A model generated the notes under the pieces. It searched no databases and was not told the DNA's origin. It saw only the letters and a program-made list of their open reading frames with translations. This document shows positions 1 to 64,000 of a DNA stretch of 64,000 nucleotides, piece by piece (within the stretch, counting starts at the first letter, position 1; every line of letters starts with the position of its first letter). The position numbers were made by a program, and so were the translations under genes. Source of the DNA: Candidatus Zhuqueibacterota bacterium (GTDB lineage Bacteria > Zhuqueibacterota > Zhuqueibacteria > Residuimicrobiales > Oceaniaggregativiventaceae); contig WJMF01000055.1 in assembly GCA_014728085.1 (NCBI GenBank), forward strand, positions 21,045 through 85,044. The letters are read 5' to 3'.

Positions 1-337
1 AAGAGTAAAGCGTATATAAAAGCCATAACAGCAACGGGAAAATATACAATAGCGCCGGCGATGATTGCAACCGGTATCGCCAGCTCATGATAACAGAGGG
101 ATTCAGCATAAGCAGATACACAGACATGAACAGTAAAAAAGCGAGCAGGCTGGTCAGGATTCCGCTTGTCTGTGTGGGAAGGGAAAAAAGATAGAGCGAA
201 AAGGCAAAGACCAGTAAACAAACAACAATAATCGTGACCTTAATTTCCTGCGGGTTGACTTTTCTGACCTGATCCGGTCTGACCTTCTCGCTTTTATGCG
301 CAGGTCTTGCTTGATATTTTTTTCTTTTTTTAGGCAT
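1..337 (-). CDS. Partial hypothetical small membrane protein. The ORF runs off the window start (MPKKRKKYQARPAHK... followed by two hydrophobic helices) and is absent from the ORF track because it has no in-window stop.
   Basis: Manual translation of the reverse strand from ATG at 337 shows an open frame to position 1. It has a basic N-terminus followed by hydrophobic segments. I recognise no family for it. Confidence 0.3.
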   Translation of the reverse strand, partial: MPKKRKKYQARPAHKSEKVRPDQVRKVNPQEIKVTIIVVCLLVFAFSLYLFSLPTQTSGILTSLLAFLLFMSVYLLMLNPSVIMSWRYRLQSSPALLYIFPLLLWLLYTLYS

Positions 338-442
338 AATCATGCCCTGCTCTATCAATTCTCATTTGCAATGTTTGCCGGCAGCATCACTCAGCGCTTA
401 AGGGCAAGTTAGGAATGATAAGAATGATTTTCAACCATAAAG

Positions 443-1279
443 TTAGCGCAAGGCCTCTTCGAGCGCAACAGTTCGGTCCGTTTTGGAATCGCGGTATTTT
501 ACGATCAGGGCACAGGCGCTTTGTATATTTTCCTTTTTTGCAAATTCCGATTTGACGACAGGGCGGCTACCCGGTATGACCACCGCATTTTCAGGAATAA
601 CCAAACCGTTGTTCTGGTCAGCGCGTATAATTTTTTCGTTCACCAAATCATAGACGGGTATCGAGCGGGTCAGAATCGTGCCGGCTCCGATTACCGCGCC
701 TTTTGAAATAACCGTGCCTTCGTAGATACCGCAATTGCCACCAACAAGAACATCGTTCTCAATAATTACCGGCAAGGCACCGACAGGTTCCAGAACACCA
801 CCGATTTGCGAGGCAGCGCTGAGGTGAACACGCTCACCGACCTGGGCGCAGGATCCCACCAGAGCATGAGAGTCGATCATTGAATTTGCTCCAACATATG
901 CTCCGACATTGATATAAGCCGGTGGCATAATAACGACACCGGCAGCGACGTAACAGCCGGTTCTAATCGTGGTGCCGCCGGGAACGATGCGAACCTGATC
1001 GCTGATTTGCACAGGGTTGAGCGGATAGGTGTGTTTGTCAAAATATCTAAAGGTGCTGTTGAGAGAAAAATCTTTACTATCGCCGTGTTTGAAACCGAGC
1101 AAAATCCCGTATTTTACCCAGCGGTGAACTTTCCAGCGGTCATCCACGGGTTCAGCAGCGCGCACCCGGCCGCTGTTGAGAAGAATGATGAATTTTTCAA
1201 AATGTCGAAAAAATTCATCTTTATCATAATCGATTTTTTGCTCGTATAAATTTATAAAATAGTCCTTTAACGGTTCCAT
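443..1279 (-). CDS. dapD: 2,3,4,5-tetrahydropyridine-2,6-dicarboxylate N-succinyltransferase (DapD)
   Basis: The 278-aa product carries left-handed beta-helix hexapeptide repeats (VGAYVGANSMIDSHALVGSCAQVGERVHLSAASQIGGVLEP) that align with E. coli DapD. It sits directly downstream of dapA. Confidence 0.85.
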   Translation of the reverse strand: MEPLKDYFINLYEQKIDYDKDEFFRHFEKFIILLNSGRVRAAEPVDDRWKVHRWVKYGILLGFKHGDSKDFSLNSTFRYFDKHTYPLNPVQISDQVRIVPGGTTIRTGCYVAAGVVIMPPAYINVGAYVGANSMIDSHALVGSCAQVGERVHLSAASQIGGVLEPVGALPVIIENDVLVGGNCGIYEGTVISKGAVIGAGTILTRSIPVYDLVNEKIIRADQNNGLVIPENAVVIPGSRPVVKSEFAKKENIQSACALIVKYRDSKTDRTVALEEALR

Positions 1280-1281
1280 GT

Positions 1282-2184
1282 TCAGCCTTTCTTTTTTACC
1301 AATCCCAAATCAACAAGGACTTTTTGCATCTTTTCGGCGTTTTCCGCCGTAAGCGGCGTCAACGGCAGTCTAAAGTTATCCTCTATTTTGCCCATGATGG
1401 CGAGGGCGGTTTTTACCGGTGATGGATTCGTTTCAACAAAGTTGAGTTCCATCAGCGGCAGCAACCTGTAGAAAAGATCACGCGCCCGGGTAAACTCTCC
1501 TTTAAGGGCGGTGTGAACCATGTCGTGCAACAACGCAGGGGCCTGATTGGCAACCACGGATACCACACCATCACCACCAAGAGCGAGAAGCGCCAGCGTG
1601 ATCGCATCATCACCGGACAAAACCAAAAATTTATTCGGGCGATTATTCAGAATATACATAATCTGTGCAAGATCGCCGCTTGCCTCTTTAATACCCATAA
1701 TATTCTCCATTGCAGCCAGCTTGACAGTGGTTTGTGCGTCCAGATTGCAGGCCGTTCTGCCGGGAACATTATAGAGAATCAGCGGCAGGTCCGTTGATTC
1801 GGCAATGGTTTTATAGTGCAGGTAGAGCCCATACTGGGTTGGCTTGTTATAATAGGGGGTGACCACCAGAGCGGCATCAGCGCCTGCTTTTTTGGCATAG
1901 GCGGTCAGCGATTTAGCCTCTTCGGTTGAATTGGACCCGGTACCGCAAAGAACCGGTACACGGCCATCAACATGCTCTACAGTAATATCCATCAGTATAT
2001 GATGTTCGTCGTGCGACAGCGTCGCACTTTCGCCGGTGGTCCCTCCTGCGAGAATAACATCTGTACCCTGCTCAATTTGCCAATCGATGAGTTCCTTTAA
2101 CGTTTCTACATTAATAGAACCATCTTTATGAAAAGGCGTAACCAGTGCTACGGTTGTTCCGCGAAATTTTTCTGGATTCATCAT
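1282..2184 (-). CDS. dapA: 4-hydroxy-tetrahydrodipicolinate synthase (DapA)
   Basis: The product is 300 aa with DapA motifs (TTVALVTPF, GTTGES, the catalytic Lys region YNVPGRT). There is a 2-bp gap to dapD. Confidence 0.9.
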   Translation of the reverse strand: MMNPEKFRGTTVALVTPFHKDGSINVETLKELIDWQIEQGTDVILAGGTTGESATLSHDEHHILMDITVEHVDGRVPVLCGTGSNSTEEAKSLTAYAKKAGADAALVVTPYYNKPTQYGLYLHYKTIAESTDLPLILYNVPGRTACNLDAQTTVKLAAMENIMGIKEASGDLAQIMYILNNRPNKFLVLSGDDAITLALLALGGDGVVSVVANQAPALLHDMVHTALKGEFTRARDLFYRLLPLMELNFVETNPSPVKTALAIMGKIEDNFRLPLTPLTAENAEKMQKVLVDLGLVKKKG

Positions 2185-2202
2185 ACTTGCTCCTTTATAA
2201 TT

Positions 2203-2940
2203 TTAATCCTGCTTTTTGAGATTTAGATAATCCTGCATAAAATCATCCATCGTATAAATGCCGGTCCGATTCAAAATCCACTCGGCTGCTTCAACAGCTC
2301 CATAAACAAAGCCGGCCCGACTGCGGGCGCAGTGTTCGAGTTTTAGAGAATCATATTCGCCATCGAAACCGATGAGATGAGTACCCGGAACATGACCGGC
2401 ACGTGTAGAAGTAACATGCAGAACATTGTCGTCAATTTTTTGGTGGCTGGTTTCGGTCATCACTTTATCTTTGCCGGTAAAATGCTGCAAGAGGGTATTG
2501 GCCAGCTTGTGGGCGGTTCCGCTGGGGCTATCCGCTTTGCCACTGTGGTGCCACTCGTGTAAAAAGACGTCATAACCGCCGGCAGCGCCAATCAGCTCTG
2601 ATGCGACCGCAGCAATTTGATTGAATACATAAACCCCGATGGAAAAATTCGGACTAAAAATACAGGTTAGATCTTTTATTTCCTCCAAAAGATGAATCTG
2701 ATCCTGCCATCCGGTTGTTCCCTCAACAATGGGTATTTTCCGGGCTGCCGCGATTTGCAAATTTCGCGGCACAGAGCCGGCCATGGAAAAATCAATAAAA
2801 AGATCAATGTTTTTTGTTTTTGAATCCGATTCCAGGGGTTGATTTATATCGAATATGGCCTGAATCGAGTGTCCTTTGCCGGTGGCAACTTGCTCGACCA
2901 TTTTACCCATTCTGCCATATCCGATTAAGCCGATATTCAT
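2203..2940 (-). CDS. dapB: 4-hydroxy-tetrahydrodipicolinate reductase (DapB)
   Basis: It carries MNIGLIGYGRMG (NAD-binding) and the EWHHSGKADSPSGTA signature. I chose the internal ATG at 2940, which gives MNIGLIG, rather than the ORF-track start at 2994, because the lysC stop lies at 2960. Confidence 0.9.
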   Translation of the reverse strand: MNIGLIGYGRMGKMVEQVATGKGHSIQAIFDINQPLESDSKTKNIDLFIDFSMAGSVPRNLQIAAARKIPIVEGTTGWQDQIHLLEEIKDLTCIFSPNFSIGVYVFNQIAAVASELIGAAGGYDVFLHEWHHSGKADSPSGTAHKLANTLLQHFTGKDKVMTETSHQKIDDNVLHVTSTRAGHVPGTHLIGFDGEYDSLKLEHCARSRAGFVYGAVEAAEWILNRTGIYTMDDFMQDYLNLKKQD

Positions 2941-2959
2941 AGAAAGTTTCTCCTTTGCT

Positions 2960-4348
2960 TTACAGTTCGGAACCGAACAATCTTTCATCAGCACCGTTTT
3001 TAAAGAACAACGTGTGAAGGGTATTCACCACCGGGGAAATATTCTCCTCATCTATAACAAAGCTGATGTTGATATCCGAGGCGCCGTGGGAAATCTGATA
3101 GACAACAAAGTCGGATAGTTCACTAAAAATGCTGCCGGTTACGGCGGTCTCGCGTTTTAGTGCCTCGCCGACCAGGCAGACAATTGCCTTTTTTTGCAGC
3201 ACCTCAACCTGAGCAAAACGAAGTAATTCGCGGCGAATTTCGCTCAGCCTTGAAGTATCATCTATGGTAATGGAAACACTGACCTCGGATGTGGAAATAA
3301 GATCCACCGGTGTCTGATAACGTTCAAAAATTTCAAAAATTGAAGCGATAAATCCATAAGCCATGAGCATCCGGGTTGAAGAAACCTTGATCACGGTAAT
3401 ACCTTCTTTATAGGCAATCGACTTAAAAACACAGTGTTGCTGACCCTTGGGTTTTTGATCCGATATTTCCGTCCCCGCATAGTCCGGGCGATTCGAATTT
3501 AACACTCTGACCGGAATCCCGTGTTCAATGGCGGGCAACAGACTGGAAGGGTGCAACACCTTGGCACCAAAATAGGCTAGTTCTGCCGCCTCCTGAAAAC
3601 TCATATATCGAATCCGGCGGGCCTTGGGAACGATAGAAGGATCGGCTGTAAGCACGCCGTCTACATCGGACCAGATTTCCACCCTGTCTGCTTTTAAAAT
3701 GGCACCGATAAAGGTTGCGCTGTAATCAGACCCTCCCCTTCCCAGCGTTGTTGTGCGGCCAAACGTATCCCTGCCGATAAATCCCTGCATGACCGCAATG
3801 GTGTCCTTTTCCGCAACGGGTTTCAGAATTTGCTTTATCTTGATACTGCTCTCTTCAACCAGAGGATGAGCATTACCAAATTGAGAATCTGTGACAATGA
3901 TCTCGCGCGCATCAACAACACGCGAGTCACACCCGATAGAATTTAAATATGCTGTGATGATATGGGCTGAACAATATTCCCCCAGACTCGACAGTTCATC
4001 TCGAATATGACGGGCAACGTGCCCGGATTGTAAAATATTGTCCACGATGCGCCTCAGGTCATTTTCCACTGACGTGAATACGGCTTGCAAACCGCTATCA
4101 TCATCGCAGCCCAGAGCATGGGCGAGTTTTTTATGAAAGGAGATAAACTGAATGGCCAGGGCATAAGCCTGACGTCTATCTTTTTGCGCTGCTACTGCGC
4201 TCATCTCCTCCAGACTGTCGGTGCTGTTGCCGATAGCGGAAACCACCACCGCAGGATGTTCACTCTTTCTTTGCAGAATCGTTTCAGAGATGCGTTTGAT
4301 CGCCGTGGTGTCCTGAATGGATGTACCTCCGAATTTCATAATAATCAT
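2960..4348 (-). CDS. lysC: Aspartate kinase (aspartokinase, with ACT domains)
   Basis: The N-terminus is KFGGTS, followed by an amino-acid kinase fold and C-terminal ACT repeats. It lies within the dap operon. Confidence 0.9.
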   Translation of the reverse strand: MIIMKFGGTSIQDTTAIKRISETILQRKSEHPAVVVSAIGNSTDSLEEMSAVAAQKDRRQAYALAIQFISFHKKLAHALGCDDDSGLQAVFTSVENDLRRIVDNILQSGHVARHIRDELSSLGEYCSAHIITAYLNSIGCDSRVVDAREIIVTDSQFGNAHPLVEESSIKIKQILKPVAEKDTIAVMQGFIGRDTFGRTTTLGRGGSDYSATFIGAILKADRVEIWSDVDGVLTADPSIVPKARRIRYMSFQEAAELAYFGAKVLHPSSLLPAIEHGIPVRVLNSNRPDYAGTEISDQKPKGQQHCVFKSIAYKEGITVIKVSSTRMLMAYGFIASIFEIFERYQTPVDLISTSEVSVSITIDDTSRLSEIRRELLRFAQVEVLQKKAIVCLVGEALKRETAVTGSIFSELSDFVVYQISHGASDINISFVIDEENISPVVNTLHTLFFKNGADERLFGSEL

Positions 4349-5349
4349 TTTTCCGAATCACTCCTGTTGATAAGCTCCATAACCATTTTCCTGTACAATT
4401 TGACTGCTGTTTGCAATTCCGTTATTGTGATCTGTTCATGCTCCTGATGCGCAAACTCTATCGAGCCCGGTCCCAGTAAATAAACCTGTCCCAGTGGCTG
4501 CAGATGACCGGCGTCAGAACCAAAGGCCACAATTGTTGTCTGAAAATCCGTTAATCTACCCAGATGTTGGGGTTCTGTTTTGCTGCGGACCGTGATCTTT
4601 ATACGTTCATCCGCAAGTGAGCGCAAATGGGCTTCCGTACTGCTGCAATCCCGGCTAATCCGAAAAATACCCTCAGCACGGGCAAAATCCGATATCACAT
4701 TTGCTGAATACCCCCCTTCGATCTTGCCGACATTGACAGTTGTTTGTCCAAAATAGTCGTCTCTGCTCCAGTCGGCATTTTGCAGGCGGTTTAAAAAATG
4801 GATTAAATGATGTATGGCGGAACGGGCGCGTTCCGGATAAGCGGAATGACCCAGCTCGCCTGTTGCTTCAACCTGAAAGACCAGAGTGCCCTTCTGCCCT
4901 GCGGCGAGACGATTTTGCGTCGGCTCTCCCAAAATGATAGATTTTGTTTTCAGGCCCAAAGCAGCCGCTTGCCGGGCACCATCGGAATCCGTTTCTTCCC
5001 CGACGACGAATAGAAAACCGAAAGAGGTGATGCCCTCCCCAACCAACTGCAACCCGGCTTCGATCATGCATACCAGAGAGCCTTTGGCATCACAGACCCC
5101 GCGTCCATATAAGCGCTGCCCGTCCCGCTGAAAAGGCATAAAGGGCGGCACCGTATCCATATGCGTGCAAAACAGTATCGCGGGAGAAGGATTCAGCGTG
5201 GCCAGGACATTAAAGCGATTCTCATCCACTCTTTGCCTGGAGACGGAAAAGCCACTTTTCTTCAACAGATCACTTAACAGATGAGCAATTTTCTCCTCAG
5301 CACCGCTGACAGAAGGTATGTTTACAAGGGTTTTGAGCAATTCCAGCAT
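4345..5349 (-). CDS. M20 family metallopeptidase, probably N-succinyl-diaminopimelate desuccinylase (DapE/ArgE family)
   Basis: The M20 metal-binding motifs are present: HMDTV, GRGVCDAKGS, VGEETDSDG, HSAYPE. It overlaps lysC in an ATGA start/stop arrangement. Operon context supports a DapE role; at 334 aa it is shorter than canonical DapE. Confidence 0.65.
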   Translation of the reverse strand: MLELLKTLVNIPSVSGAEEKIAHLLSDLLKKSGFSVSRQRVDENRFNVLATLNPSPAILFCTHMDTVPPFMPFQRDGQRLYGRGVCDAKGSLVCMIEAGLQLVGEGITSFGFLFVVGEETDSDGARQAAALGLKTKSIILGEPTQNRLAAGQKGTLVFQVEATGELGHSAYPERARSAIHHLIHFLNRLQNADWSRDDYFGQTTVNVGKIEGGYSANVISDFARAEGIFRISRDCSSTEAHLRSLADERIKITVRSKTEPQHLGRLTDFQTTIVAFGSDAGHLQPLGQVYLLGPGSIEFAHQEHEQITITELQTAVKLYRKMVMELINRSDSEK

Positions 5350-5780
5350 TGTTTCAATCCAAAAAAAAAGGGTTGATCAAATCCCTGGAAACGAATTTTA
5401 TCAACCCGCAAAAATTCAGCAAGCTTTTATAGCGCTCCACGGAGTTCATCTCTCGTGACAGTCCGGCAGGTTTTGCCTGTCGGCCCAACAGCATCGTCCG
5501 AAGGAACGATACTGTTTCGGCTGTTCGTCCTTTCAGTCGATTCTGTTCCGGCACCTCCGCACCTCGAATCGATCTACTTTTACAAACAGCGCCTCTATTT
5601 AGCGTTATGTATTGTACACCTTTTAGTATAACGAAAATCCATCAACAATGCAAGGACTAAAAGCAAAACCGGTTGCAAACAACCCTGGAAAAGCAAAAAC
5701 GAGGTACAGTCGTGCGATTTTTAGCTTGATTTTAAATCAAAAGAGGTTTACTATCAAAAGAAAAAAACAAGGAGTCTGAT

Positions 5781-7925
5781 ATGAAAAAGATCATTGCTAT
5801 CCTGTTCTTGCTCTGCATTCTGGTTTCTCTGGCCGGCGGCGATTCGGGCATGTGGTTGCCACACCAGATAGAGGCTCTTAATCTGAAATCAGAGGGGCTG
5901 GAGCTGGACCCGGCAACCCTCTTCAAAGAAGATGGTACGGGATTAATGAGTGCGGTGGTTTATCTGGGAGGCGGAACCGGCGAATTTGTAAGTCCGGAGG
6001 GTTTGATTCTCACCAATCATCACGTTGCTTTTGGCGCAATACAGCGGGCCTCCACAGAGGAAAGTGATTACATCAGCAAGGGATTTCTCGCCAAAACCCG
6101 CGAAGAAGAAATTCCCGCACATGGTTACATCGCTGATGTTCTGATCAAATATGAAGAGGTAACCGCTCAGATCGAAACGGCAGTAAGCGACGAGATGGAT
6201 TATCTTGAAAAATACAAAGCCATCGAAAAGGTCGAAAAAGAGCTTATTGCGGTAGCGGAGCAGACGGGACCGGATATTCGGGCCCGAATCCAATCGATGT
6301 ATGAAGGGAATGTATATTATCTTTTTTATTTTAAAAGACTGCGGGATATTCGTATTGCCTATGCACCGCCAAAGGATTTGGGAAATTTCGGCGGCGATAT
6401 CGATAACTGGATGTGGCCTCGCCATACCTGTGATTTTGCCATCCTAAGAGCTTATGTTTCCGAAGAGAATGAAGGCAAACCCTATAGCAAAGAGAATGTA
6501 CCCTATAAACCAAAATCCATCATTCCCATTTCCACTTTTGGCGTCAAAGCCGGAGATTTTTCCTTTGTCATGGGATATCCCGGAAGAACGTACCGAAACG
6601 ATACGGTCTATGAGGTAGAATTTGATATGGATCGCATGGCAAAATCAATCGAAAATTTTGAGGATATTATTCATTTTTTTGAAGAAAAAAGCGCTGAAAA
6701 CAAAGCCACCGAGATAAAATATGCCGGCAAGATCAAAGGACTCAATAACGCTGTAAAGAACTATAAAGGCAAGCTGGAAGGCATGCAAAAAGCTGATTTA
6801 TTGCAGCGAAAAAAAGAGATGCAGGCGGATTTCATCGGCTGGACCAAAAGACAAAACGAAAAGGATTATAATTATCAGCAAAATCTGCAAAACATCTCTG
6901 CCTTTGTTGAGCGATACAGCGATTATTACTGGAAAAATCAATCCATCACCACGCTGACAAGTTCATATTTTGGACCTTCACTCCTGGCACAGGCTCACAC
7001 CATCTACAGAACGGCTAAGGAATTGCAAAAGCCGAATATGGAACGGGAATCCGGTTTTCAGGATAGAAATCTGCCCTACCTTAGACAGCGGATTGAGCTA
7101 GCAGAGCGCGGCTACGATCTTGAAACCGATAAAGCGTTTTTTAAATTTATATTGAACAACCTCGAACAACAACCACCGAGCCAACATCCCAGGGCTCTGG
7201 CTGACCTATTGAAACAAAAAAAAGCCGGGCGCAATGCATTTGTAGATTCACTGTACCGTAACACCGTTCTCGATAACGTGGAAAAACGATTACAGCTGCT
7301 TGATGAATCACCCGAAGCGCTGATTGAATTGAATGATCCCATGCTCGAGCTGGCTGCCGAGCTGGAAACAGAGCTGGGCAAACTGCGGGAAAAATCCAAA
7401 GCGCTGTCACAGGAACGTAAAGAGTTGAAAAAGATTTACCTGCATGGTCTTTTACAGAAAAACGACCATCAACTGGCACCGGATGCCAACGGCACCCTGC
7501 GTCTTACCTTTGGCGAGGTAAAAGGCTATAGTCCCCGGGATGCGGTCTATTATAAACCGGTAACCACGTTAAGCGGCGTTATCGAAAAGGACAAGGGTGA
7601 AGAACCCTTTAACGTTCCTGAAAAACTGAAAAAGCTTTACCAGGAGCGGAATTTCGGTGCTTACCGGGACGATCACCTGGATGATGTTCCGGTCTGTTTT
7701 CTCAATACAACCTGCGTCACCGGTGGTAATTCCGGTTCTCCGACGCTGAATGCAAAGGGAGAGCTGGTGGGCATTATTTTCGATATGACGTACGAAAGTG
7801 TAATCGGCGATTATTATATCATACCGGAATTTCAGCGTACCATTAGTGTTGATATCCGCTATGTGCTTTTCATTGTGGATAAATTTGCCGGCGCATCCCA
7901 TTTGCTTAAAGAACTCGGTATGTAA
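5781..7925 (+). CDS. Peptidase S46 family dipeptidyl-peptidase (DPP7/DPP11/DAP BII-like), secreted
   Basis: There is a signal peptide and a GMW motif near the N-terminus. The TNHHV (His) and TGGNSGSP (Ser) catalytic motifs are present. Length (714 aa) is typical of S46. An AAGGAG RBS precedes the start. Confidence 0.85.
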   Translation: MKKIIAILFLLCILVSLAGGDSGMWLPHQIEALNLKSEGLELDPATLFKEDGTGLMSAVVYLGGGTGEFVSPEGLILTNHHVAFGAIQRASTEESDYISKGFLAKTREEEIPAHGYIADVLIKYEEVTAQIETAVSDEMDYLEKYKAIEKVEKELIAVAEQTGPDIRARIQSMYEGNVYYLFYFKRLRDIRIAYAPPKDLGNFGGDIDNWMWPRHTCDFAILRAYVSEENEGKPYSKENVPYKPKSIIPISTFGVKAGDFSFVMGYPGRTYRNDTVYEVEFDMDRMAKSIENFEDIIHFFEEKSAENKATEIKYAGKIKGLNNAVKNYKGKLEGMQKADLLQRKKEMQADFIGWTKRQNEKDYNYQQNLQNISAFVERYSDYYWKNQSITTLTSSYFGPSLLAQAHTIYRTAKELQKPNMERESGFQDRNLPYLRQRIELAERGYDLETDKAFFKFILNNLEQQPPSQHPRALADLLKQKKAGRNAFVDSLYRNTVLDNVEKRLQLLDESPEALIELNDPMLELAAELETELGKLREKSKALSQERKELKKIYLHGLLQKNDHQLAPDANGTLRLTFGEVKGYSPRDAVYYKPVTTLSGVIEKDKGEEPFNVPEKLKKLYQERNFGAYRDDHLDDVPVCFLNTTCVTGGNSGSPTLNAKGELVGIIFDMTYESVIGDYYIIPEFQRTISVDIRYVLFIVDKFAGASHLLKELGM

Positions 7926-7935
7926 AAATAAAAAA

Positions 7936-7980
7936 GGGTAACGCAATCGATAATCATTTTTGATTGTGTTACCCTTTCTA
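7936..7980. terminator. Bidirectional rho-independent terminator between the convergent S46 peptidase and amidase genes
   Basis: GGGTAACGCAATC...GATTGTGTTACCC forms a 13-bp stem including one G-U pair. An A-tract lies upstream and a T-tract follows on the minus strand (TTTTTTATTTTT). Confidence 0.55.
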
Positions 7981-8006
7981 TCTTCTGACTGTTGCAACCG
8001 GCCGTT

Positions 8007-10508
8007 CTATTTGATAAAAGTCATTTTTTTTGTCTCCTTAAAAGCTCCTGCCTCCAGGGTATACAGGTAGACACCGTTTGCCGCCATTTGCCGGCTTTGA
8101 TTCATGCCCGACCATCTTACAGCGTGCCGCCCGGCACTCATCTTTTGATCAATCAACGTGGTGACCAGCCGACCGTTGAGGTTATAAATTTTAAGGGTAA
8201 CCCGTTCAGCCCGGGGAATCGTAAAAGTTATTGTCGTTTGCGGATTAAAGGGATTGGGGAAATTGGGGTAGAGCTTGTATTCAGATGGCAGTTCCGTCTT
8301 TTCGGAAAATTGTACGGATGCGGGGATGATTCTGGCGAGACGGAGATCGTCGATATATATATTGCCGCTGAGGCTGTCTGATTGTTCTCCCCGCGTCAGC
8401 TGAAAACTATCCATGCGCAAGGTACCGTCAAGATTGCCATCACCAAGCCAGTCTCCGGTTCCATCGGTGGCCATGTTCCATGAAATCAATTTCCACCCCA
8501 GCCAATCAAGGGTATACCACGGGCTGACCTCATGATTCGTGGCGCCGGATACGGGAACTCTGTCATCAAGGGCAAAACGAAACTTGTGACCGCTGCCGTC
8601 ACCAAATATGTAGGCTTGCAGAACATCTTCACCGCTAAACTGTACATTTCGGGGAGCGCCACCGCCGAGGTATTCCCGAACAATCCATTCATCCGCATCC
8701 TTGTCCCATGAAAAATATAGATTCATAGATGTCCGGCTGTTCGTAACCAAATTGACGACAGTGGTAGCCGCTTCCCGTCCGGTTTTTTCGGTTACAAATC
8801 CGGTAGAGGTTCCGCTCTGCTGCGGCATCCACCAGTTGTTGATACCGGCTTCAAAATCATCGATTTCCTTGTAACTATATTCAGTTTCTCCGGTTGTAAA
8901 GCGAAATCCGCGTGTGGCCGTGGATATATTACCATGTATATCCTGCAAACCGGGCAACACCTGAACGAGATAAATGGTAGCCGGATCAAGCTGTTGGGAC
9001 GGAAAATAGCTCAGAACACCGAACCCCCCCACCGGATAATATACAACTTTTCCGGGGACCGGTTCACGATCGCGATAGGTGACATAATTGATCAGACTGT
9101 CTGCGACTGAAGATTCGAGCAGGGGTTCATCAAACACAAAAGAGACGATGGCACGTCGATCCACGCCTTCGGCATTTCGTTCAGGCAGATAAGATAAAAG
9201 AGAAGGGGGCTCCATGTCACGCGGACCGGTAGCGAAATTGAGAACAAAATCGTCGCCGCCAATGCCATCTCCGTTACCATCAAAAGCATGGCCGTAACGG
9301 TCCGTCACCGTACCGGGAATGGTAATGCTGTAAGCCGTGAGATACTGAAGCGTATCCGGCTTGATAACCAATTTTCTGTCATCCTCGATCCAGGTATAAT
9401 CGGCCGTAAAGTGTGGAGAATATCTCACAGAATCAACAAACAGTTGTTTGTCGAGCGGCCGACTGAATTCGATAACGAGTTTGTCCCATGCCGGCACCCG
9501 TTCAGCTCCCTCTTCAGGATCGGTGGAAACGACCATAGGGGCGCGTTGCGAGATGAGATCGACGTCGCGAAAGGTAAAAAAGTCATCTTTGATTTGTACC
9601 GAGAGGGTATCGCTGTAAAAGCTGTCCGCTTCAACAATCATTTGCAGCTCTGAATCCGGAAGCGCTTCGAAATAGTAAAATCCATTGTGCAACTCGTCCG
9701 GATCATTTGAATAGCGTTTGAAAACGGTTTCCCAGGTGTCCGTCACATAGGTTTTGCCGTTGAGATGAACGCGTGCTCCGTTGACCGGTACACCGGTATC
9801 TATATCGAGAATATAGCCGGCACAGGTGCCGAAAAAGGGTTTTTCCAGGTTATGAAATTCCAGAATCGACCAGTAAAATGTTTTTGCTTCCAATCGTTTC
9901 CACTCTGCATTCATAAATCGCTGCGCCTGTGCCGGATTGGTGTGAAATCCGGCTTCCGACAATTCCGAAGGCATGGTGCTGCGGCGGTTTACCGATAAAT
10001 AGGGTCCATTAAAAGTGCATCCATAGAATGAACAATCTCCGATTGAACCTCTAATGGTATAGGTCCGTAATCCGTCCGTGAGATATTTGATCATAATATC
10101 GCTCATCGCCTTGCCGCCGTTTGGTATCTTTTCCCGGCCATCGCGATATTGTCCCCATAGCAACAGCGTGCTGTTGGCGGAGGGCCCACCGGCATCACTG
10201 TGAATAGAGTGAAACCATGCAGCACCCAGTCTGTTGGCCATATCGGTCCGCTGTGTAAGGGTAACATATTGATTGTCATTGGTTCTGGAGAGGTAAACCG
10301 TATCAATATCCGTGGTGGAAAGGAGCAGATCGCGTAAATTCAAAGCGACGCGCACGTTGCGCTCAGCTTCCGAGACCCCAAAAACGCCCTGGTTTTCCTG
10401 GCGGCTGTGGCCCGGATCCAAAAAAATATTCCATCCCTGCAATCCGGTCACCTGGGCTTGCAAAGAAGCCGCCAGTGCGATGATAATCAAAAAAAGTATT
10501 CTTCTCAT
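8007..10508 (-). CDS. Secreted N-acetylmuramoyl-L-alanine amidase (Amidase_3) with Ig-like middle domains and a T9SS C-terminal sorting domain
   Basis: It has a signal peptide. The Amidase_3 motifs are present: LDPGHS, SRTND, ANRLGAAWFHSIHSDA, EAGFHTN. The C-terminus has a Por secretion-tail pattern (KLYPNFPNPFNPQTTITFTIP...VYLYTLEAG...K). Confidence 0.8.
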   Translation of the reverse strand: MRRILFLIIIALAASLQAQVTGLQGWNIFLDPGHSRQENQGVFGVSEAERNVRVALNLRDLLLSTTDIDTVYLSRTNDNQYVTLTQRTDMANRLGAAWFHSIHSDAGGPSANSTLLLWGQYRDGREKIPNGGKAMSDIMIKYLTDGLRTYTIRGSIGDCSFYGCTFNGPYLSVNRRSTMPSELSEAGFHTNPAQAQRFMNAEWKRLEAKTFYWSILEFHNLEKPFFGTCAGYILDIDTGVPVNGARVHLNGKTYVTDTWETVFKRYSNDPDELHNGFYYFEALPDSELQMIVEADSFYSDTLSVQIKDDFFTFRDVDLISQRAPMVVSTDPEEGAERVPAWDKLVIEFSRPLDKQLFVDSVRYSPHFTADYTWIEDDRKLVIKPDTLQYLTAYSITIPGTVTDRYGHAFDGNGDGIGGDDFVLNFATGPRDMEPPSLLSYLPERNAEGVDRRAIVSFVFDEPLLESSVADSLINYVTYRDREPVPGKVVYYPVGGFGVLSYFPSQQLDPATIYLVQVLPGLQDIHGNISTATRGFRFTTGETEYSYKEIDDFEAGINNWWMPQQSGTSTGFVTEKTGREAATTVVNLVTNSRTSMNLYFSWDKDADEWIVREYLGGGAPRNVQFSGEDVLQAYIFGDGSGHKFRFALDDRVPVSGATNHEVSPWYTLDWLGWKLISWNMATDGTGDWLGDGNLDGTLRMDSFQLTRGEQSDSLSGNIYIDDLRLARIIPASVQFSEKTELPSEYKLYPNFPNPFNPQTTITFTIPRAERVTLKIYNLNGRLVTTLIDQKMSAGRHAVRWSGMNQSRQMAANGVYLYTLEAGAFKETKKMTFIK

Positions 10509-10567
10509 TTATATGATCTCCTGTTTACCATTTAATTCAATCATAAACGAATTACTCATTTCAACTT

Positions 10568-11512
10568 CTAGTCTAAAGTGAAATCGATTTTCACGGTAAA
10601 GAGCTTGCCGCTCTTGTAATCATCATAGACGATTCTGCTGCCATCCGGCGACCAGCGGGGATTCATTTCATAACGCTCCTCCGTATCGGTCAACCGGGTG
10701 ATCTCCGATCCATCAGCGCCGGCAACATAGAGATCAGACGAGGTAATTCGGTGACCATCGTCTTTGCTAATCATATAAACGATATAGTTCCCATTCGGAG
10801 ACCAATGCGGATGATAACCCGGTCCCAGATCGATTCTGCTGGATCCGTCTTTGTCCATGATGATCAGGTTGCCGCCATAAACTTCACAGGCGATACGCTC
10901 ACCGTCAGGAGAAAGTGCCGGATTCAGGTATCGCTCATCGTTTTGTTCACCAATCCAATTCATCTCCCCGGTCACGAGGTTGCTGATTGCAATCCGGTCA
11001 TCCGCTAAAAAAACCAGCGAGGTATCGGCAATGCGCTTTTTTAAATTTTGCACGCCGGTATCGTATCGATGCAGCTTGTTGTTCATATAGAGATAAACGT
11101 GGCCATTGGCGAACTGAGGTGTGGCGGGCATAAACGTTGTATAATCCGTCAGCAGTTTGCTGCCTGTCCCTTCCGTGTCGAAAAGTTTAATGGCATTATA
11201 TCTGCGAACGCCTTCGTATTTGGACACCCGGCTGCAAATGTACCTGGAATCTGAGGACCACTCAAAACCATATCCTGCAGAGAGTTCATCGCTGAGCTGA
11301 TTCGTGCGGCCACTCGCCATATCCAGGATCCATAATCCTTTATAATTCGCAGCGGTATAAGCGATTTTACGCCCATTCGGAGACCATTTCGGATTCATAA
11401 AGAACCCGGCTTGCGCTTCTATCAGTTGCCTCGGATTGTTGACCGGTTCAACTTTGGCCAGGGCAAAAAGGAGCGGTAAGAGCAAAAAAATGAGACCTAA
11501 ACTTTTTTTCAT
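10568..11512 (-). CDS. TolB-like PD40 beta-propeller periplasmic protein
   Basis: It has a signal peptide and repeated WSPDG/WSPNG (PD40) motifs, for example PRWSPDGSRIVY and PHWSPNGNYIVY. Confidence 0.7.
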   Translation of the reverse strand: MKKSLGLIFLLLPLLFALAKVEPVNNPRQLIEAQAGFFMNPKWSPNGRKIAYTAANYKGLWILDMASGRTNQLSDELSAGYGFEWSSDSRYICSRVSKYEGVRRYNAIKLFDTEGTGSKLLTDYTTFMPATPQFANGHVYLYMNNKLHRYDTGVQNLKKRIADTSLVFLADDRIAISNLVTGEMNWIGEQNDERYLNPALSPDGERIACEVYGGNLIIMDKDGSSRIDLGPGYHPHWSPNGNYIVYMISKDDGHRITSSDLYVAGADGSEITRLTDTEERYEMNPRWSPDGSRIVYDDYKSGKLFTVKIDFTLD

Positions 11513-11709
11513 AATTCACCTCGATCAATAGGTTTGTTATGCTATCTTTAGTATGTTAGTTAAGTGTCTTTATAAATATAACAGGATAACCAACCTAATC
11601 ATTTTTCCTACCAAAACAAACCTTTTTTTTAAACCATTAGGTCTATAAAAAGTTCTTGCGTATCACTGCAGGATTCATTATTATTTTTGCAACCAAAGAT
11701 GAAAACGAT

Positions 11710-12696
11710 ATGAAACAAAAAAGTCTTGAAAAGGCAATCATTGCCATCCGGAAACAACACATTTTAGTGTTGGGAGATCTGATGCTGGACAAATTTATCT
11801 ATGGAAACGTTCAGCGCATATCCCCCGAGGCTCCGGTTCCTGTGGTTCAGGTCACATCGGAACAGGCCTATCCCGGTGGCGCAGCAAATGTCGCCCGTAA
11901 TCTCTCCGATTTCAGCGCACGTGTTACCGTAAGCGGAATTTTAGGCAACGATAACAATGGTGCGATAGTAAAAGAAAAACTCCATCAGAGTAATATTTCC
12001 ACAAGCTGTATACTGGAATTACCAGATTTTTCCACCATTGTTAAAACCCGCATTATTGCCCGCCACCAGCAGGTCGTTCGTGTGGACCGGGAACAAAGAC
12101 GCTCGCTGACACGGTTCGAAAAATACCAGTTACTGCCGTTAATCAGATCCATCCTTCCGGATCTTTCCGCCATTATCATTGAGGATTACGGCAAGGGCTT
12201 TATTTCGCAATCATTGATTAATAGCATTGTTGACCTGGCGGGGCAATACCGGATTCTGATCTCGGTAGACCCCAATCCGCAAAACCCGTTAAAATGGCAG
12301 GGCGTAGACATTGTCAAACCCAATCGCAACGAAGCCTTTGCGGCCCTGGGGCGCCCGTATTCCGAGACACACGAAGATCTGATCAAAGCCGGCCAGGAAT
12401 TACTGGACAGATGGAAAATATCTCATCTTTTAATCACTCTGGGAGAAGAGGGCATGGCGCTTTTTCGTCCGGGCACCGATCCATATTTTTCTCCGACCCG
12501 GGCGCAGGAGGTCTTTGATGTCTCCGGTGCGGGCGATACGGTTATAGCGTTCTTTACCGCTGCCATGGCTGCGGGTATTGCAGCGGAACAATCCGCAGAA
12601 ATCGCAAACCATGCAGCAGGCGTTGTGGTGGGAAAACTCGGAACAGCAACACTGTCGGCTGATGAACTAAAAAAGAGTTTTGAAGACCATGAATAA
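11710..12696 (+). CDS. hldA: D-glycero-beta-D-manno-heptose-7-phosphate kinase (PfkB/RfaE domain I; monofunctional HldA-type)
   Basis: The product is a PfkB-family carbohydrate kinase (VLGDLMLDKF, GGAANVA, DVSGAGDT). I used the internal ATG at 11710 rather than 11656. The gene overlaps the start of gmhB. Confidence 0.8.
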   Translation: MKQKSLEKAIIAIRKQHILVLGDLMLDKFIYGNVQRISPEAPVPVVQVTSEQAYPGGAANVARNLSDFSARVTVSGILGNDNNGAIVKEKLHQSNISTSCILELPDFSTIVKTRIIARHQQVVRVDREQRRSLTRFEKYQLLPLIRSILPDLSAIIIEDYGKGFISQSLINSIVDLAGQYRILISVDPNPQNPLKWQGVDIVKPNRNEAFAALGRPYSETHEDLIKAGQELLDRWKISHLLITLGEEGMALFRPGTDPYFSPTRAQEVFDVSGAGDTVIAFFTAAMAAGIAAEQSAEIANHAAGVVVGKLGTATLSADELKKSFEDHE

Positions 12697-13228
12697 AGCT
12701 GTTTTTTTTGATCGCGACGATACACTCATTAAAAACATTCCCTATCTGGGAGATCCGTCCAACGTCACTCTCCTTCCCGGCGCACCTGCGGCTGTGAGCC
12801 AATTAAAAAAAGCCGGATTCCTGCTCGTTATGATCACCAATCAATCCGGTGTCGGCAGAGGGCTCATCAGCCCTGAGCAGGTGAAAGCGGTTAACGATGA
12901 AGTGATGCGCAAAATTGGAATAGAGTTCGATGCTGTTTATATGTGCTTTGATCATCCCGATACCCCCAAAGAAAATTGCCGCAAGCCCTCCCCGAAAATG
13001 ATTCTGCAGGCACAAAAAGAGCTGCACATCGACCCGTCTGCATCATTTTTTATCGGTGATACCTACCATGACATAGTGGCCGGCAACAGGGCCGGCTGCA
13101 GGACCATATTGCTCGAACACGCACACAAAAAAACCGAAAGCCGTAAAGCCGAACCTCTGGCAAATCTAATCTCGGACGACCTGGCAAAAATTACCGACTG
13201 GATTCTGTCACAAAACAGAAAAACTTGA
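12680..13228 (+). CDS. gmhB: D-glycero-D-manno-heptose-1,7-bisphosphate phosphatase (GmhB, HAD family)
   Basis: The HAD motif I FFDRDDT is present, with downstream HAD motifs (ITNQSG, the FIGDTYHD region). The 17-bp overlap with the heptose kinase supports cotranscription. Confidence 0.8.
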   Translation: MKTMNKAVFFDRDDTLIKNIPYLGDPSNVTLLPGAPAAVSQLKKAGFLLVMITNQSGVGRGLISPEQVKAVNDEVMRKIGIEFDAVYMCFDHPDTPKENCRKPSPKMILQAQKELHIDPSASFFIGDTYHDIVAGNRAGCRTILLEHAHKKTESRKAEPLANLISDDLAKITDWILSQNRKT

Positions 13229-13354
13229 TTATTATTGAGAAAATGTGTATAGTAAGATTATAACCTTGACCATACAGGGAAATAAAAAACCCCATAAAGT
13301 TTTAAATGATTTCCTGACTCCAAGCGCGGATATTTATAAATGAGAGGATAGCCC

Positions 13355-13726
13355 ATGCAACGCAATTCAGTGTTTAAATGCCAGGTTTGTGGAAACATGG
13401 TGGAAATGGTTCATGTCGGCGGCGGCACGCTGGTGTGCTGCGGACAACCCATGACGCTTTTGAATGAAAACACAGAAGACGCCGCAACAGAAAAACATGT
13501 ACCTGTTATTGAACAAGATGGTGACAAAGTGACCGTCAGTGTCGGCAGTGTCCTTCATCCCATGGAGGAAAAACACTTTATTCAGTGGATCGAAGTGATT
13601 ACAACCGATAAGGTATACCGCCGTCATCTCAAACCGGAAGACAAACCGGTTGTACAATTCATCATTGAAGGAGAGGTCGTAAAAGCGCGGGAATATTGCA
13701 ATCTTCACGGCCTCTGGTCTGCATAA
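13355..13726 (+). CDS. dfx: Desulfoferrodoxin (2Fe superoxide reductase)
   Basis: The N-terminus is desulforedoxin-like (CQVCGN...CCGQPM). The neelaredoxin centre II motifs EKHVPVIE and a C-terminal Cys/His are present. Length is 123 aa. Confidence 0.9.
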   Translation: MQRNSVFKCQVCGNMVEMVHVGGGTLVCCGQPMTLLNENTEDAATEKHVPVIEQDGDKVTVSVGSVLHPMEEKHFIQWIEVITTDKVYRRHLKPEDKPVVQFIIEGEVVKAREYCNLHGLWSA

Positions 13727-13752
13727 TCGACATATGCCTGAACCGTCCAGCC

Positions 13753-13810
13753 GGCTCCGGGTATAGAGGGAGATAAATTACCGCTGTTCTCTCTGCCGGG
13801 GAGCCGTTTT
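13753..13810 (+). terminator. Possible long-loop terminator hairpin downstream of dfx
   Basis: GGCTCCGG...CCGGGGAGCC is an inverted repeat followed by GTTTTGCC. The loop is about 35 nt, so I hold this with low confidence. Confidence 0.35.
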
Positions 13811-13881
13811 GCCAGGTGAATGGCGCAAGCGTCTACAGGATAACCCGTGGCTGTCATGTTAACTAAAATCCAGAGGATAAA

Positions 13882-15222
13882 ATGCGAGCTTTGTTCATCT
13901 TATCATTGATCATCAGTGCAGCTTGTCTTTACGCTCAGGAACTGCCGTCCGGCAGTTCTCTTTTGGGGGCATATGCTTACGATCAGTTTGAAAAACCGGA
14001 AGCGTGCCAGAGCTGTCATGTTGATATCTACATGCAATGGCGACAGGCGATGATGTCGCAAGCTTACACACATCACTGGGATGAAATCGAATATTTCGAC
14101 CTGGCAGTGGCTCATGCCGAAAAGAAACCCGAGCTAAAGGAAGCTGTCGATGGCTGTAATGGTTGTCATACGCCCATGGCCTATATGGCCGGAGATGTCA
14201 CGCCACCGCGGCCGGAAGAAAACAGTCGTGCCAATGAGAGCGTTAATTGCGATGTCTGTCATACCATCAAGGGGTACACGGGTGAACCGCCTTATAATTA
14301 CAGCTTTATAGCATCACCCGGCCGGGTGAAATACGGCGCCAAGGAAGGGCAGGAATCTCCACATCACGACACCCAATACCTCGAATTGTATGAAAAGGCG
14401 GAATTTTGCGCCAACTGCCACAACGAAAAAAGTCCCTTCGGCGTCTGGGTAAAATCGACTCACCTGGAATGGGAAGAGGGGCCCTATTCGGAACAAGGGG
14501 TTCCCTGCCAGCAATGTCACATGCCGAAAGCAAAAGGCAGAAGTGCCAAAATGGCAAAAGAAGGCATGGTGGCCCAGCACCTCTTTCACGGTGCCCATGT
14601 ACCCAGTAAAGTAGCCGGGTCCATAGAGATGAAAATACATCCTCGCGAACGCGAGCTTCCCTGGGACGGGGCGGCAATCCTCAAAGTGCAGCTCTTTAAC
14701 GGCAAAGCCGGTCACAAAATCCCAACCGGCTCGGTCGAAGACCGCATCATGTGGTTGCATGTAACCGCAACCGATTCAAAAGGCAACACCTATCATCTGC
14801 CGGTGGACAAAAAGGGTTTTGAAGGTGAACAATACACCATAGCCGCAGATGTTCTCGCCTATCAGGATATGGGTGTACCCAAAGGTATTGATAATTTTAA
14901 GGGAGTACAGAGAGACGGTGTGCCTGTTGGGGACAGAATCTTTCGTATGCCCTATTTTGATCCTCAGGGCCGGATGACCATTATGCAATGGAACACCAAA
15001 ACCCTGGGCGTTGATTACAGAATCGGACCACGGGAAACCAAAATAGAAACCTTTACCTGGATGCTGCCGAAAGATATTCCTCTCGGCAAAGTCACGTTCA
15101 GGGCCGAATTAAACTACCAAAAGCTGGTCAAACCCGTCGCTGATTTTCTCGGTGTCCCTGAGGATGAAAGCGAGATCATGCCGATCAGCTATGCCACCAC
15201 CTGGATAACTGTATACAATTAA
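13882..15222 (+). CDS. Secreted pentaheme c-type cytochrome
   Basis: It has a signal peptide and five CxxCH motifs (CQSCH, CNGCH, CDVCH, CANCH, CQQCH), all within the first ~215 aa. The C-terminal ~230 aa are heme-free. An AGAGGA RBS precedes the start. Confidence 0.85.
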   Translation: MRALFILSLIISAACLYAQELPSGSSLLGAYAYDQFEKPEACQSCHVDIYMQWRQAMMSQAYTHHWDEIEYFDLAVAHAEKKPELKEAVDGCNGCHTPMAYMAGDVTPPRPEENSRANESVNCDVCHTIKGYTGEPPYNYSFIASPGRVKYGAKEGQESPHHDTQYLELYEKAEFCANCHNEKSPFGVWVKSTHLEWEEGPYSEQGVPCQQCHMPKAKGRSAKMAKEGMVAQHLFHGAHVPSKVAGSIEMKIHPRERELPWDGAAILKVQLFNGKAGHKIPTGSVEDRIMWLHVTATDSKGNTYHLPVDKKGFEGEQYTIAADVLAYQDMGVPKGIDNFKGVQRDGVPVGDRIFRMPYFDPQGRMTIMQWNTKTLGVDYRIGPRETKIETFTWMLPKDIPLGKVTFRAELNYQKLVKPVADFLGVPEDESEIMPISYATTWITVYN

Positions 15223-15238
15223 TCAATGAGGACATGAT

Positions 15239-16447
15239 ATGTATTTCAAAAAAAATATGATTTTTTTGATCTGCACCCTGTTTGTGTGGATCACTCTAGC
15301 CTCCACCGCATCGGCGATTCCCGCCTTTGCAAGGCGTTACAAACTTTCCTGCTCCACTTGTCATATGCCCTTTCCCAGGCTTAAAGACTTTGGCGATGAT
15401 TATGCCGGAAACGGTTTTATTCTCGAAGAGGAGGAAAGTGAAAGAGACTATGTCAGCGCCGGAGACGATATTCTCTGGTTGCAGCGCGATTTCCCGGTTG
15501 CCGTTCGTTTTGATGCCTATGCCCTATATGACGAGGACAAAGCGGTAGAAAACGACCTGCAAAGCCCCTGGGGATTGAAATTAATGAGCGGCGGGGCCGT
15601 CTTTAAAAATGTCGGCTATTATTTCTATTTTTACATGTCCGAGCGGGGTGAAGTCGCGGGAATCGAGGATGCTTATATCCACTTTAATAACCTTTTCGAC
15701 TCCAGTCTGGATATCATGGTCGGACAATTCCAGACGTCTGACCCCCTGATGAAACGGGAATTGCGTTTGACATTCGAAGACTATAACATTTACAAGACCA
15801 AAATCGCCGGCTCCAATACCGATCTCGCCTATGACCGCGGTGTGATGGTGGTCTATGGTATCGAGCAAACCTCAACCGATATTGTCGGTATGGTGGTAAA
15901 TGGCAATGGCAAAGCCGAAGCCGGTGCCGACAAGAGTTTTGACCAGGACAAGTACAAAAACATCGGCCTCAGGGTAAGCCAGGCCGTCGGCGATCTGTTC
16001 AGCATCGGAGGATTCTATTACCAGGGTAAAGAAACATTGCAGGGCAGCCGAATGATCGATGGCGAAACGGAAATCAACTTTAGCTATGACAATGAATTGA
16101 GCTATTGGGGCCCGGATATCAATATCGGGGTCGGCCCGATCGATATTACCGGCCAGTACTTGCTGAGAAAGGATACGCATAAATTCAGCGACCGCGCCGA
16201 TGAAGAGATCGAAACCTCGGGTATTGTGCTGGAAGCCATTTTTGCTCCCCATCTCGACCGTTCCCGTTATTATTTTACAGCGCTGTATAATAATATAGAT
16301 TCGGATTGGGATGTCTATGATTATGAAACGGCAACCCTGAGCGCCACCTATCTGTTTGCGAGAAACATCCGGTTTATACTCGAATACAGCCGTGACCTGC
16401 AATATGACAGCAATCGTTTTCTCTTTGGGATGGTTAGCGGATTCTAA
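15239..16447 (+). CDS. Cyc2-like fused monoheme cytochrome c / outer-membrane beta-barrel porin
   Basis: After the signal peptide (…TASA|IPAF) there is a single CSTCH heme motif about 12 residues past the cleavage site. The remaining ~350 aa show an alternating amphipathic beta-strand pattern. The C-terminal residue is Phe (…GMVSGF), the classic OMP signature. The gene starts 16 bp after the pentaheme cytochrome stop. Confidence 0.7.
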   Translation: MYFKKNMIFLICTLFVWITLASTASAIPAFARRYKLSCSTCHMPFPRLKDFGDDYAGNGFILEEEESERDYVSAGDDILWLQRDFPVAVRFDAYALYDEDKAVENDLQSPWGLKLMSGGAVFKNVGYYFYFYMSERGEVAGIEDAYIHFNNLFDSSLDIMVGQFQTSDPLMKRELRLTFEDYNIYKTKIAGSNTDLAYDRGVMVVYGIEQTSTDIVGMVVNGNGKAEAGADKSFDQDKYKNIGLRVSQAVGDLFSIGGFYYQGKETLQGSRMIDGETEINFSYDNELSYWGPDINIGVGPIDITGQYLLRKDTHKFSDRADEEIETSGIVLEAIFAPHLDRSRYYFTALYNNIDSDWDVYDYETATLSATYLFARNIRFILEYSRDLQYDSNRFLFGMVSGF

Positions 16448-16494
16448 AACAGACGATCCGGTTAAGGGTCGTTTAAATCGTAAACGGATCAGGT

Positions 16495-17058
16495 ATGAAA
16501 TCAGATGTGCGCTGTCCATATTCATCGCTATTGGAGCTGTTACACTATAGAAAGAGCAGTCGAAATTTTTCGACCAAAAGACTCGAGCCCGAGACCATAG
16601 AACGTATCAAAAAGGCGACTCAGCTCTCTGCCTCCTGTTTCAACAATCAGCCCTGGCGCTTTTTGTTTCTGTACGAGGAAAAAGCGCTGGAAAAAGGCCG
16701 CCAGGCTTTAAAAGAGGGCAACAGCTGGGCCGAAAAAGCACCGTTGCTGGTGGTTGGCTTTTCCAGAGCCGATTCCGATTGCCAGACCCGGGATGGGAGA
16801 GATTATTATCTCTTTGATCTCGGCCTGGCCAGCCAGCTTATTATGTTACAAGCAACCGAGCTTAACCTGAGCGCCCGCCCCATGGCGGGATTTTATCCCC
16901 AAAAGATCAAAACATTGTTCAACATAGATGACGAATACACCGTTATGGTAATGATCGCTATCGGCTATGATGCCGATGAAACATCAGATGGCGACAAACC
17001 CGAACGGAAACGTAATCCACTGCATGAAAATTTTTTTGACAACCGTTTTCAAGATTGA
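16495..17058 (+). CDS. Nitroreductase family protein (FMN-dependent NAD(P)H oxidoreductase)
   Basis: The YRKSSRNF motif (the R-R/K-S-x-R-x-F nitroreductase signature) is present. Size and remaining sequence are consistent with the family. Confidence 0.75.
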   Translation: MKSDVRCPYSSLLELLHYRKSSRNFSTKRLEPETIERIKKATQLSASCFNNQPWRFLFLYEEKALEKGRQALKEGNSWAEKAPLLVVGFSRADSDCQTRDGRDYYLFDLGLASQLIMLQATELNLSARPMAGFYPQKIKTLFNIDDEYTVMVMIAIGYDADETSDGDKPERKRNPLHENFFDNRFQD

Positions 17059-17738
17059 TGAAGAAAGGTGCTTCGATGAAGTTCAAATACATATTTTATC
17101 CGCTGCTTTTTATTGTTGCGCTTTTGGTAATCACGTTTTGCTCCGAACAAGCGGATCAAAACACAACTCTGAATTTATTGAAACCAGAGCCTCATGGTGC
17201 TTTCACTTTAAAAAACTGGTCACACCATGGTTCCGGTAAATTCTATCTGAATGACAGCTCAGGCGTGCTGAAATCACACGACGGCATGGGATTACTCTAC
17301 TATAGCGAACAAAAATTCAACGATTTTATCCTTGAACTCGATTATAAAACCGACCATATTAAAGCCAATTCAGGCGTTTTTGTACGGGTTCCCGAATTGG
17401 ACAGCACCAATAATTATATCCATAAAAGCTTTGAGATACAAATTTATGATGCAGGGGAAGGCAAAAATACTACCGGAGCGATTTACGATGCCCATGCTCC
17501 CGCCACGACTCCGTTTAAAACGCCCGGTGAATGGAATCATCTGAAAATCACCTGCATAGAGGATTCCATGGCCGTTGAATTGAACAACACCCTCGTCAAC
17601 ACATGGAAAATCTCGACTCCTGTGGGCAAAATCAAAACCTGGCAGCCATCCGGTTATGTCGGTTTGCAGAATCACGATGAGGATACACACGTTGATTTCC
17701 GAGACATTGAACTGACGATGCTTGAGCGGGAAAACTAG
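17055..17738 (+). CDS. DUF1080 (3-keto-disaccharide hydrolase-like, concanavalin-type jelly roll) lipoprotein
   Basis: The product has a lipobox (LVITFC|SEQ). It matches the DUF1080 pattern: GW-motif region, NSGVFVR, FEIQIYD, GYVGLQNH. Confidence 0.7.
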   Translation: MMKKGASMKFKYIFYPLLFIVALLVITFCSEQADQNTTLNLLKPEPHGAFTLKNWSHHGSGKFYLNDSSGVLKSHDGMGLLYYSEQKFNDFILELDYKTDHIKANSGVFVRVPELDSTNNYIHKSFEIQIYDAGEGKNTTGAIYDAHAPATTPFKTPGEWNHLKITCIEDSMAVELNNTLVNTWKISTPVGKIKTWQPSGYVGLQNHDEDTHVDFRDIELTMLEREN

Positions 17739-18059
17739 AACCGTTATCCGGTTTACTGGACATTGCGGCAAGCGTATGGTAAAACCTGTTCCTTTAAATC
17801 TGTTCAGAAGGAATAAGGCCCCCGACGATAATCTTGAAAATTGATTATTGCTTTTGCCGGGCTCTGTTTCGAACTCTCCTGTCTGTAACCCGGCCGTTAT
17901 GATGAATAACGGTGAATCACTCGCCTTCACTTTCTTTCATATATGCATCCTTCCAGAAATTCATAATCAGGTGGGCGTTTTGTTGTCCCCTTTTTCAGAC
18001 AGTGCGACAGAGATCCGGGTGACGCACACCATCCTGTTGAAATAAAAATAATTTTACTT

Positions 18060-18113
18060 GATGCTTAGCATTTAATATTGTACATTTATTTAGTTAGGGC
18101 ATCTTATTAACTA
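18060..18113. promoter_or_regulatory. Two palindromes upstream of the ROK regulator gene (candidate operator sites)
   Basis: ATGCTTAGCAT is a perfect 11-bp palindrome at 18060-18070. TTAGTTA-N10-TTAACTAA lies at 18089-18113. Both fall in the 170-bp region upstream of the ROK gene start. Confidence 0.3.
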
Positions 18114-18229
18114 ACAATGTGTTGGGGGAGACGGTCACGGGAATGGCCACTCGCAAACCTTCGGCCAGATTTATCAGCGTAACGATTTGATATTTCTTCA
18201 ACTCTAATAAACAGACGAAAGCACAGTCA

Positions 18230-19480
18230 ATGGAAAATTCAGCGAATCAGAAATTACTCAAACAGCTCAACGAAATCCGGCTTTTAAATATTATCAAACA
18301 AAAAGGTCCGATCAGCAGAAGCGAACTGGCAAAACAGACGCGAATATCCAAAGTCGCCATTTCTGATATCGTCAACCGATTGAATAATGAAGGATTTATT
18401 CTCGAAATCGGTAAAGGCCAGTCGACCAATCGCGGCGGTAAACGGCCTACCCTCCTCAAGCTTAATCCTGAAAACGGCTATGTTATCGGTATTGAAATCC
18501 AGCGCCGTCATGCCGTCGTGGTATTGGCAAACATCCAGTCCGAGATCAAGGAAATGAGGCGAATATTCTATCAACCCGGTACGCCCTATATGGAAATTAT
18601 ATCCCGTTTGTTCGAGGAAATAGACCGTTTGTTGACCGACCCGTATGCTTCCAAGCTTATAAGCATTGGGATCGGTATTCCCGGCTTTGTCGATTATAAA
18701 AAAGGATCGCTCATATTCGCCGATAGTATGGTGGGCTGGGAGGGATTGCCGTTTTCCTCCATTTTTTCGGAACGCTATAATGTTCCAACCCTGGTTGAGA
18801 ACGATGTCAATAATATTACTCTGGGTGAAAGCCTAAAAGGCGCGGGACGCAGCTACCCGAATATGGTATGTATCTGGATCGGTGAAGGGCTTGGTGCCGG
18901 TATTATTGTGGATGGACAACTCGTTCGCGGCGCTACGGGCAGTGCAGGAGAAATCGGATATCTCGAAATTGCAAATTTTTGTCTCAGACGCGAAAAAACC
19001 AAATCGCTGTATCACGATCATACCTACTTTGGTGAAATCCTTTCTGAAAAAAACCTGCTTGCCACCCTGCACGAAAAACTGGGCATCAAGGAGATTTATG
19101 ATAATGAGGAAGATGAAAAAAAAGCCCTCATACGTCTTGTTAAAAGAAGCGATCGCGGTGACCGCGACGTCTGCGCCATCCTGGAGGAATACGCTTACCT
19201 GCTTTCCATTATCTGCTCGGTGTTTATCAAAACCATAAATCCCAATTTGATTCTCCTCAGCGGCAAGGTGCTCGAAAATTCCGATTACCTCATCGATCAG
19301 ATTCGCAAACAAAATCACCAGTCCCTCAAAAATCTATCCTTACAGGGCGTGACCCTGCAGGTGGGTTCACTCGGTGAAAACGCCGGTATTCAGGGGGCGA
19401 TCGACCTGGCGCTTTTAACTCTTTTCGAATCCCCGGTCACCAGACGTACCAATCACTACAAGCGACATAAACCCTACTGA
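18230..19480 (+). CDS. ROK family transcriptional regulator (N-terminal wHTH plus ROK sugar-kinase-like domain)
   Basis: The N-terminal HTH (ISRSELAKQTRISKVAISDIVNRL) is followed by a ROK fold (GIGIPGFVD, ENDVNNITLGE, GAGIIVDGQL). The typical CxCGxxGC zinc motif is not obvious, so the protein is divergent. Confidence 0.8.
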   Translation: MENSANQKLLKQLNEIRLLNIIKQKGPISRSELAKQTRISKVAISDIVNRLNNEGFILEIGKGQSTNRGGKRPTLLKLNPENGYVIGIEIQRRHAVVVLANIQSEIKEMRRIFYQPGTPYMEIISRLFEEIDRLLTDPYASKLISIGIGIPGFVDYKKGSLIFADSMVGWEGLPFSSIFSERYNVPTLVENDVNNITLGESLKGAGRSYPNMVCIWIGEGLGAGIIVDGQLVRGATGSAGEIGYLEIANFCLRREKTKSLYHDHTYFGEILSEKNLLATLHEKLGIKEIYDNEEDEKKALIRLVKRSDRGDRDVCAILEEYAYLLSIICSVFIKTINPNLILLSGKVLENSDYLIDQIRKQNHQSLKNLSLQGVTLQVGSLGENAGIQGAIDLALLTLFESPVTRRTNHYKRHKPY

Positions 19481-19775
19481 TTTCTCTTACTCGATTCAAA
19501 ATAAAATACCAGCCGTTAAAGTATATTACCATGCGCAAGCCGAATTCATTATTTTTAAATAATGGTTGCATAATGGCGGATGGAATCAATGCCGATCGCT
19601 TTGCCGAAGATTACAAAAGGCTCCGGCGACATCTGTCCGGAACCGATACGCTCAACATCAAACTCGCGCCCGGCGGAGGTTGGGTCGCCATAGCAACGCC
19701 AAATCCGTAGCAGTTGAATTTTCAAAAAATAGAAAAACCTGATTTTAAATAATGATTCGCAAAAAACTCAAAAAT

Positions 19776-19807
19776 GGCCGGTATATGGTTATATCGGCCC
19801 GTTTTTG
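19776..19807. terminator. Bidirectional rho-independent terminator between convergent ROK and glycoside-hydrolase genes
   Basis: GGCCGGUAUA-UGGU-UAUAUCGGCC forms a 10-bp stem with one G-U pair. It is followed by CGTTTTTGA on the plus strand and by ATTTTTGAGTTTTTT on the minus strand. Confidence 0.55.
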
Positions 19808-19998
19808 ATACTCACCTCATGGAGTGGCAACTGGTTTTTGACCGGTCTGCGCACACCTTTTTTCCCGCGTTTTTGAAATGTCTCTTCTCGGCTATCCGGG
19901 CTATGTCGCTTTTTCCCGGGAATTATTCGCGATTTATCAGTTCGCGACAGTCTGGATAGCCGCACTGGGAAAATTTCATTCACTTTTAATGCACGAGT

Positions 19999-22251
19999 TC
20001 ACTTTGCAACAAAAACGCCGACCTCTCCTTGCTTCATGTCCAGTTCCAGCGTGCGCCCCTGCTTCTGGCCGTTGACCTGAAGCATATTTTTATGCATATC
20101 CAACTGCCGCTTGCCATCAGAGGTTGCCACAAGCATAACGGCATCTTCACTGGCCCGGACAATGTCGCCCTCCGTGCTCCATAATTTGACGCCGGCTTGC
20201 CGGCACAACCAGCGCAGTACCGGCACAGGAAGCGGCGCAGTACCGACGTAAACAGAGGTATAACCGTCGAGTTGCTTGCGGACGAACGCCGGCAATGCAT
20301 TGTCAGCCCAGCGACCGAGTATTTCAACATCTTTATCCGTTACGGCAAAACGGGGAAACCGTTCTCTCGTCAGGGTCCCGAACCTCAACTCTGTATTGTC
20401 TCCTCTCCCGGGCAACTCGCATTGAATCAGCATGGGACCCGGCTCTTCAAGAATGTCAAACTGAAATCCGCTCAATCTCTGCATCGCCTTTGGATCGAGT
20501 CTCTCCGGAGAGACAAAACCGGGAGCGTAATACCAAACCACGGTTATGCCGCTATCTTTCAGCAGGTTTTGCAGCCTGTCAATTTCCGATGCATCCAGAT
20601 AGAAAAGATTAACCATAAAAAGTAATTTATATTTTTCCATATCGCCGGCATTCAGATCGAACCGGTATAGGAAATCCATTGGGGCTCCCATTCGATGAAA
20701 TGCCCGCGCCTGGGAATCACAGAACCAGTATTCAAAAAAATCCTGATACCCGGCTCCCTTTTCCCAGGGCTTTTCAGCATACCAGTGTTTGGTTACAAAA
20801 AAACTTTTGGCATCATAAACCGCAGCAACATCTGAAACGCTTGACACATCCAACCGGGCGCGTATTTCGCCCAGTTCCGTCCACTTTTTGATCTCGTTCA
20901 CAATTACCGGTGGCGCATACCATCCCTCTCCCTTAACCGCACCAATATCGCAAAGCCAACCGCCGCTACCGGTTACAAACATTTGACCCAGATCCCGCTG
21001 CAACAACATTAAAGAACCTTTTACCGTATTGCTGCCGCTACCGGCATAGTCGATATCTCGCCCTTTATCGACATATGTAGCCGGATCGAGTTCAACAAAG
21101 GGCAATTTACCGTGTCGTTTAATCGAGGTTAGTAAAAGACGATAACCGCCGTCACCGGCCAGGCCACGTCCCCTGCCCAACCAGTTTCCGGCCTGATCAT
21201 AAACATCTGTTTCACCCCTGGTCGCATCCTCCTGGTTGGAAGATTGATAGGTGTAAGGTGAAGCGATAAAATCAATATGAGGAGACTGCAGTATCGGCTT
21301 TGGCGCAAGATGTCCCCCTTCCTGAATAAAGACATTCTCAAGCAGATAATTATAAAACACGCCACAAAGCAAACGATTCCGGCTGGTGTTTTTCACGATC
21401 CCGGCATAATGACAGATCAGATCGGCGGTTAAATGATGCAGCCGTTTATAATAGTCGATAACCCGCGGCTGTTTTGATGGATCCCGAAACAATCCATAAT
21501 CACTCTGCACTCTGCTCTGCAGGTCTGGTATGTATCCCATATAGTCCTGCATTACCGGTGAAGTGTCCGGCAGAAACCAGGAATGAAAATAATGCCACTC
21601 TCCTCCCGTCGTACCGGAGCCGATATGATAGCCGATAATACGGCTTTTCAGGGGGGAGCGTTCATAGTAATCGATGAAATGCTTCAACATCCCGGTCATT
21701 TCATTTTTCCAGAATGATGACGCAAATGAGACCGATTGCGGATCATTTCTCCACCATCGCTGGCCACCCTCACCGATCAACAAGCTGTCGGTGGCGATAT
21801 TTACCACTTCGTTAAAAGGCAAGAGAGAGGTAACCAGCTCTTCCGGATGTTTTTCTTTCCACCAGTCCGGAGCATAAAGCAAGAGTCGCGGTAAAAAACA
21901 GGCTTCCGGGTGAAGTTTTAACAGCGAATCGAAAAATTTATCGAATTGTGTCCAGTCATAGCGATCCTCGGATAGCCAGCCGTCACTGATGTGAAGTATC
22001 GGATAAATAATCTCTATACCCGCCTGGCGAAACTGTGGTGTATAGTCCAGCAATCTAAAGCTCCAGGCAAAGAGGGGATAGGTTTCCTCTTCATTGATAA
22101 ACAGCCGGGGACCGCCGCGTTCTACTCGCACTGATGCCTGTACCGCAGGCTCGTCCTTTAATTTGGCGATCTCGCTCAACACACGGTTTTCATTTGCATA
22201 GGTTAGCGATGCAAGCATCAACGCCAGAATAGAAAAATATCGAAACATCAT
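19999..22251 (-). CDS. Secreted putative glycoside hydrolase (TIM-barrel, GH42/beta-galactosidase-like architecture; family not assigned)
   Basis: The 750-aa product has a signal peptide. The aromatic-rich sequence has a GH-like N-terminal region and a trimerisation-like middle domain. Assignment is from overall architecture and context only. Confidence 0.4.
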   Translation of the reverse strand: MMFRYFSILALMLASLTYANENRVLSEIAKLKDEPAVQASVRVERGGPRLFINEEETYPLFAWSFRLLDYTPQFRQAGIEIIYPILHISDGWLSEDRYDWTQFDKFFDSLLKLHPEACFLPRLLLYAPDWWKEKHPEELVTSLLPFNEVVNIATDSLLIGEGGQRWWRNDPQSVSFASSFWKNEMTGMLKHFIDYYERSPLKSRIIGYHIGSGTTGGEWHYFHSWFLPDTSPVMQDYMGYIPDLQSRVQSDYGLFRDPSKQPRVIDYYKRLHHLTADLICHYAGIVKNTSRNRLLCGVFYNYLLENVFIQEGGHLAPKPILQSPHIDFIASPYTYQSSNQEDATRGETDVYDQAGNWLGRGRGLAGDGGYRLLLTSIKRHGKLPFVELDPATYVDKGRDIDYAGSGSNTVKGSLMLLQRDLGQMFVTGSGGWLCDIGAVKGEGWYAPPVIVNEIKKWTELGEIRARLDVSSVSDVAAVYDAKSFFVTKHWYAEKPWEKGAGYQDFFEYWFCDSQARAFHRMGAPMDFLYRFDLNAGDMEKYKLLFMVNLFYLDASEIDRLQNLLKDSGITVVWYYAPGFVSPERLDPKAMQRLSGFQFDILEEPGPMLIQCELPGRGDNTELRFGTLTRERFPRFAVTDKDVEILGRWADNALPAFVRKQLDGYTSVYVGTAPLPVPVLRWLCRQAGVKLWSTEGDIVRASEDAVMLVATSDGKRQLDMHKNMLQVNGQKQGRTLELDMKQGEVGVFVAK

Positions 22252-22553
22252 CTCTTTCCCTTTTTGCTGATTTTTTATTTATAGAATTCACCCAAAAAAT
22301 AAAAAATAATTAGTCATAATATAACATAAATCAGCTTAAAAACAAATGAGTAAATATATAATATCGCCGATTTACCGATGAAAAGAGTTGCTTTACTCCG
22401 GCCCGGCGAATTCTTTAATCTATTCGAGAAAGCATTTTTATTTTCACAAAAAATTGATTACCTTTCAGATAGCGAAAATTCTGACTTTTCACCTCTGGAA
22501 ACACCGGTTACACCCCCCTGATAAGCGAAAATCCCTCATAAAAGGAGGAATAC

Positions 22554-23156
22554 ATGCCTGACATAGCAGCCAAGGATAGCAGTGCGTTGATCATTGTCGA
22601 TTTGTTAATAGACTTTTTTGATCGGGCGCTTTGGCCTCATAGCGATATTCCCCAGCAAAGAGAAAGCCTGACAAGAAATACCAACGACCTGGTATCTCTG
22701 GCGAGGGAATTTCAACTTCCCGTCCTGTGGGTTAGACAAGAGTTCGAACCGGATCTTTCGGATGCTTTTTTGCATATGCGAAGACAACATAAAAAATATA
22801 CCGTAAAAGGAACTCCCGGTGCCAACTTTTTGCCGGAATTACAAATAAACGCATCCGATCCCGTCATTACCAAGAAACGATTTTCCGCCTTTTTTAGAAC
22901 AAAGCTCGATGAGCAGCTTGCCGCACTTGGGGTCACCGAGATTATATTGGCAGGTATCACCACAACCTGGTGCATCAGAGAAACAGCTGTGGATGCATAT
23001 CAGCGCGATTTTTTGGTTACCCTGGCAAAAAGCTGTACAGCAGCATTTACCGCGGAAGATCATGACAAAAGCATCAAAGCAATGGATGGCTATATCGCCA
23101 AATGTTTTTCAATACGGCAAATCCGGAACCACCTGGAAGAAATTTCATCACATTGA
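22554..23156 (+). CDS. Isochorismatase-family cysteine hydrolase
   Basis: The catalytic triad context is present: LIIVDLLIDF (Asp), Lys, and TTWCIRETA (Cys). An AGGAGG RBS precedes the start. Confidence 0.8.
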   Translation: MPDIAAKDSSALIIVDLLIDFFDRALWPHSDIPQQRESLTRNTNDLVSLAREFQLPVLWVRQEFEPDLSDAFLHMRRQHKKYTVKGTPGANFLPELQINASDPVITKKRFSAFFRTKLDEQLAALGVTEIILAGITTTWCIRETAVDAYQRDFLVTLAKSCTAAFTAEDHDKSIKAMDGYIAKCFSIRQIRNHLEEISSH

Positions 23157-23734
23157 TAGTTGAATTATTCCCTGTTACATCTGTAAAATTACTGACATTT
23201 GAAGATTTTTCAGGTTTTATACTAAAATCTTCGGTCCAGGAAAGTAAAATGTGCCGCATATGACAGATATCGGCGCAAGCGGTATCAATCTATACGGCGG
23301 CGCCTGAATTGCGACGGATCATAAAAATATACAACGGATGCTCAAATCCGAGTTAAAAATTATATCACGAGAAACATCAGCGCCGGTAATGCGTTGAAAC
23401 CTATAGCGGTACTGTATAATTCGATCTAAAGACAGAGACACAATAAAATCCAGGACCGGAAAACATCATCCTGCATCATAGAACATGAAACAGGACGGAG
23501 AGGGGTTTATTAAATGAAAAATTTTTCGTACATTTAACCTGCAACGAATCGGTTTAAATTCAAGGCAGAATGAATCACTGAAAAGCAAAACAAAACTTCC
23601 GGCTCGATGCTACAACCCTGTGGACGAGGCGGCAATTTTTGTTTTCATTGCATTATATTTCTCCTTAATTTCGGTTGAGTTGAAATGTTTGTGGTGAATT
23701 CAAAAGAGAATATGAATCAACAAAAGGAGAAATC

Positions 23735-24166
23735 ATGAAAAAAGCAGAAAAAGGACAAAAAGTGAAAGTTCATTATACAGGCAAACTAGAAGACGGCACG
23801 ACATTCGATACTTCTGTAGGTAAAACACCTCTGGAGTTTACAATTGGTGAAGGTCAGCTCATCCCCGGCTTTGAAAAAAGCGTCATTGGATTGAAAGAAG
23901 GGGAAAGCACAGAGATCAACATTCCGGCGGAAGAAGGTTATGGGGAAAGACAGGAACAGCTCGTTGGTAAAATCCCAAAGGAAAAACTGCCCGAAAATCT
24001 CGAACCCAAAGTGGGAATGCGACTACAATCTCAAACCCCGGAAGGACAAACATTTGTCGTCAAGGTCGTCGATATTTCAGAAGAGGATATCACCATAGAC
24101 GGAAACCATGAGCTCGCGGGAAAAGATCTCGTTTTTGAAGTCGAATTGGTGGAAATCCTTTCCTGA
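23735..24166 (+). CDS. slyD: FKBP-type peptidyl-prolyl cis-trans isomerase (SlyD-like, with IF insertion)
   Basis: VHYTGKLEDGTTFDTS...EFTIGEGQLIPGFE is the FKBP fold. An insert-in-flap region follows, with the C-terminal strand FEVELVEI. Confidence 0.75.
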   Translation: MKKAEKGQKVKVHYTGKLEDGTTFDTSVGKTPLEFTIGEGQLIPGFEKSVIGLKEGESTEINIPAEEGYGERQEQLVGKIPKEKLPENLEPKVGMRLQSQTPEGQTFVVKVVDISEEDITIDGNHELAGKDLVFEVELVEILS

Positions 24167-24222
24167 CTCAATTCAACAGCACACGACCGCACTTTATACA
24201 AGAGCCTACGAGGCAAGTCTAC

Positions 24223-24984
24223 ATGAACTATAATGCCGGTTCCATCATCAAAGCATACAGCAAGCGCGCCCGGTTGGAAAATGATTCCGAAAGCGAAAGG
24301 TCGTTGCGGGTCGAAATACCCCGGCACTTTTTACATAATGCAATCAATGCCGGGGATATTGTTCTGGACGCCGGAGGCGGGGCCGGCATCAATGCCGCAT
24401 ATATGGCAAAGCAATGTAAAGCGGTTTATCTTATGGACATTACGCCCTCTATACTCAACTATGCCAATAAGAATACCAAGTCGATAGATAACATTCATCT
24501 CGTTCGTGGAAATATAGTTGATCTGATGTTTCCGAATGAATCGTTTGATTTGGCGGTGTGTCTGGGGGATCCTGTTTCCTATGTGCTTGATATGCGGTTT
24601 CAGGCTTTTGATGAACTGATTCGGGTCATAAAACCACGGGGTCATTTATTTGTCGGATGTAACTCCAAATACGGCTATATTCAGAACGAATTATCGCAAA
24701 ACAACGTTAAAGAGGCTCTGAATATTTACCGGACCGGTACAACCCGGTGCGTCATGGGGCCTGAAACACATCTCTATACGGTTCAGGAAGTGACCGACAT
24801 TCTCAAAAAACGAAATTGCAGAATTATCAGGACAGGCTCTACATCTTCTTTCACGCTCAAAGACGACAGCGTCAGTACAGATGAATGGGAAGCTTTGAAA
24901 GAAATGGAAATGACTTTATACGGTCAGCCCGAATGGCTGGGAGGCAAGCATTTATTCTTTTTGGCACAAAAAACGGAGGCATAA
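24223..24984 (+). CDS. Class I SAM-dependent methyltransferase
   Basis: The glycine-rich SAM motif VLDAGGGAG is present, with an acidic residue ending beta-2 (LMD) and motif post-I. Confidence 0.7.
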   Translation: MNYNAGSIIKAYSKRARLENDSESERSLRVEIPRHFLHNAINAGDIVLDAGGGAGINAAYMAKQCKAVYLMDITPSILNYANKNTKSIDNIHLVRGNIVDLMFPNESFDLAVCLGDPVSYVLDMRFQAFDELIRVIKPRGHLFVGCNSKYGYIQNELSQNNVKEALNIYRTGTTRCVMGPETHLYTVQEVTDILKKRNCRIIRTGSTSSFTLKDDSVSTDEWEALKEMEMTLYGQPEWLGGKHLFFLAQKTEA

Positions 24985-25031
24985 AGGTGTGAAAAGATCG
25001 CTCTCCTGCGCATTCTGACTGAATTTTCACC

Positions 25032-27509
25032 CTATGGATAACCGGTTCCGGTAGTCAGTTCAGGGTCGCCTTCCCTGGGTATCCAAATACCAATGACAAG
25101 CGTCTCATCGGAAATCTCACTTTCAAATGCCTTCAAGTTGGAGGGCAGGGGACCGGTATGCACTTTGGCCCAAACCTGGGCACGGCCATCCCGATACTGA
25201 TATTCCATCCCTCTCCACCCTTTTGACGAAAAAAATTCGGGCTCTGCCTTTGCTTTAGAGCTGCCGGCAACCATAAAAGCGGCAATTCGAATGTCCGATG
25301 AAAGGGAATCGCTACCGGCCTGCAGGTGATAATGAGGTACGATGTCTTTGTCATAGGTCTCATGCCAATAATCCGTTAATTGCCCCTCAAAGTCTGCCGG
25401 CACGCCCTGCAAATAAGGCGTATCAAAGGTATCGCTTTGAACCATCGACATGGGTATACCAAGGGAATTGAATAAACGGACCTTGAGCCAGGCGCCTCTA
25501 CGCCGGCTGAAAATTTCCTGATTGTCCGAATCAATTTCCATCGGTTCCAGGGTGTGCAACAGCCACTGAAATGTAGAGGGCTTTGGTGCATTCAGGTCGT
25601 CAAGCATAACAAAAACACCGGGACGTACAAAAACAACATGCCGGACGCATTTCTTCAGCAACCCTTTGTAGGATGCCGTGGCATCCCCGCAAGCATAAGT
25701 GGTTAGGTCCTGATGATTAAAAGCAACAATATCTCCGGTGGCGGTAAAATCCCTTATGGTCTGGCCTTTACCATTAACCAAAATGGCATTACTGGCTTTG
25801 GTCGCCCGTGTCCAGTTTGCGTGATGCGGCATGCCGTAAACCGGGCCATAATATCCCGACGCAATTGCCAGAGCACGGCCGCCAACGGAAACATGAAAGG
25901 CGTTCTGATTGGCATGACTGTGGCTGATACTGGCATAGGGACTGCTTTTAAACAACATGAATATATCATTATGCAAATCCGAAAAATCGGAATGCATCGC
26001 AACCCAACCGACATCGCTAAAGTATTTCGCTGTGGCGTTCAATTCCGGTACAGGAATATCTTCAGCCACTTGGGGCACCATCGGAATCACCGGATAATAG
26101 TAATATCTCTCCGGCAAAAGCAACTGATCCGCCCACCAGGCAGAGACCGGATCATCAAAGCGCTCCGCATGCAGATTGAGATAGGCCCACAGGGCCACTG
26201 TTCGCCTGCTGGGAACATCAAGTCCAATTTCAGCGCCATCACCAAATGGTTTTTGTTCAGCATTTGGACGCATACAGTAAGTAAAAAAATGGCGAATATT
26301 GCGAAAAAAGGGCCGTTGCCACAAGTCCACCTGCGAAACGATGCGCAGAGCTTCGATCCAGGGTGTGATAAACATGCTGTAACGGGGGCCATAGTCCATT
26401 CCCTCTGCCCAGCCGCCGTCGTAACTGCCCCAGTGCGGGTAAACGGTCATAAAAGCTTCCAGAGAATAATCGAGCCATTCCTGTACCTCTTCATCCGGGG
26501 CTTCATCGGCCAATACCAGCGCCTGTTCTCCCAAATACCCGATCAACCGGCCATCATGACTGGACCCGGGACGCTGATGAAAAGGTCTTTTAATACCCAC
26601 GCGCTCAAAGGTATCCCGCGCCCGCTGGATACAGTTTTGCCGAACAAATTCGCGCTCTTCTTCACTCAAAATGGTATAAAGCCAGTCATAAGCGCGATGT
26701 GTACAACGGGCCAAACTCAATCCGACTTCATCAAATCCACCGTGCTGACTCGAGGTGATGCCAAAAGGATCCCAGGAGGCAACCCGCAGTAAAATGCGTT
26801 TGGCGGCTGTGGCATATTTTTCGTCCTCCGTCATCAGCCAGGCCAGGCTCAACGCCTGCAAGGCTTCGTCAATAGCCGGACGGACATTGCGATAATATTC
26901 CTGATAAGCCAGACGCCGCATTGCATATTGAGTGTCGATATCATACTGATCATAGGTTGGTGGTGCAGGAGCCGGTATATCCAGATTGGCATCTGCCGTG
27001 GCCTTGAGTCGCTTCCAGGCTTGTCTGCGCGTGGTTTGCAATGTAGCCCGGAAATCGGGTAAAGATTGATCTAAAAAGATCAAACGGGGATGATTTTCCG
27101 GCAGAGTATCGATAAGATTAATGACATCCGGTTTCGGTTGTTCGATCAAGCCGGCAGGAACCGCAAGTTCATAAGGCCGCCGCGTCGCCACAACGTTGCC
27201 CTTCGAATCCAGGGCCTCTACCAACCAATGATATTCTCCAGGCTCCAGAGTTTGTGACGGCACAAACACATTATCGTTTTGTATCAACGCGTTAATAATT
27301 GTCTTTCCGCTCTCTTTGGATTTGAGTATAAAACGATAAGCATCAACCGATTCCATGGTTAGCCAGGAAAATCCGGGCGGATTGATTCGGGCGGTGTGTT
27401 GATCCGGTGGTTCCGGGAAAAGATGTACTTCTTTGCTCCGCTGCTCCGGGAACTCGAGAGCATAAACGCTCAGGAATAAAGTTAAAATCGCAATAGTCAA
27501 AAACCGCAT
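25032..27509 (-). CDS. Heparinase II/III-like polysaccharide lyase (DUF4962 N-domain plus Hepar_II_III domain), secreted
   Basis: An AGGAGG RBS precedes the ATG at 27509, which gives the signal peptide MRFLTIAILTLFLSVYA. The (alpha/alpha)-toroid plus beta-sandwich architecture is typical of heparinase II/III and alginate-lyase-like enzymes. Confidence 0.7.
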   Translation of the reverse strand: MRFLTIAILTLFLSVYALEFPEQRSKEVHLFPEPPDQHTARINPPGFSWLTMESVDAYRFILKSKESGKTIINALIQNDNVFVPSQTLEPGEYHWLVEALDSKGNVVATRRPYELAVPAGLIEQPKPDVINLIDTLPENHPRLIFLDQSLPDFRATLQTTRRQAWKRLKATADANLDIPAPAPPTYDQYDIDTQYAMRRLAYQEYYRNVRPAIDEALQALSLAWLMTEDEKYATAAKRILLRVASWDPFGITSSQHGGFDEVGLSLARCTHRAYDWLYTILSEEEREFVRQNCIQRARDTFERVGIKRPFHQRPGSSHDGRLIGYLGEQALVLADEAPDEEVQEWLDYSLEAFMTVYPHWGSYDGGWAEGMDYGPRYSMFITPWIEALRIVSQVDLWQRPFFRNIRHFFTYCMRPNAEQKPFGDGAEIGLDVPSRRTVALWAYLNLHAERFDDPVSAWWADQLLLPERYYYYPVIPMVPQVAEDIPVPELNATAKYFSDVGWVAMHSDFSDLHNDIFMLFKSSPYASISHSHANQNAFHVSVGGRALAIASGYYGPVYGMPHHANWTRATKASNAILVNGKGQTIRDFTATGDIVAFNHQDLTTYACGDATASYKGLLKKCVRHVVFVRPGVFVMLDDLNAPKPSTFQWLLHTLEPMEIDSDNQEIFSRRRGAWLKVRLFNSLGIPMSMVQSDTFDTPYLQGVPADFEGQLTDYWHETYDKDIVPHYHLQAGSDSLSSDIRIAAFMVAGSSKAKAEPEFFSSKGWRGMEYQYRDGRAQVWAKVHTGPLPSNLKAFESEISDETLVIGIWIPREGDPELTTGTGYP

Positions 27510-27544
27510 AACCCCTCCTGCTTTTACTAAATTTTTTACAATGC

Positions 27545-27561
27545 ATGTTGTCATACAACAT
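27545..27561. promoter_or_regulatory. Perfect 17-bp palindrome ATGTTGTCATACAACAT in the promoter region of the heparinase-like lyase gene (candidate operator)
   Basis: The sequence is exactly self-complementary. It sits about 40 bp upstream of the lyase start codon on the minus strand. Confidence 0.35.
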
Positions 27562-27603
27562 ACAATAATATATATCATATTTTTGTTAAAAAATCAAGTC
27601 ATT

Positions 27604-27630
27604 TATAAAAAAGGTACCAGCTGCTGTACC
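27604..27630 (-). terminator. Putative rho-independent terminator downstream of the MFS transporter gene
   Basis: The GGTACAGCAGCTGGTACC hairpin on the minus strand is followed by a TTTTTTAT tract. Confidence 0.4.
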
Positions 27631-27749
27631 GAAGCTGAGACAAAAAAGGACGAGCCTGCTCAACAGGGGAGAATCGACCCACCCGGATAAAAAAACGGTA
27701 CAGAGAAAGACGGAATCCCTGTACCGCATAACAGAACAGAATCAAATGC

Positions 27750-29267
27750 CTAGCCACCCTCGGTCAATGAAATAGGTTTATAGCCGCCTTTAGAACGGAA
27801 ATAAAGAATGAGTATCAGATAACAAAGCAGCATAATGGCGGGGAAAAGAGCCACAGTCTGCAGGGCGTTCTTTTTAGCAGAGTTGACAATGGCTTTTACT
27901 TTGCTCTGTTTTTCCGGTGGTAACGCCTCGATTTTTTTGTGATCCAGGGGTTGGTATTCTCCAAAGATGCTGACCTTGGGCGCATCGACGATACGTTGGT
28001 GCAAGGCGGGATTTTTTGTGCGCAATTCCTGATCAATCTGATTATCCTGAATATTTCCCAGGAACGCAGCGCCAACAACGCCAACAGTGAGCATACCAAA
28101 CCCGGCAATGGTATTAATAGTCAGAGCGCCGCCTTTTGGAAAGCGTTCTGCAACGATACCGAGCATGGTTGGCCAGAACAGGGACTTGCCAAATCCATAG
28201 ATGGTGGCCGCGACGAAAACCATGATACCGGCGGTTTTTGAAAGGGTTACCAGGCCGACAATAGCGATAAACGAACAAACCGCCAGGGTGCCCAGGGGCG
28301 TCAATCTGTGAACGATCGGACCGGCAGCAAAGCGAACAACCATCATGATAAAGGAGGTATAGACCAAAACCCAGCCGGCCTGCAGGCCGATATCCGTCAT
28401 GATCGGCTTTACCAAATCGGTGATCCAGCTATCGGTTCCGAGTTCGGTAGTGGCCAGCGGAATCATGATGAGCAACAGAATAACAAAAAGCGGTCTGCCC
28501 AGGGTACGGACATACAGTCCGTAACCGAGAACCAGGACAGCGGCGATAATAATTTGCAGCGTCAGGGACATTTGAAATACGCGTCCGAGTTCACGAATAA
28601 TCATGATGGTGATAATTGCGGCTCCGAGAACACCGGCTTCCTGCAACATTGCTTTATAGGAAACGCCGGCTTTAACGCGTTCATGAACAGGGAATTTGGT
28701 TCTCAGCATCATGAGGCCGTAAACAACTGCAGGAATAAAAATAAGTGCGACTTTCCAGCGCCAGTCCACCCCCGGCCCCATGACCAGGGTGATCAATCCG
28801 CCCAGGACCAATCCTCCCGGCCAGCCGGCATGCAAAATATTGAGCCATTTGGTTTTATCCCTGTGAAAGACGGTCGCGACAACCGGGTTGATCACGGCTT
28901 CGACCGCTCCGTTTCCCAGGGCGACGATAAATGTTCCGATATAGAGCATCCAGTATCCATTGGCAAAGATCGTCAAAATAGCGCTAATGATATGGCATGC
29001 AAATGCGAATATCATTGCCCTGCCGTAACCGATTTTATCGACGATAAAGCTGAAAAGGATAATGGTAATGGCAAAGGGCCACAATCCAACGCCGAGCAAT
29101 TCACCCTTTTGCGTTTCGCTGAGATTGAATTGTATCCCCCAGTCACCGATAATCTGCGTTCGAATAATAAATCCAAACGAGGTTGCGACCAGAGCGATAA
29201 AGCAAGCCCAGAATAACCATGTCGGATTTTCACCGGCAAACGCCTTTAATCCCTTTTTCTCTTCCAT
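27750..29267 (-). CDS. MFS transporter (sugar/oligosaccharide:cation symporter-like, 12 TM plus C-terminal extension)
   Basis: Twelve hydrophobic segments are visible, with an MFS-type loop between TM2 and TM3. It lies adjacent to the polysaccharide lyase. Confidence 0.8.
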   Translation of the reverse strand: MEEKKGLKAFAGENPTWLFWACFIALVATSFGFIIRTQIIGDWGIQFNLSETQKGELLGVGLWPFAITIILFSFIVDKIGYGRAMIFAFACHIISAILTIFANGYWMLYIGTFIVALGNGAVEAVINPVVATVFHRDKTKWLNILHAGWPGGLVLGGLITLVMGPGVDWRWKVALIFIPAVVYGLMMLRTKFPVHERVKAGVSYKAMLQEAGVLGAAIITIMIIRELGRVFQMSLTLQIIIAAVLVLGYGLYVRTLGRPLFVILLLIMIPLATTELGTDSWITDLVKPIMTDIGLQAGWVLVYTSFIMMVVRFAAGPIVHRLTPLGTLAVCSFIAIVGLVTLSKTAGIMVFVAATIYGFGKSLFWPTMLGIVAERFPKGGALTINTIAGFGMLTVGVVGAAFLGNIQDNQIDQELRTKNPALHQRIVDAPKVSIFGEYQPLDHKKIEALPPEKQSKVKAIVNSAKKNALQTVALFPAIMLLCYLILILYFRSKGGYKPISLTEGG

Positions 29268-29502
29268 AGGCTCCTCTCCCTATTTTAGTTGTTCATCCCG
29301 GCCGACATTATAAAAATAAAATGATAGTATTTATAATGAATAATAAAGTTTGCATCAATAATCAAGGAGAAACTGGAAAAATTTTCACTTTTTTTTGTCA
29401 GATAAAAGGAACAAGACAATAATTTCATTGTCATCCGGATAAAAACAAGAACGATACAATTCCTCACTTTATTAAAAGGCTGCATTTTGTTATATTGGTA
29501 TT

Positions 29503-31173
29503 ATGAAATTGGAAACCAAAAATAATCATCTCGATTTCTATATTATTGATGCTATCGGCCCGTTCTTTAAAAAGCAAAAGCGTACGGTAAACTGGTCGAA
29601 AATACCTTTTTTTGCCCTTGACAAGAAAGGAGAAATCAAAGCAAAAAGAATTGAAAAGATATTGAAACGGTTCCGACGTTTTGTTTCCAAATGTTCAGAG
29701 CTTGGTTATAACGCTATATCTCTGGATGACCTCGCCCATTTGGTTACTTTTGATTTTTATCCTGCCAGGCTGCAAAAGAAATTATCCATTTACAAATCCC
29801 TTTACTCCAAATTATTCGACCTGGCAATAAAAGAGGGATTATATATTTATATCAACACGGATATCATGTTTTTCAACCAGGCCATTTCAGATTACACCCG
29901 CAACAGGGAATCCAACATCATCGCATTGTTGAGTAAAGCCCTTGAACAGTTGTTTTGCAACTATCCGGTTAAAGGTGTCGTTTTTCGTATCGGAGAGAAT
30001 GACGGTATAGACGTTAAGGGAGATTTTATCAGCAGGCTATCCATAAAAACGCCCCGCCAGGCAAATCGCTATCTAAAGCAGCTGTTACCCATATTTGAAA
30101 TGCGGGATAAATTTTTAATTTTTAGAACCTGGACTGTGGGCATTCATAAAATCGGTGATTTGATGTTTAACCCCGTAACCTTTGCAAAAACATTTTCACA
30201 AATCGAGAGTGAACATCTGATCGTTTCCATGAAATACGGAGATACCGATTTTTTTGATCAACTCGACCTGAACCCTCTGATTATGAATTGTCCGCATAAA
30301 TTTATTTTGGAATTGCAAACCCGACGCGAACGTGAAGGCTTTGGTGAGCTGCCTTATTATGTCGGGTGGCAATATGAAAGGTATTTCAGGCAGTTGGCCG
30401 GGACAATCAATTTCACAGGTATCTCAGTCTGGTGCCAGACCGGAGGATGGAGCAAATGGCAAAACCTGACTTTCATTAAACGTTCATCGCCCTGGAACGA
30501 ACTGAATACGACCGCGGCCATAGAAATTTTTAAAAACGGATCCAGTGCAGATTCGGTTCTGCATGCCCTTTATAACAAACAAATAACCGACTTTATCACA
30601 TTATGTCATGAAACATTTACCAACATTATCTATATCAAGAATTTAAGCGTGATGACGCTATATCTGAGAAGACTGCGGCTGCCTCCCTTACTGTGGATTT
30701 ATTGGGATCATGTCATTATTAACCCGTTGGTTATGGCATTGTATAATTTTGTCGGCCATCAGGAGTTTTCCGTTCCCAGAGATGAGTTGAAAAAAATAAA
30801 AAAAATGGGTAAAAAATTGAACATCAGCAACATCGATTTCATATACGATACGCTGTTGATATTGGCAAAGTGCCATAGAGCAATTACACAAAAATACATC
30901 AATACAAAATTAATACACGAGATAGCAAAATATGAAAAAAAGTATCCGAACGGATTGGTATTTTCCGTAAGAACCTCACAACAAAATTTCGGATACACCA
31001 GGACGCTGTTTAAACTCTTTTTGCGAAAACAGGCAAAGTACCGTCCCCTGGATTATGTCTTGCTCTCGCCGCCGGCTTCATACCTCATTCGCTTACTGGT
31101 CAAATCACTCACCAAACACATGCCGGGTTTTGTCAACAAACAGGCCATGCCGATAGAGGAACTCTTTAAATAA
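29503..31173 (+). CDS. Hypothetical protein, 556 aa, AT-rich orphan with no recognisable family (possibly a cytoplasmic TIM-barrel glycosidase-like enzyme, judged only by context)
   Basis: This is a long uninterrupted ORF with strong K/I/N/F/Y bias and no signal peptide. Base composition is markedly more AT-rich than its neighbours. Confidence 0.6.
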   Translation: MKLETKNNHLDFYIIDAIGPFFKKQKRTVNWSKIPFFALDKKGEIKAKRIEKILKRFRRFVSKCSELGYNAISLDDLAHLVTFDFYPARLQKKLSIYKSLYSKLFDLAIKEGLYIYINTDIMFFNQAISDYTRNRESNIIALLSKALEQLFCNYPVKGVVFRIGENDGIDVKGDFISRLSIKTPRQANRYLKQLLPIFEMRDKFLIFRTWTVGIHKIGDLMFNPVTFAKTFSQIESEHLIVSMKYGDTDFFDQLDLNPLIMNCPHKFILELQTRREREGFGELPYYVGWQYERYFRQLAGTINFTGISVWCQTGGWSKWQNLTFIKRSSPWNELNTTAAIEIFKNGSSADSVLHALYNKQITDFITLCHETFTNIIYIKNLSVMTLYLRRLRLPPLLWIYWDHVIINPLVMALYNFVGHQEFSVPRDELKKIKKMGKKLNISNIDFIYDTLLILAKCHRAITQKYINTKLIHEIAKYEKKYPNGLVFSVRTSQQNFGYTRTLFKLFLRKQAKYRPLDYVLLSPPASYLIRLLVKSLTKHMPGFVNKQAMPIEELFK

Positions 31174-31399
31174 CAAAATTACCCCTGCTTTCGGTTTACT
31201 CGTTCAACACCATCAAATACCCGGATCCGTACCAAAACATTTTGATCAAACTGCAGCCTCTTCATACTCGCCCAAAACTTTATTTATTCTTCACAATAAT
31301 TTAACCGAAAATTAAAACAGAGTGGTTATGTTCCAATGAAGAGCAACGTCAAAAAAATAATCGACTTTTCGCATGAGAGAAAGAGGCTGTACACTGGAT

Positions 31400-31873
31400 A
31401 TGGTTCCGGAAAACGTTATTGGTAGAGTTGAACATATCGATAATGATGAAAGAATACAGAACCGCCTGGGAAAATTGGGATTTACCATCGGTACCCGCTT
31501 TATTATCAAGCGCAGCGGCATTGAAGGCGGTAAAATAAAGCTCACCTGCAACGATATCATGCTTACCATAAGCCGAACCGTTGCAAAGAAAATAACCATT
31601 ACAACAGAAAAAGTCTGCGAAAATATCACTCTGGATAAAGCTGAGGTTGAGGACTATGTAAGAATAGCCGCAATCGACACGGGGTGGGGTGTGACCTACC
31701 AACTAACGCAAGCCGGATGTCGAGTTGGTGATCTCATATACATTATGAAAAACAATGCAAGCGGAGGCCCCCTGGTGATCCGATATAAGGAAAATCCCAT
31801 CACCATCAGCCGCGGGGCAGCGAGAAAAATCGTCGTCGTTCCGAAAAAAAAGACAGAAAACCGGCTACAGTAA
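31400..31873 (+). CDS. Tandem FeoA-domain protein (two SH3-like FeoA repeats) with no adjacent feoB
   Basis: Each half matches the FeoA pattern: hydrophobic core, G...G turn, a C-terminal basic strand. Examples are VIGRVEHIDNDERIQNRLGKLGFTIGTRFIIKR and YVRIAAIDTGWGVTYQLTQAGCRVGDLIYIMK. I chose the internal ATG at 31400. Confidence 0.55.
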   Translation: MVPENVIGRVEHIDNDERIQNRLGKLGFTIGTRFIIKRSGIEGGKIKLTCNDIMLTISRTVAKKITITTEKVCENITLDKAEVEDYVRIAAIDTGWGVTYQLTQAGCRVGDLIYIMKNNASGGPLVIRYKENPITISRGAARKIVVVPKKKTENRLQ

Positions 31874-31895
31874 AAATAAAAGTCAAAACCGATAA

Positions 31896-32231
31896 CTATC
31901 TATCCCCGTACAATTTTTTGTTCTCCCGGTGACGTCGATCATCGCGTTTACTTTTCTTTTCAATATTTCTCTGCAAAGCACTGGTAAGATCAACCCCGGT
32001 TTGATTGGCAATACAGGTCACCACCCAGATGATATCCGCCAATTCATCTTCAAGCGTTGTGCCTTTATCAGAGGCTTTAAAGCTTTGCTCGCCATACGTC
32101 CGGGACATGATTCGGGCAAGCTCTCCAACTTCTTCGACCAGCTGTGCCAGATTGGTCAATTCCGAAAAATATCTCACACCAACGGTTTGAATCCATTTAT
32201 CGACATCTCTTTGATATTCTTTAATCGTCAT
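31896..32231 (-). CDS. MazG-like nucleotide pyrophosphohydrolase (YpjD family)
   Basis: It aligns closely to B. subtilis YpjD (EVDKWI...YFSPL...LTEEVGELAR...YGE...EELADIIWVVTCLAN). Confidence 0.8.
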   Translation of the reverse strand: MTIKEYQRDVDKWIQTVGVRYFSELTNLAQLVEEVGELARIMSRTYGEQSFKASDKGTTLEDELADIIWVVTCIANQTGVDLTSALQRNIEKKSKRDDRRHRENKKLYGDR

Positions 32232-32244
32232 GTATCGCCAACCC

Positions 32245-32952
32245 TTACGTTAGGATAAAATATTCACGTTTCAAGCGATCAAATGTATTTTCCGGAAATA
32301 AGCCCGGCAGTCTTGTTCCGACGGCCACAATAGAAATACCAATGACCTTTTCGCTTAGGCCGAACCCTTTCGCGAGGGAGACCGCTCCTGACACCAATAG
32401 TTCCGCCCCCAGCATCAGAAACACCAGGCCGGCCAAAATCAACCCGGCATCCATCCACGCGCTTTGAAGCCGTTTAATCTCTTCAAATGACGAATCGGAT
32501 TTGGTTTTCCGGCTTTGGCGAATATTATAAAAAATATAAATCACCAGCAAAACAACCAAAACAAAACCTTCCAACCGTCCCAGGGTTTGATTCCACAAAA
32601 ACAGGGAAGCCAATACGGTAACGACTATAAGGATGGGAACCTGCACCTGGACAACGCGCAAATGGATACGCAGCGGTTGAACCACGGCTGCAAGTCCCAA
32701 TATAAGACCGATATTGCCTAGATTTGACCCGAGTACATTACCCACCGTTATTTCACTGCTCTGAATCCAGGCAGCTTTTAGACTCACAACGAGTTCAGGA
32801 CTGCTGGTGCCAAAAGCGACAATGGTCAATCCGATAATGAGAGGACTTGTGCCAAGACGGGCAGCCGCAGATGAACTGCCGCGCACCAAACCCAGAGCGC
32901 CAGCGAAAAGACAAAAAAGGCCTGTAATAAGAGATCGTATTGGAAGAATCAT
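32245..32952 (-). pseudogene. Truncated Ca2+/cation antiporter (CaCA/YrbG family), 3' end missing
   Basis: The first alpha-repeat GTSSPELVVS is intact. The second repeat begins AVGTRLPGLF and then diverges into non-homologous sequence, stopping about 100 aa short of the normal ~320 aa. Confidence 0.55.
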
Positions 32953-32998
32953 TATTCTATACTTACAATATGGATTCCGATGATCGAATGATGCGTTG

Positions 32999-33334
32999 CT
33001 AGTTCTTTTTAGATATTAAAAAATTAAATAACCGGGTTTCCTGCCGCAATTGCGGAATATCACTCTCAGCGACAACGCCGACGTTCTCGATTGTATAAAA
33101 GGCTTTGGGATTGTATTTCTTAACCACATTGATAAACGACGATATACTTTTTCGCTTAACAATAGCGTAAAGCCAGATCAAAATTTCAAAAAACCCAAAC
33201 AGAGCGGCAAGGTATTTCATGTTTCGGGATATGAAAATAATCCGAATCGTGCCGATGCTTACATCGATGACCCTGGCTGCAAAGATCAAAATGGGCAATA
33301 AAAAACCGCTGGTGGCAATGACGTGTAAATCCAT
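32999..33334 (-). CDS. UPF0316/DUF2179-like membrane protein, N-terminal part only
   Basis: LIFAARVIDVSIGTIRIIFISRNMKYLAALFGFFEILIWLYAI resembles B. subtilis YebE. At ~111 aa from the MDLH start it is shorter than the typical ~170 aa. Confidence 0.45.
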   Translation of the reverse strand: MDLHVIATSGFLLPILIFAARVIDVSIGTIRIIFISRNMKYLAALFGFFEILIWLYAIVKRKSISSFINVVKKYNPKAFYTIENVGVVAESDIPQLRQETRLFNFLISKKN

Positions 33335-33335
33335 G

Positions 33336-33944
33336 TTAGTATCCCAATTCTCCATGCAATTCGTTTGAAAACCTATTAAAGGGAGGGCTCTCCAGTGAAC
33401 AAGCCTCCGGATTTGAATCCGATCCAAAGTGCTGATAAAACAATAATTGATGGTGAAAATCATCCGAATTACCCCCATTGGAACAACGAATCATGCTGAG
33501 GATATACTCGCTGACGCTATCAACACCATCAAACTGCACCGATACCGGTATGTCTCGATCGAGCAAATCGGACGGCATCACCAGGTCATTGACCCGCGAT
33601 TCCGGAATACGGGTTACGTCCGAGGCCACCTGCAGTTCATAGGTAACCAGAGAACCGGGTGCATGCAATGTACACGGCGGCATAAAAAATCCGGTACCGG
33701 GAATGAGCTGATAAGCAGGGGATAATTCGGTCAAACGATTATCCCCCTTAAAGTAATGCTGCAAATATTCGAGTATTTTCTCATCATCGATTCCGGCATG
33801 TATCTTCCCACCCCGGGTATTGTAATAACACAATCCCGTTTGAGACTGCATAAACAACAGCCGATTGAATAGTTGCCTTGCATAAGCAACTGACATAGAA
33901 TTCCGCATCAAAAGCGGATAAAAACGCTTCATCCAAGTCATCAA
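33336..33944 (-). pseudogene. Cupin fragment resembling the C-terminal half of type I mannose-6-phosphate isomerase, with the N-terminal zinc-binding half absent
   Basis: LIPGTGFFMPPCTLHAPGSLVTYELQVASDVTRIP follows the PMI pattern L..GEA.FL.A..PHAY..G...E.MA.SDNV.R. There is no QxH zinc motif and no room upstream for the missing half. Confidence 0.3.
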
Positions 33945-34026
33945 TATATATTGATGACATTACGGCGATAGGCCCGCTTGTACCATCCCGGAGCCATTGT
34001 AATTCTCAATATGAGTGAGAATTATA

Positions 34027-34566
34027 TCACGTATTTACAATACCCAATCGATAAGGACCCTCAACAGCAAGGGCCTCGTATCCTTTTTCTTCACCGACGA
34101 TCAGCAGCGGCTTTTTCGGATGTTCATTAAGCCAGGCAGCTTTAACTTCACCAACAAAGACAGTGTGATCGCCGCTATCCACCTGACCGTAAAGCTTGCA
34201 TTCAAAGCTGGCAATGCATTTCTCAATCAGAGGCGCTTTAACGAATGATCCCGGTTTTTTGCTGAATCCGCAAAGTTCAAAGCGGTCCTGATCGTTGCTG
34301 GAAGGCATACCACAGTCAAGTGCCTCTTTTGCCAGATCTGCACCGGGCACGGCAACGACAAACTCGCCGGTTGCAGAGATGTTCTGATGTGTTGTCCGGT
34401 TTTTACCCACTGCAATCGCCAACATCGGCGGCTTGAACGAGGCGCGCATTTTCCAGCCTGCTGTCATGACAAAAGGATTGCCTTCCTCATCACAGCTGGT
34501 GACCAAAACGATTCGTTCGGGCTTACTCCAATATTGCATCGCCTCTTTAAAAGAGACCTGTTTCAT
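34027..34566 (-). CDS. Flavin reductase-like FMN-binding split-barrel protein
   Basis: The product is Flavin_Reduct-like (VLVTSCDEEGNPFVMTAGW, VAVP). A strong AAGGAGG RBS lies 6 nt before the ATG at 34566. Confidence 0.75.
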   Translation of the reverse strand: MKQVSFKEAMQYWSKPERIVLVTSCDEEGNPFVMTAGWKMRASFKPPMLAIAVGKNRTTHQNISATGEFVVAVPGADLAKEALDCGMPSSNDQDRFELCGFSKKPGSFVKAPLIEKCIASFECKLYGQVDSGDHTVFVGEVKAAWLNEHPKKPLLIVGEEKGYEALAVEGPYRLGIVNT

Positions 34567-34697
34567 ATTAACCTCCTTGATGTACATTAAATTATCAAAA
34601 TTTTTTAATTTTGCAAATTATTTATTATTGCTATATTAACAGAAAAAAAAGGCAAAACATTTCCACCGTAAGCGGCTATTTGGTTCAAACGGAACAG

Positions 34698-36134
34698 ATG
34701 ATGAACGACACCTCACTTTTCCATTTTTTACAATCCATTTATGAAACCGGACTGATGCAGCAACGCAATCGCTACTCTGATTTAATTAAACAGAGCCGGC
34801 GCATTCCTGATGGCGACCGCTATATCGTGCGGGCGCCGGGAAGGGTCAATCTTATCGGTGAACACACCGATTACAATGGATACCCGGTTCTGCCCATGGC
34901 CATAAACCGAGATATCGTTTTAGTAGGCGTAAAACGCTCAGACCGTGTGATTACCGTTCATAACAGCGACGATCGTTTTCCCACCGTTACCTTCTCTCTT
35001 GAAAAACCGCTCAAAGCCGACAGAGCCGGAACATGGAGCAACTATGTGAAAGCGGCCATCAATGAACTGATAAAAAATATGCCGGCGGCCACAGGATTTA
35101 CGGCATGGACCGATGGCACCATTCCACCTGCTGCCGGTTTGTCGTCTTCCTCTGCCCTGGTGGTTGGCGCGGCCCTTATGTTTATGAAAATAAATGCTAT
35201 TCAAATCGAGGATATGGACCTGGCCGAGAGACTGGCAAAAGCTGAACATTTTGTCGGTACAGCCGGTGGCGGCATGGACCAGGCGATTTCACTCATGGCA
35301 CAAAAAAATCACGCCCTGAAACTGGATTTTTTTCCCCTGCGCTATAAAACTGTTTCCGTACCGACGGATTACAGGGTTGTTATCTGTCATTCCCTTCTGG
35401 ATGCCCCTAAAACAGAGCAGGCCAGACGGGAATACAACCGCCGGCCGGTTGAATGCAGGTTGGCAACCGCATTGATCGCCGCGGAACTCTGCAGAGCCGG
35501 CTTTTCTCCCAACAATCCGCAACGGCTGGCGGATGTTGACAACGACCACTTGCCTCTGGATAAAAAACAATATCAAAAAATAGTCGGGCAGGCGCTTTTA
35601 CCGGCTTCTCTGGATTGGAAAACTCTGAGCCGGCGCCTCTCCCTTTCAAAAGAAGAAATTGCGACAAAGTGGTCGATACCGGATGAATGGATCGATCAGC
35701 CGCCGGCAGGAGGCTTTAAATGCTGGAAACGCTATCATCATGTCATCAATGAAGCCCGGCGCGTGAACAAGGCCAGCAGGGCGTTGGCTGAAGGAGATAC
35801 TGAAAGCTTTGGCCTTCTAATGTACGGTTCGCACCAGAGTTGCCGGCGAAAATTCGAAATCAGCACCCCTGAACTCAATGCCCTGGTTGACATTGCATGG
35901 AAAAATGGTGCAATCGGAGCCCGGCTGACCGGAGCCGGATTCGGAGGATGTACGGTTCATCTCGTACGGCGCTCCATAAAGGAAAAATTTATGACTCGTC
36001 TTCTCGATGACTATTTTGCAGGCTATTTGCGAAAAAACCGGCCTGATCTGCTGGAAAAACATCCGAATTTTCATAATGCCGTGTTTACCACACAGGCTAT
36101 GGCCGGTGCCGGCTGTCTGAAAAGTACTGATTGA
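34698..36134 (+). CDS. Galactokinase-family GHMP kinase (long GALK2/N-acetylgalactosamine-kinase-like form)
   Basis: The galactokinase signature GRVNLIGEHTDYNGYPVLPMAI and the GHMP ATP motif PPAAGLSSSSALVV are present. I chose the start MMNDTS at 34698. Confidence 0.85.
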   Translation: MMNDTSLFHFLQSIYETGLMQQRNRYSDLIKQSRRIPDGDRYIVRAPGRVNLIGEHTDYNGYPVLPMAINRDIVLVGVKRSDRVITVHNSDDRFPTVTFSLEKPLKADRAGTWSNYVKAAINELIKNMPAATGFTAWTDGTIPPAAGLSSSSALVVGAALMFMKINAIQIEDMDLAERLAKAEHFVGTAGGGMDQAISLMAQKNHALKLDFFPLRYKTVSVPTDYRVVICHSLLDAPKTEQARREYNRRPVECRLATALIAAELCRAGFSPNNPQRLADVDNDHLPLDKKQYQKIVGQALLPASLDWKTLSRRLSLSKEEIATKWSIPDEWIDQPPAGGFKCWKRYHHVINEARRVNKASRALAEGDTESFGLLMYGSHQSCRRKFEISTPELNALVDIAWKNGAIGARLTGAGFGGCTVHLVRRSIKEKFMTRLLDDYFAGYLRKNRPDLLEKHPNFHNAVFTTQAMAGAGCLKSTD

Positions 36135-37037
36135 TCAGACGCCTCTCTTGATTTGCTGTAACCCTGCTTTCACGTCCAGGAGTTCAGTCCGAAGGTTCTG
36201 TTGCGCCCGTGATATATTAAAAGAGACATCAACCGGTCGTGGAGCGAATGACGCCGTATCATGCATAGAAGTGGATTGCAACAGATCGCTATTGTAATTA
36301 AAAACGTCGCACAGCGTCAGAGCGAAACTCAAACGATTACATCGTTCACTGCCGCCGAGATGAAGAATACCCCGGCAATCATTATCCGCCAGCTCCAGGA
36401 GCGCGGCAGCAAGGTTATCGACCAAAACAGGAGTCCGAAATTGATCGCGAAAAAGAGGAACCGGATCCCCCCGATGCAGCCGCTTTTCAATCCACATGGA
36501 AAAGGAAAAGCCGCCGTATTGCGCTCGTCCGTAAATGAGAGCGCTGCGGGCAATCAGAGCACCGGGACAGCGCTGCAGAACAGCCTCCTCTGATTCGACT
36601 TTGGAACGGCCATATACGGAGAGAGGCGAAACCTCGTCGCTCTCTTTGTACATCCCCTTTACCCCGTCAAAAACCATATCGCTGGAAATATGAATAAGAC
36701 GAGCTTTGTTCTGTTGTGCATACTCTGCAAACCATGACGGCGGTATAACATTGATTTGGGCCGTTTTCCCCGGTTCTTTCTCACAGGAGTCCAGGTTGCT
36801 GTTTGCTGCAGTATTCAAAATAGCATCTGGATTGACCGTTTTCAGCATGGTTTCAACCTCTTGCCGGTCAGTCAAATCACAGCGATATCCCTGCTTTTTC
36901 ATGATGTTAAATTCATGTTGAAAATAGTGCGGCACCACCTTCCAGCGATCCTGTTTTGCGGCGCGGGCAAAAAGATGCCCCCCGACAAGTCCGCTGGCGC
37001 CTGTTATCAACAGCTTTTTTTTTCTCATCAGGAACAT
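36135..37037 (-). CDS. RmlD-like NAD(P)H-dependent sugar nucleotide reductase (SDR, RmlD substrate-binding domain)
   Basis: LLITGASGLVGG is a Rossmann motif. The catalytic YGRSK pair is present. The overall fold is dTDP-4-dehydrorhamnose-reductase-like. Confidence 0.7.
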   Translation of the reverse strand: MFLMRKKKLLITGASGLVGGHLFARAAKQDRWKVVPHYFQHEFNIMKKQGYRCDLTDRQEVETMLKTVNPDAILNTAANSNLDSCEKEPGKTAQINVIPPSWFAEYAQQNKARLIHISSDMVFDGVKGMYKESDEVSPLSVYGRSKVESEEAVLQRCPGALIARSALIYGRAQYGGFSFSMWIEKRLHRGDPVPLFRDQFRTPVLVDNLAAALLELADNDCRGILHLGGSERCNRLSFALTLCDVFNYNSDLLQSTSMHDTASFAPRPVDVSFNISRAQQNLRTELLDVKAGLQQIKRGV

Positions 37038-37088
37038 GCCCGAAATTGTTGCGTATATTCTTTAATGTATTTTTTAGAGGGCCACACC

Positions 37089-38375
37089 ATGCGCAACACA
37101 CTTTTGCTCATTTCTCTGATCGCGACCACTCTGTTGACCGTCTGCATCATACCTTTAAAAGAGAAAAATCCCGTGTTACATCCCGTTTATCTGCAGTCAC
37201 TCTCCTCCCGGGAATATATAAAAAAAACGGCAAAAATCAAATATGGCGATACACTTGAAACGCTTTTATCGGGGGCCGGTGTCAATCGCCGGGATATTCG
37301 GCAAATTGTAGCTTGTTTTAACCATAGCTATGATTCACGCCGTCTCTTGCCGAATCAACCCTTTAGTCTGTTATACGATGCTTCCATGACGTTACAGGGT
37401 TTTGAATACCGGGCAAGAAAAGATCTTGTTTTGCGCATTGTACGTGACCCGGAAGGAACATTCAAAGCGCGAAAACGAGCTATTCCGCACAAAACCATTC
37501 TTAAAAGTTTAAACGGTACCGTAATCACCACACTTTATGACGCGATGATACAAGCCAACGAAAAACCGGGATTGATCACTGCCTTTAGCGATATTTTTCA
37601 GTGGGATATTGATTTTTTTACCGATCCCAGACCGGGAGACCGGTTTCATATTCTATACACAAAAAAATTCCTCATCGACACGACGGACTCGAATACCAGC
37701 GAGGCCGTGTTGGGGTATGGTCGCATTCTGGCGGCGCAATATCAGCAAACCGATACCGTGTATACGGCTATTTATTTTGATAATACACCGGCGGAGAGCG
37801 GTTATTACGACACCAGAGGCCAGTCTTTTCAAAAAGCCTTCCTGAAATCTCCTCTGAATTACCGGCGTATCAGTTCCTATTTCTCTCGTGCCCGCCGGCA
37901 TCCAATATTAAAAATTGTACGGCCACATTATGCGGTGGATTTTGCAGCTCCTTCCGGCACACCGGTTTCGGCTGCCGGGGACGGCAAGATCAGCGCCCTG
38001 GGATACAATAAGGGTCTGGGTAATTATATTAAAATTCGCCATACCAACAGCCGTTACGTTACCCGCTATGGCCATCTAAAATCGTTTGCTTCTGGTATAG
38101 CTTTGGGCACAAACGTTGTCCAGAGCCAGGTAATCGGATATGTCGGCCAGACCGGTCTGGCCACCGGCCCGCATCTGGATTATGCTTTCTACGACAACGG
38201 AAGGCCGATTAATCCCCTAAAAATAAAAATTACCTCAGGAGATCCAATCCTTCCACGAAACAGCTTAAAATATAAAATGACAAGAAATACAATGCTGGCG
38301 CTGCTCTCCGCTGCAAATGACGGCCCGGGCTCCTCTATAATGGTTAATAATACGCCCATTTATCGCATGCATTAA
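37089..38375 (+). CDS. Peptidase M23 family metalloendopeptidase with an OapA/Csd3-like N-domain
   Basis: There is a signal/TM N-terminus. M23 motifs are present: HYAVDFAAPSGTPVSAAGDG (HxxxD) and GYVGQTGLATGPHLDYAFY (HxH). The ATG at 37089 is in frame with the track ORF, which starts inside the upstream gene. Confidence 0.8.
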   Translation: MRNTLLLISLIATTLLTVCIIPLKEKNPVLHPVYLQSLSSREYIKKTAKIKYGDTLETLLSGAGVNRRDIRQIVACFNHSYDSRRLLPNQPFSLLYDASMTLQGFEYRARKDLVLRIVRDPEGTFKARKRAIPHKTILKSLNGTVITTLYDAMIQANEKPGLITAFSDIFQWDIDFFTDPRPGDRFHILYTKKFLIDTTDSNTSEAVLGYGRILAAQYQQTDTVYTAIYFDNTPAESGYYDTRGQSFQKAFLKSPLNYRRISSYFSRARRHPILKIVRPHYAVDFAAPSGTPVSAAGDGKISALGYNKGLGNYIKIRHTNSRYVTRYGHLKSFASGIALGTNVVQSQVIGYVGQTGLATGPHLDYAFYDNGRPINPLKIKITSGDPILPRNSLKYKMTRNTMLALLSAANDGPGSSIMVNNTPIYRMH

Positions 38376-38464
38376 CGGACAGACCTGTTATCCCTCATCC
38401 ACCCCTTTCAACAGGGGCATGTCAATGATATCATCCAAGTTAAGTATTCTCAATTATCAGGTAG

Positions 38465-38896
38465 AAAAACAGGAATGCCATTAAACCGATCAATGATCCC
38501 GGCATGCTTGAACCCGAAGACTCTGATTACCCAGGCAACACCTCTACGATACGCGTTATCGGCATCAAGGTAGGGGACGACACAAGGGCATATCCGATCC
38601 CGAGACTGGCGAGCCATGAAGTGGTAAACGATGTCGTCGCCGGCACACCGGTGGCGGTGGTATACTGACCGCTCGAAGACTACGCTGCCGTGTGCAAGCG
38701 AACCCTTGACGAAAAAACACTTACAATCAGCGCAAGTGGCTGGACCGATCTTACCCGTTTTATTCTCTATGATTATGAGACAAAAAGTATGTGGTTTCCC
38801 CTAACCGGTACAACCGGATTGACGGCCATTAGCGGACATTATGCAGATCGCAAACTGGAAGAAATTGCTTCCCAAAAAACAACCTGGAATCTCTAA
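38465..38896 (+). pseudogene. DUF3179 family gene remnant, N-terminally truncated, with an in-frame TGA at 38666-38668
   Basis: The frame translates as ...RAYPIPRLASHEVVNDVVAGTPVAVVY*PLEDYAAVCKRTLDEKTLTISASGWTD...YDYETKSMW. This matches the DUF3179 core (HEVVND...VTYCPLC...VSG...YDRETESLW) as I recall it. The stop replaces the first Cys of the CPLC motif. Upstream, the same frame is closed by TAG at 38462. Confidence 0.55.
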
Positions 38897-38936
38897 AAGT
38901 CGTCTCATCCCGAATCCAAATATATGGAATATTAGG

Positions 38937-39797
38937 CTACAGATACCAATATTTACGATCTCCGACAAACTCTTTTTCAAAGTGCTGCCTGAGAAAATTA
39001 AAAGCCTCTTCCACCGAATCAGCGCGAAAAAACAGATCCAGATCCTCTTCGCTGATGACTCCCCATTCCGCCATTTTTTTAAAGTCGACGATGCTGTTCC
39101 AATAGTCATTGCCGTAGACCACAACGCATAGCGGCTTTTTGACTTTTTCGGTTTGCCGCAACGTAAGCAATTCGAAGAGTTCATCCAGTGTACCGAATCC
39201 TCCCGGAAATACGACCAGAGCTTTGGCCAGATAAACAAACCAGAATTTACGCATAAAAAAATAGTGAAATTCAAAGGAAAGGTCTTCGGTAATATAGGGA
39301 TTGGGGTATTGTTCCATGGGCAGGCTGATGTTCAGACCAATGCTCACACCATCCGCTTCTCTGGCGCCGCGGTTGGCGGCCTCCATAATGCCGGGGCCTC
39401 CCCCGGAGCAGACGATAAACCGCTTGTCCTGTTCCAGGCTCTTCGACCACTCGGTGAGGTCATGCGCCAGTTTTCTGGCTTCCTCATAATAACGGCTCAG
39501 TTCAACCTGCCGTTCAGCCATTTCGAGTTGTTTGGCCAGCAGACCGCGCCGGGCGTCGTCATCGTTCTGTAGCTCCAGCTTGAGACGCTTATACTCGTTC
39601 CGGGCTTCCAGTTTCGATTTCAGACGAGCCGATCCGTAAAAAACCACTGTGTCTTTGATACGGTTTTTTCTTAAACGATATAACGGCTCCAGATATTCAG
39701 ACAACAGGCGAATGGGCCTTGCATCCGCACTATGCATGAACTTCATGTTCTCATAAGCTTTGACCAGTTCCGGAATCTTGACATCGTTTTTATCCAT
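38937..39797 (-). CDS. LOG family protein (cytokinin riboside 5'-monophosphate phosphoribohydrolase / nucleotide nucleosidase family)
   Basis: The motifs GGGPGIMEA and PGGFGTLDELFE are present. Confidence 0.8.
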   Translation of the reverse strand: MDKNDVKIPELVKAYENMKFMHSADARPIRLLSEYLEPLYRLRKNRIKDTVVFYGSARLKSKLEARNEYKRLKLELQNDDDARRGLLAKQLEMAERQVELSRYYEEARKLAHDLTEWSKSLEQDKRFIVCSGGGPGIMEAANRGAREADGVSIGLNISLPMEQYPNPYITEDLSFEFHYFFMRKFWFVYLAKALVVFPGGFGTLDELFELLTLRQTEKVKKPLCVVVYGNDYWNSIVDFKKMAEWGVISEEDLDLFFRADSVEEAFNFLRQHFEKEFVGDRKYWYL

Positions 39798-39814
39798 TAC
39801 CCTTCTCCATACGA

Positions 39815-40576
39815 TTAAAAGTTGCGTTGCAGCCAGGTAAGCGTTTGTTTGATAACCTGACGCCTGTGCGCCGGTTTTTGATAGGCGTGGTCAGCTTGTG
39901 GGATTTCCATAAAATGCGCCGGGGGCATGACAATCTGTCTGAAACGCTGGAATCCCTCGACAAAAAGATCCTCATCCCCTGTTCCCTGTACGATCATTTT
40001 GGGTACCGTGATTTGCGACAGCTCGTCTTCTATATCATATTTCAATGCATCTTGTAAAAAGGCCGGCTTTATCAGCCATCCTTCATATTCGTATTGATCA
40101 ATCGAAGCGTCCAGCGCTTCCAAAGGCCCAATTTTGGATTCAAATAATTTTTTCATATCAGGTACGGCGGACCACGTCACCAAAGCGTGGATATCGATAT
40201 CCTTAACGGAACAAATAGCTGCTGCCGCTCCCATGCTGATTCCTAAAAGAGCGATTTCTCCATACGCCTGCTGCCGGCACCACCTAACCACGTCGATAAT
40301 ATTTTGAATATTGCTGCTAAAAAGCGTATCGGCAAAATCACCCTCACTGTCGCCCGAACCGTAAAAATCAAAGCGCAAGGCATTATATTTCCTCTCAGCC
40401 AACGCGCGTGCAGTTTCTACAAAAAGACGGTTATGCTCGATCTTGTTAAAGGTAAATCCATGGCAGAGAATAACAATTTTTTTTGAGGTACAAGGATGCA
40501 ACATACCGACAAGCTGGTGCGACTGGCTGTCCAGGATGACAGGGGTTTCCTGACTGCTTTTTGAAAGAGAAGACAT
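39815..40576 (-). CDS. Alpha/beta-fold hydrolase
   Basis: There is a GISMG nucleophile elbow with a downstream Asp/His region. The gene lies 4 bp from the GT2 gene. Confidence 0.7.
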   Translation of the reverse strand: MSSLSKSSQETPVILDSQSHQLVGMLHPCTSKKIVILCHGFTFNKIEHNRLFVETARALAERKYNALRFDFYGSGDSEGDFADTLFSSNIQNIIDVVRWCRQQAYGEIALLGISMGAAAAICSVKDIDIHALVTWSAVPDMKKLFESKIGPLEALDASIDQYEYEGWLIKPAFLQDALKYDIEDELSQITVPKMIVQGTGDEDLFVEGFQRFRQIVMPPAHFMEIPQADHAYQKPAHRRQVIKQTLTWLQRNF

Positions 40577-40580
40577 GAAA

Positions 40581-41315
40581 TTAAATCTTTCCGATTAAAC
40601 TTAGAAATTTAAATTTCCAAACCATCCAGATGGCTTCACGAATGATTTTATGTGACATTTTTGATGTTCCGGCAACCCGATCCGTAAAGACAATCGAAAT
40701 TTCGTGTAATTTAAATCCTTTTTTCCAGGCGCGAAAATTCATCTCAATCTGAAATGAATAACCATCGGACTCGATAATATCCAAATCTATGGATTCCAGC
40801 ACCTTGCGCCGGAAACATTTAAAGCCGCCGGTGCAATCATGCAAAGGAAGACCCGTAATCAGGCGAGTATAGCGACTGGCCCCCATGCTGAGCATCAAAC
40901 GCCCCAACGGCCAATGTACCACATTAACGCCATCGACATAACGCGAACCGATAACAAGATCATAATTCTGCGCCGCCTGTAATAAACGGGGAATATCTTC
41001 CGGATCATGCGACAAGTCCGCATCCATTTCAATGATATACTCATAATCGCGCTCAAGGGCGTATTTAAAACCGGTCACATAAGCTGTACCGAGTCCCATC
41101 TTTTTATCCCGCCTGATCAGGTGAATGCTCGAATCTTTCCGGGACAGACTTTGTACCAGATCCCCGGTACCATCCGGTGAATTATCATCGACAATCAGCG
41201 TATCGAGTCCCTGAATTTTCAGATCGCGAATTCTGTTCAGCAGCACGGGAATATTCTGCCGTTCGTTAAAAGTGGGGATGATAACCAATACCTTCAAACT
41301 GTTCTCCTTATGCAA
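40581..41315 (-). CDS. GT2 polyprenyl-phosphate sugar synthase (Dpm1/GtrB/ArnC-like polyprenol monophospho-hexose synthase)
   Basis: It has a GT-A fold with IIPTFNE, DDNSPDGT (DxD) and EMDADLSHDPE, as seen in the DPM1 family. It overlaps the downstream RmlD-like gene by 8 bp. Confidence 0.8.
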   Translation of the reverse strand: MHKENSLKVLVIIPTFNERQNIPVLLNRIRDLKIQGLDTLIVDDNSPDGTGDLVQSLSRKDSSIHLIRRDKKMGLGTAYVTGFKYALERDYEYIIEMDADLSHDPEDIPRLLQAAQNYDLVIGSRYVDGVNVVHWPLGRLMLSMGASRYTRLITGLPLHDCTGGFKCFRRKVLESIDLDIIESDGYSFQIEMNFRAWKKGFKLHEISIVFTDRVAGTSKMSHKIIREAIWMVWKFKFLSLIGKI

Positions 41316-42210
41316 ACATCGCGGCCAGATCCTCGAGTTGTTTCTTAAAGCACTCCAATCCGGTTTTAACGTCTTTTGGCGCGATTTCCAATTCTTGCAT
41401 CGCTTTTTCGATACGCAATCCCGAGTTCAGGGGACGGGGTGCCTTTTGTTCCAGTTCTCCGGTTGTAATCGGTTGTATCAGATCACCATCTAGGCCGAAA
41501 ACACCGGCAATCGTTTTGGCAAAATCATAGCGGCTAACGATTTCACTGCCGGCGATGTGATATATACCGGACTTTTCTCGTTCTACAATAGTCCATATAC
41601 CGCGGGCGAGGTCATCGGAAAGTGTCGTATTGCCGATTTGATCGGTAACGATCTTGACAGCGTTCCCCCTTTTGAGGGCATTGATCAACCAGGTGACAAA
41701 ATTCTGCTGACCCGCCCGGTTGGTACCATACAATATCATGGTACGAACGATGGCGATATGGAGCGATGAGGCTTTAAGAACATTTTCGCTCGCTAGTTTA
41801 GAACGGCCATAATAACCCAGTGGATTCGGAGGATCGGTTTCCCCGTATGGTCCCGCTTTGCCGTCAAATATATAATCGGTTGAAACATGGAGCAGCCTGG
41901 AATTTTGTTTGCGCGCCGCATAAATCAGGTTTTCCACTGCAACCACATTTTGTTGCCAACAGAGATTTTTCTCCTCCTCTGCGGCATCCACACCTGTATA
42001 GGCTGCCGCGTTTAGAATCCAATCCGGTTGGATGGATTGAATCCGTTCGGCGAGTGCATCTTTATCGAGCAAATCGAGAGCGTAAAAGCGGTTATTTTGC
42101 AGAAAAGGATCACTCAGCCTTTTATCGAGACCGAAAATTTGCACCGAGTCAGCGGTTTGAATTAATTTTTGGCCCAATTGTCCGTTGCATCCTGTTACCA
42201 ATACGCGCAT
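41308..42210 (-). CDS. dTDP-4-dehydrorhamnose reductase-like (RmlD family)
   Basis: The N-terminus is MRVLVTGCNGQLG. HVSTDYIFDG is present, as is the YGRSKLASE catalytic pair. Confidence 0.8.
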   Translation of the reverse strand: MRVLVTGCNGQLGQKLIQTADSVQIFGLDKRLSDPFLQNNRFYALDLLDKDALAERIQSIQPDWILNAAAYTGVDAAEEEKNLCWQQNVVAVENLIYAARKQNSRLLHVSTDYIFDGKAGPYGETDPPNPLGYYGRSKLASENVLKASSLHIAIVRTMILYGTNRAGQQNFVTWLINALKRGNAVKIVTDQIGNTTLSDDLARGIWTIVEREKSGIYHIAGSEIVSRYDFAKTIAGVFGLDGDLIQPITTGELEQKAPRPLNSGLRIEKAMQELEIAPKDVKTGLECFKKQLEDLAAMFA

Positions 42211-42381
42211 GTGTAATGCTTTCAGCTATTAATTGTCGCTCTATCTGAATTCACCGGCCGCTGTAACGGCCGGCGCGGATCATCCGCAGAGAATGGCCTT
42301 TCCATTCAAGCGTAAACCCCGGATCCGTACATTTCCTGTCCGGTTCAGCAAAGTAATCCCTCCCAGCCGCACAGGACAAAC

Positions 42382-42840
42382 TTAGAATTTACAACCATTT
42401 TGTTTAAACGTTGCGAGCTTTTGTTTAATATCATCTTCCTGCAGAGACAATAATCGTGCGGCAAAGACCGCAGCATTAATGGCTCCGGCTTTACCAATAG
42501 CCATCGTGGCAACCGGGATGCCTTTGGGCATCTGAACGATGGAATAAAGGGCATCGACACCATTCAATGCTGAACCTGCCAGAGGGACACCGATCACCGG
42601 TAGCAGCGTCAGGCTGGCCAGAACGCCGGGAAGATGAGCCGCCATACCGGCACCGGCAATAATGGCCGAATATCCCTCGGCTTCCGCGTTTTTGGCAAAT
42701 TCAGCCGTCTCGTCGGGATTGCGGTGAGCAGAGAGAATAAAAGATTTTGATTCTATACCAAAATAAGCAAGAGCCTTTTCAGCTTCCTGCATCACTTCGC
42801 GATCCGAAGCACTTCCCATCAATATGGCCACCTTTGCCAT
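42382..42840 (-). CDS. purE: N5-carboxyaminoimidazole ribonucleotide mutase (class I PurE)
   Basis: KVAILMGSASD and the SAHRNPD motif are present. I chose the internal start MAKVAI at 42840. Confidence 0.9.
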   Translation of the reverse strand: MAKVAILMGSASDREVMQEAEKALAYFGIESKSFILSAHRNPDETAEFAKNAEAEGYSAIIAGAGMAAHLPGVLASLTLLPVIGVPLAGSALNGVDALYSIVQMPKGIPVATMAIGKAGAINAAVFAARLLSLQEDDIKQKLATFKQNGCKF

Positions 42841-42841
42841 A

Positions 42842-43885
42842 TCATTCACTCCTTTCCAGTTCATAACGGGTTCTAAAGGTATGAGCCATAACATCCAGCT
42901 GGCGCATAAAGGTCCATTTGCGATTTCCGGGATTAAAAACGGAAATATCGATCATATAGAGCCGGCCTTGTGGCTCATCATAAAAACCATAACTGCGGAA
43001 CGGACCGCCTCCGAATGTTGTGCTGTCTTGGCGCTGCCAGACCCCGTCCAGGCGAAGGGCGTAACGGCCGTTAAAGTTGACCTCTTTATCGCGAACCGGA
43101 ATAATTTCCCGTTCAATAAAATCACCACCATAATAATCTTCGGCAAGGCGCTCACGCGTTTCCAACATCCATTCCTTTGAGAGCATGGACGGATCATCAC
43201 TCGGTTGCCAATGAATTAAAAATTCCCGTTCAGGCAAAAGACGGCGCAACCAAACCACCCTGGCTTGAGCAGAGTCGACGGCGATGAAATAATCATGCTG
43301 CACCCGAACCATCCAGTCGTGTTCCTCTAAAAGCTTGTTCTCGATATCCTTTTGCTCATAAGAGTCATACATGGATTCTTTTACCATCTCGTTGGCGTGG
43401 TCGTTGAACAGGGCATAAATTTTATCCCCATCTTCAACAATGTGCTTTCTCAGAGTCTCCCTGTTCCTGGAAGCAAGAACGACGAGCAATTGATCCTGCG
43501 CCCAGGTGTCCTTGCTTTTGAAAAGAAAAACACTGTCTTCTTCCACCCGCCGGCGGTTCTCTTCACTCAACAACTGATTGAGCAAATCCGCCGTGGTTCC
43601 GCCCATCTCCAGAGTTCCCACCACCAGAAGATTGGGATAACGTTTGAGGTCCATGATAGAGGCCGGGGGCTTGACCGCCATTCGCAATACCTTTTCGGGC
43701 TGGGGGGTATAAAACTCCTTTTCGATGGCATTTTCGAGCTCTTCACCGATATCCAGCCATAGACTGGAATCGCAAAGCGCAATCAGCCGGTCCACTGATC
43801 CCAGGGAGCCTTTTTTGTAATCGCAACTGCTCCACAGAGCCAGCGCAATAATACAAAGGCTTGATATCCAAAATAAATTTCGCAT
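42842..43885 (-). CDS. Putative lipoprotein of unknown function (resembles Bacteroidetes-type DUF4837 lipoproteins; family name from memory)
   Basis: The ATG at 43885 gives MRNLFWISSLCIIALALWSSC with a lipobox. Confidence 0.45.
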   Translation of the reverse strand: MRNLFWISSLCIIALALWSSCDYKKGSLGSVDRLIALCDSSLWLDIGEELENAIEKEFYTPQPEKVLRMAVKPPASIMDLKRYPNLLVVGTLEMGGTTADLLNQLLSEENRRRVEEDSVFLFKSKDTWAQDQLLVVLASRNRETLRKHIVEDGDKIYALFNDHANEMVKESMYDSYEQKDIENKLLEEHDWMVRVQHDYFIAVDSAQARVVWLRRLLPEREFLIHWQPSDDPSMLSKEWMLETRERLAEDYYGGDFIEREIIPVRDKEVNFNGRYALRLDGVWQRQDSTTFGGGPFRSYGFYDEPQGRLYMIDISVFNPGNRKWTFMRQLDVMAHTFRTRYELERSE

Positions 43886-44040
43886 AGCAACATCCTTTTT
43901 TAAGCTGATTTTGACCGTTTGGATCCGGAACGTTGCTTTCGCCGGCCCTTTATCTGCCGGTTCCGGGTCAAAAACGTTGCTTATCAAATTTATAACTAAA
44001 AAATACAAAAAAGTAATCAATTATACAAAGCTGTTTGTGT

Positions 44041-45027
44041 CTATACATCACTCCTCTTTTTCATCTGTTCCTTGCGCAGGGCAAAAAGAAAGCCACCGGG
44101 CAGAGAAGCGATAATGCCGATAACATAGGCAAGGAATTCAAAAGCGACCACCTTTGCCGAGGCAACACCGAGCTGGCCGAACAGAGTAACTCCGCTTTGT
44201 TCCCTGACCCCGATTCCGCCAACGGATATGGGCAAGCTGGCGGCCAAGGCAATAAGCGGAATAAAAATAATAAAATATTCAAACCCTATAGTCACACCCA
44301 TTGCCAGTGCCGCAAAATAATGGGTGGCGATACGAAGGGCCTGAATACAAAAAGATAAAATTAACAGAACAATCAGAAAGCGTCGATTGGCACCAAAACC
44401 ATGAATGCAGGAATAGATATCGCGCAATTTTTGATGAATGACGACAGGGATGATGAGACGAAATAGCCAGCTAAATTTGCGCGCCAGGCGACGGTCAAAA
44501 AGAAACCACATTGTAAATATCCAGATCAGCAAGATAGTGACCTGCAGAACCACAGCAATCTGAGAGGAAAGATGACGAGCCCAGATGACAGACGCAACAA
44601 CAGCAAGCGAAGTAAGGGTAAAAAAGCCGATAAACCGGTCCAGCAATACAGTTGACACGGCATCCGCCATCTTGCCGGAATTACGGCTAATATCATAGAT
44701 TCTGAATGCATCACCGCCGATATAACCGATGAGAAAATTGTTAAAGAACAGACCAACGTGATAATATGCCAGCACCTGTAACCAGGCAATTTCAATTTGC
44801 CTTGCTCTTAACAGCATATACCACTGCAGCGCACCGAGAACATTGCTGAATGCAAAGACCAGCAATGAGACGACAAACCATTTCACGTTCATGGTAAAGA
44901 ACTGGCTAATGATCTGCTCCAATCCTATGCGCTGCAGCAAAATATAAATCAGAGAAACGCTGATCAATACCTTAATCAGGGTAATGATACCATGCCGTAT
45001 TTTTTTTCTCTCCGGATTTTGTTTCAT
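44041..45027 (-). CDS. UPF0104 / lysyl-PG-synthase-TM-like 'flippase-like' integral membrane protein
   Basis: It has about 8 TM helices with a basic N-terminus. The pattern is that of the TIGR00374/LPG_synthase_TM family. Such genes are typically found beside glycosyltransferases. Confidence 0.65.
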   Translation of the reverse strand: MKQNPERKKIRHGIITLIKVLISVSLIYILLQRIGLEQIISQFFTMNVKWFVVSLLVFAFSNVLGALQWYMLLRARQIEIAWLQVLAYYHVGLFFNNFLIGYIGGDAFRIYDISRNSGKMADAVSTVLLDRFIGFFTLTSLAVVASVIWARHLSSQIAVVLQVTILLIWIFTMWFLFDRRLARKFSWLFRLIIPVVIHQKLRDIYSCIHGFGANRRFLIVLLILSFCIQALRIATHYFAALAMGVTIGFEYFIIFIPLIALAASLPISVGGIGVREQSGVTLFGQLGVASAKVVAFEFLAYVIGIIASLPGGFLFALRKEQMKKRSDV

Positions 45028-45032
45028 TGTCG

Positions 45033-47669
45033 TTATTCTGTTGTGTCCTGTTGTGTGATATATCTTTTCTCCTGTTCCAAACGCTCTTTTGCGCGCGAAT
45101 CATCCGGGTGCTGTTCAACCCACTTTTCCAGCAATTCTACGGCTCTCTGGTGTTCACCTTCACGGCTGAGCACCGAAATCAGAGTCGCGGTAAGATAGGC
45201 ATTGTCCGGATCGATCCGTGCCAGGCGTTGCAGACGTTGAATAAAGACATCCGGTCGTCCGGCCAGGTCATACATCTGGCCGATCTGCATCGAAAGACGA
45301 AAATCCGGAATCGGAATGACCTCTTCCGGAAGCACCTCTTCCATGCGGTCGAGCACGCTCAGCATTTTATCGAACTCTTTCTCGGTGTAATAATAGCGTA
45401 CCAGACGGAGAAAGGCAGCCCGGTAATTTTGCAAAAGTCCGATAATATTATGATTAAAATATACTGTGGAATCGTTCAGACCTCTGAATTGAAAGGTCTC
45501 AAAAAGATTTTCATGGATGATCTCCGGTTCGATATCATTTGCCACATAGGGCGTTAATGTGAAAGCGAGACCGTCCATTCGCATATATTTGTCCATGTTG
45601 ATTTTATTGTCGTTCGCAACCGTGACGGCAAAATTAACCGGTTTTTTCCAACGGTTGGCGTAAATAATGTTGAGTATCATCAGATCCTGGACTCTGATGC
45701 CCTGCCCAAAGAGCGTCGGTTCAACCTCGATGACCAGCTCTTCCGGTACCTTGAAATCAGGATCCAGCAACTCGATGGTTTCTCCCAAATCGTTCATCGC
45801 CTGTTGTCGTACATGGCCGGGGATGGGGATTTTGACCGTTTGTTTTTTCCAGGGCATAACCTCCATTTGCTCGATCTGGCCGTCGCTCAGGGAAATGGGA
45901 ACCTTGGGCTCCTCGTGTTTCAGCTGTTTAATATACCATGGCGTATTCAGCAGACTCAGATTAACGACTCGGACATCCCGGCGTATATCATATACGAATT
46001 GTAAAAACCAAAGTGGAAACGTATCGTTATCACCATTGGTAAACAAAATCGCGTCCGGGTCGCAGGATTGCAGAATGTTATAGGAATAGTCATAAGCCAC
46101 ATAATTACCGGTTCGATCGTGTGTATGATAATTATGCGCCAACAGATTCACAGGAACCATTAGTGCCACCGCACAAACGGCAGTCACATAGAGCAACGTT
46201 CGAATATTTTTATTCTTAAAATAGTCTTTGATCCATTCCAGAATCGCCGTCATACCAATGCCGATCCAGATAGCAAATGCCCAAAAAGAACCGACATAGA
46301 CATAATCACGCTCGCGCGGTTGCGGATCCTCCTGGTTAAGGTAGATGACAATCGCCACGCCGGTGAGAATAAAAATACCCAAAATCGAGAAGGCATGACG
46401 CTTGTGCCGGTAAAAATGATGTACCATGCCGATCATACCGATGAGAAACGGCAAAGCGAATAATCCTTTGGTGGAAAGATGCTCCTTTATATAGCTATCG
46501 CTGCCGAGCGTCGTGCCCTTGCCGATATATTGCCAGGCGAAGTAGCGCAGATACATTTTGCTAATCTGATAATTCCACATGAAATCCATCTGCTGACTAA
46601 ACTTGTAGGTCGAATAACTGCGATTGGGAAACTGCTGGTTGAACTGCATCTCATTGGGCAGGCCGGGGAAACGACGCGGAAAGGTACTCCATTTTCCGTA
46701 CTGCTCGCGGTTGAGATAACTGACCATATTTTGAATGGTTTCGGGATCGTTTTCATCTATAGCCGGATCAAGATTGGAACGGATGTAGATCAACGAATAA
46801 GTCGAATATCCGACAATGACCAGCATAAAAGACATGAGGAATATTGACGCTACTTTTTGCTGATTCAACCAGGTATACATGGTCAGCAGGGTCAGGCCCA
46901 GGATTACAGCACCAACAGCCCACATGGAATAGTGCCCGGCCAAATTGGGAATCCACTGAACCACGCCGGGATAAATCGCAAAAAAGATCAGAATTGTGGC
47001 CCCGGCAAAAATAACCAGATTTTTCAGCGTTATGTTTTCATTATGGCTATCCAGATATTTGTAATAAATAACAAGAAAGATGGCCGGAAGCACCAAAATC
47101 ATCAACAGGTGTACTCCAATGGCAAGACCGATCAGGTATGCGATCAGCAACAGATAGCGTTCGGATCCGACTTGATCCGCCTTTTCCAGCCAGACGAGGA
47201 TGAGATAAACGGTAAAAGCCGTAAAAAACATACTGATGGCATAAACCTCGGCTTCAACGGCATTAAACCAAAACGTATCCGTAAAGGCAAACGCCAGTGC
47301 ACCCATCAGACCGCTGGCCACGAGGACAAACATATCTTCGCTGTTTTTCGGCTGCCCGCGCCATTGCTTGATTAAACGGATAATGATCAGATAAGTGAGC
47401 ATGATCGTCAGAGCAGAGGTCAGTGCCGAAATCATATTCACACGCAGAGCGATATCCTCTACAAAGGGTATCATGGAAAACAATCTGCCGATCAACAGAT
47501 AAAACGGCGCTCCGGGTGGATGGGGAATGCCCAGGATATGGGAACAGGTGATGAACTCACCACAATCCCAAAAGGAAGTGGTCGGAGCAATCGTTTTAAA
47601 ATACAGAACAAAAGAAATGAGAAATGCGATTGCAGCAAACAAACGGTTAATGAGTTTATAGTTTTTCAT
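45033..47669 (-). CDS. DUF2723 (TMEM260/PMT-like GT-C glycosyltransferase) with C-terminal TPR repeats
   Basis: The multi-TM N-terminal half carries a first-loop acidic motif (SFWDCGEF). A large periplasmic region ends in TPR-like helical repeats. Total length is 878 aa. There is a 4-bp overlap with the upstream GT4 gene and a 5-bp gap to the UPF0104 gene. Confidence 0.65.
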   Translation of the reverse strand: MKNYKLINRLFAAIAFLISFVLYFKTIAPTTSFWDCGEFITCSHILGIPHPPGAPFYLLIGRLFSMIPFVEDIALRVNMISALTSALTIMLTYLIIIRLIKQWRGQPKNSEDMFVLVASGLMGALAFAFTDTFWFNAVEAEVYAISMFFTAFTVYLILVWLEKADQVGSERYLLLIAYLIGLAIGVHLLMILVLPAIFLVIYYKYLDSHNENITLKNLVIFAGATILIFFAIYPGVVQWIPNLAGHYSMWAVGAVILGLTLLTMYTWLNQQKVASIFLMSFMLVIVGYSTYSLIYIRSNLDPAIDENDPETIQNMVSYLNREQYGKWSTFPRRFPGLPNEMQFNQQFPNRSYSTYKFSQQMDFMWNYQISKMYLRYFAWQYIGKGTTLGSDSYIKEHLSTKGLFALPFLIGMIGMVHHFYRHKRHAFSILGIFILTGVAIVIYLNQEDPQPRERDYVYVGSFWAFAIWIGIGMTAILEWIKDYFKNKNIRTLLYVTAVCAVALMVPVNLLAHNYHTHDRTGNYVAYDYSYNILQSCDPDAILFTNGDNDTFPLWFLQFVYDIRRDVRVVNLSLLNTPWYIKQLKHEEPKVPISLSDGQIEQMEVMPWKKQTVKIPIPGHVRQQAMNDLGETIELLDPDFKVPEELVIEVEPTLFGQGIRVQDLMILNIIYANRWKKPVNFAVTVANDNKINMDKYMRMDGLAFTLTPYVANDIEPEIIHENLFETFQFRGLNDSTVYFNHNIIGLLQNYRAAFLRLVRYYYTEKEFDKMLSVLDRMEEVLPEEVIPIPDFRLSMQIGQMYDLAGRPDVFIQRLQRLARIDPDNAYLTATLISVLSREGEHQRAVELLEKWVEQHPDDSRAKERLEQEKRYITQQDTTE

Positions 47670-48811
47670 TGAACAACTCCATCTCTATTTGATTGATAAA
47701 TTATACGCTCTATTATCTCCAAAGCCATTTCGGCTGACCGATTCCAGTCAAATTTTATGGCCCACTCCAGGGCGTGCCGGCTCATTCGCTGCAGCAACAG
47801 GGGGTGCTTGCAGAGCCGAATGATGCTTTCGGAAAGACTTTCAATATCAGCATACGGATATAAAAATCCGGTTTTATGATTTACCACCGAATCTCTCAAG
47901 CCGGGAGAATCAGCAGCAATTACGGGGGTGCCGCAGGCATTGGCTTCGATGACCGTCAGACCCCATCCCTCTTTGGGAGAGGTGTTCACCGCACACCACA
48001 TTTTCCCGAGCCAGTCGACTTTGTCCTCGTGACTGACATGACCGGTAAATATAACCCGGGAATCGATCTGCAGTTCTCTTGTCAGTTTTTCCAGGTTTTG
48101 CCGGTCATCTCCTCCACCGAGCACGACAAATTCAGCATCCGGCATGGCAGTTATTATTCCTGGAATTGCCAGTAAAAAATGCTCCACGCTTTTGTACCTT
48201 TTCAGGCGTCCGAAATAGCCGATAAGCGGCTTTTTTTGCCGCTTGCCGGCCGGAAAACGGTTCGTGTCGACAGCATTGGGTAACCAATGAATGGAACCCT
48301 TTATGCCGTTTTGCCGCAATTCATTGATCGTACTTTGTGATACCGCCGCAAAGGATGTGTGCCGGTATGCCAGCGGGATCAGCTTTTCCGAAAAATAAAC
48401 ATAAGATGCTGATACCGGATTGGTTTCCAGATATATACTTTTGTCAAAGAGATGGTGCACCAGGGCACAGACAGGTTCTTTTACATAACAAGGCGTGTAA
48501 AAAGGTATTTTGTTGATATCATCGATAACGATATCAACACCCTGCCGGCGTAATTGCCGATAGGCAAAGGGAACATAATAATTAAAAAGAGCTCTGTTGC
48601 CATAGCGCCGAACATCTATAGAATCTATGCGCTCGCTTTTCGAAGCACCGGGATAATGGCAACAGGCCAGCGTTACAGAATGTCCCTGCATTGCCAGCCG
48701 TTTAAAAATTTCATGAAAATGAACCTCTGCTCCACCGCTCTGCGGATGGGTGATATCCTGCCAGTTGAAGGCGAGGATGTGATATTTCCTCGTCGGCCTT
48801 TTGTGTTTCAT
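47666..48811 (-). CDS. GT4 family glycosyltransferase
   Basis: The retaining GT-B E-x7-E motif EGWGLTVIEANACGTPVIA is present. The gene is translationally coupled to its neighbours. Confidence 0.8.
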   Translation of the reverse strand: MKHKRPTRKYHILAFNWQDITHPQSGGAEVHFHEIFKRLAMQGHSVTLACCHYPGASKSERIDSIDVRRYGNRALFNYYVPFAYRQLRRQGVDIVIDDINKIPFYTPCYVKEPVCALVHHLFDKSIYLETNPVSASYVYFSEKLIPLAYRHTSFAAVSQSTINELRQNGIKGSIHWLPNAVDTNRFPAGKRQKKPLIGYFGRLKRYKSVEHFLLAIPGIITAMPDAEFVVLGGGDDRQNLEKLTRELQIDSRVIFTGHVSHEDKVDWLGKMWCAVNTSPKEGWGLTVIEANACGTPVIAADSPGLRDSVVNHKTGFLYPYADIESLSESIIRLCKHPLLLQRMSRHALEWAIKFDWNRSAEMALEIIERIIYQSNRDGVVQ

Positions 48812-49584
48812 TTACGACCTATAACGCCTATATCCATAAAGGTATAATATGACAAAGAGCTTTTTTTCAACACTCTTCTCAGCTTATTGCGTATTTTGGA
48901 CCAGCCGGCGATTTTGCCCGGATAAAGCGGCAACTGTATACCGGTCTTTTTCAAGGCTTCCCGCAAACTGCGGTAAAAAAAACTCGGCCGCATCCAGTCA
49001 CCATAAACGCTGTAAATGGAAAATCCGCTTCGGCGGAACATCGATTCAAGCTGGGAACGGGAAAATTCAGTTTCCCATCCGGCAAACCATTTGCCGAGCC
49101 GAATGAGTATATGTTTCACCACCGTATAGATATGATAGCGCTGTGGTACGTCTGCAATGGCAAATCCATTCTGTTTGAGAACTCTATAGTTCTCCTCTAA
49201 TATATTCTCAGGATTGCGAAAATGTTCCAACAGACCCTGATGAAAGACCACATCGATCACCTGGTCGCGAAAGGGCAATTGAAAAGCGTTACCCTGTACC
49301 AGATAAACCGGTTTTTGGGTCTGCCAAGACAGCTGTTGCATAATCTCAAGAGAATTTTTTGCATAGTCCAAAAGAACAACAACGGCGCCGCAATCCACGA
49401 GTTTGAATCCGTCACGACCCGTTCCCGCTCCGACTTCCAGAACCCGCTTTCCCTGCAGCGGCCCCAGCTGTTCAATTTGCGATATCACACGGTCGGAGTT
49501 GGAGTAAACCTTGTCCAGTTCTCTCTTTTGCGTCCAAAATTGTTCCCATACCTTGCGATTATGTTGCCGTTTCATTTCTTCCAT
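48808..49584 (-). CDS. Class I SAM-dependent methyltransferase
   Basis: The VLEVGAGTGRD SAM motif is present. The gene overlaps the GT4 gene by 4 bp. Confidence 0.7.
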   Translation of the reverse strand: MEEMKRQHNRKVWEQFWTQKRELDKVYSNSDRVISQIEQLGPLQGKRVLEVGAGTGRDGFKLVDCGAVVVLLDYAKNSLEIMQQLSWQTQKPVYLVQGNAFQLPFRDQVIDVVFHQGLLEHFRNPENILEENYRVLKQNGFAIADVPQRYHIYTVVKHILIRLGKWFAGWETEFSRSQLESMFRRSGFSIYSVYGDWMRPSFFYRSLREALKKTGIQLPLYPGKIAGWSKIRNKLRRVLKKSSLSYYTFMDIGVIGRK

Positions 49585-49679
49585 CTAATTTAAATATTGA
49601 TTCTACAAACTTTTATCGGATAATTCAAGTAAAAAAGTCTGTTCGATAGGATACACCGCAGCGATGTACAGGTTCACGA

Positions 49680-51785
49680 TCAACCCTGGGTCAAAAGGTC
49701 AAAATCGATTTTATCCCGATAAAACCGGGCAAAATAGGAGCGTTGAAAAAGCACCTTCAGACGATGACATTGCTGAGGATCTCCAATAATCGTAAAGGCT
49801 TCTTCTCTGGCGACCTTGAGAACCTGAACATCTTTGATCAGATCCGCTATCTTGAGCTCGGCAAAACCGCTCTGCCGGACGCCAAAAAACTCACCTGGTC
49901 CGCGAATCTCGAGATCGACCTGGGCAATTTTAAATCCGTCATTGCTTCTGGCCATGGTTTGCAAACGCTTCTCTGCCTCCTCAGTCAAGGTTCCATAGGC
50001 AACCAGATAACAATAGGATTGTTTGCTTCCGCGTCCGACCCGTCCGCGTAGCTGATGCATTTGAGTCAAACCGAAACGCTCGGCATGCTCCACAACCATT
50101 AACGTTGCATTGGGGACATCCACACCGACTTCTATGACAGTGGTGCTGACGAGAATATCGAGATCGCCCTGTTTAAAAGCGCCCATTACCGCTTCTTTCT
50201 CTTCGCTTTTCATGCGGCCATGCAAAAGCCCGAGCCTGAACCCCTCGAAAAAAGTATTTTGCATAGCGGTAAAGCTGTCGGTTGCCGCCTTTAAATCGGA
50301 TTTTTCCGTCTCTTCCACAAGCGGAAAAACGATATAGGCCTGAGCACCGGACTTTACCTGATCGCGCAAAAACCGATAAACTTTGACGCGCTGCTCCTCC
50401 CGAATCCATCGGGTTTTTATCGGCTTTCGGCCTGCCGGCATCTCATCCAATACCGATACATCCAGATCACCATAAATGGTCATGGAGAGCGTCCTCGGGA
50501 TCGGCGTTGCTGTCATGACCAGGACATCGGGATTGAGTCCTTTTTGACGCAATACGGCACGCTGTAAAACCCCAAAGCGGTGTTGCTCATCCACAATGAC
50601 CAAACCGAGTTTATGAAAAGCGACCCCTTCCTGTATAAGCGCATGCGTACCGACGACGATATGAGCCTCACCGCTTTCAATCCCGGCTAATAAGCTGTTC
50701 CGGGTTTGCTGATTTTGACCGCCGATTAGAAGCACGGTATGAATATCGATGCGATCGAGCAATTTTTTAAGCGTAAAATAGTGCTGCTCGGCCAATATTT
50801 CTGTGGGTGCCATCATAGCCGCCTGATAACCGTTTTCCACCGCAATAAGCATGCTGATCACGGCGACAATGGTTTTCCCGGATCCCACATCGCCCTGAAT
50901 CAAACGATTCATCGGTTTGTGATTTTTCATGTCTTCATGGATTTCATGTAAAACGGTTTTCTGCGCCCGGGTCAGCTCAAAAGGAAGCGACTCGACCAAA
51001 ATCCGAATCAGATCACCCACCTTGCGAAACACAATACCGGCATTAGACTGCTGTCGATGCTTTTTATATGAAGCAATATAAAGCTGCATGAAAAACAACT
51101 CTTCAAATTTCAACCTTCTGCGCGCATGATGCAGCCGGGTAAAGGATTCAGGAAAATGTATATTGTTCATCGATTCCGCCAGAGGCATCAGCTTGTATTG
51201 ATTCAGCAAACTCCCCGGCATGGTTTCCAGGAGGGAATCCCCCTTCTGTTTCAGGAGGGGACCAATAAGACGACGAAAACCACGGCTGTCCAGGCCCAGT
51301 TTATTGAGTTGTTCATTTGATGGATAAAGAGGAATAATTTTGGATGTATGAAACGTATCGCCTCCGGTGGCCTGACCCAGACGGTCAAACTCAGGATGCA
51401 CCATTTGCCAGCCGCCAAAATAACCGATCTTGCCGCTAAGCGCCAGCCACTCTCCCTTGTGAAAAATGCGTTGCCAGTAGCTGAGTCGCGAAAACCAAAC
51501 ACAGCTCATATAAGCCGTTCCATCGTATACGATAAGCAGAAAGCGGTTGCGGCGTCCTTTTTTGACGCCCATATTCACAACCTGTGCAATAACCGTAGCC
51601 TCAATATCAGCTCTCAGCTGATTGATTTTGAATATCGTTGAGCGGTCCAGATACCTTCGGGGAAAGTAATACAGCAAGTCTCCCAGGGTCTTGATTCCGA
51701 CCTTTTCCAGGGCTTTTGTTTTTTGCGGACCGATATTGCGCAATTGCTCTACCGGTGTTTTTAGAAAATAATCGGTTTGCATCAT
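49680..51785 (-). CDS. recG: ATP-dependent DNA helicase RecG
   Basis: It has a wedge domain and SF2 helicase motifs (GDVGSGKT, DEQHRFG, TATPIPRT). Length is 701 aa. Confidence 0.9.
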   Translation of the reverse strand: MMQTDYFLKTPVEQLRNIGPQKTKALEKVGIKTLGDLLYYFPRRYLDRSTIFKINQLRADIEATVIAQVVNMGVKKGRRNRFLLIVYDGTAYMSCVWFSRLSYWQRIFHKGEWLALSGKIGYFGGWQMVHPEFDRLGQATGGDTFHTSKIIPLYPSNEQLNKLGLDSRGFRRLIGPLLKQKGDSLLETMPGSLLNQYKLMPLAESMNNIHFPESFTRLHHARRRLKFEELFFMQLYIASYKKHRQQSNAGIVFRKVGDLIRILVESLPFELTRAQKTVLHEIHEDMKNHKPMNRLIQGDVGSGKTIVAVISMLIAVENGYQAAMMAPTEILAEQHYFTLKKLLDRIDIHTVLLIGGQNQQTRNSLLAGIESGEAHIVVGTHALIQEGVAFHKLGLVIVDEQHRFGVLQRAVLRQKGLNPDVLVMTATPIPRTLSMTIYGDLDVSVLDEMPAGRKPIKTRWIREEQRVKVYRFLRDQVKSGAQAYIVFPLVEETEKSDLKAATDSFTAMQNTFFEGFRLGLLHGRMKSEEKEAVMGAFKQGDLDILVSTTVIEVGVDVPNATLMVVEHAERFGLTQMHQLRGRVGRGSKQSYCYLVAYGTLTEEAEKRLQTMARSNDGFKIAQVDLEIRGPGEFFGVRQSGFAELKIADLIKDVQVLKVAREEAFTIIGDPQQCHRLKVLFQRSYFARFYRDKIDFDLLTQG

Positions 51786-51878
51786 ATAAAAAAAGACGCG
51801 AATGCAGGGCGCCGCCGGAAAAGTGTTTTGGTTGGCGAGGAACGCTGATGCGTCTCGGGAGCGTTTTGTCGTAACAAA

Positions 51879-53222
51879 TTAATAGTTATAGAGAACCATG
51901 TATTCAAATGTGCTCTCGCTGTTTTTGGCCACCGCCACCTTGAATTCTGCCGAATTTGCATCCTTTTTTACAATTGGCGGCGTGTCGCCCAACAGTTGCC
52001 AGTCTGTCCAGAACTGCTCAACCACAAAGACAACGACATCCTCGTCCTTATGGTTCCTGATGTTGATTTCCACGGTTTCCCTGCGGCTTTTATCGCTGAT
52101 TTTTTCCACTTTTTTGACCGTTCGCTCGGCTTTGATATCAAAAGCATTCCCGACTCTGAGCCGGACCTTTTCTCCCTTCGGCACATGATCGATCCGGTCT
52201 TCACCGACAAACTCCTGAGATCCGCCCTGTTCTTTAAAGACGCGAATTTTCCCCTTGGGCAGTGGAATGCCGAGTCCGCTCTGAGAATCATTTTTAAATT
52301 CCAAAACAACGCTCACATCATCGGCGTCTGCGCGGGCGTTGTAGATATATTTTTTATCGGATTTAACCCGGGTTCCGGGAAAAAGCGCCATTTGTTTAAC
52401 CTGATTGTTGGCGATTGTGGTCGGTCGTTGCAGGGTATAGAGGTGATATTCAAAAAATTTCTCTTCCTTGAACTGTTCCGCTCCAGCCGCTGTGGTCATA
52501 TAAGCCATTTCAGCTCGTCGCGCCGGGGGCTTGACCTTGTGCACATCCCCCGCAACCAGCTTTACTTTGGCATCGCGGTAAGCGGTGCCGGAACGATTTT
52601 CGATGGTTACCCATCCCGCCAGCTCCAAAGCAGTATCTGTTTTGTTGCTCACTGCCACGTATTCGCAGTGCCAGCCAATCCCCTCAGTGGTGTAACTGAT
52701 CTCACAGGGCACCTCATCCGCCTGATTGGCATTTAACAGCCATACCAGAGTCGGCCGGGTGATCAAGCCTTCAGGAAGGGTTGGAAATTCAACACCGGCA
52801 ACGTCTGAGGATTTTACCACGAGTATTCGGCCATCCGGTCGCTGCAAAATGATATCAGAAGCCTGATTGTTCAGCAAAATTCCCCGATGAACCTGCTCTC
52901 TCTTGGTGGTTACCGTGATAGATTCATTCAAATACTTTTGCAGGAGTCGCTCCGTTCCCACCAGATCATACTCAAAATTCTGCTCCAAAATTTCGACCTG
53001 AACCTTATTGCTCAAAGATTTGAAAAGAACAGAAGTGGGATCGATTTGACCGGCCACATTGGTGAACAGGTGGGTTTGCACCCCCTTGTTCAGCGTCAGC
53101 GATCTGGTTTCCCGTACAACAGCAAAATTGTTATTGTAAACCGTAACCGCTATCTCCGCCCGGGATTGAGCGATGCACGAGATTACCAATAAAAAAAATG
53201 CCAAAATAATTTTTACTTTCAT
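51879..53222 (-). CDS. DUF4139 domain protein (MuiA-like secreted protein)
   Basis: It has a signal peptide. The domain layout and ~450 aa length are consistent with the DUF4140/DUF4139 family, recalled from memory. Confidence 0.5.
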   Translation of the reverse strand: MKVKIILAFFLLVISCIAQSRAEIAVTVYNNNFAVVRETRSLTLNKGVQTHLFTNVAGQIDPTSVLFKSLSNKVQVEILEQNFEYDLVGTERLLQKYLNESITVTTKREQVHRGILLNNQASDIILQRPDGRILVVKSSDVAGVEFPTLPEGLITRPTLVWLLNANQADEVPCEISYTTEGIGWHCEYVAVSNKTDTALELAGWVTIENRSGTAYRDAKVKLVAGDVHKVKPPARRAEMAYMTTAAGAEQFKEEKFFEYHLYTLQRPTTIANNQVKQMALFPGTRVKSDKKYIYNARADADDVSVVLEFKNDSQSGLGIPLPKGKIRVFKEQGGSQEFVGEDRIDHVPKGEKVRLRVGNAFDIKAERTVKKVEKISDKSRRETVEINIRNHKDEDVVVFVVEQFWTDWQLLGDTPPIVKKDANSAEFKVAVAKNSESTFEYMVLYNY

Positions 53223-53305
53223 TTCCTACCCTCGAGATCTTGTAGATCCGAAAAAAACCGGTATGGTAGCGGCAAAACACCGGCATTCCGGATACGTTGC
53301 TGTTG

Positions 53306-56029
53306 CTACTGCAACATTTCAAGATTTTGCTGTAATTTTTTAAGATTCTCTTCAAAATCGGTTTTTTTCATCTTCTCCTTCTCCACCACAGATTGGGGTG
53401 CACGCGAGAGAAAATTTTCATTGCCTAGTTTTTTAGATAATCCCTGCAGCTGGCTCGATAATCTGGAGATCTCTTTTTCCAGTCTTGATTTCTCTTTCTG
53501 AACGTCTACCAGGCCGGCCAGAGGAACGTAAAGTTCTATCCCCTGCACAACAGCAGTAACGCATTGCTGCGGTTTTTCATTTTGGTATTCAATTTGGTGC
53601 AAACGCGCCAATCTTTTCAGGTAAGCTGTATTAGCTTTTAAAATAGAACTCTTATTCTCATTAGTGCAATTAATGATGAGAGACGCCTCTTTATTTGGAG
53701 GGATGCCCATTTCGCTGCGGATATTTCTTACAGCGCTGATCACCTGTTGAATAAGCTGCATCTCCCGTTCAACTTTTGTATCGACAAGCGCTTCCCGGCT
53801 TGACGGATAGGGTTGCAGCATCACCGAATCCGCAGAGGACTGCGGAGAGGTCGGCAGATTTTGCCAAATCTCTTCGGTAATAAAAGGGGTTATCGGATGA
53901 AGCAGGCGGACGATCGCATCCAGCATGTGAACCAGAAAACTCTGGGCAATATGTTTCTGGTGCTCGGTGTTGGCCTCATACAGTCGTATTTTGGCCAGTT
54001 CAATATACCAGTCACAAAATTCCGACCAGGTAAAATCATACAATGCATGCAACGCGTCGTTGAAACGAAATTGGTTCAAATAGGTTTCCATCTCTGCAAT
54101 GGTGCTGTGAAGCCGGCTGGTTATCCATCGATCCGCCACTTCAAGCTCATCGCTGTTGATTTCATCCAGCTGCAGCTGAGTATGATCGGCATCTAGATTC
54201 ATCAACACAAACCGCGCAGCATTCCATAACTTGTTGCAAAACTTTTGTCCCATTTCGACCAACGTATGATCAAAACGGATGTCGCCGCCCAACGGGGTCA
54301 AATAGGCCATGGTCAACCGCACGGCATCGGCGCCATAGGCCGGTACGCCCTCTTTATAGCTTGGATTCTCTTCTGCAAACTCGCCGACCGCTGCTTTATC
54401 CGCTCCTTCGATGAGCCAGAGAGGGTCCGGAGAATTTCCAAGGCTTTTGGACATTTTTCGGTTGTCTTTATCGCGAATCATGCCGTTAAAATAGACGTCT
54501 TTAAACGGCAGGTCACCCATAAATTCATAGGAAGCCATTATCATTCTGGCGACCCAGAAGAAAATGATATCCGGACCGGTAACCAGAGTGTCGGTGGGAA
54601 AGAAAACACTCAACGCTTTGCTTTTCTCCGGCCATCCCAGAGTGCTAAAGGGCCATAACCAGGAGGAAAACCACGTATCGAGCACATCTTTGTCCTGTTG
54701 CAGGATTTTCGAACCACAGGTTGAGCATTCCGCCGGATCGGTCCGGGAGATGGTCAGATGCCCATTGTCACAGGTCCAGGCCGGAATACGGTGTCCCCAC
54801 CAAATCTGACGGCTGATGCACCAGTCTCTGATATTTTCCATCCAGTGAAAATAGGTTTCCTCCCAATGCCTGGGATAAAAACGGATTTCTCCCTGCCGGA
54901 CCGCCTGTATAGCCGGCTCTGCCAGCGGTTTCATTTTCACAAACCACTGTTCAGACAACAGGGGTTCAATAATGTCATGGGTTCGGTAACACCTGGGAAC
55001 CGGAATGACAATCGTTTCAACCTTGCGAAGGAGACCGAGCTTTTGCAGATCATCGACGATGCGCTCTCTTGCGTCGAAACGGTTCAATCCCTGATAGGTT
55101 TCGGCGTTCTCATTCATGCTCGCATCCTGATCAATGACGGAGATCGCTTCGAGGTCATGACGGATGCCGACCTCAAAATCATTGAAATCATGGGCCGGGG
55201 TAATTTTTACCGCACCGCTGCCTTTTTCGGGATCAGCATGTTCGTCGGCAATGATGGGGATTTCCCGATTCATCAACGGTAATATCACCATTTTACCGAC
55301 CAGGGATTTGTAGCGGGGATCTTCCGGATGAACCGCAACGGCGGTATCGCCGAGCATCGTTTCCGGACGGGTTGTGGCAACAACCACCTCTCCCTTGCCC
55401 TCTTTGAGGGGATAGGCGATGCTATAGAACTTGCCGGGTTCATCGGCATAATTGACTTCTTCTTCCGAGAGAGCGGTGTTTGCCTTTGGAGACCAGTTGA
55501 TCAATCGCCTGCCTTTATAAATGAGGCCTTTTTCATAGAGTCTGACAAAGGTTTCCCGCACCGCCTGGCTTCGCGTTTCATCCATGGTAAAGCACTCGCG
55601 TTGCCAGTCACATGCCGCCCCCAATTTACGCAATTGTTGCAGGATAATGCCGCCGTATCTCTCTTTCCATTCCCAGACCCGCTGCAGGAATTTTTCACGT
55701 CCCAAATCATATTTGCTCTTGTTTTCGCGGAAAAGGGCCGCTTCTACCTTGCTTTGCGTGGCGATACCGGCATGATCCGTCCCCGGCATCCACAGGGTTT
55801 CGAATCCCTTCATCTTTTTCCAGCGGATCAAAAAATCCTGAATCGTATTGTTGAGGATATGCCCCATTGTCAGCATACCGGTCACATTTGGTGGCGGTAT
55901 AACAATGGTGTAGGTATTCTTGTCCGTATCGGCATCAGCATGAAAAAGATTCAGTTCTTCCCAAAAGGCATACCATTTTTCCTCAACCTTGAGCGGATTA
56001 TAGGTTTTTTCCAATTCTCTGTTACGCAT
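53306..56029 (-). CDS. valS: Valine--tRNA ligase
   Basis: PPPNVTGMLTMGH is the HIGH-like motif. KMSKSLGN is present. There is a C-terminal coiled coil. Length is 907 aa. Confidence 0.95.
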   Translation of the reverse strand: MRNRELEKTYNPLKVEEKWYAFWEELNLFHADADTDKNTYTIVIPPPNVTGMLTMGHILNNTIQDFLIRWKKMKGFETLWMPGTDHAGIATQSKVEAALFRENKSKYDLGREKFLQRVWEWKERYGGIILQQLRKLGAACDWQRECFTMDETRSQAVRETFVRLYEKGLIYKGRRLINWSPKANTALSEEEVNYADEPGKFYSIAYPLKEGKGEVVVATTRPETMLGDTAVAVHPEDPRYKSLVGKMVILPLMNREIPIIADEHADPEKGSGAVKITPAHDFNDFEVGIRHDLEAISVIDQDASMNENAETYQGLNRFDARERIVDDLQKLGLLRKVETIVIPVPRCYRTHDIIEPLLSEQWFVKMKPLAEPAIQAVRQGEIRFYPRHWEETYFHWMENIRDWCISRQIWWGHRIPAWTCDNGHLTISRTDPAECSTCGSKILQQDKDVLDTWFSSWLWPFSTLGWPEKSKALSVFFPTDTLVTGPDIIFFWVARMIMASYEFMGDLPFKDVYFNGMIRDKDNRKMSKSLGNSPDPLWLIEGADKAAVGEFAEENPSYKEGVPAYGADAVRLTMAYLTPLGGDIRFDHTLVEMGQKFCNKLWNAARFVLMNLDADHTQLQLDEINSDELEVADRWITSRLHSTIAEMETYLNQFRFNDALHALYDFTWSEFCDWYIELAKIRLYEANTEHQKHIAQSFLVHMLDAIVRLLHPITPFITEEIWQNLPTSPQSSADSVMLQPYPSSREALVDTKVEREMQLIQQVISAVRNIRSEMGIPPNKEASLIINCTNENKSSILKANTAYLKRLARLHQIEYQNEKPQQCVTAVVQGIELYVPLAGLVDVQKEKSRLEKEISRLSSQLQGLSKKLGNENFLSRAPQSVVEKEKMKKTDFEENLKKLQQNLEMLQ

Positions 56030-56598
56030 TAAAATCCTCGATTAGCAATGTCCGCAGAATATCTCATTTATATCCAGCCCGCCACAAGGCAGGCGCATCG
56101 TATTTAGTATATATAATCGCGTCTGTCCAAAACAAGTGTATAGGTGATTTTTTTGTTTGGCAATACTCGCTTTTTGCTCTGTTTCAAACAACCTGTCAAA
56201 ACAGTTCCTCTTTTCAAATGGTTTTATAAAAAACGCAGAGATTGCAGTGACTGAACATTTTTTCAATAAACTCAAATATAACAATACGGTGATAAAGAGT
56301 CAATACAATTGTCCCGGTATAAACAGACGATGCCGGAGCGGCTGTGCCGGCAGGGCATGATTCATTATAGTTATGCTGTTACAAAGACGAGTGGATCATC
56401 GATTACCGCATCTTGTTATTCATTACTCTTTTAATTTTAGGATGACATACATTCTCTTGAAAAATGATCCAGGGGAGAATTTGATTTGATCCCGGGGTCC
56501 CTGTCGCTTAAACGTTTTTCGGGTTACCTCTGCATAAAGCAACGACCTGCAAACCAGGTAACTGTTGTTTTTATCGGGATTTCTTCGTAAAGTGGGGT

Positions 56599-57066
56599 AT
56601 GAAAATTGAAATACTAACCGTGGGCAAGCCGCAAAACGACAATATGAAAAATCTGTCTCAGGATTACCTGAAACGGATTTCCCGGTATCTGCCGGTCGAG
56701 TTGATTTGGGTCAAGGGAGAGAAAATCGCGTCTTTACCGGCGCAGGAAATCATGCAAAGGGAGGCAGTGCGGCTGCAGCAAAGAATAGATGCCGACGGTT
56801 ATACCGTTGTCCTCGACAGAAGCGGAAAGATGGTATCCTCTACCGCTTTTGCCGGTTTTATACAGAAAAGACAGCTTGAAAGCACCAAAAAACTGACCAT
56901 TATCATAGGGGGTCCACTGGGTTTGCCCGACAATTTTCGAAAAGCCGCTTCAATAACGATCTCTTTGTCGAAAATGACTTTTGCGCACGAATTGACCCTG
57001 GTCATTGTACTGGAACAAATCTACCGTGCGATGAGCATCCAGCATGGCAGTAAATACCACAAATAA
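56599..57066 (+). CDS. rlmH: 23S rRNA (pseudouridine1915-N3)-methyltransferase RlmH
   Basis: The product is a 155-aa SPOUT fold (MKIEILTVGK...TIIIGGPLGL). Confidence 0.9.
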   Translation: MKIEILTVGKPQNDNMKNLSQDYLKRISRYLPVELIWVKGEKIASLPAQEIMQREAVRLQQRIDADGYTVVLDRSGKMVSSTAFAGFIQKRQLESTKKLTIIIGGPLGLPDNFRKAASITISLSKMTFAHELTLVIVLEQIYRAMSIQHGSKYHK

Positions 57067-57138
57067 AAGCCCTTCAAAGATGCCTCAATTTTCCCTGAAA
57101 CTCGCCCAAAGGAATAATAAAGGTTATACCGTACCCAC

Positions 57139-57176
57139 AAAATAAAAACCGTCATTAACAAAGCCAATGACGGTTT
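57139..57176 (-). terminator. Rho-independent terminator downstream of khpA
   Basis: On the minus strand, AACCGTCATT-N9-AATGACGGTT forms a 10-bp stem. It is followed by TTTTATTTTGT. Confidence 0.5.
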
Positions 57177-57195
57177 CACCTGCTGAGAAAAAATA

Positions 57196-57426
57196 TTATT
57201 CCAAGATTTCGAGGGTGGCATGTTTACCGGCTTTGCGGGCTACAGCACTCAGCAAAACACGGATTGCATGCGCGGTGCGACCATTTTTTCCGATGACCTT
57301 ACCCATATCGGGTTGAGCAACTTTGAGTTCGTAGACGACTGTCGTTTCGCCAAAGACTTCAGAAACCTTAACATCTTCGGGATTGTCGACCAGATGTTTT
57401 ACGATGTATTCGACGAATTCTTTCAT
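57196..57426 (-). CDS. khpA: KH-domain RNA-binding protein KhpA (UPF0109/YlqC)
   Basis: The KH motif [15 protein letters not shown] is present. I chose the internal start MKEFVEYIV at 57426, which has a GGAAGGGG RBS. Confidence 0.7.
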
Positions 57427-57682
57427 ACTGGTACCCCTTCCATCACGCGTTACGTACCCTCTTATCCTGCTAAATATGCCGGATAAATTGTTTAAACTAT
57501 GAGCTTCCGAACCTATAATCAATATATTTACAACCTTAGTCAATGTCAAGAGAAAAATAAAAAAATCCGGTTAATGCATCTATATAATTTCAATACAGTT
57601 ATATGGCTTTGAAAAAAGAACCGGCTGGATTTTGGAATTTTCTGCTTGACTTTTTTGTTAAAAGTTATAAATTATATAATCG

Positions 57683-57709
57683 TTAGCACTCGATAATAGC
57701 GAGTGCTAA
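57683..57709 (+). promoter_or_regulatory. CIRCE element (HrcA operator) upstream of groES
   Basis: TTAGCACTC-N9-GAGTGCTAA is a perfect match to the CIRCE consensus. It lies about 45 bp upstream of groES. Confidence 0.9.
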
Positions 57710-57753
57710 CAAAGTGACAATTTAACTATTTTCCATAAATAAGGAGGTAACAA

Positions 57754-58038
57754 ATGAAAGTAAAACCGTTGGCTGACCGCGTCGTTGTCAAGTCCCATGA
57801 AGCGGAAGAAACCACTCAGGGTTCAATTATTATTCCCGATACCGCAAAAGAAAAACCGCAAAAAGGTGAAATCGTTGCTGCAGGCCCGGGTAAAGTAAGC
57901 GAAAGCGGCAACAAAATTGATATGGAAGTCAAAGTTGGTGACGTTGTTCTCTATGGCAAGTATTCCGGCACAGAGGTCACCATCGATAATGAAGATTATC
58001 TCATTATGCGCGAAAGCGATATTCTCGCAGTTATCTAA
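57754..58038 (+). CDS. groES: Co-chaperonin GroES
   Basis: The 94-aa product carries the mobile loop and the IVAAGPGKV region. Confidence 0.95.
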
Positions 58039-58086
58039 GTCTGTCAATTGTCAAATCATTATTATATAAACGGAGGTTTTTGAATT

Positions 58087-59715
58087 ATGGCAAAGCTTAT
58101 TGAATTTGATGCTGAGGCACGCTCGGCTCTTAAGCACGGTGCCGATCAACTCGCGAACGCCGTTCGCGTTACGCTCGGCCCCAAAGGTCGTAATGTCGTT
58201 ATCGATAAAAAATTCGGTGCTCCCACCGTGACCAAAGACGGTGTTACCGTTGCCAAAGAAATTGAACTGGAAGATGAACTCGAAAATATGGGCGCCCAGA
58301 TGGTCAAAGAAGTTGCGTCCAAAACCAGCGACGTCGCCGGAGACGGTACCACAACCGCTACCGTGCTGGCTCAGGGCATTATCCGCGAAGGTCTGAAAAA
58401 TGTTACCGCCGGTGCAAATCCGACCTTTCTCAAACGCGGAATCGATGCCGGTGTTAAAAAAGTTATTGAAGCGTTACGAAATATGAGCAAACCCATTCCG
58501 GGTAAAAATGAAATCGCCCAGGTTGGCGCGATCTCTTCAAACAATGACGCAGAGATCGGTAACCTCATTGCAGATGCGATGGATAAAGTGGGAAAAGACG
58601 GCGTTATCACCGTTGAAGAAGCCAAAGGTACCGAAACCCACCTCGAAATCGTCGAGGGAATGCAGTTCGATCGCGGCTACCTTTCCCCCTATTTTGTAAC
58701 CAATCCCGAAAACATGGAAGCGGATCTCGAAGATCCCATGATTTTAATCTATGACAAAAAGATCAGCGCCATGAAAGACCTGCTGCCGATTCTCGAAAAA
58801 ACCGCACAAATGGGCAAAGGTCTTCTGATCATCTCCGAAGATATCGAAGGCGAAGCACTGGCGACCCTGGTTGTGAATAAAATCCGCGGTACCCTCAAAG
58901 TTTGTGCTGTAAAAGCACCCGGATTCGGCGATCGCCGCAAAGCGATGCTGGAAGATATCGCGATTCTTACCGGCGGCCGTGTGATTTCCGAAGATGCCGG
59001 TTTCAAGCTCGAAAATGCCACCGCATCGGATCTCGGTAGCGCCAAACGCATCACAGTAGACAAAGACAACACCACTATCGTTGAAGGTGCCGGTTCTACT
59101 GCCGACATTCAGGCGCGTATCGCTCAGATCAAAAAACAGATCGAATCTTCGACTTCTGATTATGATAAGGAAAAACTGCAGGAACGCCTGGCTAAACTCG
59201 CCGGTGGCGTTGCGGTTCTCAATGTCGGTGCCGCAACAGAGGTTGAAATGAAAGAGAAAAAAGCACGCGTTGAAGATGCATTACACGCTACCCGTGCTGC
59301 GGTCGAGGAAGGTATCGTTGCCGGTGGCGGCGTCGCTTTCGTCAGAGCGATTCCCGCATTGGACGAGTTGAAACTCAACGGTGATGAAATGATCGGTATC
59401 AGTATACTGAAACGCGTTCTCGAAGAACCGCTTCGTCAAATCGCCGAAAATGCAGGGCAGGAAGGCTCGATCGTCATCCAAAAAGTAAAGGAAGGCAAAG
59501 ACAACTTTGGCTATAACGCTTCCAGCGACACCTATGAAGATCTCTTCAAAGCCGGCGTTATTGATCCTACCAAGGTAAGCCGTATCGCCCTTGAAAACGC
59601 AGCCAGCGTTGCCGGACTGATGCTGATGACCGAAGCCACCGTGGTCGAAAAGAAAGAAGATGAACCCGCACCTCCTGCCATGCCTCCGGGCGGCGGAGCA
59701 CCGGGAATGTATTAA
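58087..59715 (+). CDS. groEL: Chaperonin GroEL
   Basis: The product is 542 aa, with [14 protein letters not shown] near the N-terminus and a GGM-like C-terminus. Confidence 0.95.
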
Positions 59716-59735
59716 TAATTCCTCTTCATCCAATA

Positions 59736-59770
59736 TAAAAAAAGGGCTGATTTCTTCAGCCCTTTTTTTA
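59736..59770. terminator. Bidirectional rho-independent terminator between groEL (+) and mutM (-)
   Basis: AAAAAAAGGGCTGA-TTTCT-TCAGCCCTTTTTTT is a 7-bp GC-rich stem flanked by an A-tract and a T-tract. Confidence 0.7.
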
Positions 59771-59818
59771 TATACCTGCCTGATAACTCACTGCAACAAC
59801 AGACGGAGAACCCTCTGC

Positions 59819-60640
59819 TCAAGCCTGACAGGACGGACAGAAAAAAGTGCTGCGTCCCGCCAAAACGCATTTCCGAACAGAATGACCGCACAAATAACAG
59901 GGTTGCTCTTGTCGCTGATAGACCATCAGCTGCTGCTGAAAAAATCCCGCTTCTCCCCTGCCATTGCGGAAATCATTCAAAGTCGTCCCTCCGGCCGCTA
60001 TGGCTTGCAGCAATGTCGATTTTATCGCCGCCACCAAAAGATCAACCTCAGACCGCGTCAACGTCCCGGCAGCACGGCAAGGATCGATTTTTGCCGCAAA
60101 GAGGGCCTCGGAAACATATATGTTCCCCAGTCCGACAACAACTGTCGCATCCATCAATACATTTTTAACCGGGCGCATGCTTTTCCCAAGACGATCGCAG
60201 AGATACTCTGCATTAAACTCATCAGATAACGGCTCTACACCCAAATGATCCAACAGAACATTAGAGGTCCTGCCCGGTTGTTGTACCGCAATCAATCCAA
60301 AACGGCGGGGATCGCGAAATCGCATTTCCAGATCGCAGGAAAGTTTAAAGACAACATGGGTGTGCTTTTCCAGAGGATGTCGGGGATCAAACAGACCGAG
60401 CCGTCCGCTCATACCCAGATGTATAATCAAAACAGCACCGCTGTCAAACGTAAAAAGCAGGTATTTTGCGCGTCGTTCCAGTAAACGGACAACAAAATTT
60501 TCAATGTATCGATGCAGCAGTCCGGCAGGGACGGGCCGGCGCAATCTTTTCTCAAAAATATCGATGGCGCTTATTCTGCACCCCTCCACCTGTTGCTGCA
60601 GAGAACGACGAATGGTTTCAATTTCAGGTAATTCCGGCAA
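59819..60640 (-). CDS. mutM: Formamidopyrimidine-DNA glycosylase (Fpg/MutM), TTG start
   Basis: PELPEIE must be N-terminal, because Pro2 is catalytic. TTG at 60640 gives (M)PELPEIETIRR. A zinc finger CYLCG...CPSCQ is present at the C-terminus. Confidence 0.85.
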   Translation of the reverse strand: MPELPEIETIRRSLQQQVEGCRISAIDIFEKRLRRPVPAGLLHRYIENFVVRLLERRAKYLLFTFDSGAVLIIHLGMSGRLGLFDPRHPLEKHTHVVFKLSCDLEMRFRDPRRFGLIAVQQPGRTSNVLLDHLGVEPLSDEFNAEYLCDRLGKSMRPVKNVLMDATVVVGLGNIYVSEALFAAKIDPCRAAGTLTRSEVDLLVAAIKSTLLQAIAAGGTTLNDFRNGRGEAGFFQQQLMVYQRQEQPCYLCGHSVRKCVLAGRSTFFCPSCQA

Positions 60641-60700
60641 AAACTCTCCATAGCATATCAAGATGAATATAAAACAAACAGCACTGCATCCTTAAACGCC

Positions 60701-61822
60701 CTATTCTTTCAGGCGTTCCTGATATCGCATCACGGCAAATCCAAATATCAACACACCAAACACAACCAGGACAAGCCCCTGCTGATAGAGCTGCTGTAAT
60801 CCCGCCCCCTTGATCAAAATCTCCCGAACCACCAAAATAAAGTAACGCATGGGATTCAAATAGGTGATGACCTGTGCCAAGGGCGGCATGTTTTCAATAG
60901 GAAAGATAAAACCGGACATGAGCAGGGCAAACACCATGAAAAACCAGCTCATAAAAAGCGCTTGCTGCTGTGTGTGCGAGGAAGCGGAAATTAAAAGTCC
61001 CAGCCCCAGGGTTGTTAACAGGTAAATGAGGGTAAACAGAGCAAAAATACCCAAATTGCCCACCAGGGGGATATCGTACCAAATTTTTGCAAAGGCCAGT
61101 GCAATGCCGAGCTCGAGAAATCCGAGAACGGCAAAGGGAATGATTTTACCGATGAGCAGCTGATGTTTTTTGATCGGCGTTACCGAAAGCTGTTCCAGCG
61201 TGCCGATCTCTCGTTCTCTGACCAGTCCCATAGCGCTTAGTAGAGTGGTAATCATGGTCAGAAGAAAAGCTGCAATACCGGGTACCATGTAATCGCTGTA
61301 TTCCAGCTCGGGATTATACCAGTAGCGGGTTTCCAAATCGATAAAAACGGGACGAATGGGCAGCCTTTGCAGATGACCGGAAAGTTTTTCCCGGCCAAAG
61401 TCACTTATAATAGCGTTGAGATAACCCAGAGCAATGGTGGCACTATTGGTATCCTGACCATCGAGCAATATCTGAAGAGAGGTTTCCCTGCCGAGTCTGA
61501 TATCCCGGCCAAAGTGGCTGGGAACGATAACCACTACATGGGCTCTGCCGCTATCCAGGTGTTTTTCAAGCCGGGAATAGCGATCGTCATATCCTGCTAT
61601 GATAAAATAGTTGGAATTTTTCACCCTGGAGATGAGCTCGCGGCTGAGCGGAGATTTATCCAAATCACATATGACGGTTTGTAAATTTTTCACTTCAGAA
61701 GAGATGACATACCCCAGAAGAATGAGCTGAATGACCGGCACAACAAAAATGATAGCGATCATCGCTCTGTCGCGGCGAATCTGTAAAAATTCCTTCCTGA
61801 TGATGGTTCTGATCTTTCTCAC
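60701..61822 (-). CDS. ABC-2 type exporter permease (YbhR/YbhS-like)
   Basis: The product has 6 TM helices with a large N-terminal periplasmic loop and the ABC-2 pattern. Confidence 0.8.
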   Translation of the reverse strand: MRKIRTIIRKEFLQIRRDRAMIAIIFVVPVIQLILLGYVISSEVKNLQTVICDLDKSPLSRELISRVKNSNYFIIAGYDDRYSRLEKHLDSGRAHVVVIVPSHFGRDIRLGRETSLQILLDGQDTNSATIALGYLNAIISDFGREKLSGHLQRLPIRPVFIDLETRYWYNPELEYSDYMVPGIAAFLLTMITTLLSAMGLVREREIGTLEQLSVTPIKKHQLLIGKIIPFAVLGFLELGIALAFAKIWYDIPLVGNLGIFALFTLIYLLTTLGLGLLISASSHTQQQALFMSWFFMVFALLMSGFIFPIENMPPLAQVITYLNPMRYFILVVREILIKGAGLQQLYQQGLVLVVFGVLIFGFAVMRYQERLKE

Positions 61823-61825
61823 AAT

Positions 61826-62932
61826 TTATCCTTCGAGCTTGACGTTAAACCGTTTCATGCTGACGATTAAAAACAAGGTGCCGAACAACACCAGAAAAAT
61901 GGTCGGCAAATAAAGCTGGTAAAAGGAGATGCCCTTGAGCATAACCCCCCTGATGATCAACAAATAGTATTTGGCCGGTATGATATGGGTTAAATATCTT
62001 AAAATGGATGGCATCGATGCGATCGGGAACATGAACCCACTCAACAAAACAGAGGGCAACAATGTGGTCAGAACCGACAACATGAGTGCCACCTGTTGCG
62101 TTTTGGCTTTTGTGGATATAAAAACACCGAGACTGAGGGAAGCGTATATATAGGTCACCGACAAGAGGGCCAGGAGCAAGGGACTGCCCCGAAAAGGGAC
62201 GGCAAAAACAAGCTTGCCGAAGACGAGAACCGCCATGGCCACCAGAAATCCGACAATAATATATGGCGTCACCTTACCGATGATAATTTCACGCGGCGAA
62301 ACAGGAGAAACCAAAATCTGTTCCAGGGTTCCGGTTTCTTTTTCGCGAACAATGGTGATCGATGTCAGCATGGCGCATATCATCATCAGCAGCACCGCGA
62401 CGAGGCCGGGAACGATAAATACCGTACTCTCCAGGTTGGGATTGTAGTAGATTCTGGGTGACACGGATACGAGTCCCGCACTTTTGCGAATGAACGACAT
62501 GCGATACTCTGCAATGACGAACTTTGCATAATTGGAAGCAATGATGGCACTGTTGGCGTTGCTGCCATCTACGATAAGCTGGATCTCAGCTTCTTCCGCT
62601 TGCAGCGCTTGTGAATAATTCTCGGGAATCACGAGTGCCAGGTTGATGTCGCGATTTAGAATCGCCCTTTTGATATCGTCGTGGTCTTTACAGACACGTT
62701 CGAGTCTGAAATAACCTGAACGGGTACATTTTTGCAGCAAATTTCTCGATTCGGCAGAGCGGTCATAATCGAGTAAGCCGAGCTTGATGACATCAATTTC
62801 AAAGGTTATCGCATAGCCGAACAGGAAAATCATTGCAAGTGGCATTAAAAATATAATCACCAGACTCTTCGAATCGCGAATGATATGAATAAATTCTTTT
62901 CTCAGTATAGCCAGAATTCTGGATTTCATCAA
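61826..62932 (-). CDS. ABC-2 type exporter permease (second paralog)
   Basis: It has the same architecture as 60701..61822. There is a 3-bp intergenic gap between them. Confidence 0.8.
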   Translation of the reverse strand: MMKSRILAILRKEFIHIIRDSKSLVIIFLMPLAMIFLFGYAITFEIDVIKLGLLDYDRSAESRNLLQKCTRSGYFRLERVCKDHDDIKRAILNRDINLALVIPENYSQALQAEEAEIQLIVDGSNANSAIIASNYAKFVIAEYRMSFIRKSAGLVSVSPRIYYNPNLESTVFIVPGLVAVLLMMICAMLTSITIVREKETGTLEQILVSPVSPREIIIGKVTPYIIVGFLVAMAVLVFGKLVFAVPFRGSPLLLALLSVTYIYASLSLGVFISTKAKTQQVALMLSVLTTLLPSVLLSGFMFPIASMPSILRYLTHIIPAKYYLLIIRGVMLKGISFYQLYLPTIFLVLFGTLFLIVSMKRFNVKLEG

Positions 62933-62964
62933 ACTCCTCTATTTTGTCCGCTCAGGCATTTTGT

Positions 62965-63693
62965 TTAGCGGTCAACCAGATGTATAAAAATGTCTTCAAT
63001 GCTTTGTCGCTGATAATTGGCCTTGAGTTCATGCGGGGATCCCATGGCGATAATCGCTCCCTGATACATAATGGACAAACGATGACAATACTCCGCCTCT
63101 TCCATAAAATGAGTGGTGACAAAAACAGTCGTTCCCGCTTGTGCCAGATCATAAATCATTTCCCAAAACTCCCGGCGTGAAATCGGATCCACACCGGAGG
63201 TAGGTTCATCGAGGAACAAAATCCGGGGTTGATGCAAAAGCGCACAGATCAGGGCCAGTCGTTGTTTCCAGCCAAGGGGAATGTCTTTGGTCAGGCGCGC
63301 AAGATAATCCCCCAATCCATAGACATCGCCGGCCCTGGCAACCGCCCGGCTGGTTGCTTTATTGTCCAGGCCGTAGACGCCGGCAAAGAACTCGATATTT
63401 TCCCTGACGGTTAAATCATTATAAAGGGAGAATTTTTGTGACATATAGCCGATATTTTCCTTGATTTCGGCCGTCTGGGTGTAGACATCAAATCCGGCAA
63501 CAGAGGCACTGCCGGTACTGGGCATCAGCAAACCGCACAGCATACGAATGGTCGTGGTCTTTCCGGCACCATTGGCACCGAGAAAACCAAAAATTTCGCC
63601 CTGTTTAACCTGAAAGCTCACGCCGTCTACGGCGGTAAAACGGCCGAATCGTTTTGTCAAATGGTCTGCATTTACGGATAGTAAAGCCATCAT
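62965..63693 (-). CDS. ABC transporter ATP-binding protein
   Basis: Walker A is GANGAGKTT. A degenerate signature is present. Walker B is ILFLDEPTSGVD. The H-loop is TTHF. Confidence 0.85.
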   Translation of the reverse strand: MMALLSVNADHLTKRFGRFTAVDGVSFQVKQGEIFGFLGANGAGKTTTIRMLCGLLMPSTGSASVAGFDVYTQTAEIKENIGYMSQKFSLYNDLTVRENIEFFAGVYGLDNKATSRAVARAGDVYGLGDYLARLTKDIPLGWKQRLALICALLHQPRILFLDEPTSGVDPISRREFWEMIYDLAQAGTTVFVTTHFMEEAEYCHRLSIMYQGAIIAMGSPHELKANYQRQSIEDIFIHLVDR

Positions 63694-64000
63694 CAGGTCC
63701 GATCTTTTTTGATCAATTGAACAAAGACATCATCAAGGCCGGCCGGTATTGTTTTTATTGCCTCGACCTGAATTTTCTGCTGCCGCAAAACCGTTTCGAT
63801 TTTTGTTTTGACCCGTTCTTCATGTTTTCCGCTGATATGAATTTTATCTCCAAAAATCTGCACAGAATCAATATGATCCTGTCCCGTCAGACGGCGCGCA
63901 GCCTTTACCGTGTTTTGACAATAAAGTTCAATGAGCACACCGTTAAAATCCGCCGGAATCCGGCCGGGCTCCTTAAGCAACAACAGCTCGCCATGATGCA
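63693..64000 (-). CDS. ABC transporter ATP-binding protein, C-terminal part (the gene continues beyond the window end)
   Basis: The C-terminal ABC ATPase motif IPAGLDDVFVQLI is present. An ATGA stop/start overlap links it to the following ATPase, which suggests a split YbhF-like tandem ATPase. Confidence 0.65.
   Translation of the reverse strand, partial: HHGELLLLKEPGRIPADFNGVLIELYCQNTVKAARRLTGQDHIDSVQIFGDKIHISGKHEERVKTKIETVLRQQKIQVEAIKTIPAGLDDVFVQLIKKDRT

Follow-up and report, generated by a model that had tools for sequence, protein, structure and literature searches.

A Cyc2-family heme porin and a pentaheme cytochrome encoded as a strictly paired two-gene unit in candidate division KSB1 and other phyla

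In Acidithiobacillus ferrooxidans, the outer-membrane cytochrome gene cyc2 belongs to the rus operon (cyc2-cyc1-cox-rus), where it is encoded with the periplasmic cytochrome Cyc1, which provides a precedent for the combination of Cyc2 with a periplasmic cytochrome. Genes for a barrel and a periplasmic multiheme cytochrome also lie side by side in the MtrCAB, MtoAB/PioAB and Geobacter Pcc systems, in which a barrel of 20-26 strands surrounds a separate multiheme protein. In Geobacter, ExtKL genes cluster with a gene for an outer-membrane barrel. The MccSep/ExtKL protein of Geobacter sulfurreducens, encoded in the extHIJKL cluster, is a periplasmic pentaheme selenoprotein and polysulfide reductase. 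MccSep comprises five hemes and an Ig-like domain, and its hallmarks are a heme-ligating Cys (C239) and a catalytic Sec/Cys (U325) (bioRxiv 10.1101/2025.11.18.688581). Cyc2 is defined by the motif AXPXFAR[Q/K][T/Y]...CXXCH...PXL, and the potential of Cyc2 from Mariprofundus ferrooxydans PV-1 (Cyc2 PV-1) is +208 mV (Keffer et al. 2021). Assayed representatives of all three Cyc2 clusters oxidise Fe(II) (PMC8406198, PMC7005843). A FeGenie screen has already reported Cyc2-like genes in metagenome-assembled genomes (MAGs) of KSB1, Calditrichota, Krumholzibacteriota and Eisenbacteria, and most such sequences were assigned to cluster III (PMC9769843).

The gene pair analysed here, ORF1-ORF2, lies in a 64,000-nt stretch of contig WJMF01000055.1 (the window) from a member of candidate division KSB1, and ORF1 is 100% identical to GF407_04235. 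The features of the locus are listed in Table 1. The original prediction, made from the sequence of the window, described two adjacent genes 16 bp apart with a ribosome-binding site (RBS) before each, and this layout was confirmed, with the gap spanning 15223-15238 and a GAGGA element preceding both start codons. The flanking desulfoferrodoxin and nitroreductase genes were likewise identified as predicted by TIGR00320 upstream (187 bits, cut-off 147; PF01880 and PF06397 were matched too) and PF00881 downstream (77 bits). Both are regarded as context, and either may be co-transcribed with the pair. No terminator-like site was detected between ORF2 and the nitroreductase gene in a scan for sigma-70 promoters and terminators, which is uninformative for this phylum. 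The intergenic stem-loop between the desulfoferrodoxin gene and ORF1 was no more stable than shuffled sequence (z -0.9), and an Rfam scan of positions 13000-18300 gave no matches. Scans for Fur and PerR boxes upstream of ORF1 in 68 loci revealed no convincing enrichment; PerR sites with at most three mismatches numbered 10, against about 5 in the shuffles.

Table 1. Positions of the ORF1-ORF2 pair, its parts and its flanking genes in the window
Feature	Position	Strand	Remarks
Desulfoferrodoxin (superoxide reductase) gene	13355..13726	+	155 bp 5' of ORF1, same strand
GAGGA, RBS-like	13873..13877	+	4 nt 5' of ORF1 ATG; read from the sequence
ORF1	13882..15222	+	Secreted (Sec, signal peptidase I) periplasmic pentaheme c-type cytochrome, 446 aa
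ORF1 five-CxxCH span	14005..14520	+	From the translation
ORF1 single heme motifs	14005-14019, 14155-14169, 14248-14262, 14407-14421, 14506-14520	+	
ORF1 C-terminal Ig-like beta-sandwich domain	14617..15219	+	About residues 246-446; AF2 strands with high pLDDT
GAGGA, RBS-like	15228..15232	+	6 nt 5' of ORF2 ATG, within the ORF1-ORF2 gap
ORF2	15239..16447	+	Cyc2-family fused monoheme cytochrome-porin, 402 aa
ORF2 signal peptide	15239..15316	+	Residues 1-26, cleavage motif with ASA before and I after the site; read from the sequence
ORF2 Cyc2 signature AIPAFARRYKLSCSTCHMPFPRL	15314..15382	+	Residues 26-48
ORF2 16-strand beta-barrel	15500..16444	+	Residues 88-402, final Phe
ORF2 loop between barrel strands 5 and 6	15731..15832	+	Residues 165-198, QTSDPLMKRELRLTFEDY...; place of the general-porin L3 constriction loop
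Nitroreductase-family gene	16495..17058	+	47 bp 3' of ORF2, same strand

A Cyc2-type heme porin and a pentaheme cytochrome are strictly paired across several phyla. Counted from the ORF2 homologues, 79 of the 80 related loci carried an ORF1 homologue directly upstream on the same strand, and in the remaining locus the contig end interrupts. The paired loci span KSB1, Calditrichota, Latescibacterota, Krumholzibacteriota and neighbouring phyla, many of the hosts being sediment bacteria, and any other neighbour gene was kept in at most 15 of 81 loci. The comparison of related genomes that had been suggested with the original prediction showed the pairing to be kept, and the predicted partner cytochrome and operon layout are real. 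At five distant Cyc2-like genes with usable flanks, the annotated upstream gene gave no multiheme-cytochrome Pfam match (a sixth upstream gene, which is unannotated, was left out). Both proteins are strongly constrained, with mean column identities of 76% for ORF1 (40 homologues) and 64% for ORF2 (48 homologues). The pairing had been predicted to be uncharacterised; only the pairing and its genomic context look undescribed, as Cyc2-like genes in KSB1 had already been reported (PMC9769843).

The product of ORF2 begins with MYFKKNMIFLICTLFVWITLASTASA before the cleavage site and continues with IPAFARRYKLSCSTCH after it. In residues 1-26, a K-rich n-region precedes a hydrophobic core and the cleavage motif; from this sequence and from the break in conservation at residue 26 they were judged to be a signal peptide, and within ORF2 they alone are poorly conserved (mean pairwise identity of 24%). 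Exactly one CxxCH was present, CSTCH at residues 38-42 (15350-15364), and it was invariant in 48 homologues. As originally predicted for this 402-aa protein, the motif follows the cleavage site at a distance of about 12 residues: C38 stands 12 residues after A-S-A, outside the hydrophobic core, and CSTCH falls outside the signal peptide. The surrounding sequence reads AIPAFARRY-x3-CSTCH-x3-PRL, in which AIPAFARRY fits eight of the nine positions of AXPXFAR[Q/K][T/Y], with R as a conservative substitution at the [Q/K] position, and CSTCH-MPF-PRL supplies the PXL element. P28, R32, C38, C41, H42, P46 and L48 were invariant in the 48 homologues. Two members of the clade (P0020 and P0094) contain FARKY, which satisfies the strict Cyc2 pattern; most of the clade would be lost with the strict regular expression of the published screen. 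The signature also aligned with QTGAACLSCHFQTFPALNAFGR, a heme peptide of Cyc2 PV-1 that has been verified by MS, the spacing from CxxCH to PxL being one residue less in ORF2. The spacing from H to PxL equalled that of Leptospirillum Cyt572 (cluster 3), an approximate comparison taken from the machine-read text of PMC9769843 Fig. S9, which is corrupted with repeated strings and served for the bins listed and for approximate motifs only. The cytochrome domain was the best conserved part of ORF2 (79%), and it was modelled by AF2 with a pLDDT below 50.

ORF2 is a member of the Cyc2 fused cytochrome-porin family. The homologue search with ORF2 yielded about 2,930 proteins, the profile search returned 2,440 representatives at E<=1e-3, and hhalign aligned the ORF2 clade end to end with eight distant strict-motif Cyc2-like proteins (probability 100%, E 4.9e-84, 390 columns). 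Taken with the motif of Keffer et al. 2021, apart from the R substitution, and the PV-1 peptide alignment, this placed the Cyc2-like similarity claimed at the outset far above noise. A homologue search with the profile of the distant strict-motif proteins retrieved a large proteobacterial family including MAGs of Gallionellaceae, Acidiferrobacterales and Thiobacillaceae, and no protein named Cyc2; the distant relatives of ORF2 are annotated as 'hypothetical protein' only. Three lines of evidence connect ORF2 with named Cyc2, namely the motif of Keffer et al. 2021, the alignment with the PV-1 peptide and the calls made by FeGenie (PMC9769843). These calls include the KSB1 bins Dive96_bin1.135 and Dive96_bin3.88 (PMC9769843), the MAGs from which loci L036 and L031 come, and both loci carry the ORF1-ORF2 module. 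No solved Cyc2 structure was found in the PDB, since the sequence search with the ORF2 profile gave only chance matches to CTP synthase.

ORF2 resembles the Cyc2 proteins of A. ferrooxidans, M. ferrooxydans PV-1 and Leptospirillum (Cyt572) in its signal peptide, its single N-terminal CxxCH flanked by AxPxFAR-x-Y and PxL, its length of about 400 aa (402 aa against a Cyc2 minimum of 365 aa) and its 16-strand OprO/OprP-like barrel. It differs from recognised Cyc2 in the R that replaces Q/K and in the pentaheme cytochrome gene ahead of it in its clade. The clade retains an unusually high 55-69% identity across phyla, which also looks new, whereas the clusters of recognised Cyc2 share only 17-30%. 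A further difference lies in its hosts, uncultured heterotrophs of the FCB type that are not known to oxidise iron.

The remainder of ORF2 had been predicted to be an outer-membrane beta-barrel ending in Phe, with an AlphaFold model as the proposed check. In the AF2 model (pLDDT 71.7, pTM 0.70), DSSP counted 16 strands from residue 88 to residue 401, and the C-terminus is ...VSGF. In agreement with the prediction, Foldseek matched the model to 16-strand porins in the PDB; the best matches, at E 1e-9 to 5e-12, were OmpT/OmpU, OprO (4rjx, E 2e-10) and OprP (2o4v, E 1e-9). The sole Pfam match of ORF2, to BBP2 (OmpL-like porin family), was sub-threshold (18 bits, cut-off 26). Within the barrel, conservation was highest in the loop between strands 5 and 6, where mean pairwise identity was 78% compared with 59% for residues 199-402; the stretch Q163-L175, together with others at this loop, was invariant, and the loop motif is also present in distant Cyc2-like proteins. 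This loop may constrict the pore or contribute a heme ligand.

The five CxxCH motifs of ORF1, namely CQSCH (42-46), CNGCH (92-96), CDVCH (123-127), CANCH (176-180) and CQQCH (209-213), all lie within the first 213 residues, consistent with the predicted packing into the N-terminal part. In an alignment of 40 homologues, the ten heme Cys and the five His were invariant and no other Cys was conserved; the mature protein of the window has zero Cys outside the heme motifs. The number of invariant His in this alignment suffices for five bis-His hemes. The Pfam matches were Cytochrome_C554, C7 and NNT. A lipoprotein was also considered and was ruled out, as the Cys in the signal peptide is unconserved among the 40 homologues and there is no lipobox; ORF1 is therefore a soluble secreted protein without a lipid anchor.

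The best solved relative of ORF1 was 5ZE8 (hmmsearch E 9.5e-12; Foldseek top match E 1.3e-10), the low-potential penta-heme cytochrome c552 of Thermochromatium tepidum, in which five hemes are followed by an Ig-like domain as in ORF1. The hmmsearch match consisted of two stretches, 40-136 and 172-305. Because the AF2 model of ORF1 was poor (pLDDT 54.6), this kinship rests chiefly on the sequence result; only the top Foldseek match was used, and the sequence search agreed with it. A (G)H-x-x-PTG motif is common to both Ig-like domains, and the invariant GHK-P-GSVEDRI motif within the Ig-like domain of ORF1 aligns with that of 5ZE8. ORF1 is thus similar to the c552 type over the heme domain and the Ig-like domain, in sequence and fold, at an identity of just ~19%.

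With MccSep/ExtKL, ORF1 shares five CxxCH motifs, a C-terminal Ig-like domain and the periplasmic location. This resemblance is more distant than that to c552, weak yet significant, with NCBIfam NF040886 (ExtKL) giving 58.5 bits against a cut-off of 250 (E 4e-16) and covering residues 120-303 only. Both the heme-ligating Cys and the Sec/Cys of MccSep are absent from ORF1, and an MccSep-type polysulfide reductase was ruled out because the catalytic Cys/Sec is missing. The Geobacter barrel ExtI contains no heme, unlike ORF2, and the locus lacks the rhodanese gene of the extHIJKL cluster.

Like the rus operon, the locus combines in one operon an outer-membrane Cyc2 and a dedicated periplasmic c-type cytochrome that would relay electrons. 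The partner here is pentaheme, of the LPC type and probably low-potential, whereas Cyc1 is a diheme c4; the gene order is opposite, and the oxidase and cupredoxin genes attached in the rus operon are absent here. Unlike the Mtr and Pcc barrels, the 16-strand barrel of ORF2 is too narrow for a pentaheme protein and has its own single heme, and family scans of the pair gave no match to the MtrB/PioB or Pcc porin families.

Homologues of the desulfoferrodoxin and nitroreductase genes were found within the flanks of 13 and 10 of the 80 related loci, respectively. Genes handling oxygen, reactive oxygen species (ROS) or iron occurred near the pair in 22 of 77 loci (~29%), two or more of them in 11 loci, and the loci with ROS genes were phylogenetically clustered. 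They encode superoxide reductase, Tat-signal SOD, flavodiiron protein, AhpC/TSA peroxiredoxins and ferritin. No gene for an inner-membrane partner was found near the pair in the neighbourhoods examined.

We propose, with a probability of about 0.6, that the two genes constitute a self-contained redox module spanning the outer membrane, and we favour Fe(II) oxidation as its function. ORF2 would be a 16-strand porin whose 60-residue N-terminal domain carries a single c-type heme where the pore opens to the periplasm, and ORF1 would be a soluble periplasmic pentaheme cytochrome with an LPC-c552/MccSep-like fold comprising heme and Ig-like domains. A small soluble redox species, most likely Fe2+/Fe3+ by analogy with every characterised Cyc2, would enter the pore and exchange one electron with the Cyc2 heme, which ORF1 would connect to the periplasmic electron pool. 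In hosts that are mostly anaerobic heterotrophs, the oxidation of Fe(II) would serve protection or oxygen scavenging at transient oxygen exposure rather than lithotrophic growth. The pair probably moves electrons across the outer membrane; physical contact between ORF1 and ORF2 is presumed, and what the module acts on, which way electrons run and what it does for the cell are put forward as proposals.

This proposal is favoured because ORF2 fits the definition of Cyc2 save for one substitution and aligns with the distant Cyc2-like profile over its full length and with the PV-1 peptide, and because FeGenie called the MAGs of L031 and L036 and the assayed Cyc2 clusters oxidise Fe(II). It is further favoured by the 79/80 pairing, which no other neighbour approaches, by the strong constraint on both proteins, by the signal peptide of ORF1, its lack of a lipobox and its His sufficient for five bis-His hemes, and by the nearby oxygen, ROS and iron genes and the rus operon precedent. 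Against it, the kinship of ORF1 with low-potential c552 and the reductase MccSep would better suit outward flow or catalysis, the hosts are not known iron oxidisers, no inner-membrane partner lies nearby, and R stands in place of Q/K. The restriction of ROS genes to ~29% of loci, in a phylogenetically clustered pattern, and the pLDDT below 50 of the ORF2 cytochrome part also count against it.

Outward flow is possible, though not probable. Electrons would pass from the respiratory chain through the low-potential pentaheme cytochrome and the Cyc2-type heme to some soluble acceptor outside the cell, for instance chelated Fe(III), humic quinones or oxygen species, and the module would act as an electron sink or as an outer-membrane oxygen/ROS reductase for anaerobes. 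Such a conduit agrees with the c552 (5ZE8) and MccSep relatives of ORF1, with the anaerobic or facultative heterotrophy of the hosts, with the ROS defence genes in the neighbourhood and with the typical use of bis-His multiheme periplasmic carriers in outward electron transfer; however, all Cyc2 assayed to date are Fe(II) oxidases, Cyc2 PV-1 stands at +208 mV, and a single heme behind a narrow pore would leave solid Fe(III) out of reach. It is doubtful, but conceivable, that the module is instead the outer-membrane arm of an oxygen/iron stress defence in anaerobic FCB-superphylum bacteria and not a respiratory iron oxidase. Upon oxygen intrusion, the Cyc2-type heme would oxidise incoming Fe2+ at the pore and so avert periplasmic Fenton chemistry, or it would directly reduce oxygen species, while the pentaheme cytochrome would buffer or supply electrons.

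We consider it unlikely that ORF1 is an MccSep-like multiheme reductase of a small inorganic substrate, for which ORF2 would be a dedicated entry porin with an accessory or sensing heme. ORF1 has no Cys beyond the heme motifs, so that the heme-ligating Cys and the Sec/Cys of MccSep are missing, the score of 58 is far under the family cut-off of 250, and the invariant heme motif of ORF2 argues for a central rather than an accessory heme. These points outweigh for us the parallel with extHIJKL, where MccSep is paired with the barrel protein ExtI, the pentaheme and Ig-like architecture with its NF040886 match (58 bits, E 4e-16), and the invariant GHK-P-GSVEDR loop of the Ig-like domain, located where MccSep has the domain that provides its catalytic Sec. 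The sub-threshold BBP2 match and the likeness of the barrel to general porins would also suit an ordinary diffusion porin with an incidental CxxCH, adjacent to a cytochrome gene by chance or as a syntenic relic. This is highly improbable, as it is contradicted by the conservation data: C38, C41, H42 and the surrounding Cyc2 signature were invariant in 48/48 homologues, the cytochrome domain is better conserved than any other part of ORF2, and the adjacency persists in 79/80 loci over several phyla where other neighbours vary.

In metagenome studies, Cyc2 serves as the marker of iron oxidation by microbes, and most of its homologues belong to organisms never shown to oxidise iron. The ORF1-ORF2 clade represents a compact, strictly conserved two-gene unit of a heme porin and its presumptive periplasmic partner. 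If the role in stress defence is true, many 'orphan' Cyc2 homologues of non-iron-oxidisers may be protective, and with either that role or a reductive one, FeGenie-style 'iron oxidiser' calls would have to be revised for KSB1, Calditrichota, Latescibacterota and related sediment phyla.

Two plus-strand ORFs were identified in the six-frame ORF list at exactly 13882-16447, where the original prediction had placed an operon of a secreted pentaheme c-type cytochrome (ORF1) and a Cyc2-like fused monoheme cytochrome-porin (ORF2). The spacing of 16 bp and an RBS ahead of each start codon (GAGGA in both cases) were also as described, and the five CxxCH motifs lie within the first 215 aa of ORF1 (residues 42-46, 92-96, 123-127, 176-180, and 209-213). 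ORF1 and ORF2 are the only c-type cytochrome genes in the whole 64-kb window, and ORF1 matches GF407_04235 from a candidate division KSB1 MAG with 100% identity. The desulfoferrodoxin and nitroreductase genes named as neighbors were recovered by Pfam/NCBIfam, and a 3-keto-disaccharide hydrolase gene also flanks the pair. The T9SS-sorted amidase encoded nearby fits an FCB-type host; such an enzyme, a cell-wall amidase that is secreted, is unusual as T9SS cargo. The intergenic region between the desulfoferrodoxin gene and ORF1 contains a long imperfect stem-loop, the stability of which was not greater than that of shuffled sequence (z -0.9). On the far side, a ROK-family gene adjoins that of a 750-aa secreted protein, which had no Pfam match at E<=1e-5.

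Coordinates of the two cytochrome genes and of features in the window and at related loci carrying the pair
Feature	Location	Position	Strand	Remarks
ORF1	window	13882-15222	+	446 aa; signal peptide; five CxxCH
ORF2	window	15239-16447	+	402 aa
Desulfoferrodoxin	window	13355-13726	+	ORF1-side flank
Stem-loop	window	13751-13810		GGCUCCGGG...CCGGGGAGCC then GUUUUG
Nitroreductase	window	16495-17058	+	ORF2-side flank
N-acetylmuramoyl-L-alanine amidase	window	8007-10508	-	833 aa; Big_5 Ig-like domains; T9SS C-terminal sorting domain
ROK-family regulator/kinase	window	18230-19480
Secreted protein	window	19999-22251	-	750 aa
SOD	L034	9318-10052
Flavodiiron protein	L002	5306-6490
AhpC/TSA	L050	10364-10873
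Ferritin	L018	4939-5451
System II genes	L039	1388-2158
System II genes	L044	5823-6593
System II genes	L012	9335-12445
CTCH protein, ~270 aa	L014	9338-10141
Multi-pass membrane protein	L005	5414-6244
Multi-pass membrane protein	L014	5405-6172
Multi-pass membrane protein	L047	1215-1973

Pfam and NCBIfam contained no model for ORF2, the sole match being a sub-threshold one to an OmpL-like porin family. Cyc2 has been defined by a signal peptide, one CXXCH, a length of >=365 aa, the motif AXPXFAR[Q/K][T/Y] just before CXXCH, PXL just after it, and a 16-strand OprO/OprP-like porin barrel (Keffer et al. 2021). ORF2 begins with MYFKKNMIFLICTLFVWITLASTASA|IPAFARRYKLSCSTCH (the bar marks the predicted cleavage site) and ends, with the predicted C-terminal Phe, in VSGF; its signature region, A-I-P-A-F-A-R-R-Y-KLS-CSTCH-MPF-P-R-L, agrees with this definition in all elements but the R at the [Q/K] position, where some members of the ORF2 clade have K. 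The heme peptide verified by MS in Cyc2 PV-1 from Mariprofundus ferrooxydans (QTGAACLSCHFQTFPALNAFGR) aligns to RYKLSCSTCHMP-FPRLKDFGD of ORF2. The AF2 model (pLDDT 71.7, pTM 0.70) supports the predicted beta-barrel, with 16 modelled strands in residues 88-401, and its Foldseek matches in the PDB were 16-strand porins, including OprO and OprP. The cytochrome segment was modelled poorly, as expected because heme is absent from the AF2 model. When 1.84 billion representatives were searched with a profile, 2,440 relatives of ORF2 were returned, and the more distant full-length ones carried the strict motif (e.g. PVFARQY or PAFARKY) together with a C-terminal Phe. When the ORF2 clade was compared by hhalign with eight of these distant strict-motif proteins, the probability was 100% with an E-value of 4.9e-84 over 390 columns, far above noise. 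Judged by sequence, ORF2 is a member of the Cyc2 family. A second Cyc2-like family (P0338), conserved separately, has the PVFARQY motif and members ~60-65% identical; it is common in proteobacterial MAGs (Gallionellaceae, Acidiferrobacterales, Thiobacillaceae, and Chromatiales), occurs in Nitrospinota and Persephonella too, and consists entirely of proteins annotated as hypothetical.

With each species represented by one genome, relatives of ORF2 were found in 211 genomes. The best 80 were all MAGs, belonging to KSB1/Zhuqueibacterota, Calditrichota, Latescibacterota, Krumholzibacteriota, Eisenbacteria, Neomarinimicrobiota, Gemmatimonadota, and similar groups. Immediately upstream, on the same strand, 79 of these 80 loci encode an ORF1 homologue (62-95% identity), and the remaining one is cut off by the contig end. 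Clustering of the flanking ORFs revealed no other gene common to more than 15 of 81 loci; therefore, the unit consists of exactly ORF1 and ORF2. Six distant Cyc2-like genes had readable flanks; the upstream genes of five of them (P0305, P0322, P0347, P0362, and P0368) had no multiheme-cytochrome match in Pfam, P0331 being left out since its upstream gene is unannotated. Taken with the 79 loci, this result makes the pentaheme pairing appear to be a characteristic of the ORF2 clade. The mean pairwise identity of mature ORF2 within the clade was 68%, which is unusually high compared with only 17-30% between the recognized Cyc2 clusters. The best conserved parts were the cytochrome domain (79%) and the loop joining strands 5 and 6 (QFQTSDPLMKRELRLTFEDY, 78%), located where general porins have their constriction loop L3. 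Among His and Met residues of the cytochrome domain only H42 is invariant, and thus the sixth heme ligand may be an invariant barrel residue, M171 or H148.

The variable flanks of the related loci were rich in genes for oxygen, ROS, and iron handling: desulfoferrodoxin (13 loci), AhpC/TSA peroxiredoxins (11), Fe/Mn SOD with a Tat-type signal (8, directly downstream in six), flavodiiron protein (6, directly upstream), and ferritin (6), besides nitroreductase (10). Of 77 loci, 22 had one or more ROS or iron-storage genes, 11 of them two or more, and the downstream SOD and upstream flavodiiron protein occur in separate lineages. The enrichment is real, partial, and phylogenetically clustered. Scans for Fur and PerR boxes upstream of the ORF1 homologues showed no convincing enrichment. 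System II cytochrome c biogenesis genes, called by Pfam for CcsA-type Cytochrom_C_asm and by eye for large ResB-like ORFs, were found in 12 loci; they adjoin the pair in several lineages, in some loci immediately 5' of ORF1. Seven loci (L014, L005, L007, L017, L020, L025, and L035) encode, a few kb from the pair, a ~270-aa protein with a signal peptide, a single N-terminal CTCH (CxxCH), and a T9SS sorting domain (Por_Secre_tail, FlgD_ig), and it may be a monoheme protein that is secreted or displayed on the cell surface. In three loci, the gene directly 5' of the ORF1 homologue encodes a multi-pass membrane protein that, by its sequence, resembles ZIP/ZupT-type metal permeases.

A published FeGenie screen of chimneys on the Southwest Indian Ridge reported Cyc2-like sequences from the KSB1 bins Dive96_bin1.135 and Dive96_bin3.88, and likewise from Calditrichota, Eisenbacteria, Krumholzibacteriota, and Gemmatimonadota; most of these sequences were placed in cluster III, close to Leptospirillum Cyt572 and Tenderia (PMC9769843). 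These two bins are the MAGs that carry loci L036 and L031. The occurrence of Cyc2-like genes in these phyla has therefore already been published; what looks new here is the conserved pentaheme partner, the clade conservation, and the ROS-gene context, none of which was found described in the literature searched, the coverage of which was incomplete.

The Cys residue in the signal peptide of ORF1 varies among the aligned homologues; a lipoprotein was thus ruled out, and ORF1 is a soluble secreted protein. Its conserved Cys residues are the ten heme Cys only, and the seven invariant His residues beyond the heme motifs would suffice to give each of the five hemes bis-His ligation. The closest solved relative was the low-potential penta-heme cytochrome c552 of Thermochromatium tepidum (5ZE8; hmmsearch E 9.5e-12), which was also the top Foldseek match (E 1.3e-10) of an otherwise poor ORF1 model (pLDDT 54.6). 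5ZE8 consists of a five-heme domain and an Ig-like domain; the latter aligns with the C-terminal part of ORF1, a confidently modelled beta-sandwich bearing the invariant GHK-P-GSVEDRI motif. Against the NCBIfam model ExtKL, ORF1 scored 58 bits (cut-off 250). ExtKL (MccSep) is a periplasmic pentaheme polysulfide reductase that needs a heme-ligating Cys and a Sec/Cys for activity (bioRxiv 10.1101/2025.11.18.688581). An MccSep-type enzyme was rejected because ORF1 has neither.

We consider the pair to be a two-protein redox module spanning the outer membrane as a conduit, with a probability of about 0.6. A soluble species would enter the 16-strand pore of ORF2 and exchange one electron with the fused heme, which ORF1 would couple to the periplasm. 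The low-potential or reductive nature of the ORF1 relatives and the anaerobic heterotrophic hosts would suit electron flow outward through the conduit, for reduction, yet this direction is unlikely given that all assayed Cyc2 proteins are Fe(II) oxidases. The same two features would suit an arrangement of ORF1 as an enzyme with ORF2 as its porin, which is more doubtful still, as the residues needed for MccSep activity are missing. By likeness to the assayed Cyc2 proteins, Fe2+ is the most likely substrate of ORF2, and the rus operon of A. ferrooxidans follows the same logic. Oxidation of Fe(II) tied to oxygen and iron stress is favored as the role of the pair over both outward reduction and the enzyme-plus-porin arrangement.

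Follow-up and report, generated by a model that had tools for sequence, protein, structure and literature searches.

This locus raises the question of whether a conspicuously AT-rich gene is a recent arrival in its genome and, whatever its origin, what its product might do. The window (the whole stretch of DNA analysed, 64,000 nucleotides in length) has a GC content of 0.465, against which the block at 29268-31173 stands at 0.381. Its GC is the lowest of any 1.9-kb block in the 64 kb, some 3.6 SD under the mean, and only 0.3% of such blocks are as low. A sequence-only reading took the block to be horizontally acquired DNA encoding an orphan protein of no recognisable family, and in its descriptive parts that reading is largely accurate. 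The block is AT-rich, as are the 235 bp upstream of the gene; the open reading frame at 29503-31173 (+) is long and uninterrupted, encoding 556 aa; and the surrounding genes are as described, comprising a DUF4962/heparinase II-III lyase, an MFS transporter, a tandem-FeoA gene and a MazG-like gene, and then decayed genes. An NCBI protein from a candidate division KSB1 bacterium is 100% identical but is given as 554 aa, with its start two codons later at a TTG.

The composition of the gene at the level of its codons does not match the impression given by its raw GC. By codon position, the deficit amounts to z = -3.8 for GC1, z = -2.2 for GC2 and z = -1.4 for GC3, the GC3 of the gene being 0.463 against 0.506 +/- 0.032. 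The GC predicted from the amino-acid sequence and the codon usage of the window is 0.414 and that observed is 0.395, again a residual of z = -1.4. In other words, raw GC is low, yet GC3 and the codon-usage residual both lie within the normal range. Amino-acid composition accounts for about three-quarters of the deficit, such that the gene is AT-rich mainly because its protein abounds in F, Y, I, N and K. The same tendency is seen across the family to which the protein belongs (see below), whose gene is AT-shifted relative to its own flanks in 74% of 73 other genomes and whose GC tracks that of the host over a range of 0.21 to 0.66 (73 loci).

The 235-bp stretch at 29268-29502, which had been called an upstream leader, is in fact the intergenic (promoter) DNA that separates the divergently transcribed MFS gene (27750-29267, minus strand) from the gene studied here (plus strand). 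Its GC content of 0.294 is ordinary for a region of this kind, and it is orthologous to the same region in a sister contig, L086, with which it shares conserved blocks. An Rfam scan of the region returned no family, and a promoter and terminator scan found sites no commoner than in shuffled sequence.

Beyond this intergenic region, L086 carries an orthologue of the gene that is 67% identical, in the same gene order and with the same GC dip, and its neighbour proteins are 53-93% identical to their counterparts in the window: adjacency to the MFS gene is kept (93% identity), and the tandem-FeoA gene downstream (31373-31873, plus strand) is syntenic (56% identity). A second sister contig, L087, likewise holds the orthologue in matching gene order. 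Given this synteny with L086, the orthologous intergenic DNA, the normal GC3 and codon-usage residual, and a GC content that follows the host, the gene is vertically inherited and ancestral in the KSB1 lineage, and is not a recent island. Recent acquisition of foreign DNA, whether accessory or defensive, within an AT-rich genomic island could still draw on the standing of the gene as the lowest-GC block of the window, on a dip of -7.3 points that exceeds all others among the 73 family loci, and on the decayed genes nearby. Set against these are not only the codon-level composition, the conserved position among related neighbours and the tracking of host GC across genomes, but also the lack of any mark of mobility: no tRNA was found in the whole 64 kb, a search for island boundaries returned only short repeats at chance level, and none of the ORFs scanned at 24223-36131 is a mobility gene. 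Nor did PADLOC return any defence family at E <= 1. The foreign-island account is thus largely refuted already and barely credible. The supposed foreign ‘orphan island’ turns out to be inherited, its low GC stemming mostly from protein composition; GC3 and synteny should accordingly be consulted before a raw GC dip is read as horizontal transfer.

The claim that the protein is an orphan is correct to the extent that the window sequence on its own has no Pfam match (none at E <= 1, so neither GH67N nor GH67M), nothing usable in NCBIfam, and only spurious lectin matches in a single-protein sequence search of the PDB. In all other respects it does not hold. There are at least 1,780 homologues, several of them named ‘glycosyl hydrolase family 67’ by NCBI, which occur in at least 528 species genomes of bacteria and archaea and form 778 clusters at 50% identity. 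Members are found in Leptospira, Kiritimatiellia, Fibrobacterota and Desulfuromonadales, and in reduced CPR bacteria and DPANN archaea; cultured carriers include Malonomonas rubra DSM 5091 and saprophytic Leptospira. The protein is, in fact, a member of a widespread, unstudied branch of the alpha-glucuronidase (GH67) superfamily, and is neither an orphan nor an ORFan. We found no paper on this GH67-like family and no biochemistry for any member. A sizeable family (~800 clusters at 50% identity) therefore appears to lack experimental study, and it combines GH67-type catalytic motifs with an architecture, a location and a gene context that are not those of GH67.

The assignment to this superfamily comes from predicted structure and from bridging relatives. 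An AF2 model of the window protein (pLDDT 87.8, pTM 0.88) has a predicted N-terminal (beta/alpha)8 barrel at about residues 10-320 and a helical C-terminal domain at about 325-556, and its best Foldseek match is the GH67 structure 1gql (E 9e-12, TM 0.50). The solved GH67 enzymes, AguA from G. stearothermophilus (1k9d/1mqq) and GlcA67A from Cellvibrio japonicus (1gqi/1gql), have this TIM barrel and helical C-domain in common with the model. The next matches, at E 1e-8 to 1e-6, are to GH20, GH138, GH84 and GH89 (hexosaminidases, alpha-galacturonidase, O-GlcNAcase and alpha-N-acetylglucosaminidase), which share the barrel-plus-helical-bundle architecture but receive no sequence signal from the window protein, the conserved motifs of which map to GH67. 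The adjacent D-E or D-D pairs that we take to be catalytic in GH20 and GH84 are also absent from it.

At the level of sequence the relationship is distant, the window protein being only ~10% identical to the solved GH67 chains. At 556 aa it is also ~140 residues shorter than these chains (679-708 aa) and is without their N-terminal beta-sandwich (Glyco_hydro_67N), which only longer relatives possess; in the AF2 model the protein begins ~10 residues ahead of barrel strand 1. A sequence search of the PDB with a profile of the family merely grazes GH67 (E 1.3), and the Pfam GH67M model matches 11 of 36 family members weakly, with a best E of 9e-6; one of the members, P0223, reaches 19.8 bits against Glyco_hydro_67M, for which the gathering threshold is 23.5 bits. 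The long bridging relatives, on the other hand, exceed the Pfam gathering thresholds for both GH67C and GH67N, and thereby carry the same signatures as AguA and GlcA67A, and a PDB search with one such relative, P0250, reaches AguA at E 8.5e-6.

These comparisons converge on a single, consistent register, in which motifs of the form K-x-G-x-x-D-F and E-x-Q-x-x-x-E align with AguA and GlcA67A. In the window protein the first is S242-M-K244-Y-G-D-T-D249-F (30226-30252, plus strand), which aligns to ‘Q-I-K-N-G-P-x-D-F’ of GH67, and the second is E270-L-Q272-T-R-R275-E276 (30310-30330, plus strand), which aligns to ‘E-x-Q-I-T-Q-E’. Both hhalign, run locally against GH67 fragments of ~100 aa that had been fetched with a 59-aa fragment of GlcA67A, and HMMER place K244, D249, E270, Q272 and E276 on the GH67 K, D, E, Q and E, and the alignment of P0250 with AguA puts the equivalents of K244, D249 and E276 on the same positions. 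All five residues, together with R162 and E165, are invariant in alignments sampled from both tiers of the family. R162 and E165 fall in the loop after strand beta-4, R162-I-G-E165-N-D167-G-I-D170 (29986-30012, plus strand), and are invariant in the long GH67-bridging relatives as well.

The roles of the catalytic residues in GH67 are reportedly those set out by Nurizzo in 2002 and by Golan and Shallom in 2004. D249 aligns to D364 of AguA and D365 of GlcA67A, and E276 to E392 and E393; we take D364 and E392 of AguA to be the catalytic base pair that activates water, and the position of K244 to be that of the carboxylate-binding lysine. The general acid of GH67 is, on the same assumption, a glutamate on a mobile loop (E285 in AguA, E292 in GlcA67A). 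The counterpart in the window protein lies outside the aligned region; E165, invariant and at roughly the expected distance ahead of D249, is put forward as the candidate. The protein is most likely an inverting alpha-glycosidase. Water would be activated by D249 and E276 in the manner of D364 and E392 in AguA, the leaving group would receive its proton from E165 of the beta-4 loop, and K244, R162, R208 and R275 would hold an anionic group of the substrate, be it uronate carboxylate or phosphate.

The many invariant arginines (R162, R208 and R275 in both tiers, and R508 and R514 within the short family) would equally suit a protein with a GH67-like fold that is not a hydrolase, such as a glycoside phosphorylase, a transglycosylase, or a protein with a regulatory or sugar-phosphate- or polyphosphate-binding role. 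The PPK1 or Ppx genes that adjoin the family gene in 7 loci fit such a function, as does the merely candidate status of the general acid. We consider it improbable, however, since both carboxylates aligned to the GH67 base, and the invariant glutamate of the beta-4 loop, are kept across ~800 clusters, and with their retention an active inverting hydrolase is to be expected. In phosphorylases derived from inverting hydrolases, phosphate-binding residues typically replace the base (cf. GH130; PMC4599007).

No signal peptide and no transmembrane segment were found in a search of the window protein, as the sequence-only reading had it for the former, such that the protein is predicted to be soluble and cytoplasmic. 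That reading had also proposed a novel cytoplasmic glycosidase, which stands in kind, given the GH67-superfamily fold, the invariant residues aligned to the catalytic base and the lack of a signal peptide. Its further proposal, that the enzyme completes a glycosaminoglycan catabolic set, is where the family evidence parts from the local one. Locally, the gene adjoins the MFS-lyase pair and is divergent from it, so that an intracellular alpha-glucuronidase-type enzyme could finish the uronate oligosaccharides that the DUF4962/heparinase II-III lyase releases and the MFS transporter takes up, the genes being co-regulated through their shared divergent promoter region. GH67 enzymes act on uronic acids, the lysine aligned to their carboxylate-binding residue is conserved, and a cytoplasmic location suits imported oligosaccharides; moreover, some true GH67 enzymes are intracellular (PMC4153629).

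The adjacency to the MFS gene is likewise kept, albeit only in the sister contig, which ends before the position of the lyase. No lyase or related MFS gene, however, lies beside the family gene in any other related locus, neither a tblastn search of all other fetched loci nor a Pfam scan of flanking ORFs having found one. A further point against the catabolic role is that the family has members in Leptospira, in CPR bacteria and in DPANN archaea, and that a dcw cluster is one of its contexts. The lyase products, furthermore, carry unsaturated uronates, which are normally substrates of GH88 and GH105 and not of GH67-type enzymes. A role in this catabolic set is on balance rather unlikely, and the substrate is probably not an imported polysaccharide. 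Nor does the family share the xylan-utilisation context of GH67: no xylan-degradation genes are present among the family neighbours examined.

The recurrent neighbour is, in place of xylanases, a fusion of ~810 aa between a PHP phosphoesterase and a GT4 glycosyltransferase. When a neighbour is defined as lying within about 10 kb of the family gene, the fusion is found in 32 of 78 other loci, in 25 of them at <= 3 kb, and it may stand upstream, downstream or divergent. The lineages concerned number roughly ten or more at phylum level. We came across no paper on such PHP-GT4 fusions. The N-terminal region contains His, Asp and Glu residues that never vary and that follow a PHP-like pattern, and the sources annotate it as PHP; a PDB sequence search with a profile of this domain returned nothing. 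The GT4 domain is nearest to GlcNAc-transferring enzymes, and among the named NCBIfam models GpgS ranks first in two of the four partner domains scanned and close to first in the others. The sugar could accordingly be GlcNAc and not a uronic acid, and an alpha-HexNAc substrate for the GH67-like enzyme is conceivable. Pfam ‘GT4-conflict’ matches, from which the partner might be assigned to a conflict system, lie beneath much stronger generic GT4 matches, and this assignment was rejected.

The association is partial. In 46 of the 78 loci there is no PHP/GT4 fusion within 10 kb, the fusion is itself often a stand-alone gene (two further contexts of it, from large genomes, gave nothing informative), and the closest relatives of the window protein mostly have none nearby. 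The window contains only a generic 381-aa GT4 (47666-48811), although KSB1 genomes do encode the fusion elsewhere. Other neighbours hint at phosphate or lipids in a minority of loci: PPK1 is near the family gene in 7 loci and Ppx in 6, and in Pontiella a PhoB-like regulator is directly upstream. A batch Pfam scan of the 94 nearest flanking ORFs gave no further recurrent family. The position of one homologue in a dcw cluster had suggested a peptidoglycan role, which was rejected, this context being confined to Leptospirales loci.

The reading that we prefer is of a soluble cytoplasmic alpha-glycosidase of the GH67 superfamily that turns over an endogenous alpha-linked glycoside or glycolipid, a proposal to which we give an even chance. 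The substrate would be made by the retaining GT4 fused to the PHP phosphoesterase, and the most plausible candidates are a membrane-glycolipid headgroup or a small glycoside. The GH67-like protein would then degrade what its partner synthesises, and this synthase/hydrolase pair may be linked to phosphate economy. Homology, predicted fold, the invariant residues in GH67 register, synteny, composition and the association with the fusion are observed, while hydrolase activity, the roles of the residues, the choice of acid, the substrate and any tie to lipids or phosphate are inferred. If the coupling is functional, it would point to an unknown pathway of endogenous glycoside or glycolipid turnover.

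Such a pairing would have an analogue in PlcP/Agt (GTcp), the lipid remodelling system of phosphorus stress, which like the fusion unites a metal-dependent phosphoesterase with a retaining GT4, the latter making alpha-Glc, alpha-Gal or alpha-GlcA diacylglycerol (PMC8231724, PMC4796936). The PPK1, Ppx or PhoB-like genes of some loci fit this phosphorus theme. The resemblance is, however, one of analogy: PlcP is a calcineurin-type metallophosphoesterase where the partner here is PHP, PlcP/Agt is a two-gene operon where the partner is a fusion, and the window itself is without the partner. We found no dedicated hydrolase described for PlcP/Agt in the literature. A bolder form of the proposal, doubtful as yet, is that the GH67-like family and the fusion constitute an undescribed cytoplasmic cycle in roughly ten or more phylum-level lineages: the product of the fusion, an alpha-linked and probably anionic glycoside or membrane glycolipid headgroup, would be removed again by the GH67-like enzyme. 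Functionally the pair would parallel the phosphorus-sparing PlcP-Agt remodelling, but in fused form and with a hydrolase dedicated to the ‘reverse’ step, and the clade would merit its own GH family.

A link to lipid headgroups is also suggested by KSB1 genomes, where the fusion follows a GT4 gene and an LPG_synthase_TM gene and, in one genome, a PAP2 gene too; LPG_synthase_TM we take to be the family of the UPF0104/COG0392 flippases. Lipid-headgroup glycosylation operons, gpgSDF of P. aeruginosa and hexSDF of C. difficile, likewise combine a cytoplasmic GT4 with a UPF0104/COG0392 flippase (PMC12713373), and the KSB1 fusion lies directly after the corresponding pair of genes. In contrast to these operons, a deacetylase is missing, only 2 of the 78 loci have the flippase near the GH67-like gene, and the partner GT4 scores 132 bits against a GpgS cut-off of 480 bits.

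An alternative reading of the partner, by analogy, comes from compatible-solute synthase-phosphatase fusions such as sucrose-phosphate synthase/phosphatase, which join GT4 and phosphatase in one protein and leave the breakdown of the product to a separate hydrolase. The logic of the alpha-linkage would be the same as that of the GH67-like and PHP/GT4 pair, although the phosphatase in those fusions is of the HAD type and the partner here is PHP. Should the coupling prove real, Malonomonas rubra DSM 5091 and the saprophytic Leptospira would serve as cultured organisms in which to test it.

The 556-residue protein encoded by the uninterrupted reading frame at 29503–31173 (+) has no match in Pfam and nothing usable in NCBIfam, and the sequence-only reading took it for an orphan without a recognisable family. 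It belongs, however, to a large one: at least 1,780 homologues are found at E ≤ 1e-3 in a large protein collection, among them a 554-residue protein of a candidate division KSB1 bacterium, 100% identical and named ‘glycosyl hydrolase family 67’ by NCBI. When 1.84 billion representatives are searched exhaustively with a profile, 778 clusters at 50% identity emerge, of which 295 reach E ≤ 1e-30. Scanning one genome per species places a relative in at least 528 genomes, with carriers in Leptospira, Kiritimatiellia/Verrucomicrobiota, Fibrobacterota, Victivallales, Spirochaetota, Desulfuromonadales, SAR324, Acidobacteriota, Saccharibacteria, Peribacteria, Dependentiae, Woesearchaeota and Nanoarchaeota. 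A 36-sequence family alignment has 43 invariant columns and a mean column identity of 48%.

The AlphaFold2 model built from this alignment (pLDDT 87.8, pTM 0.88) consists of alternating beta and alpha elements as far as residue 320 or so, with a helical domain after them. Its first Foldseek match in the PDB is the Cellvibrio GH67 alpha-glucuronidase (E 9e-12, TM 0.50, 10% identity), and the next are GH20 hexosaminidases, GH138, GH84 O-GlcNAcases and GH89. In the model the first barrel strand begins some ten residues after the protein start, such that the GH67 N-terminal domain is missing. As previously noticed, the protein has no signal peptide, nor is there any hydrophobic segment in it (maximum Kyte-Doolittle 19-residue mean 1.29). 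What these data show is a cytoplasmic protein with a predicted GH67-superfamily fold.

At the level of sequence, Pfam GH67M is weakly matched by 11 of the 36 family members, and a second tier of relatives (P0220–P0275), 730–1047 residues long and sharing the catalytic core of the family, bridges the family to canonical GH67. One of these, P0250, exceeds the Pfam gathering thresholds for GH67C (35.5 vs 27 bits) and GH67N (24.6 vs 24.3 bits) and matches the solved G. stearothermophilus GH67 enzyme AguA at E 8.5e-6. In that alignment ‘sTKYcksDFF...iELQarrEfeGF’ of P0250 stands opposite ‘qIKNgpmD364F...mE386vQitqE392y’ of AguA, the corresponding stretch of the window protein being ‘SMKYGDTDF...ELQTRRE’. 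The family profile gives the same register, both by HMMER against Cellvibrio japonicus GlcA67A and by hhalign against GH67 fragments (E 1.6e-4). From this shared register K244, D249, E270, Q272 and E276 correspond to AguA K359, D364, E386, Q388 and E392, so that invariant residues of the family stand on the catalytic motifs of GH67. The second-tier proteins, all encoded outside the window, also carry long C-terminal extensions and weak or threshold-level GH67N/GH67C signatures, with little or no Pfam annotation.

In an alignment extended by the long relatives, R162, E165, R208, W210, S242, K244, D249, E270, Q272, R275, E276, E278, W310, Y377 and W401 stay invariant. The loop that follows strand 4, R-I-G-E-N-D-G, contributes a single acidic residue to this set, E165, which is a candidate general acid. 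In AguA, D364 and E392 are the proposed general-base pair of the inverting GH67 reaction, and the GH67 lysine aligned to K244 is reported to contact the uronate carboxylate (Nurizzo 2002; Golan 2004; Shallom 2004). By analogy, the protein would be an inverting alpha-glycosidase with E165 as acid and D249/E276 as bases, in which K244, R162, R208 and R275 may hold an anionic substrate group. A phosphorylase or a binding protein, neither of them hydrolytic, seems quite improbable in this regard, since neither of the two residues that align to the GH67 base carboxylates has been lost. The protein would function most like a GH67 enzyme, but it has no N-terminal domain, lies below the Pfam GH67M thresholds, has an acid that is only a candidate and sits in another gene context. 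Because of these four differences it is best not filed as a GH67 member, and is best described as belonging to a divergent GH67-superfamily clade of truncated, cytoplasmic proteins. The NCBI name is a reasonable superfamily label which overstates functional knowledge.

The gene lies in a block (29268–31173) which, as first reported, is AT-rich and carries a long clean reading frame. Its GC content is 0.381 against 0.465 window-wide, making it the lowest-GC 1.9-kb stretch of the window, about 3.6 SD under the mean, with 0.3% of such windows equally low. The 235 bp upstream of the gene, previously called a leader, are indeed AT-rich (GC 0.294), but they form the divergent intergenic region between the MFS transporter gene (27750–29267, −) and this gene; Rfam matches nothing in it, and shuffled sequence yields promoter-like sites at least as often. 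The window's second-lowest GC stretch (about 21850–22750; GC about 0.38–0.41) includes the 5′ part of a 750-residue ORF (19999–22251, −) with no Pfam or NCBIfam match, and the third-lowest (about 55850–56200; about 0.41) covers the 5′ end and upstream region of the valyl-tRNA synthetase gene (53306–56029, −).

This composition had been read as a sign of horizontally acquired DNA, possibly with an accessory or defence function. Among the window's 46 long ORFs the gene is certainly a GC outlier (z = −4.5), with the deficit falling on the first (z = −3.8) and second (z = −2.2) codon positions, yet GC3 is ordinary (0.463 vs 0.506 ± 0.032; z = −1.4). Under the codon usage seen in the remaining 45 genes, which average 0.476 ± 0.019, its amino-acid sequence predicts a GC of 0.414 (z = −3.3) against 0.395 observed (residual −0.019, z = −1.4), so that protein composition accounts for some three-quarters of the dip. 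The residues F, Y, M, I, N and K amount to 38.3% of the protein, compared with 28.1 ± 3.0% in the neighbours and a family average of 36.2%. Over 73 related loci, family-gene GC tracks host GC from 0.21 to 0.66 and falls below the flanks in 74%, by a mean of 1.8 points, the −7.3 points of the window being the extreme of that distribution. Moreover, the metagenomic sister contig L086 carries a 67% identical homologue in the same gene order: MFS (93%), family gene, FeoA (56%), MazG (75%), DUF5698/DUF2179, a 438-residue gene, flavin reductase (85%) and galactokinase (53%). The dip recurs there (gene GC 0.404 vs contig 0.454; GC3 0.493), and its intergenic region can be aligned to that of the window, with conserved blocks. 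Taken together, gene and AT-rich upstream region are older than the split of the two genomes, and the synteny is decisive evidence against recent acquisition. The window contains neither tRNA nor boundary repeats, no mobility gene is present among the ORFs scanned on either side, and PADLOC gives nothing usable. A recent island of foreign or defence DNA, which synteny, codon usage and the missing mobility marks all contradict, is very remote indeed. An ancient transfer of the family gene could still have taken place. That the protein is a vertically inherited GH67-superfamily enzyme is, overall, very probable.

The neighbours are those originally listed, namely a DUF4962/heparinase II-III lyase (25032–27578, −), the MFS gene, a tandem FeoA (31373–31873, +) and MazG (31896–32231, −), with apparent gene remnants further downstream. 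The tandem FeoA, which keeps its position in the sister contig, has no FeoB gene among the nearby scanned ORFs. Relative to L086, 32245–33944 is decayed: a truncated Na/Ca-exchanger gene (32245–32952), absent from L086, lies between MazG and DUF2179, the DUF5698/DUF2179 gene (33002–33334) is frame-broken and has lost residues 67–143, and the 438-residue gene is cut down to residues 178–294 and 410–438 (33360–33803). The decay may be genuine pseudogenisation, or it may have arisen in the assembly of the MAG.

The protein had been proposed to complete a glycosaminoglycan-like catabolic set with the adjacent MFS and lyase. Such a role is plausible locally, in that the sister contig, too, has the MFS gene divergent from this one, but when the window's neighbours are run by tblastn against every fetched locus, no lyase or related MFS turns up apart from the sister's MFS; left without support in every other genome examined, the catabolic role appears unlikely. 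In the 80 loci most similar to the query (naive longest-ORF gene calls, ORFs clustered in 78), one neighbour family stands out, a partner of about 810 residues encoded at 32 of the 78. In 25 of these the distance is no more than 3 kb, and the two genes frequently abut or overlap. The partner gene can be upstream, downstream or divergent, and the lineages concerned number roughly ten or more at phylum level; the association is recurrent and rearrangement-resistant. The C-terminal half of the partner is a GT4 glycosyltransferase (Glyco_transf_4 + Glycos_transf_1), scoring best against GlcNAc-phosphatidylglycerol synthase GpgS, BshA, MshA and Coryne-type GlgA, all far under curated cut-offs. Its N-terminal 400 or so residues contain the invariant D-x-H-x-H...H...E...H...H...D-D-H typical of PHP phosphoesterases, match Pfam PHP and NCBIfam CehA/McbA weakly, and are annotated at source as PHP or metal-dependent phosphoesterase. 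No published characterisation of this fusion was found in the literature. The partner family itself is widespread, with at least 1,627 homologues (for example L050:255–3017, L054:6470–8905 and L089:8001–10400, plus 29 other loci). The fusion is absent from the window, where there is only a generic 381-residue GT4 17 kb away, and is mostly missing near the genes of the protein's closest relatives.

Alpha-glycosides are what GH67-type enzymes cleave. They are also what the retaining GT4 enzymes make, from UDP-alpha-sugars (PMC8231724), and the simplest reading is accordingly a synthase and matching hydrolase of an endogenous glycoside. The partner GT4 would build this glycoside and the GH67-like enzyme would hydrolyse the same product; whether the window protein turns over such a product we judge about evenly balanced. 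The fused phosphoesterase could release the acceptor from phospholipid, much as PlcP does for Agt/GTcp in making Glc-, Gal- or GlcA-diacylglycerol under phosphorus stress (PMC8231724). Alternatively, it might dephosphorylate a glycoside-phosphate product. Sucrose-phosphate synthase/phosphatase is the parallel, its glycoside-phosphate product being dephosphorylated. The lipid reading is slightly preferred on account of flippase, PAP2, acyltransferase, DAG-kinase, PPK1, Ppx and PhoB-like neighbours, which occur in a minority of contexts; that the product is a membrane glycolipid is a tentative and rather doubtful proposal. In two KSB1 genomes the partner gene directly follows GT4 and LPG_synthase_TM (flippase-type) genes; one of the two genomes has, in addition, PAP2 upstream and, on the opposite strand, an Acyltransf_2/PlsC/Acetyltransf_5 gene. 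This arrangement recalls the gpgSDF lipid-headgroup operon, in which a cytoplasmic GT4 acts with a UPF0104 flippase (PMC12713373). PPK1 occurs in seven loci (confirmed, 840 bits vs a 466-bit cut-off) and Ppx/GppA in six, often directly upstream; a DAG-kinase-like neighbour in four, immediately downstream in three; a GlgC-like neighbour in four; and a PhoB-like regulator (226–230 bits, under its 296-bit cut-off) directly upstream in Pontiella loci. Among the 94 nearest flanking ORFs, scanned in batch against Pfam, no further family recurs.

ppx-ppk1 or ppk1 alone adjoins the family gene in L029, L033, L058, L046, L030, L051 and L076, from Victivallales, Brevinema, Ilyobacter, Planctomycetaceae and Spirochaetales, and in L046 ppk1 overlaps its start. 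In Leptospirales MAGs (L005/L022, from Leptonemataceae, 8001–9752) the homologue lies inside the dcw cell-wall/division cluster, in the murC-ftsQ gap, the usual place of murB/ddl, and a Mur-ligase neighbour is probably also present in locus L073. Several large secreted proteins, in the window (8007–10508, −) and in loci L088 and L092, bear Por_Secre_tail (type IX secretion) sorting domains, consistent with an FCB-group/KSB1 origin of the window.
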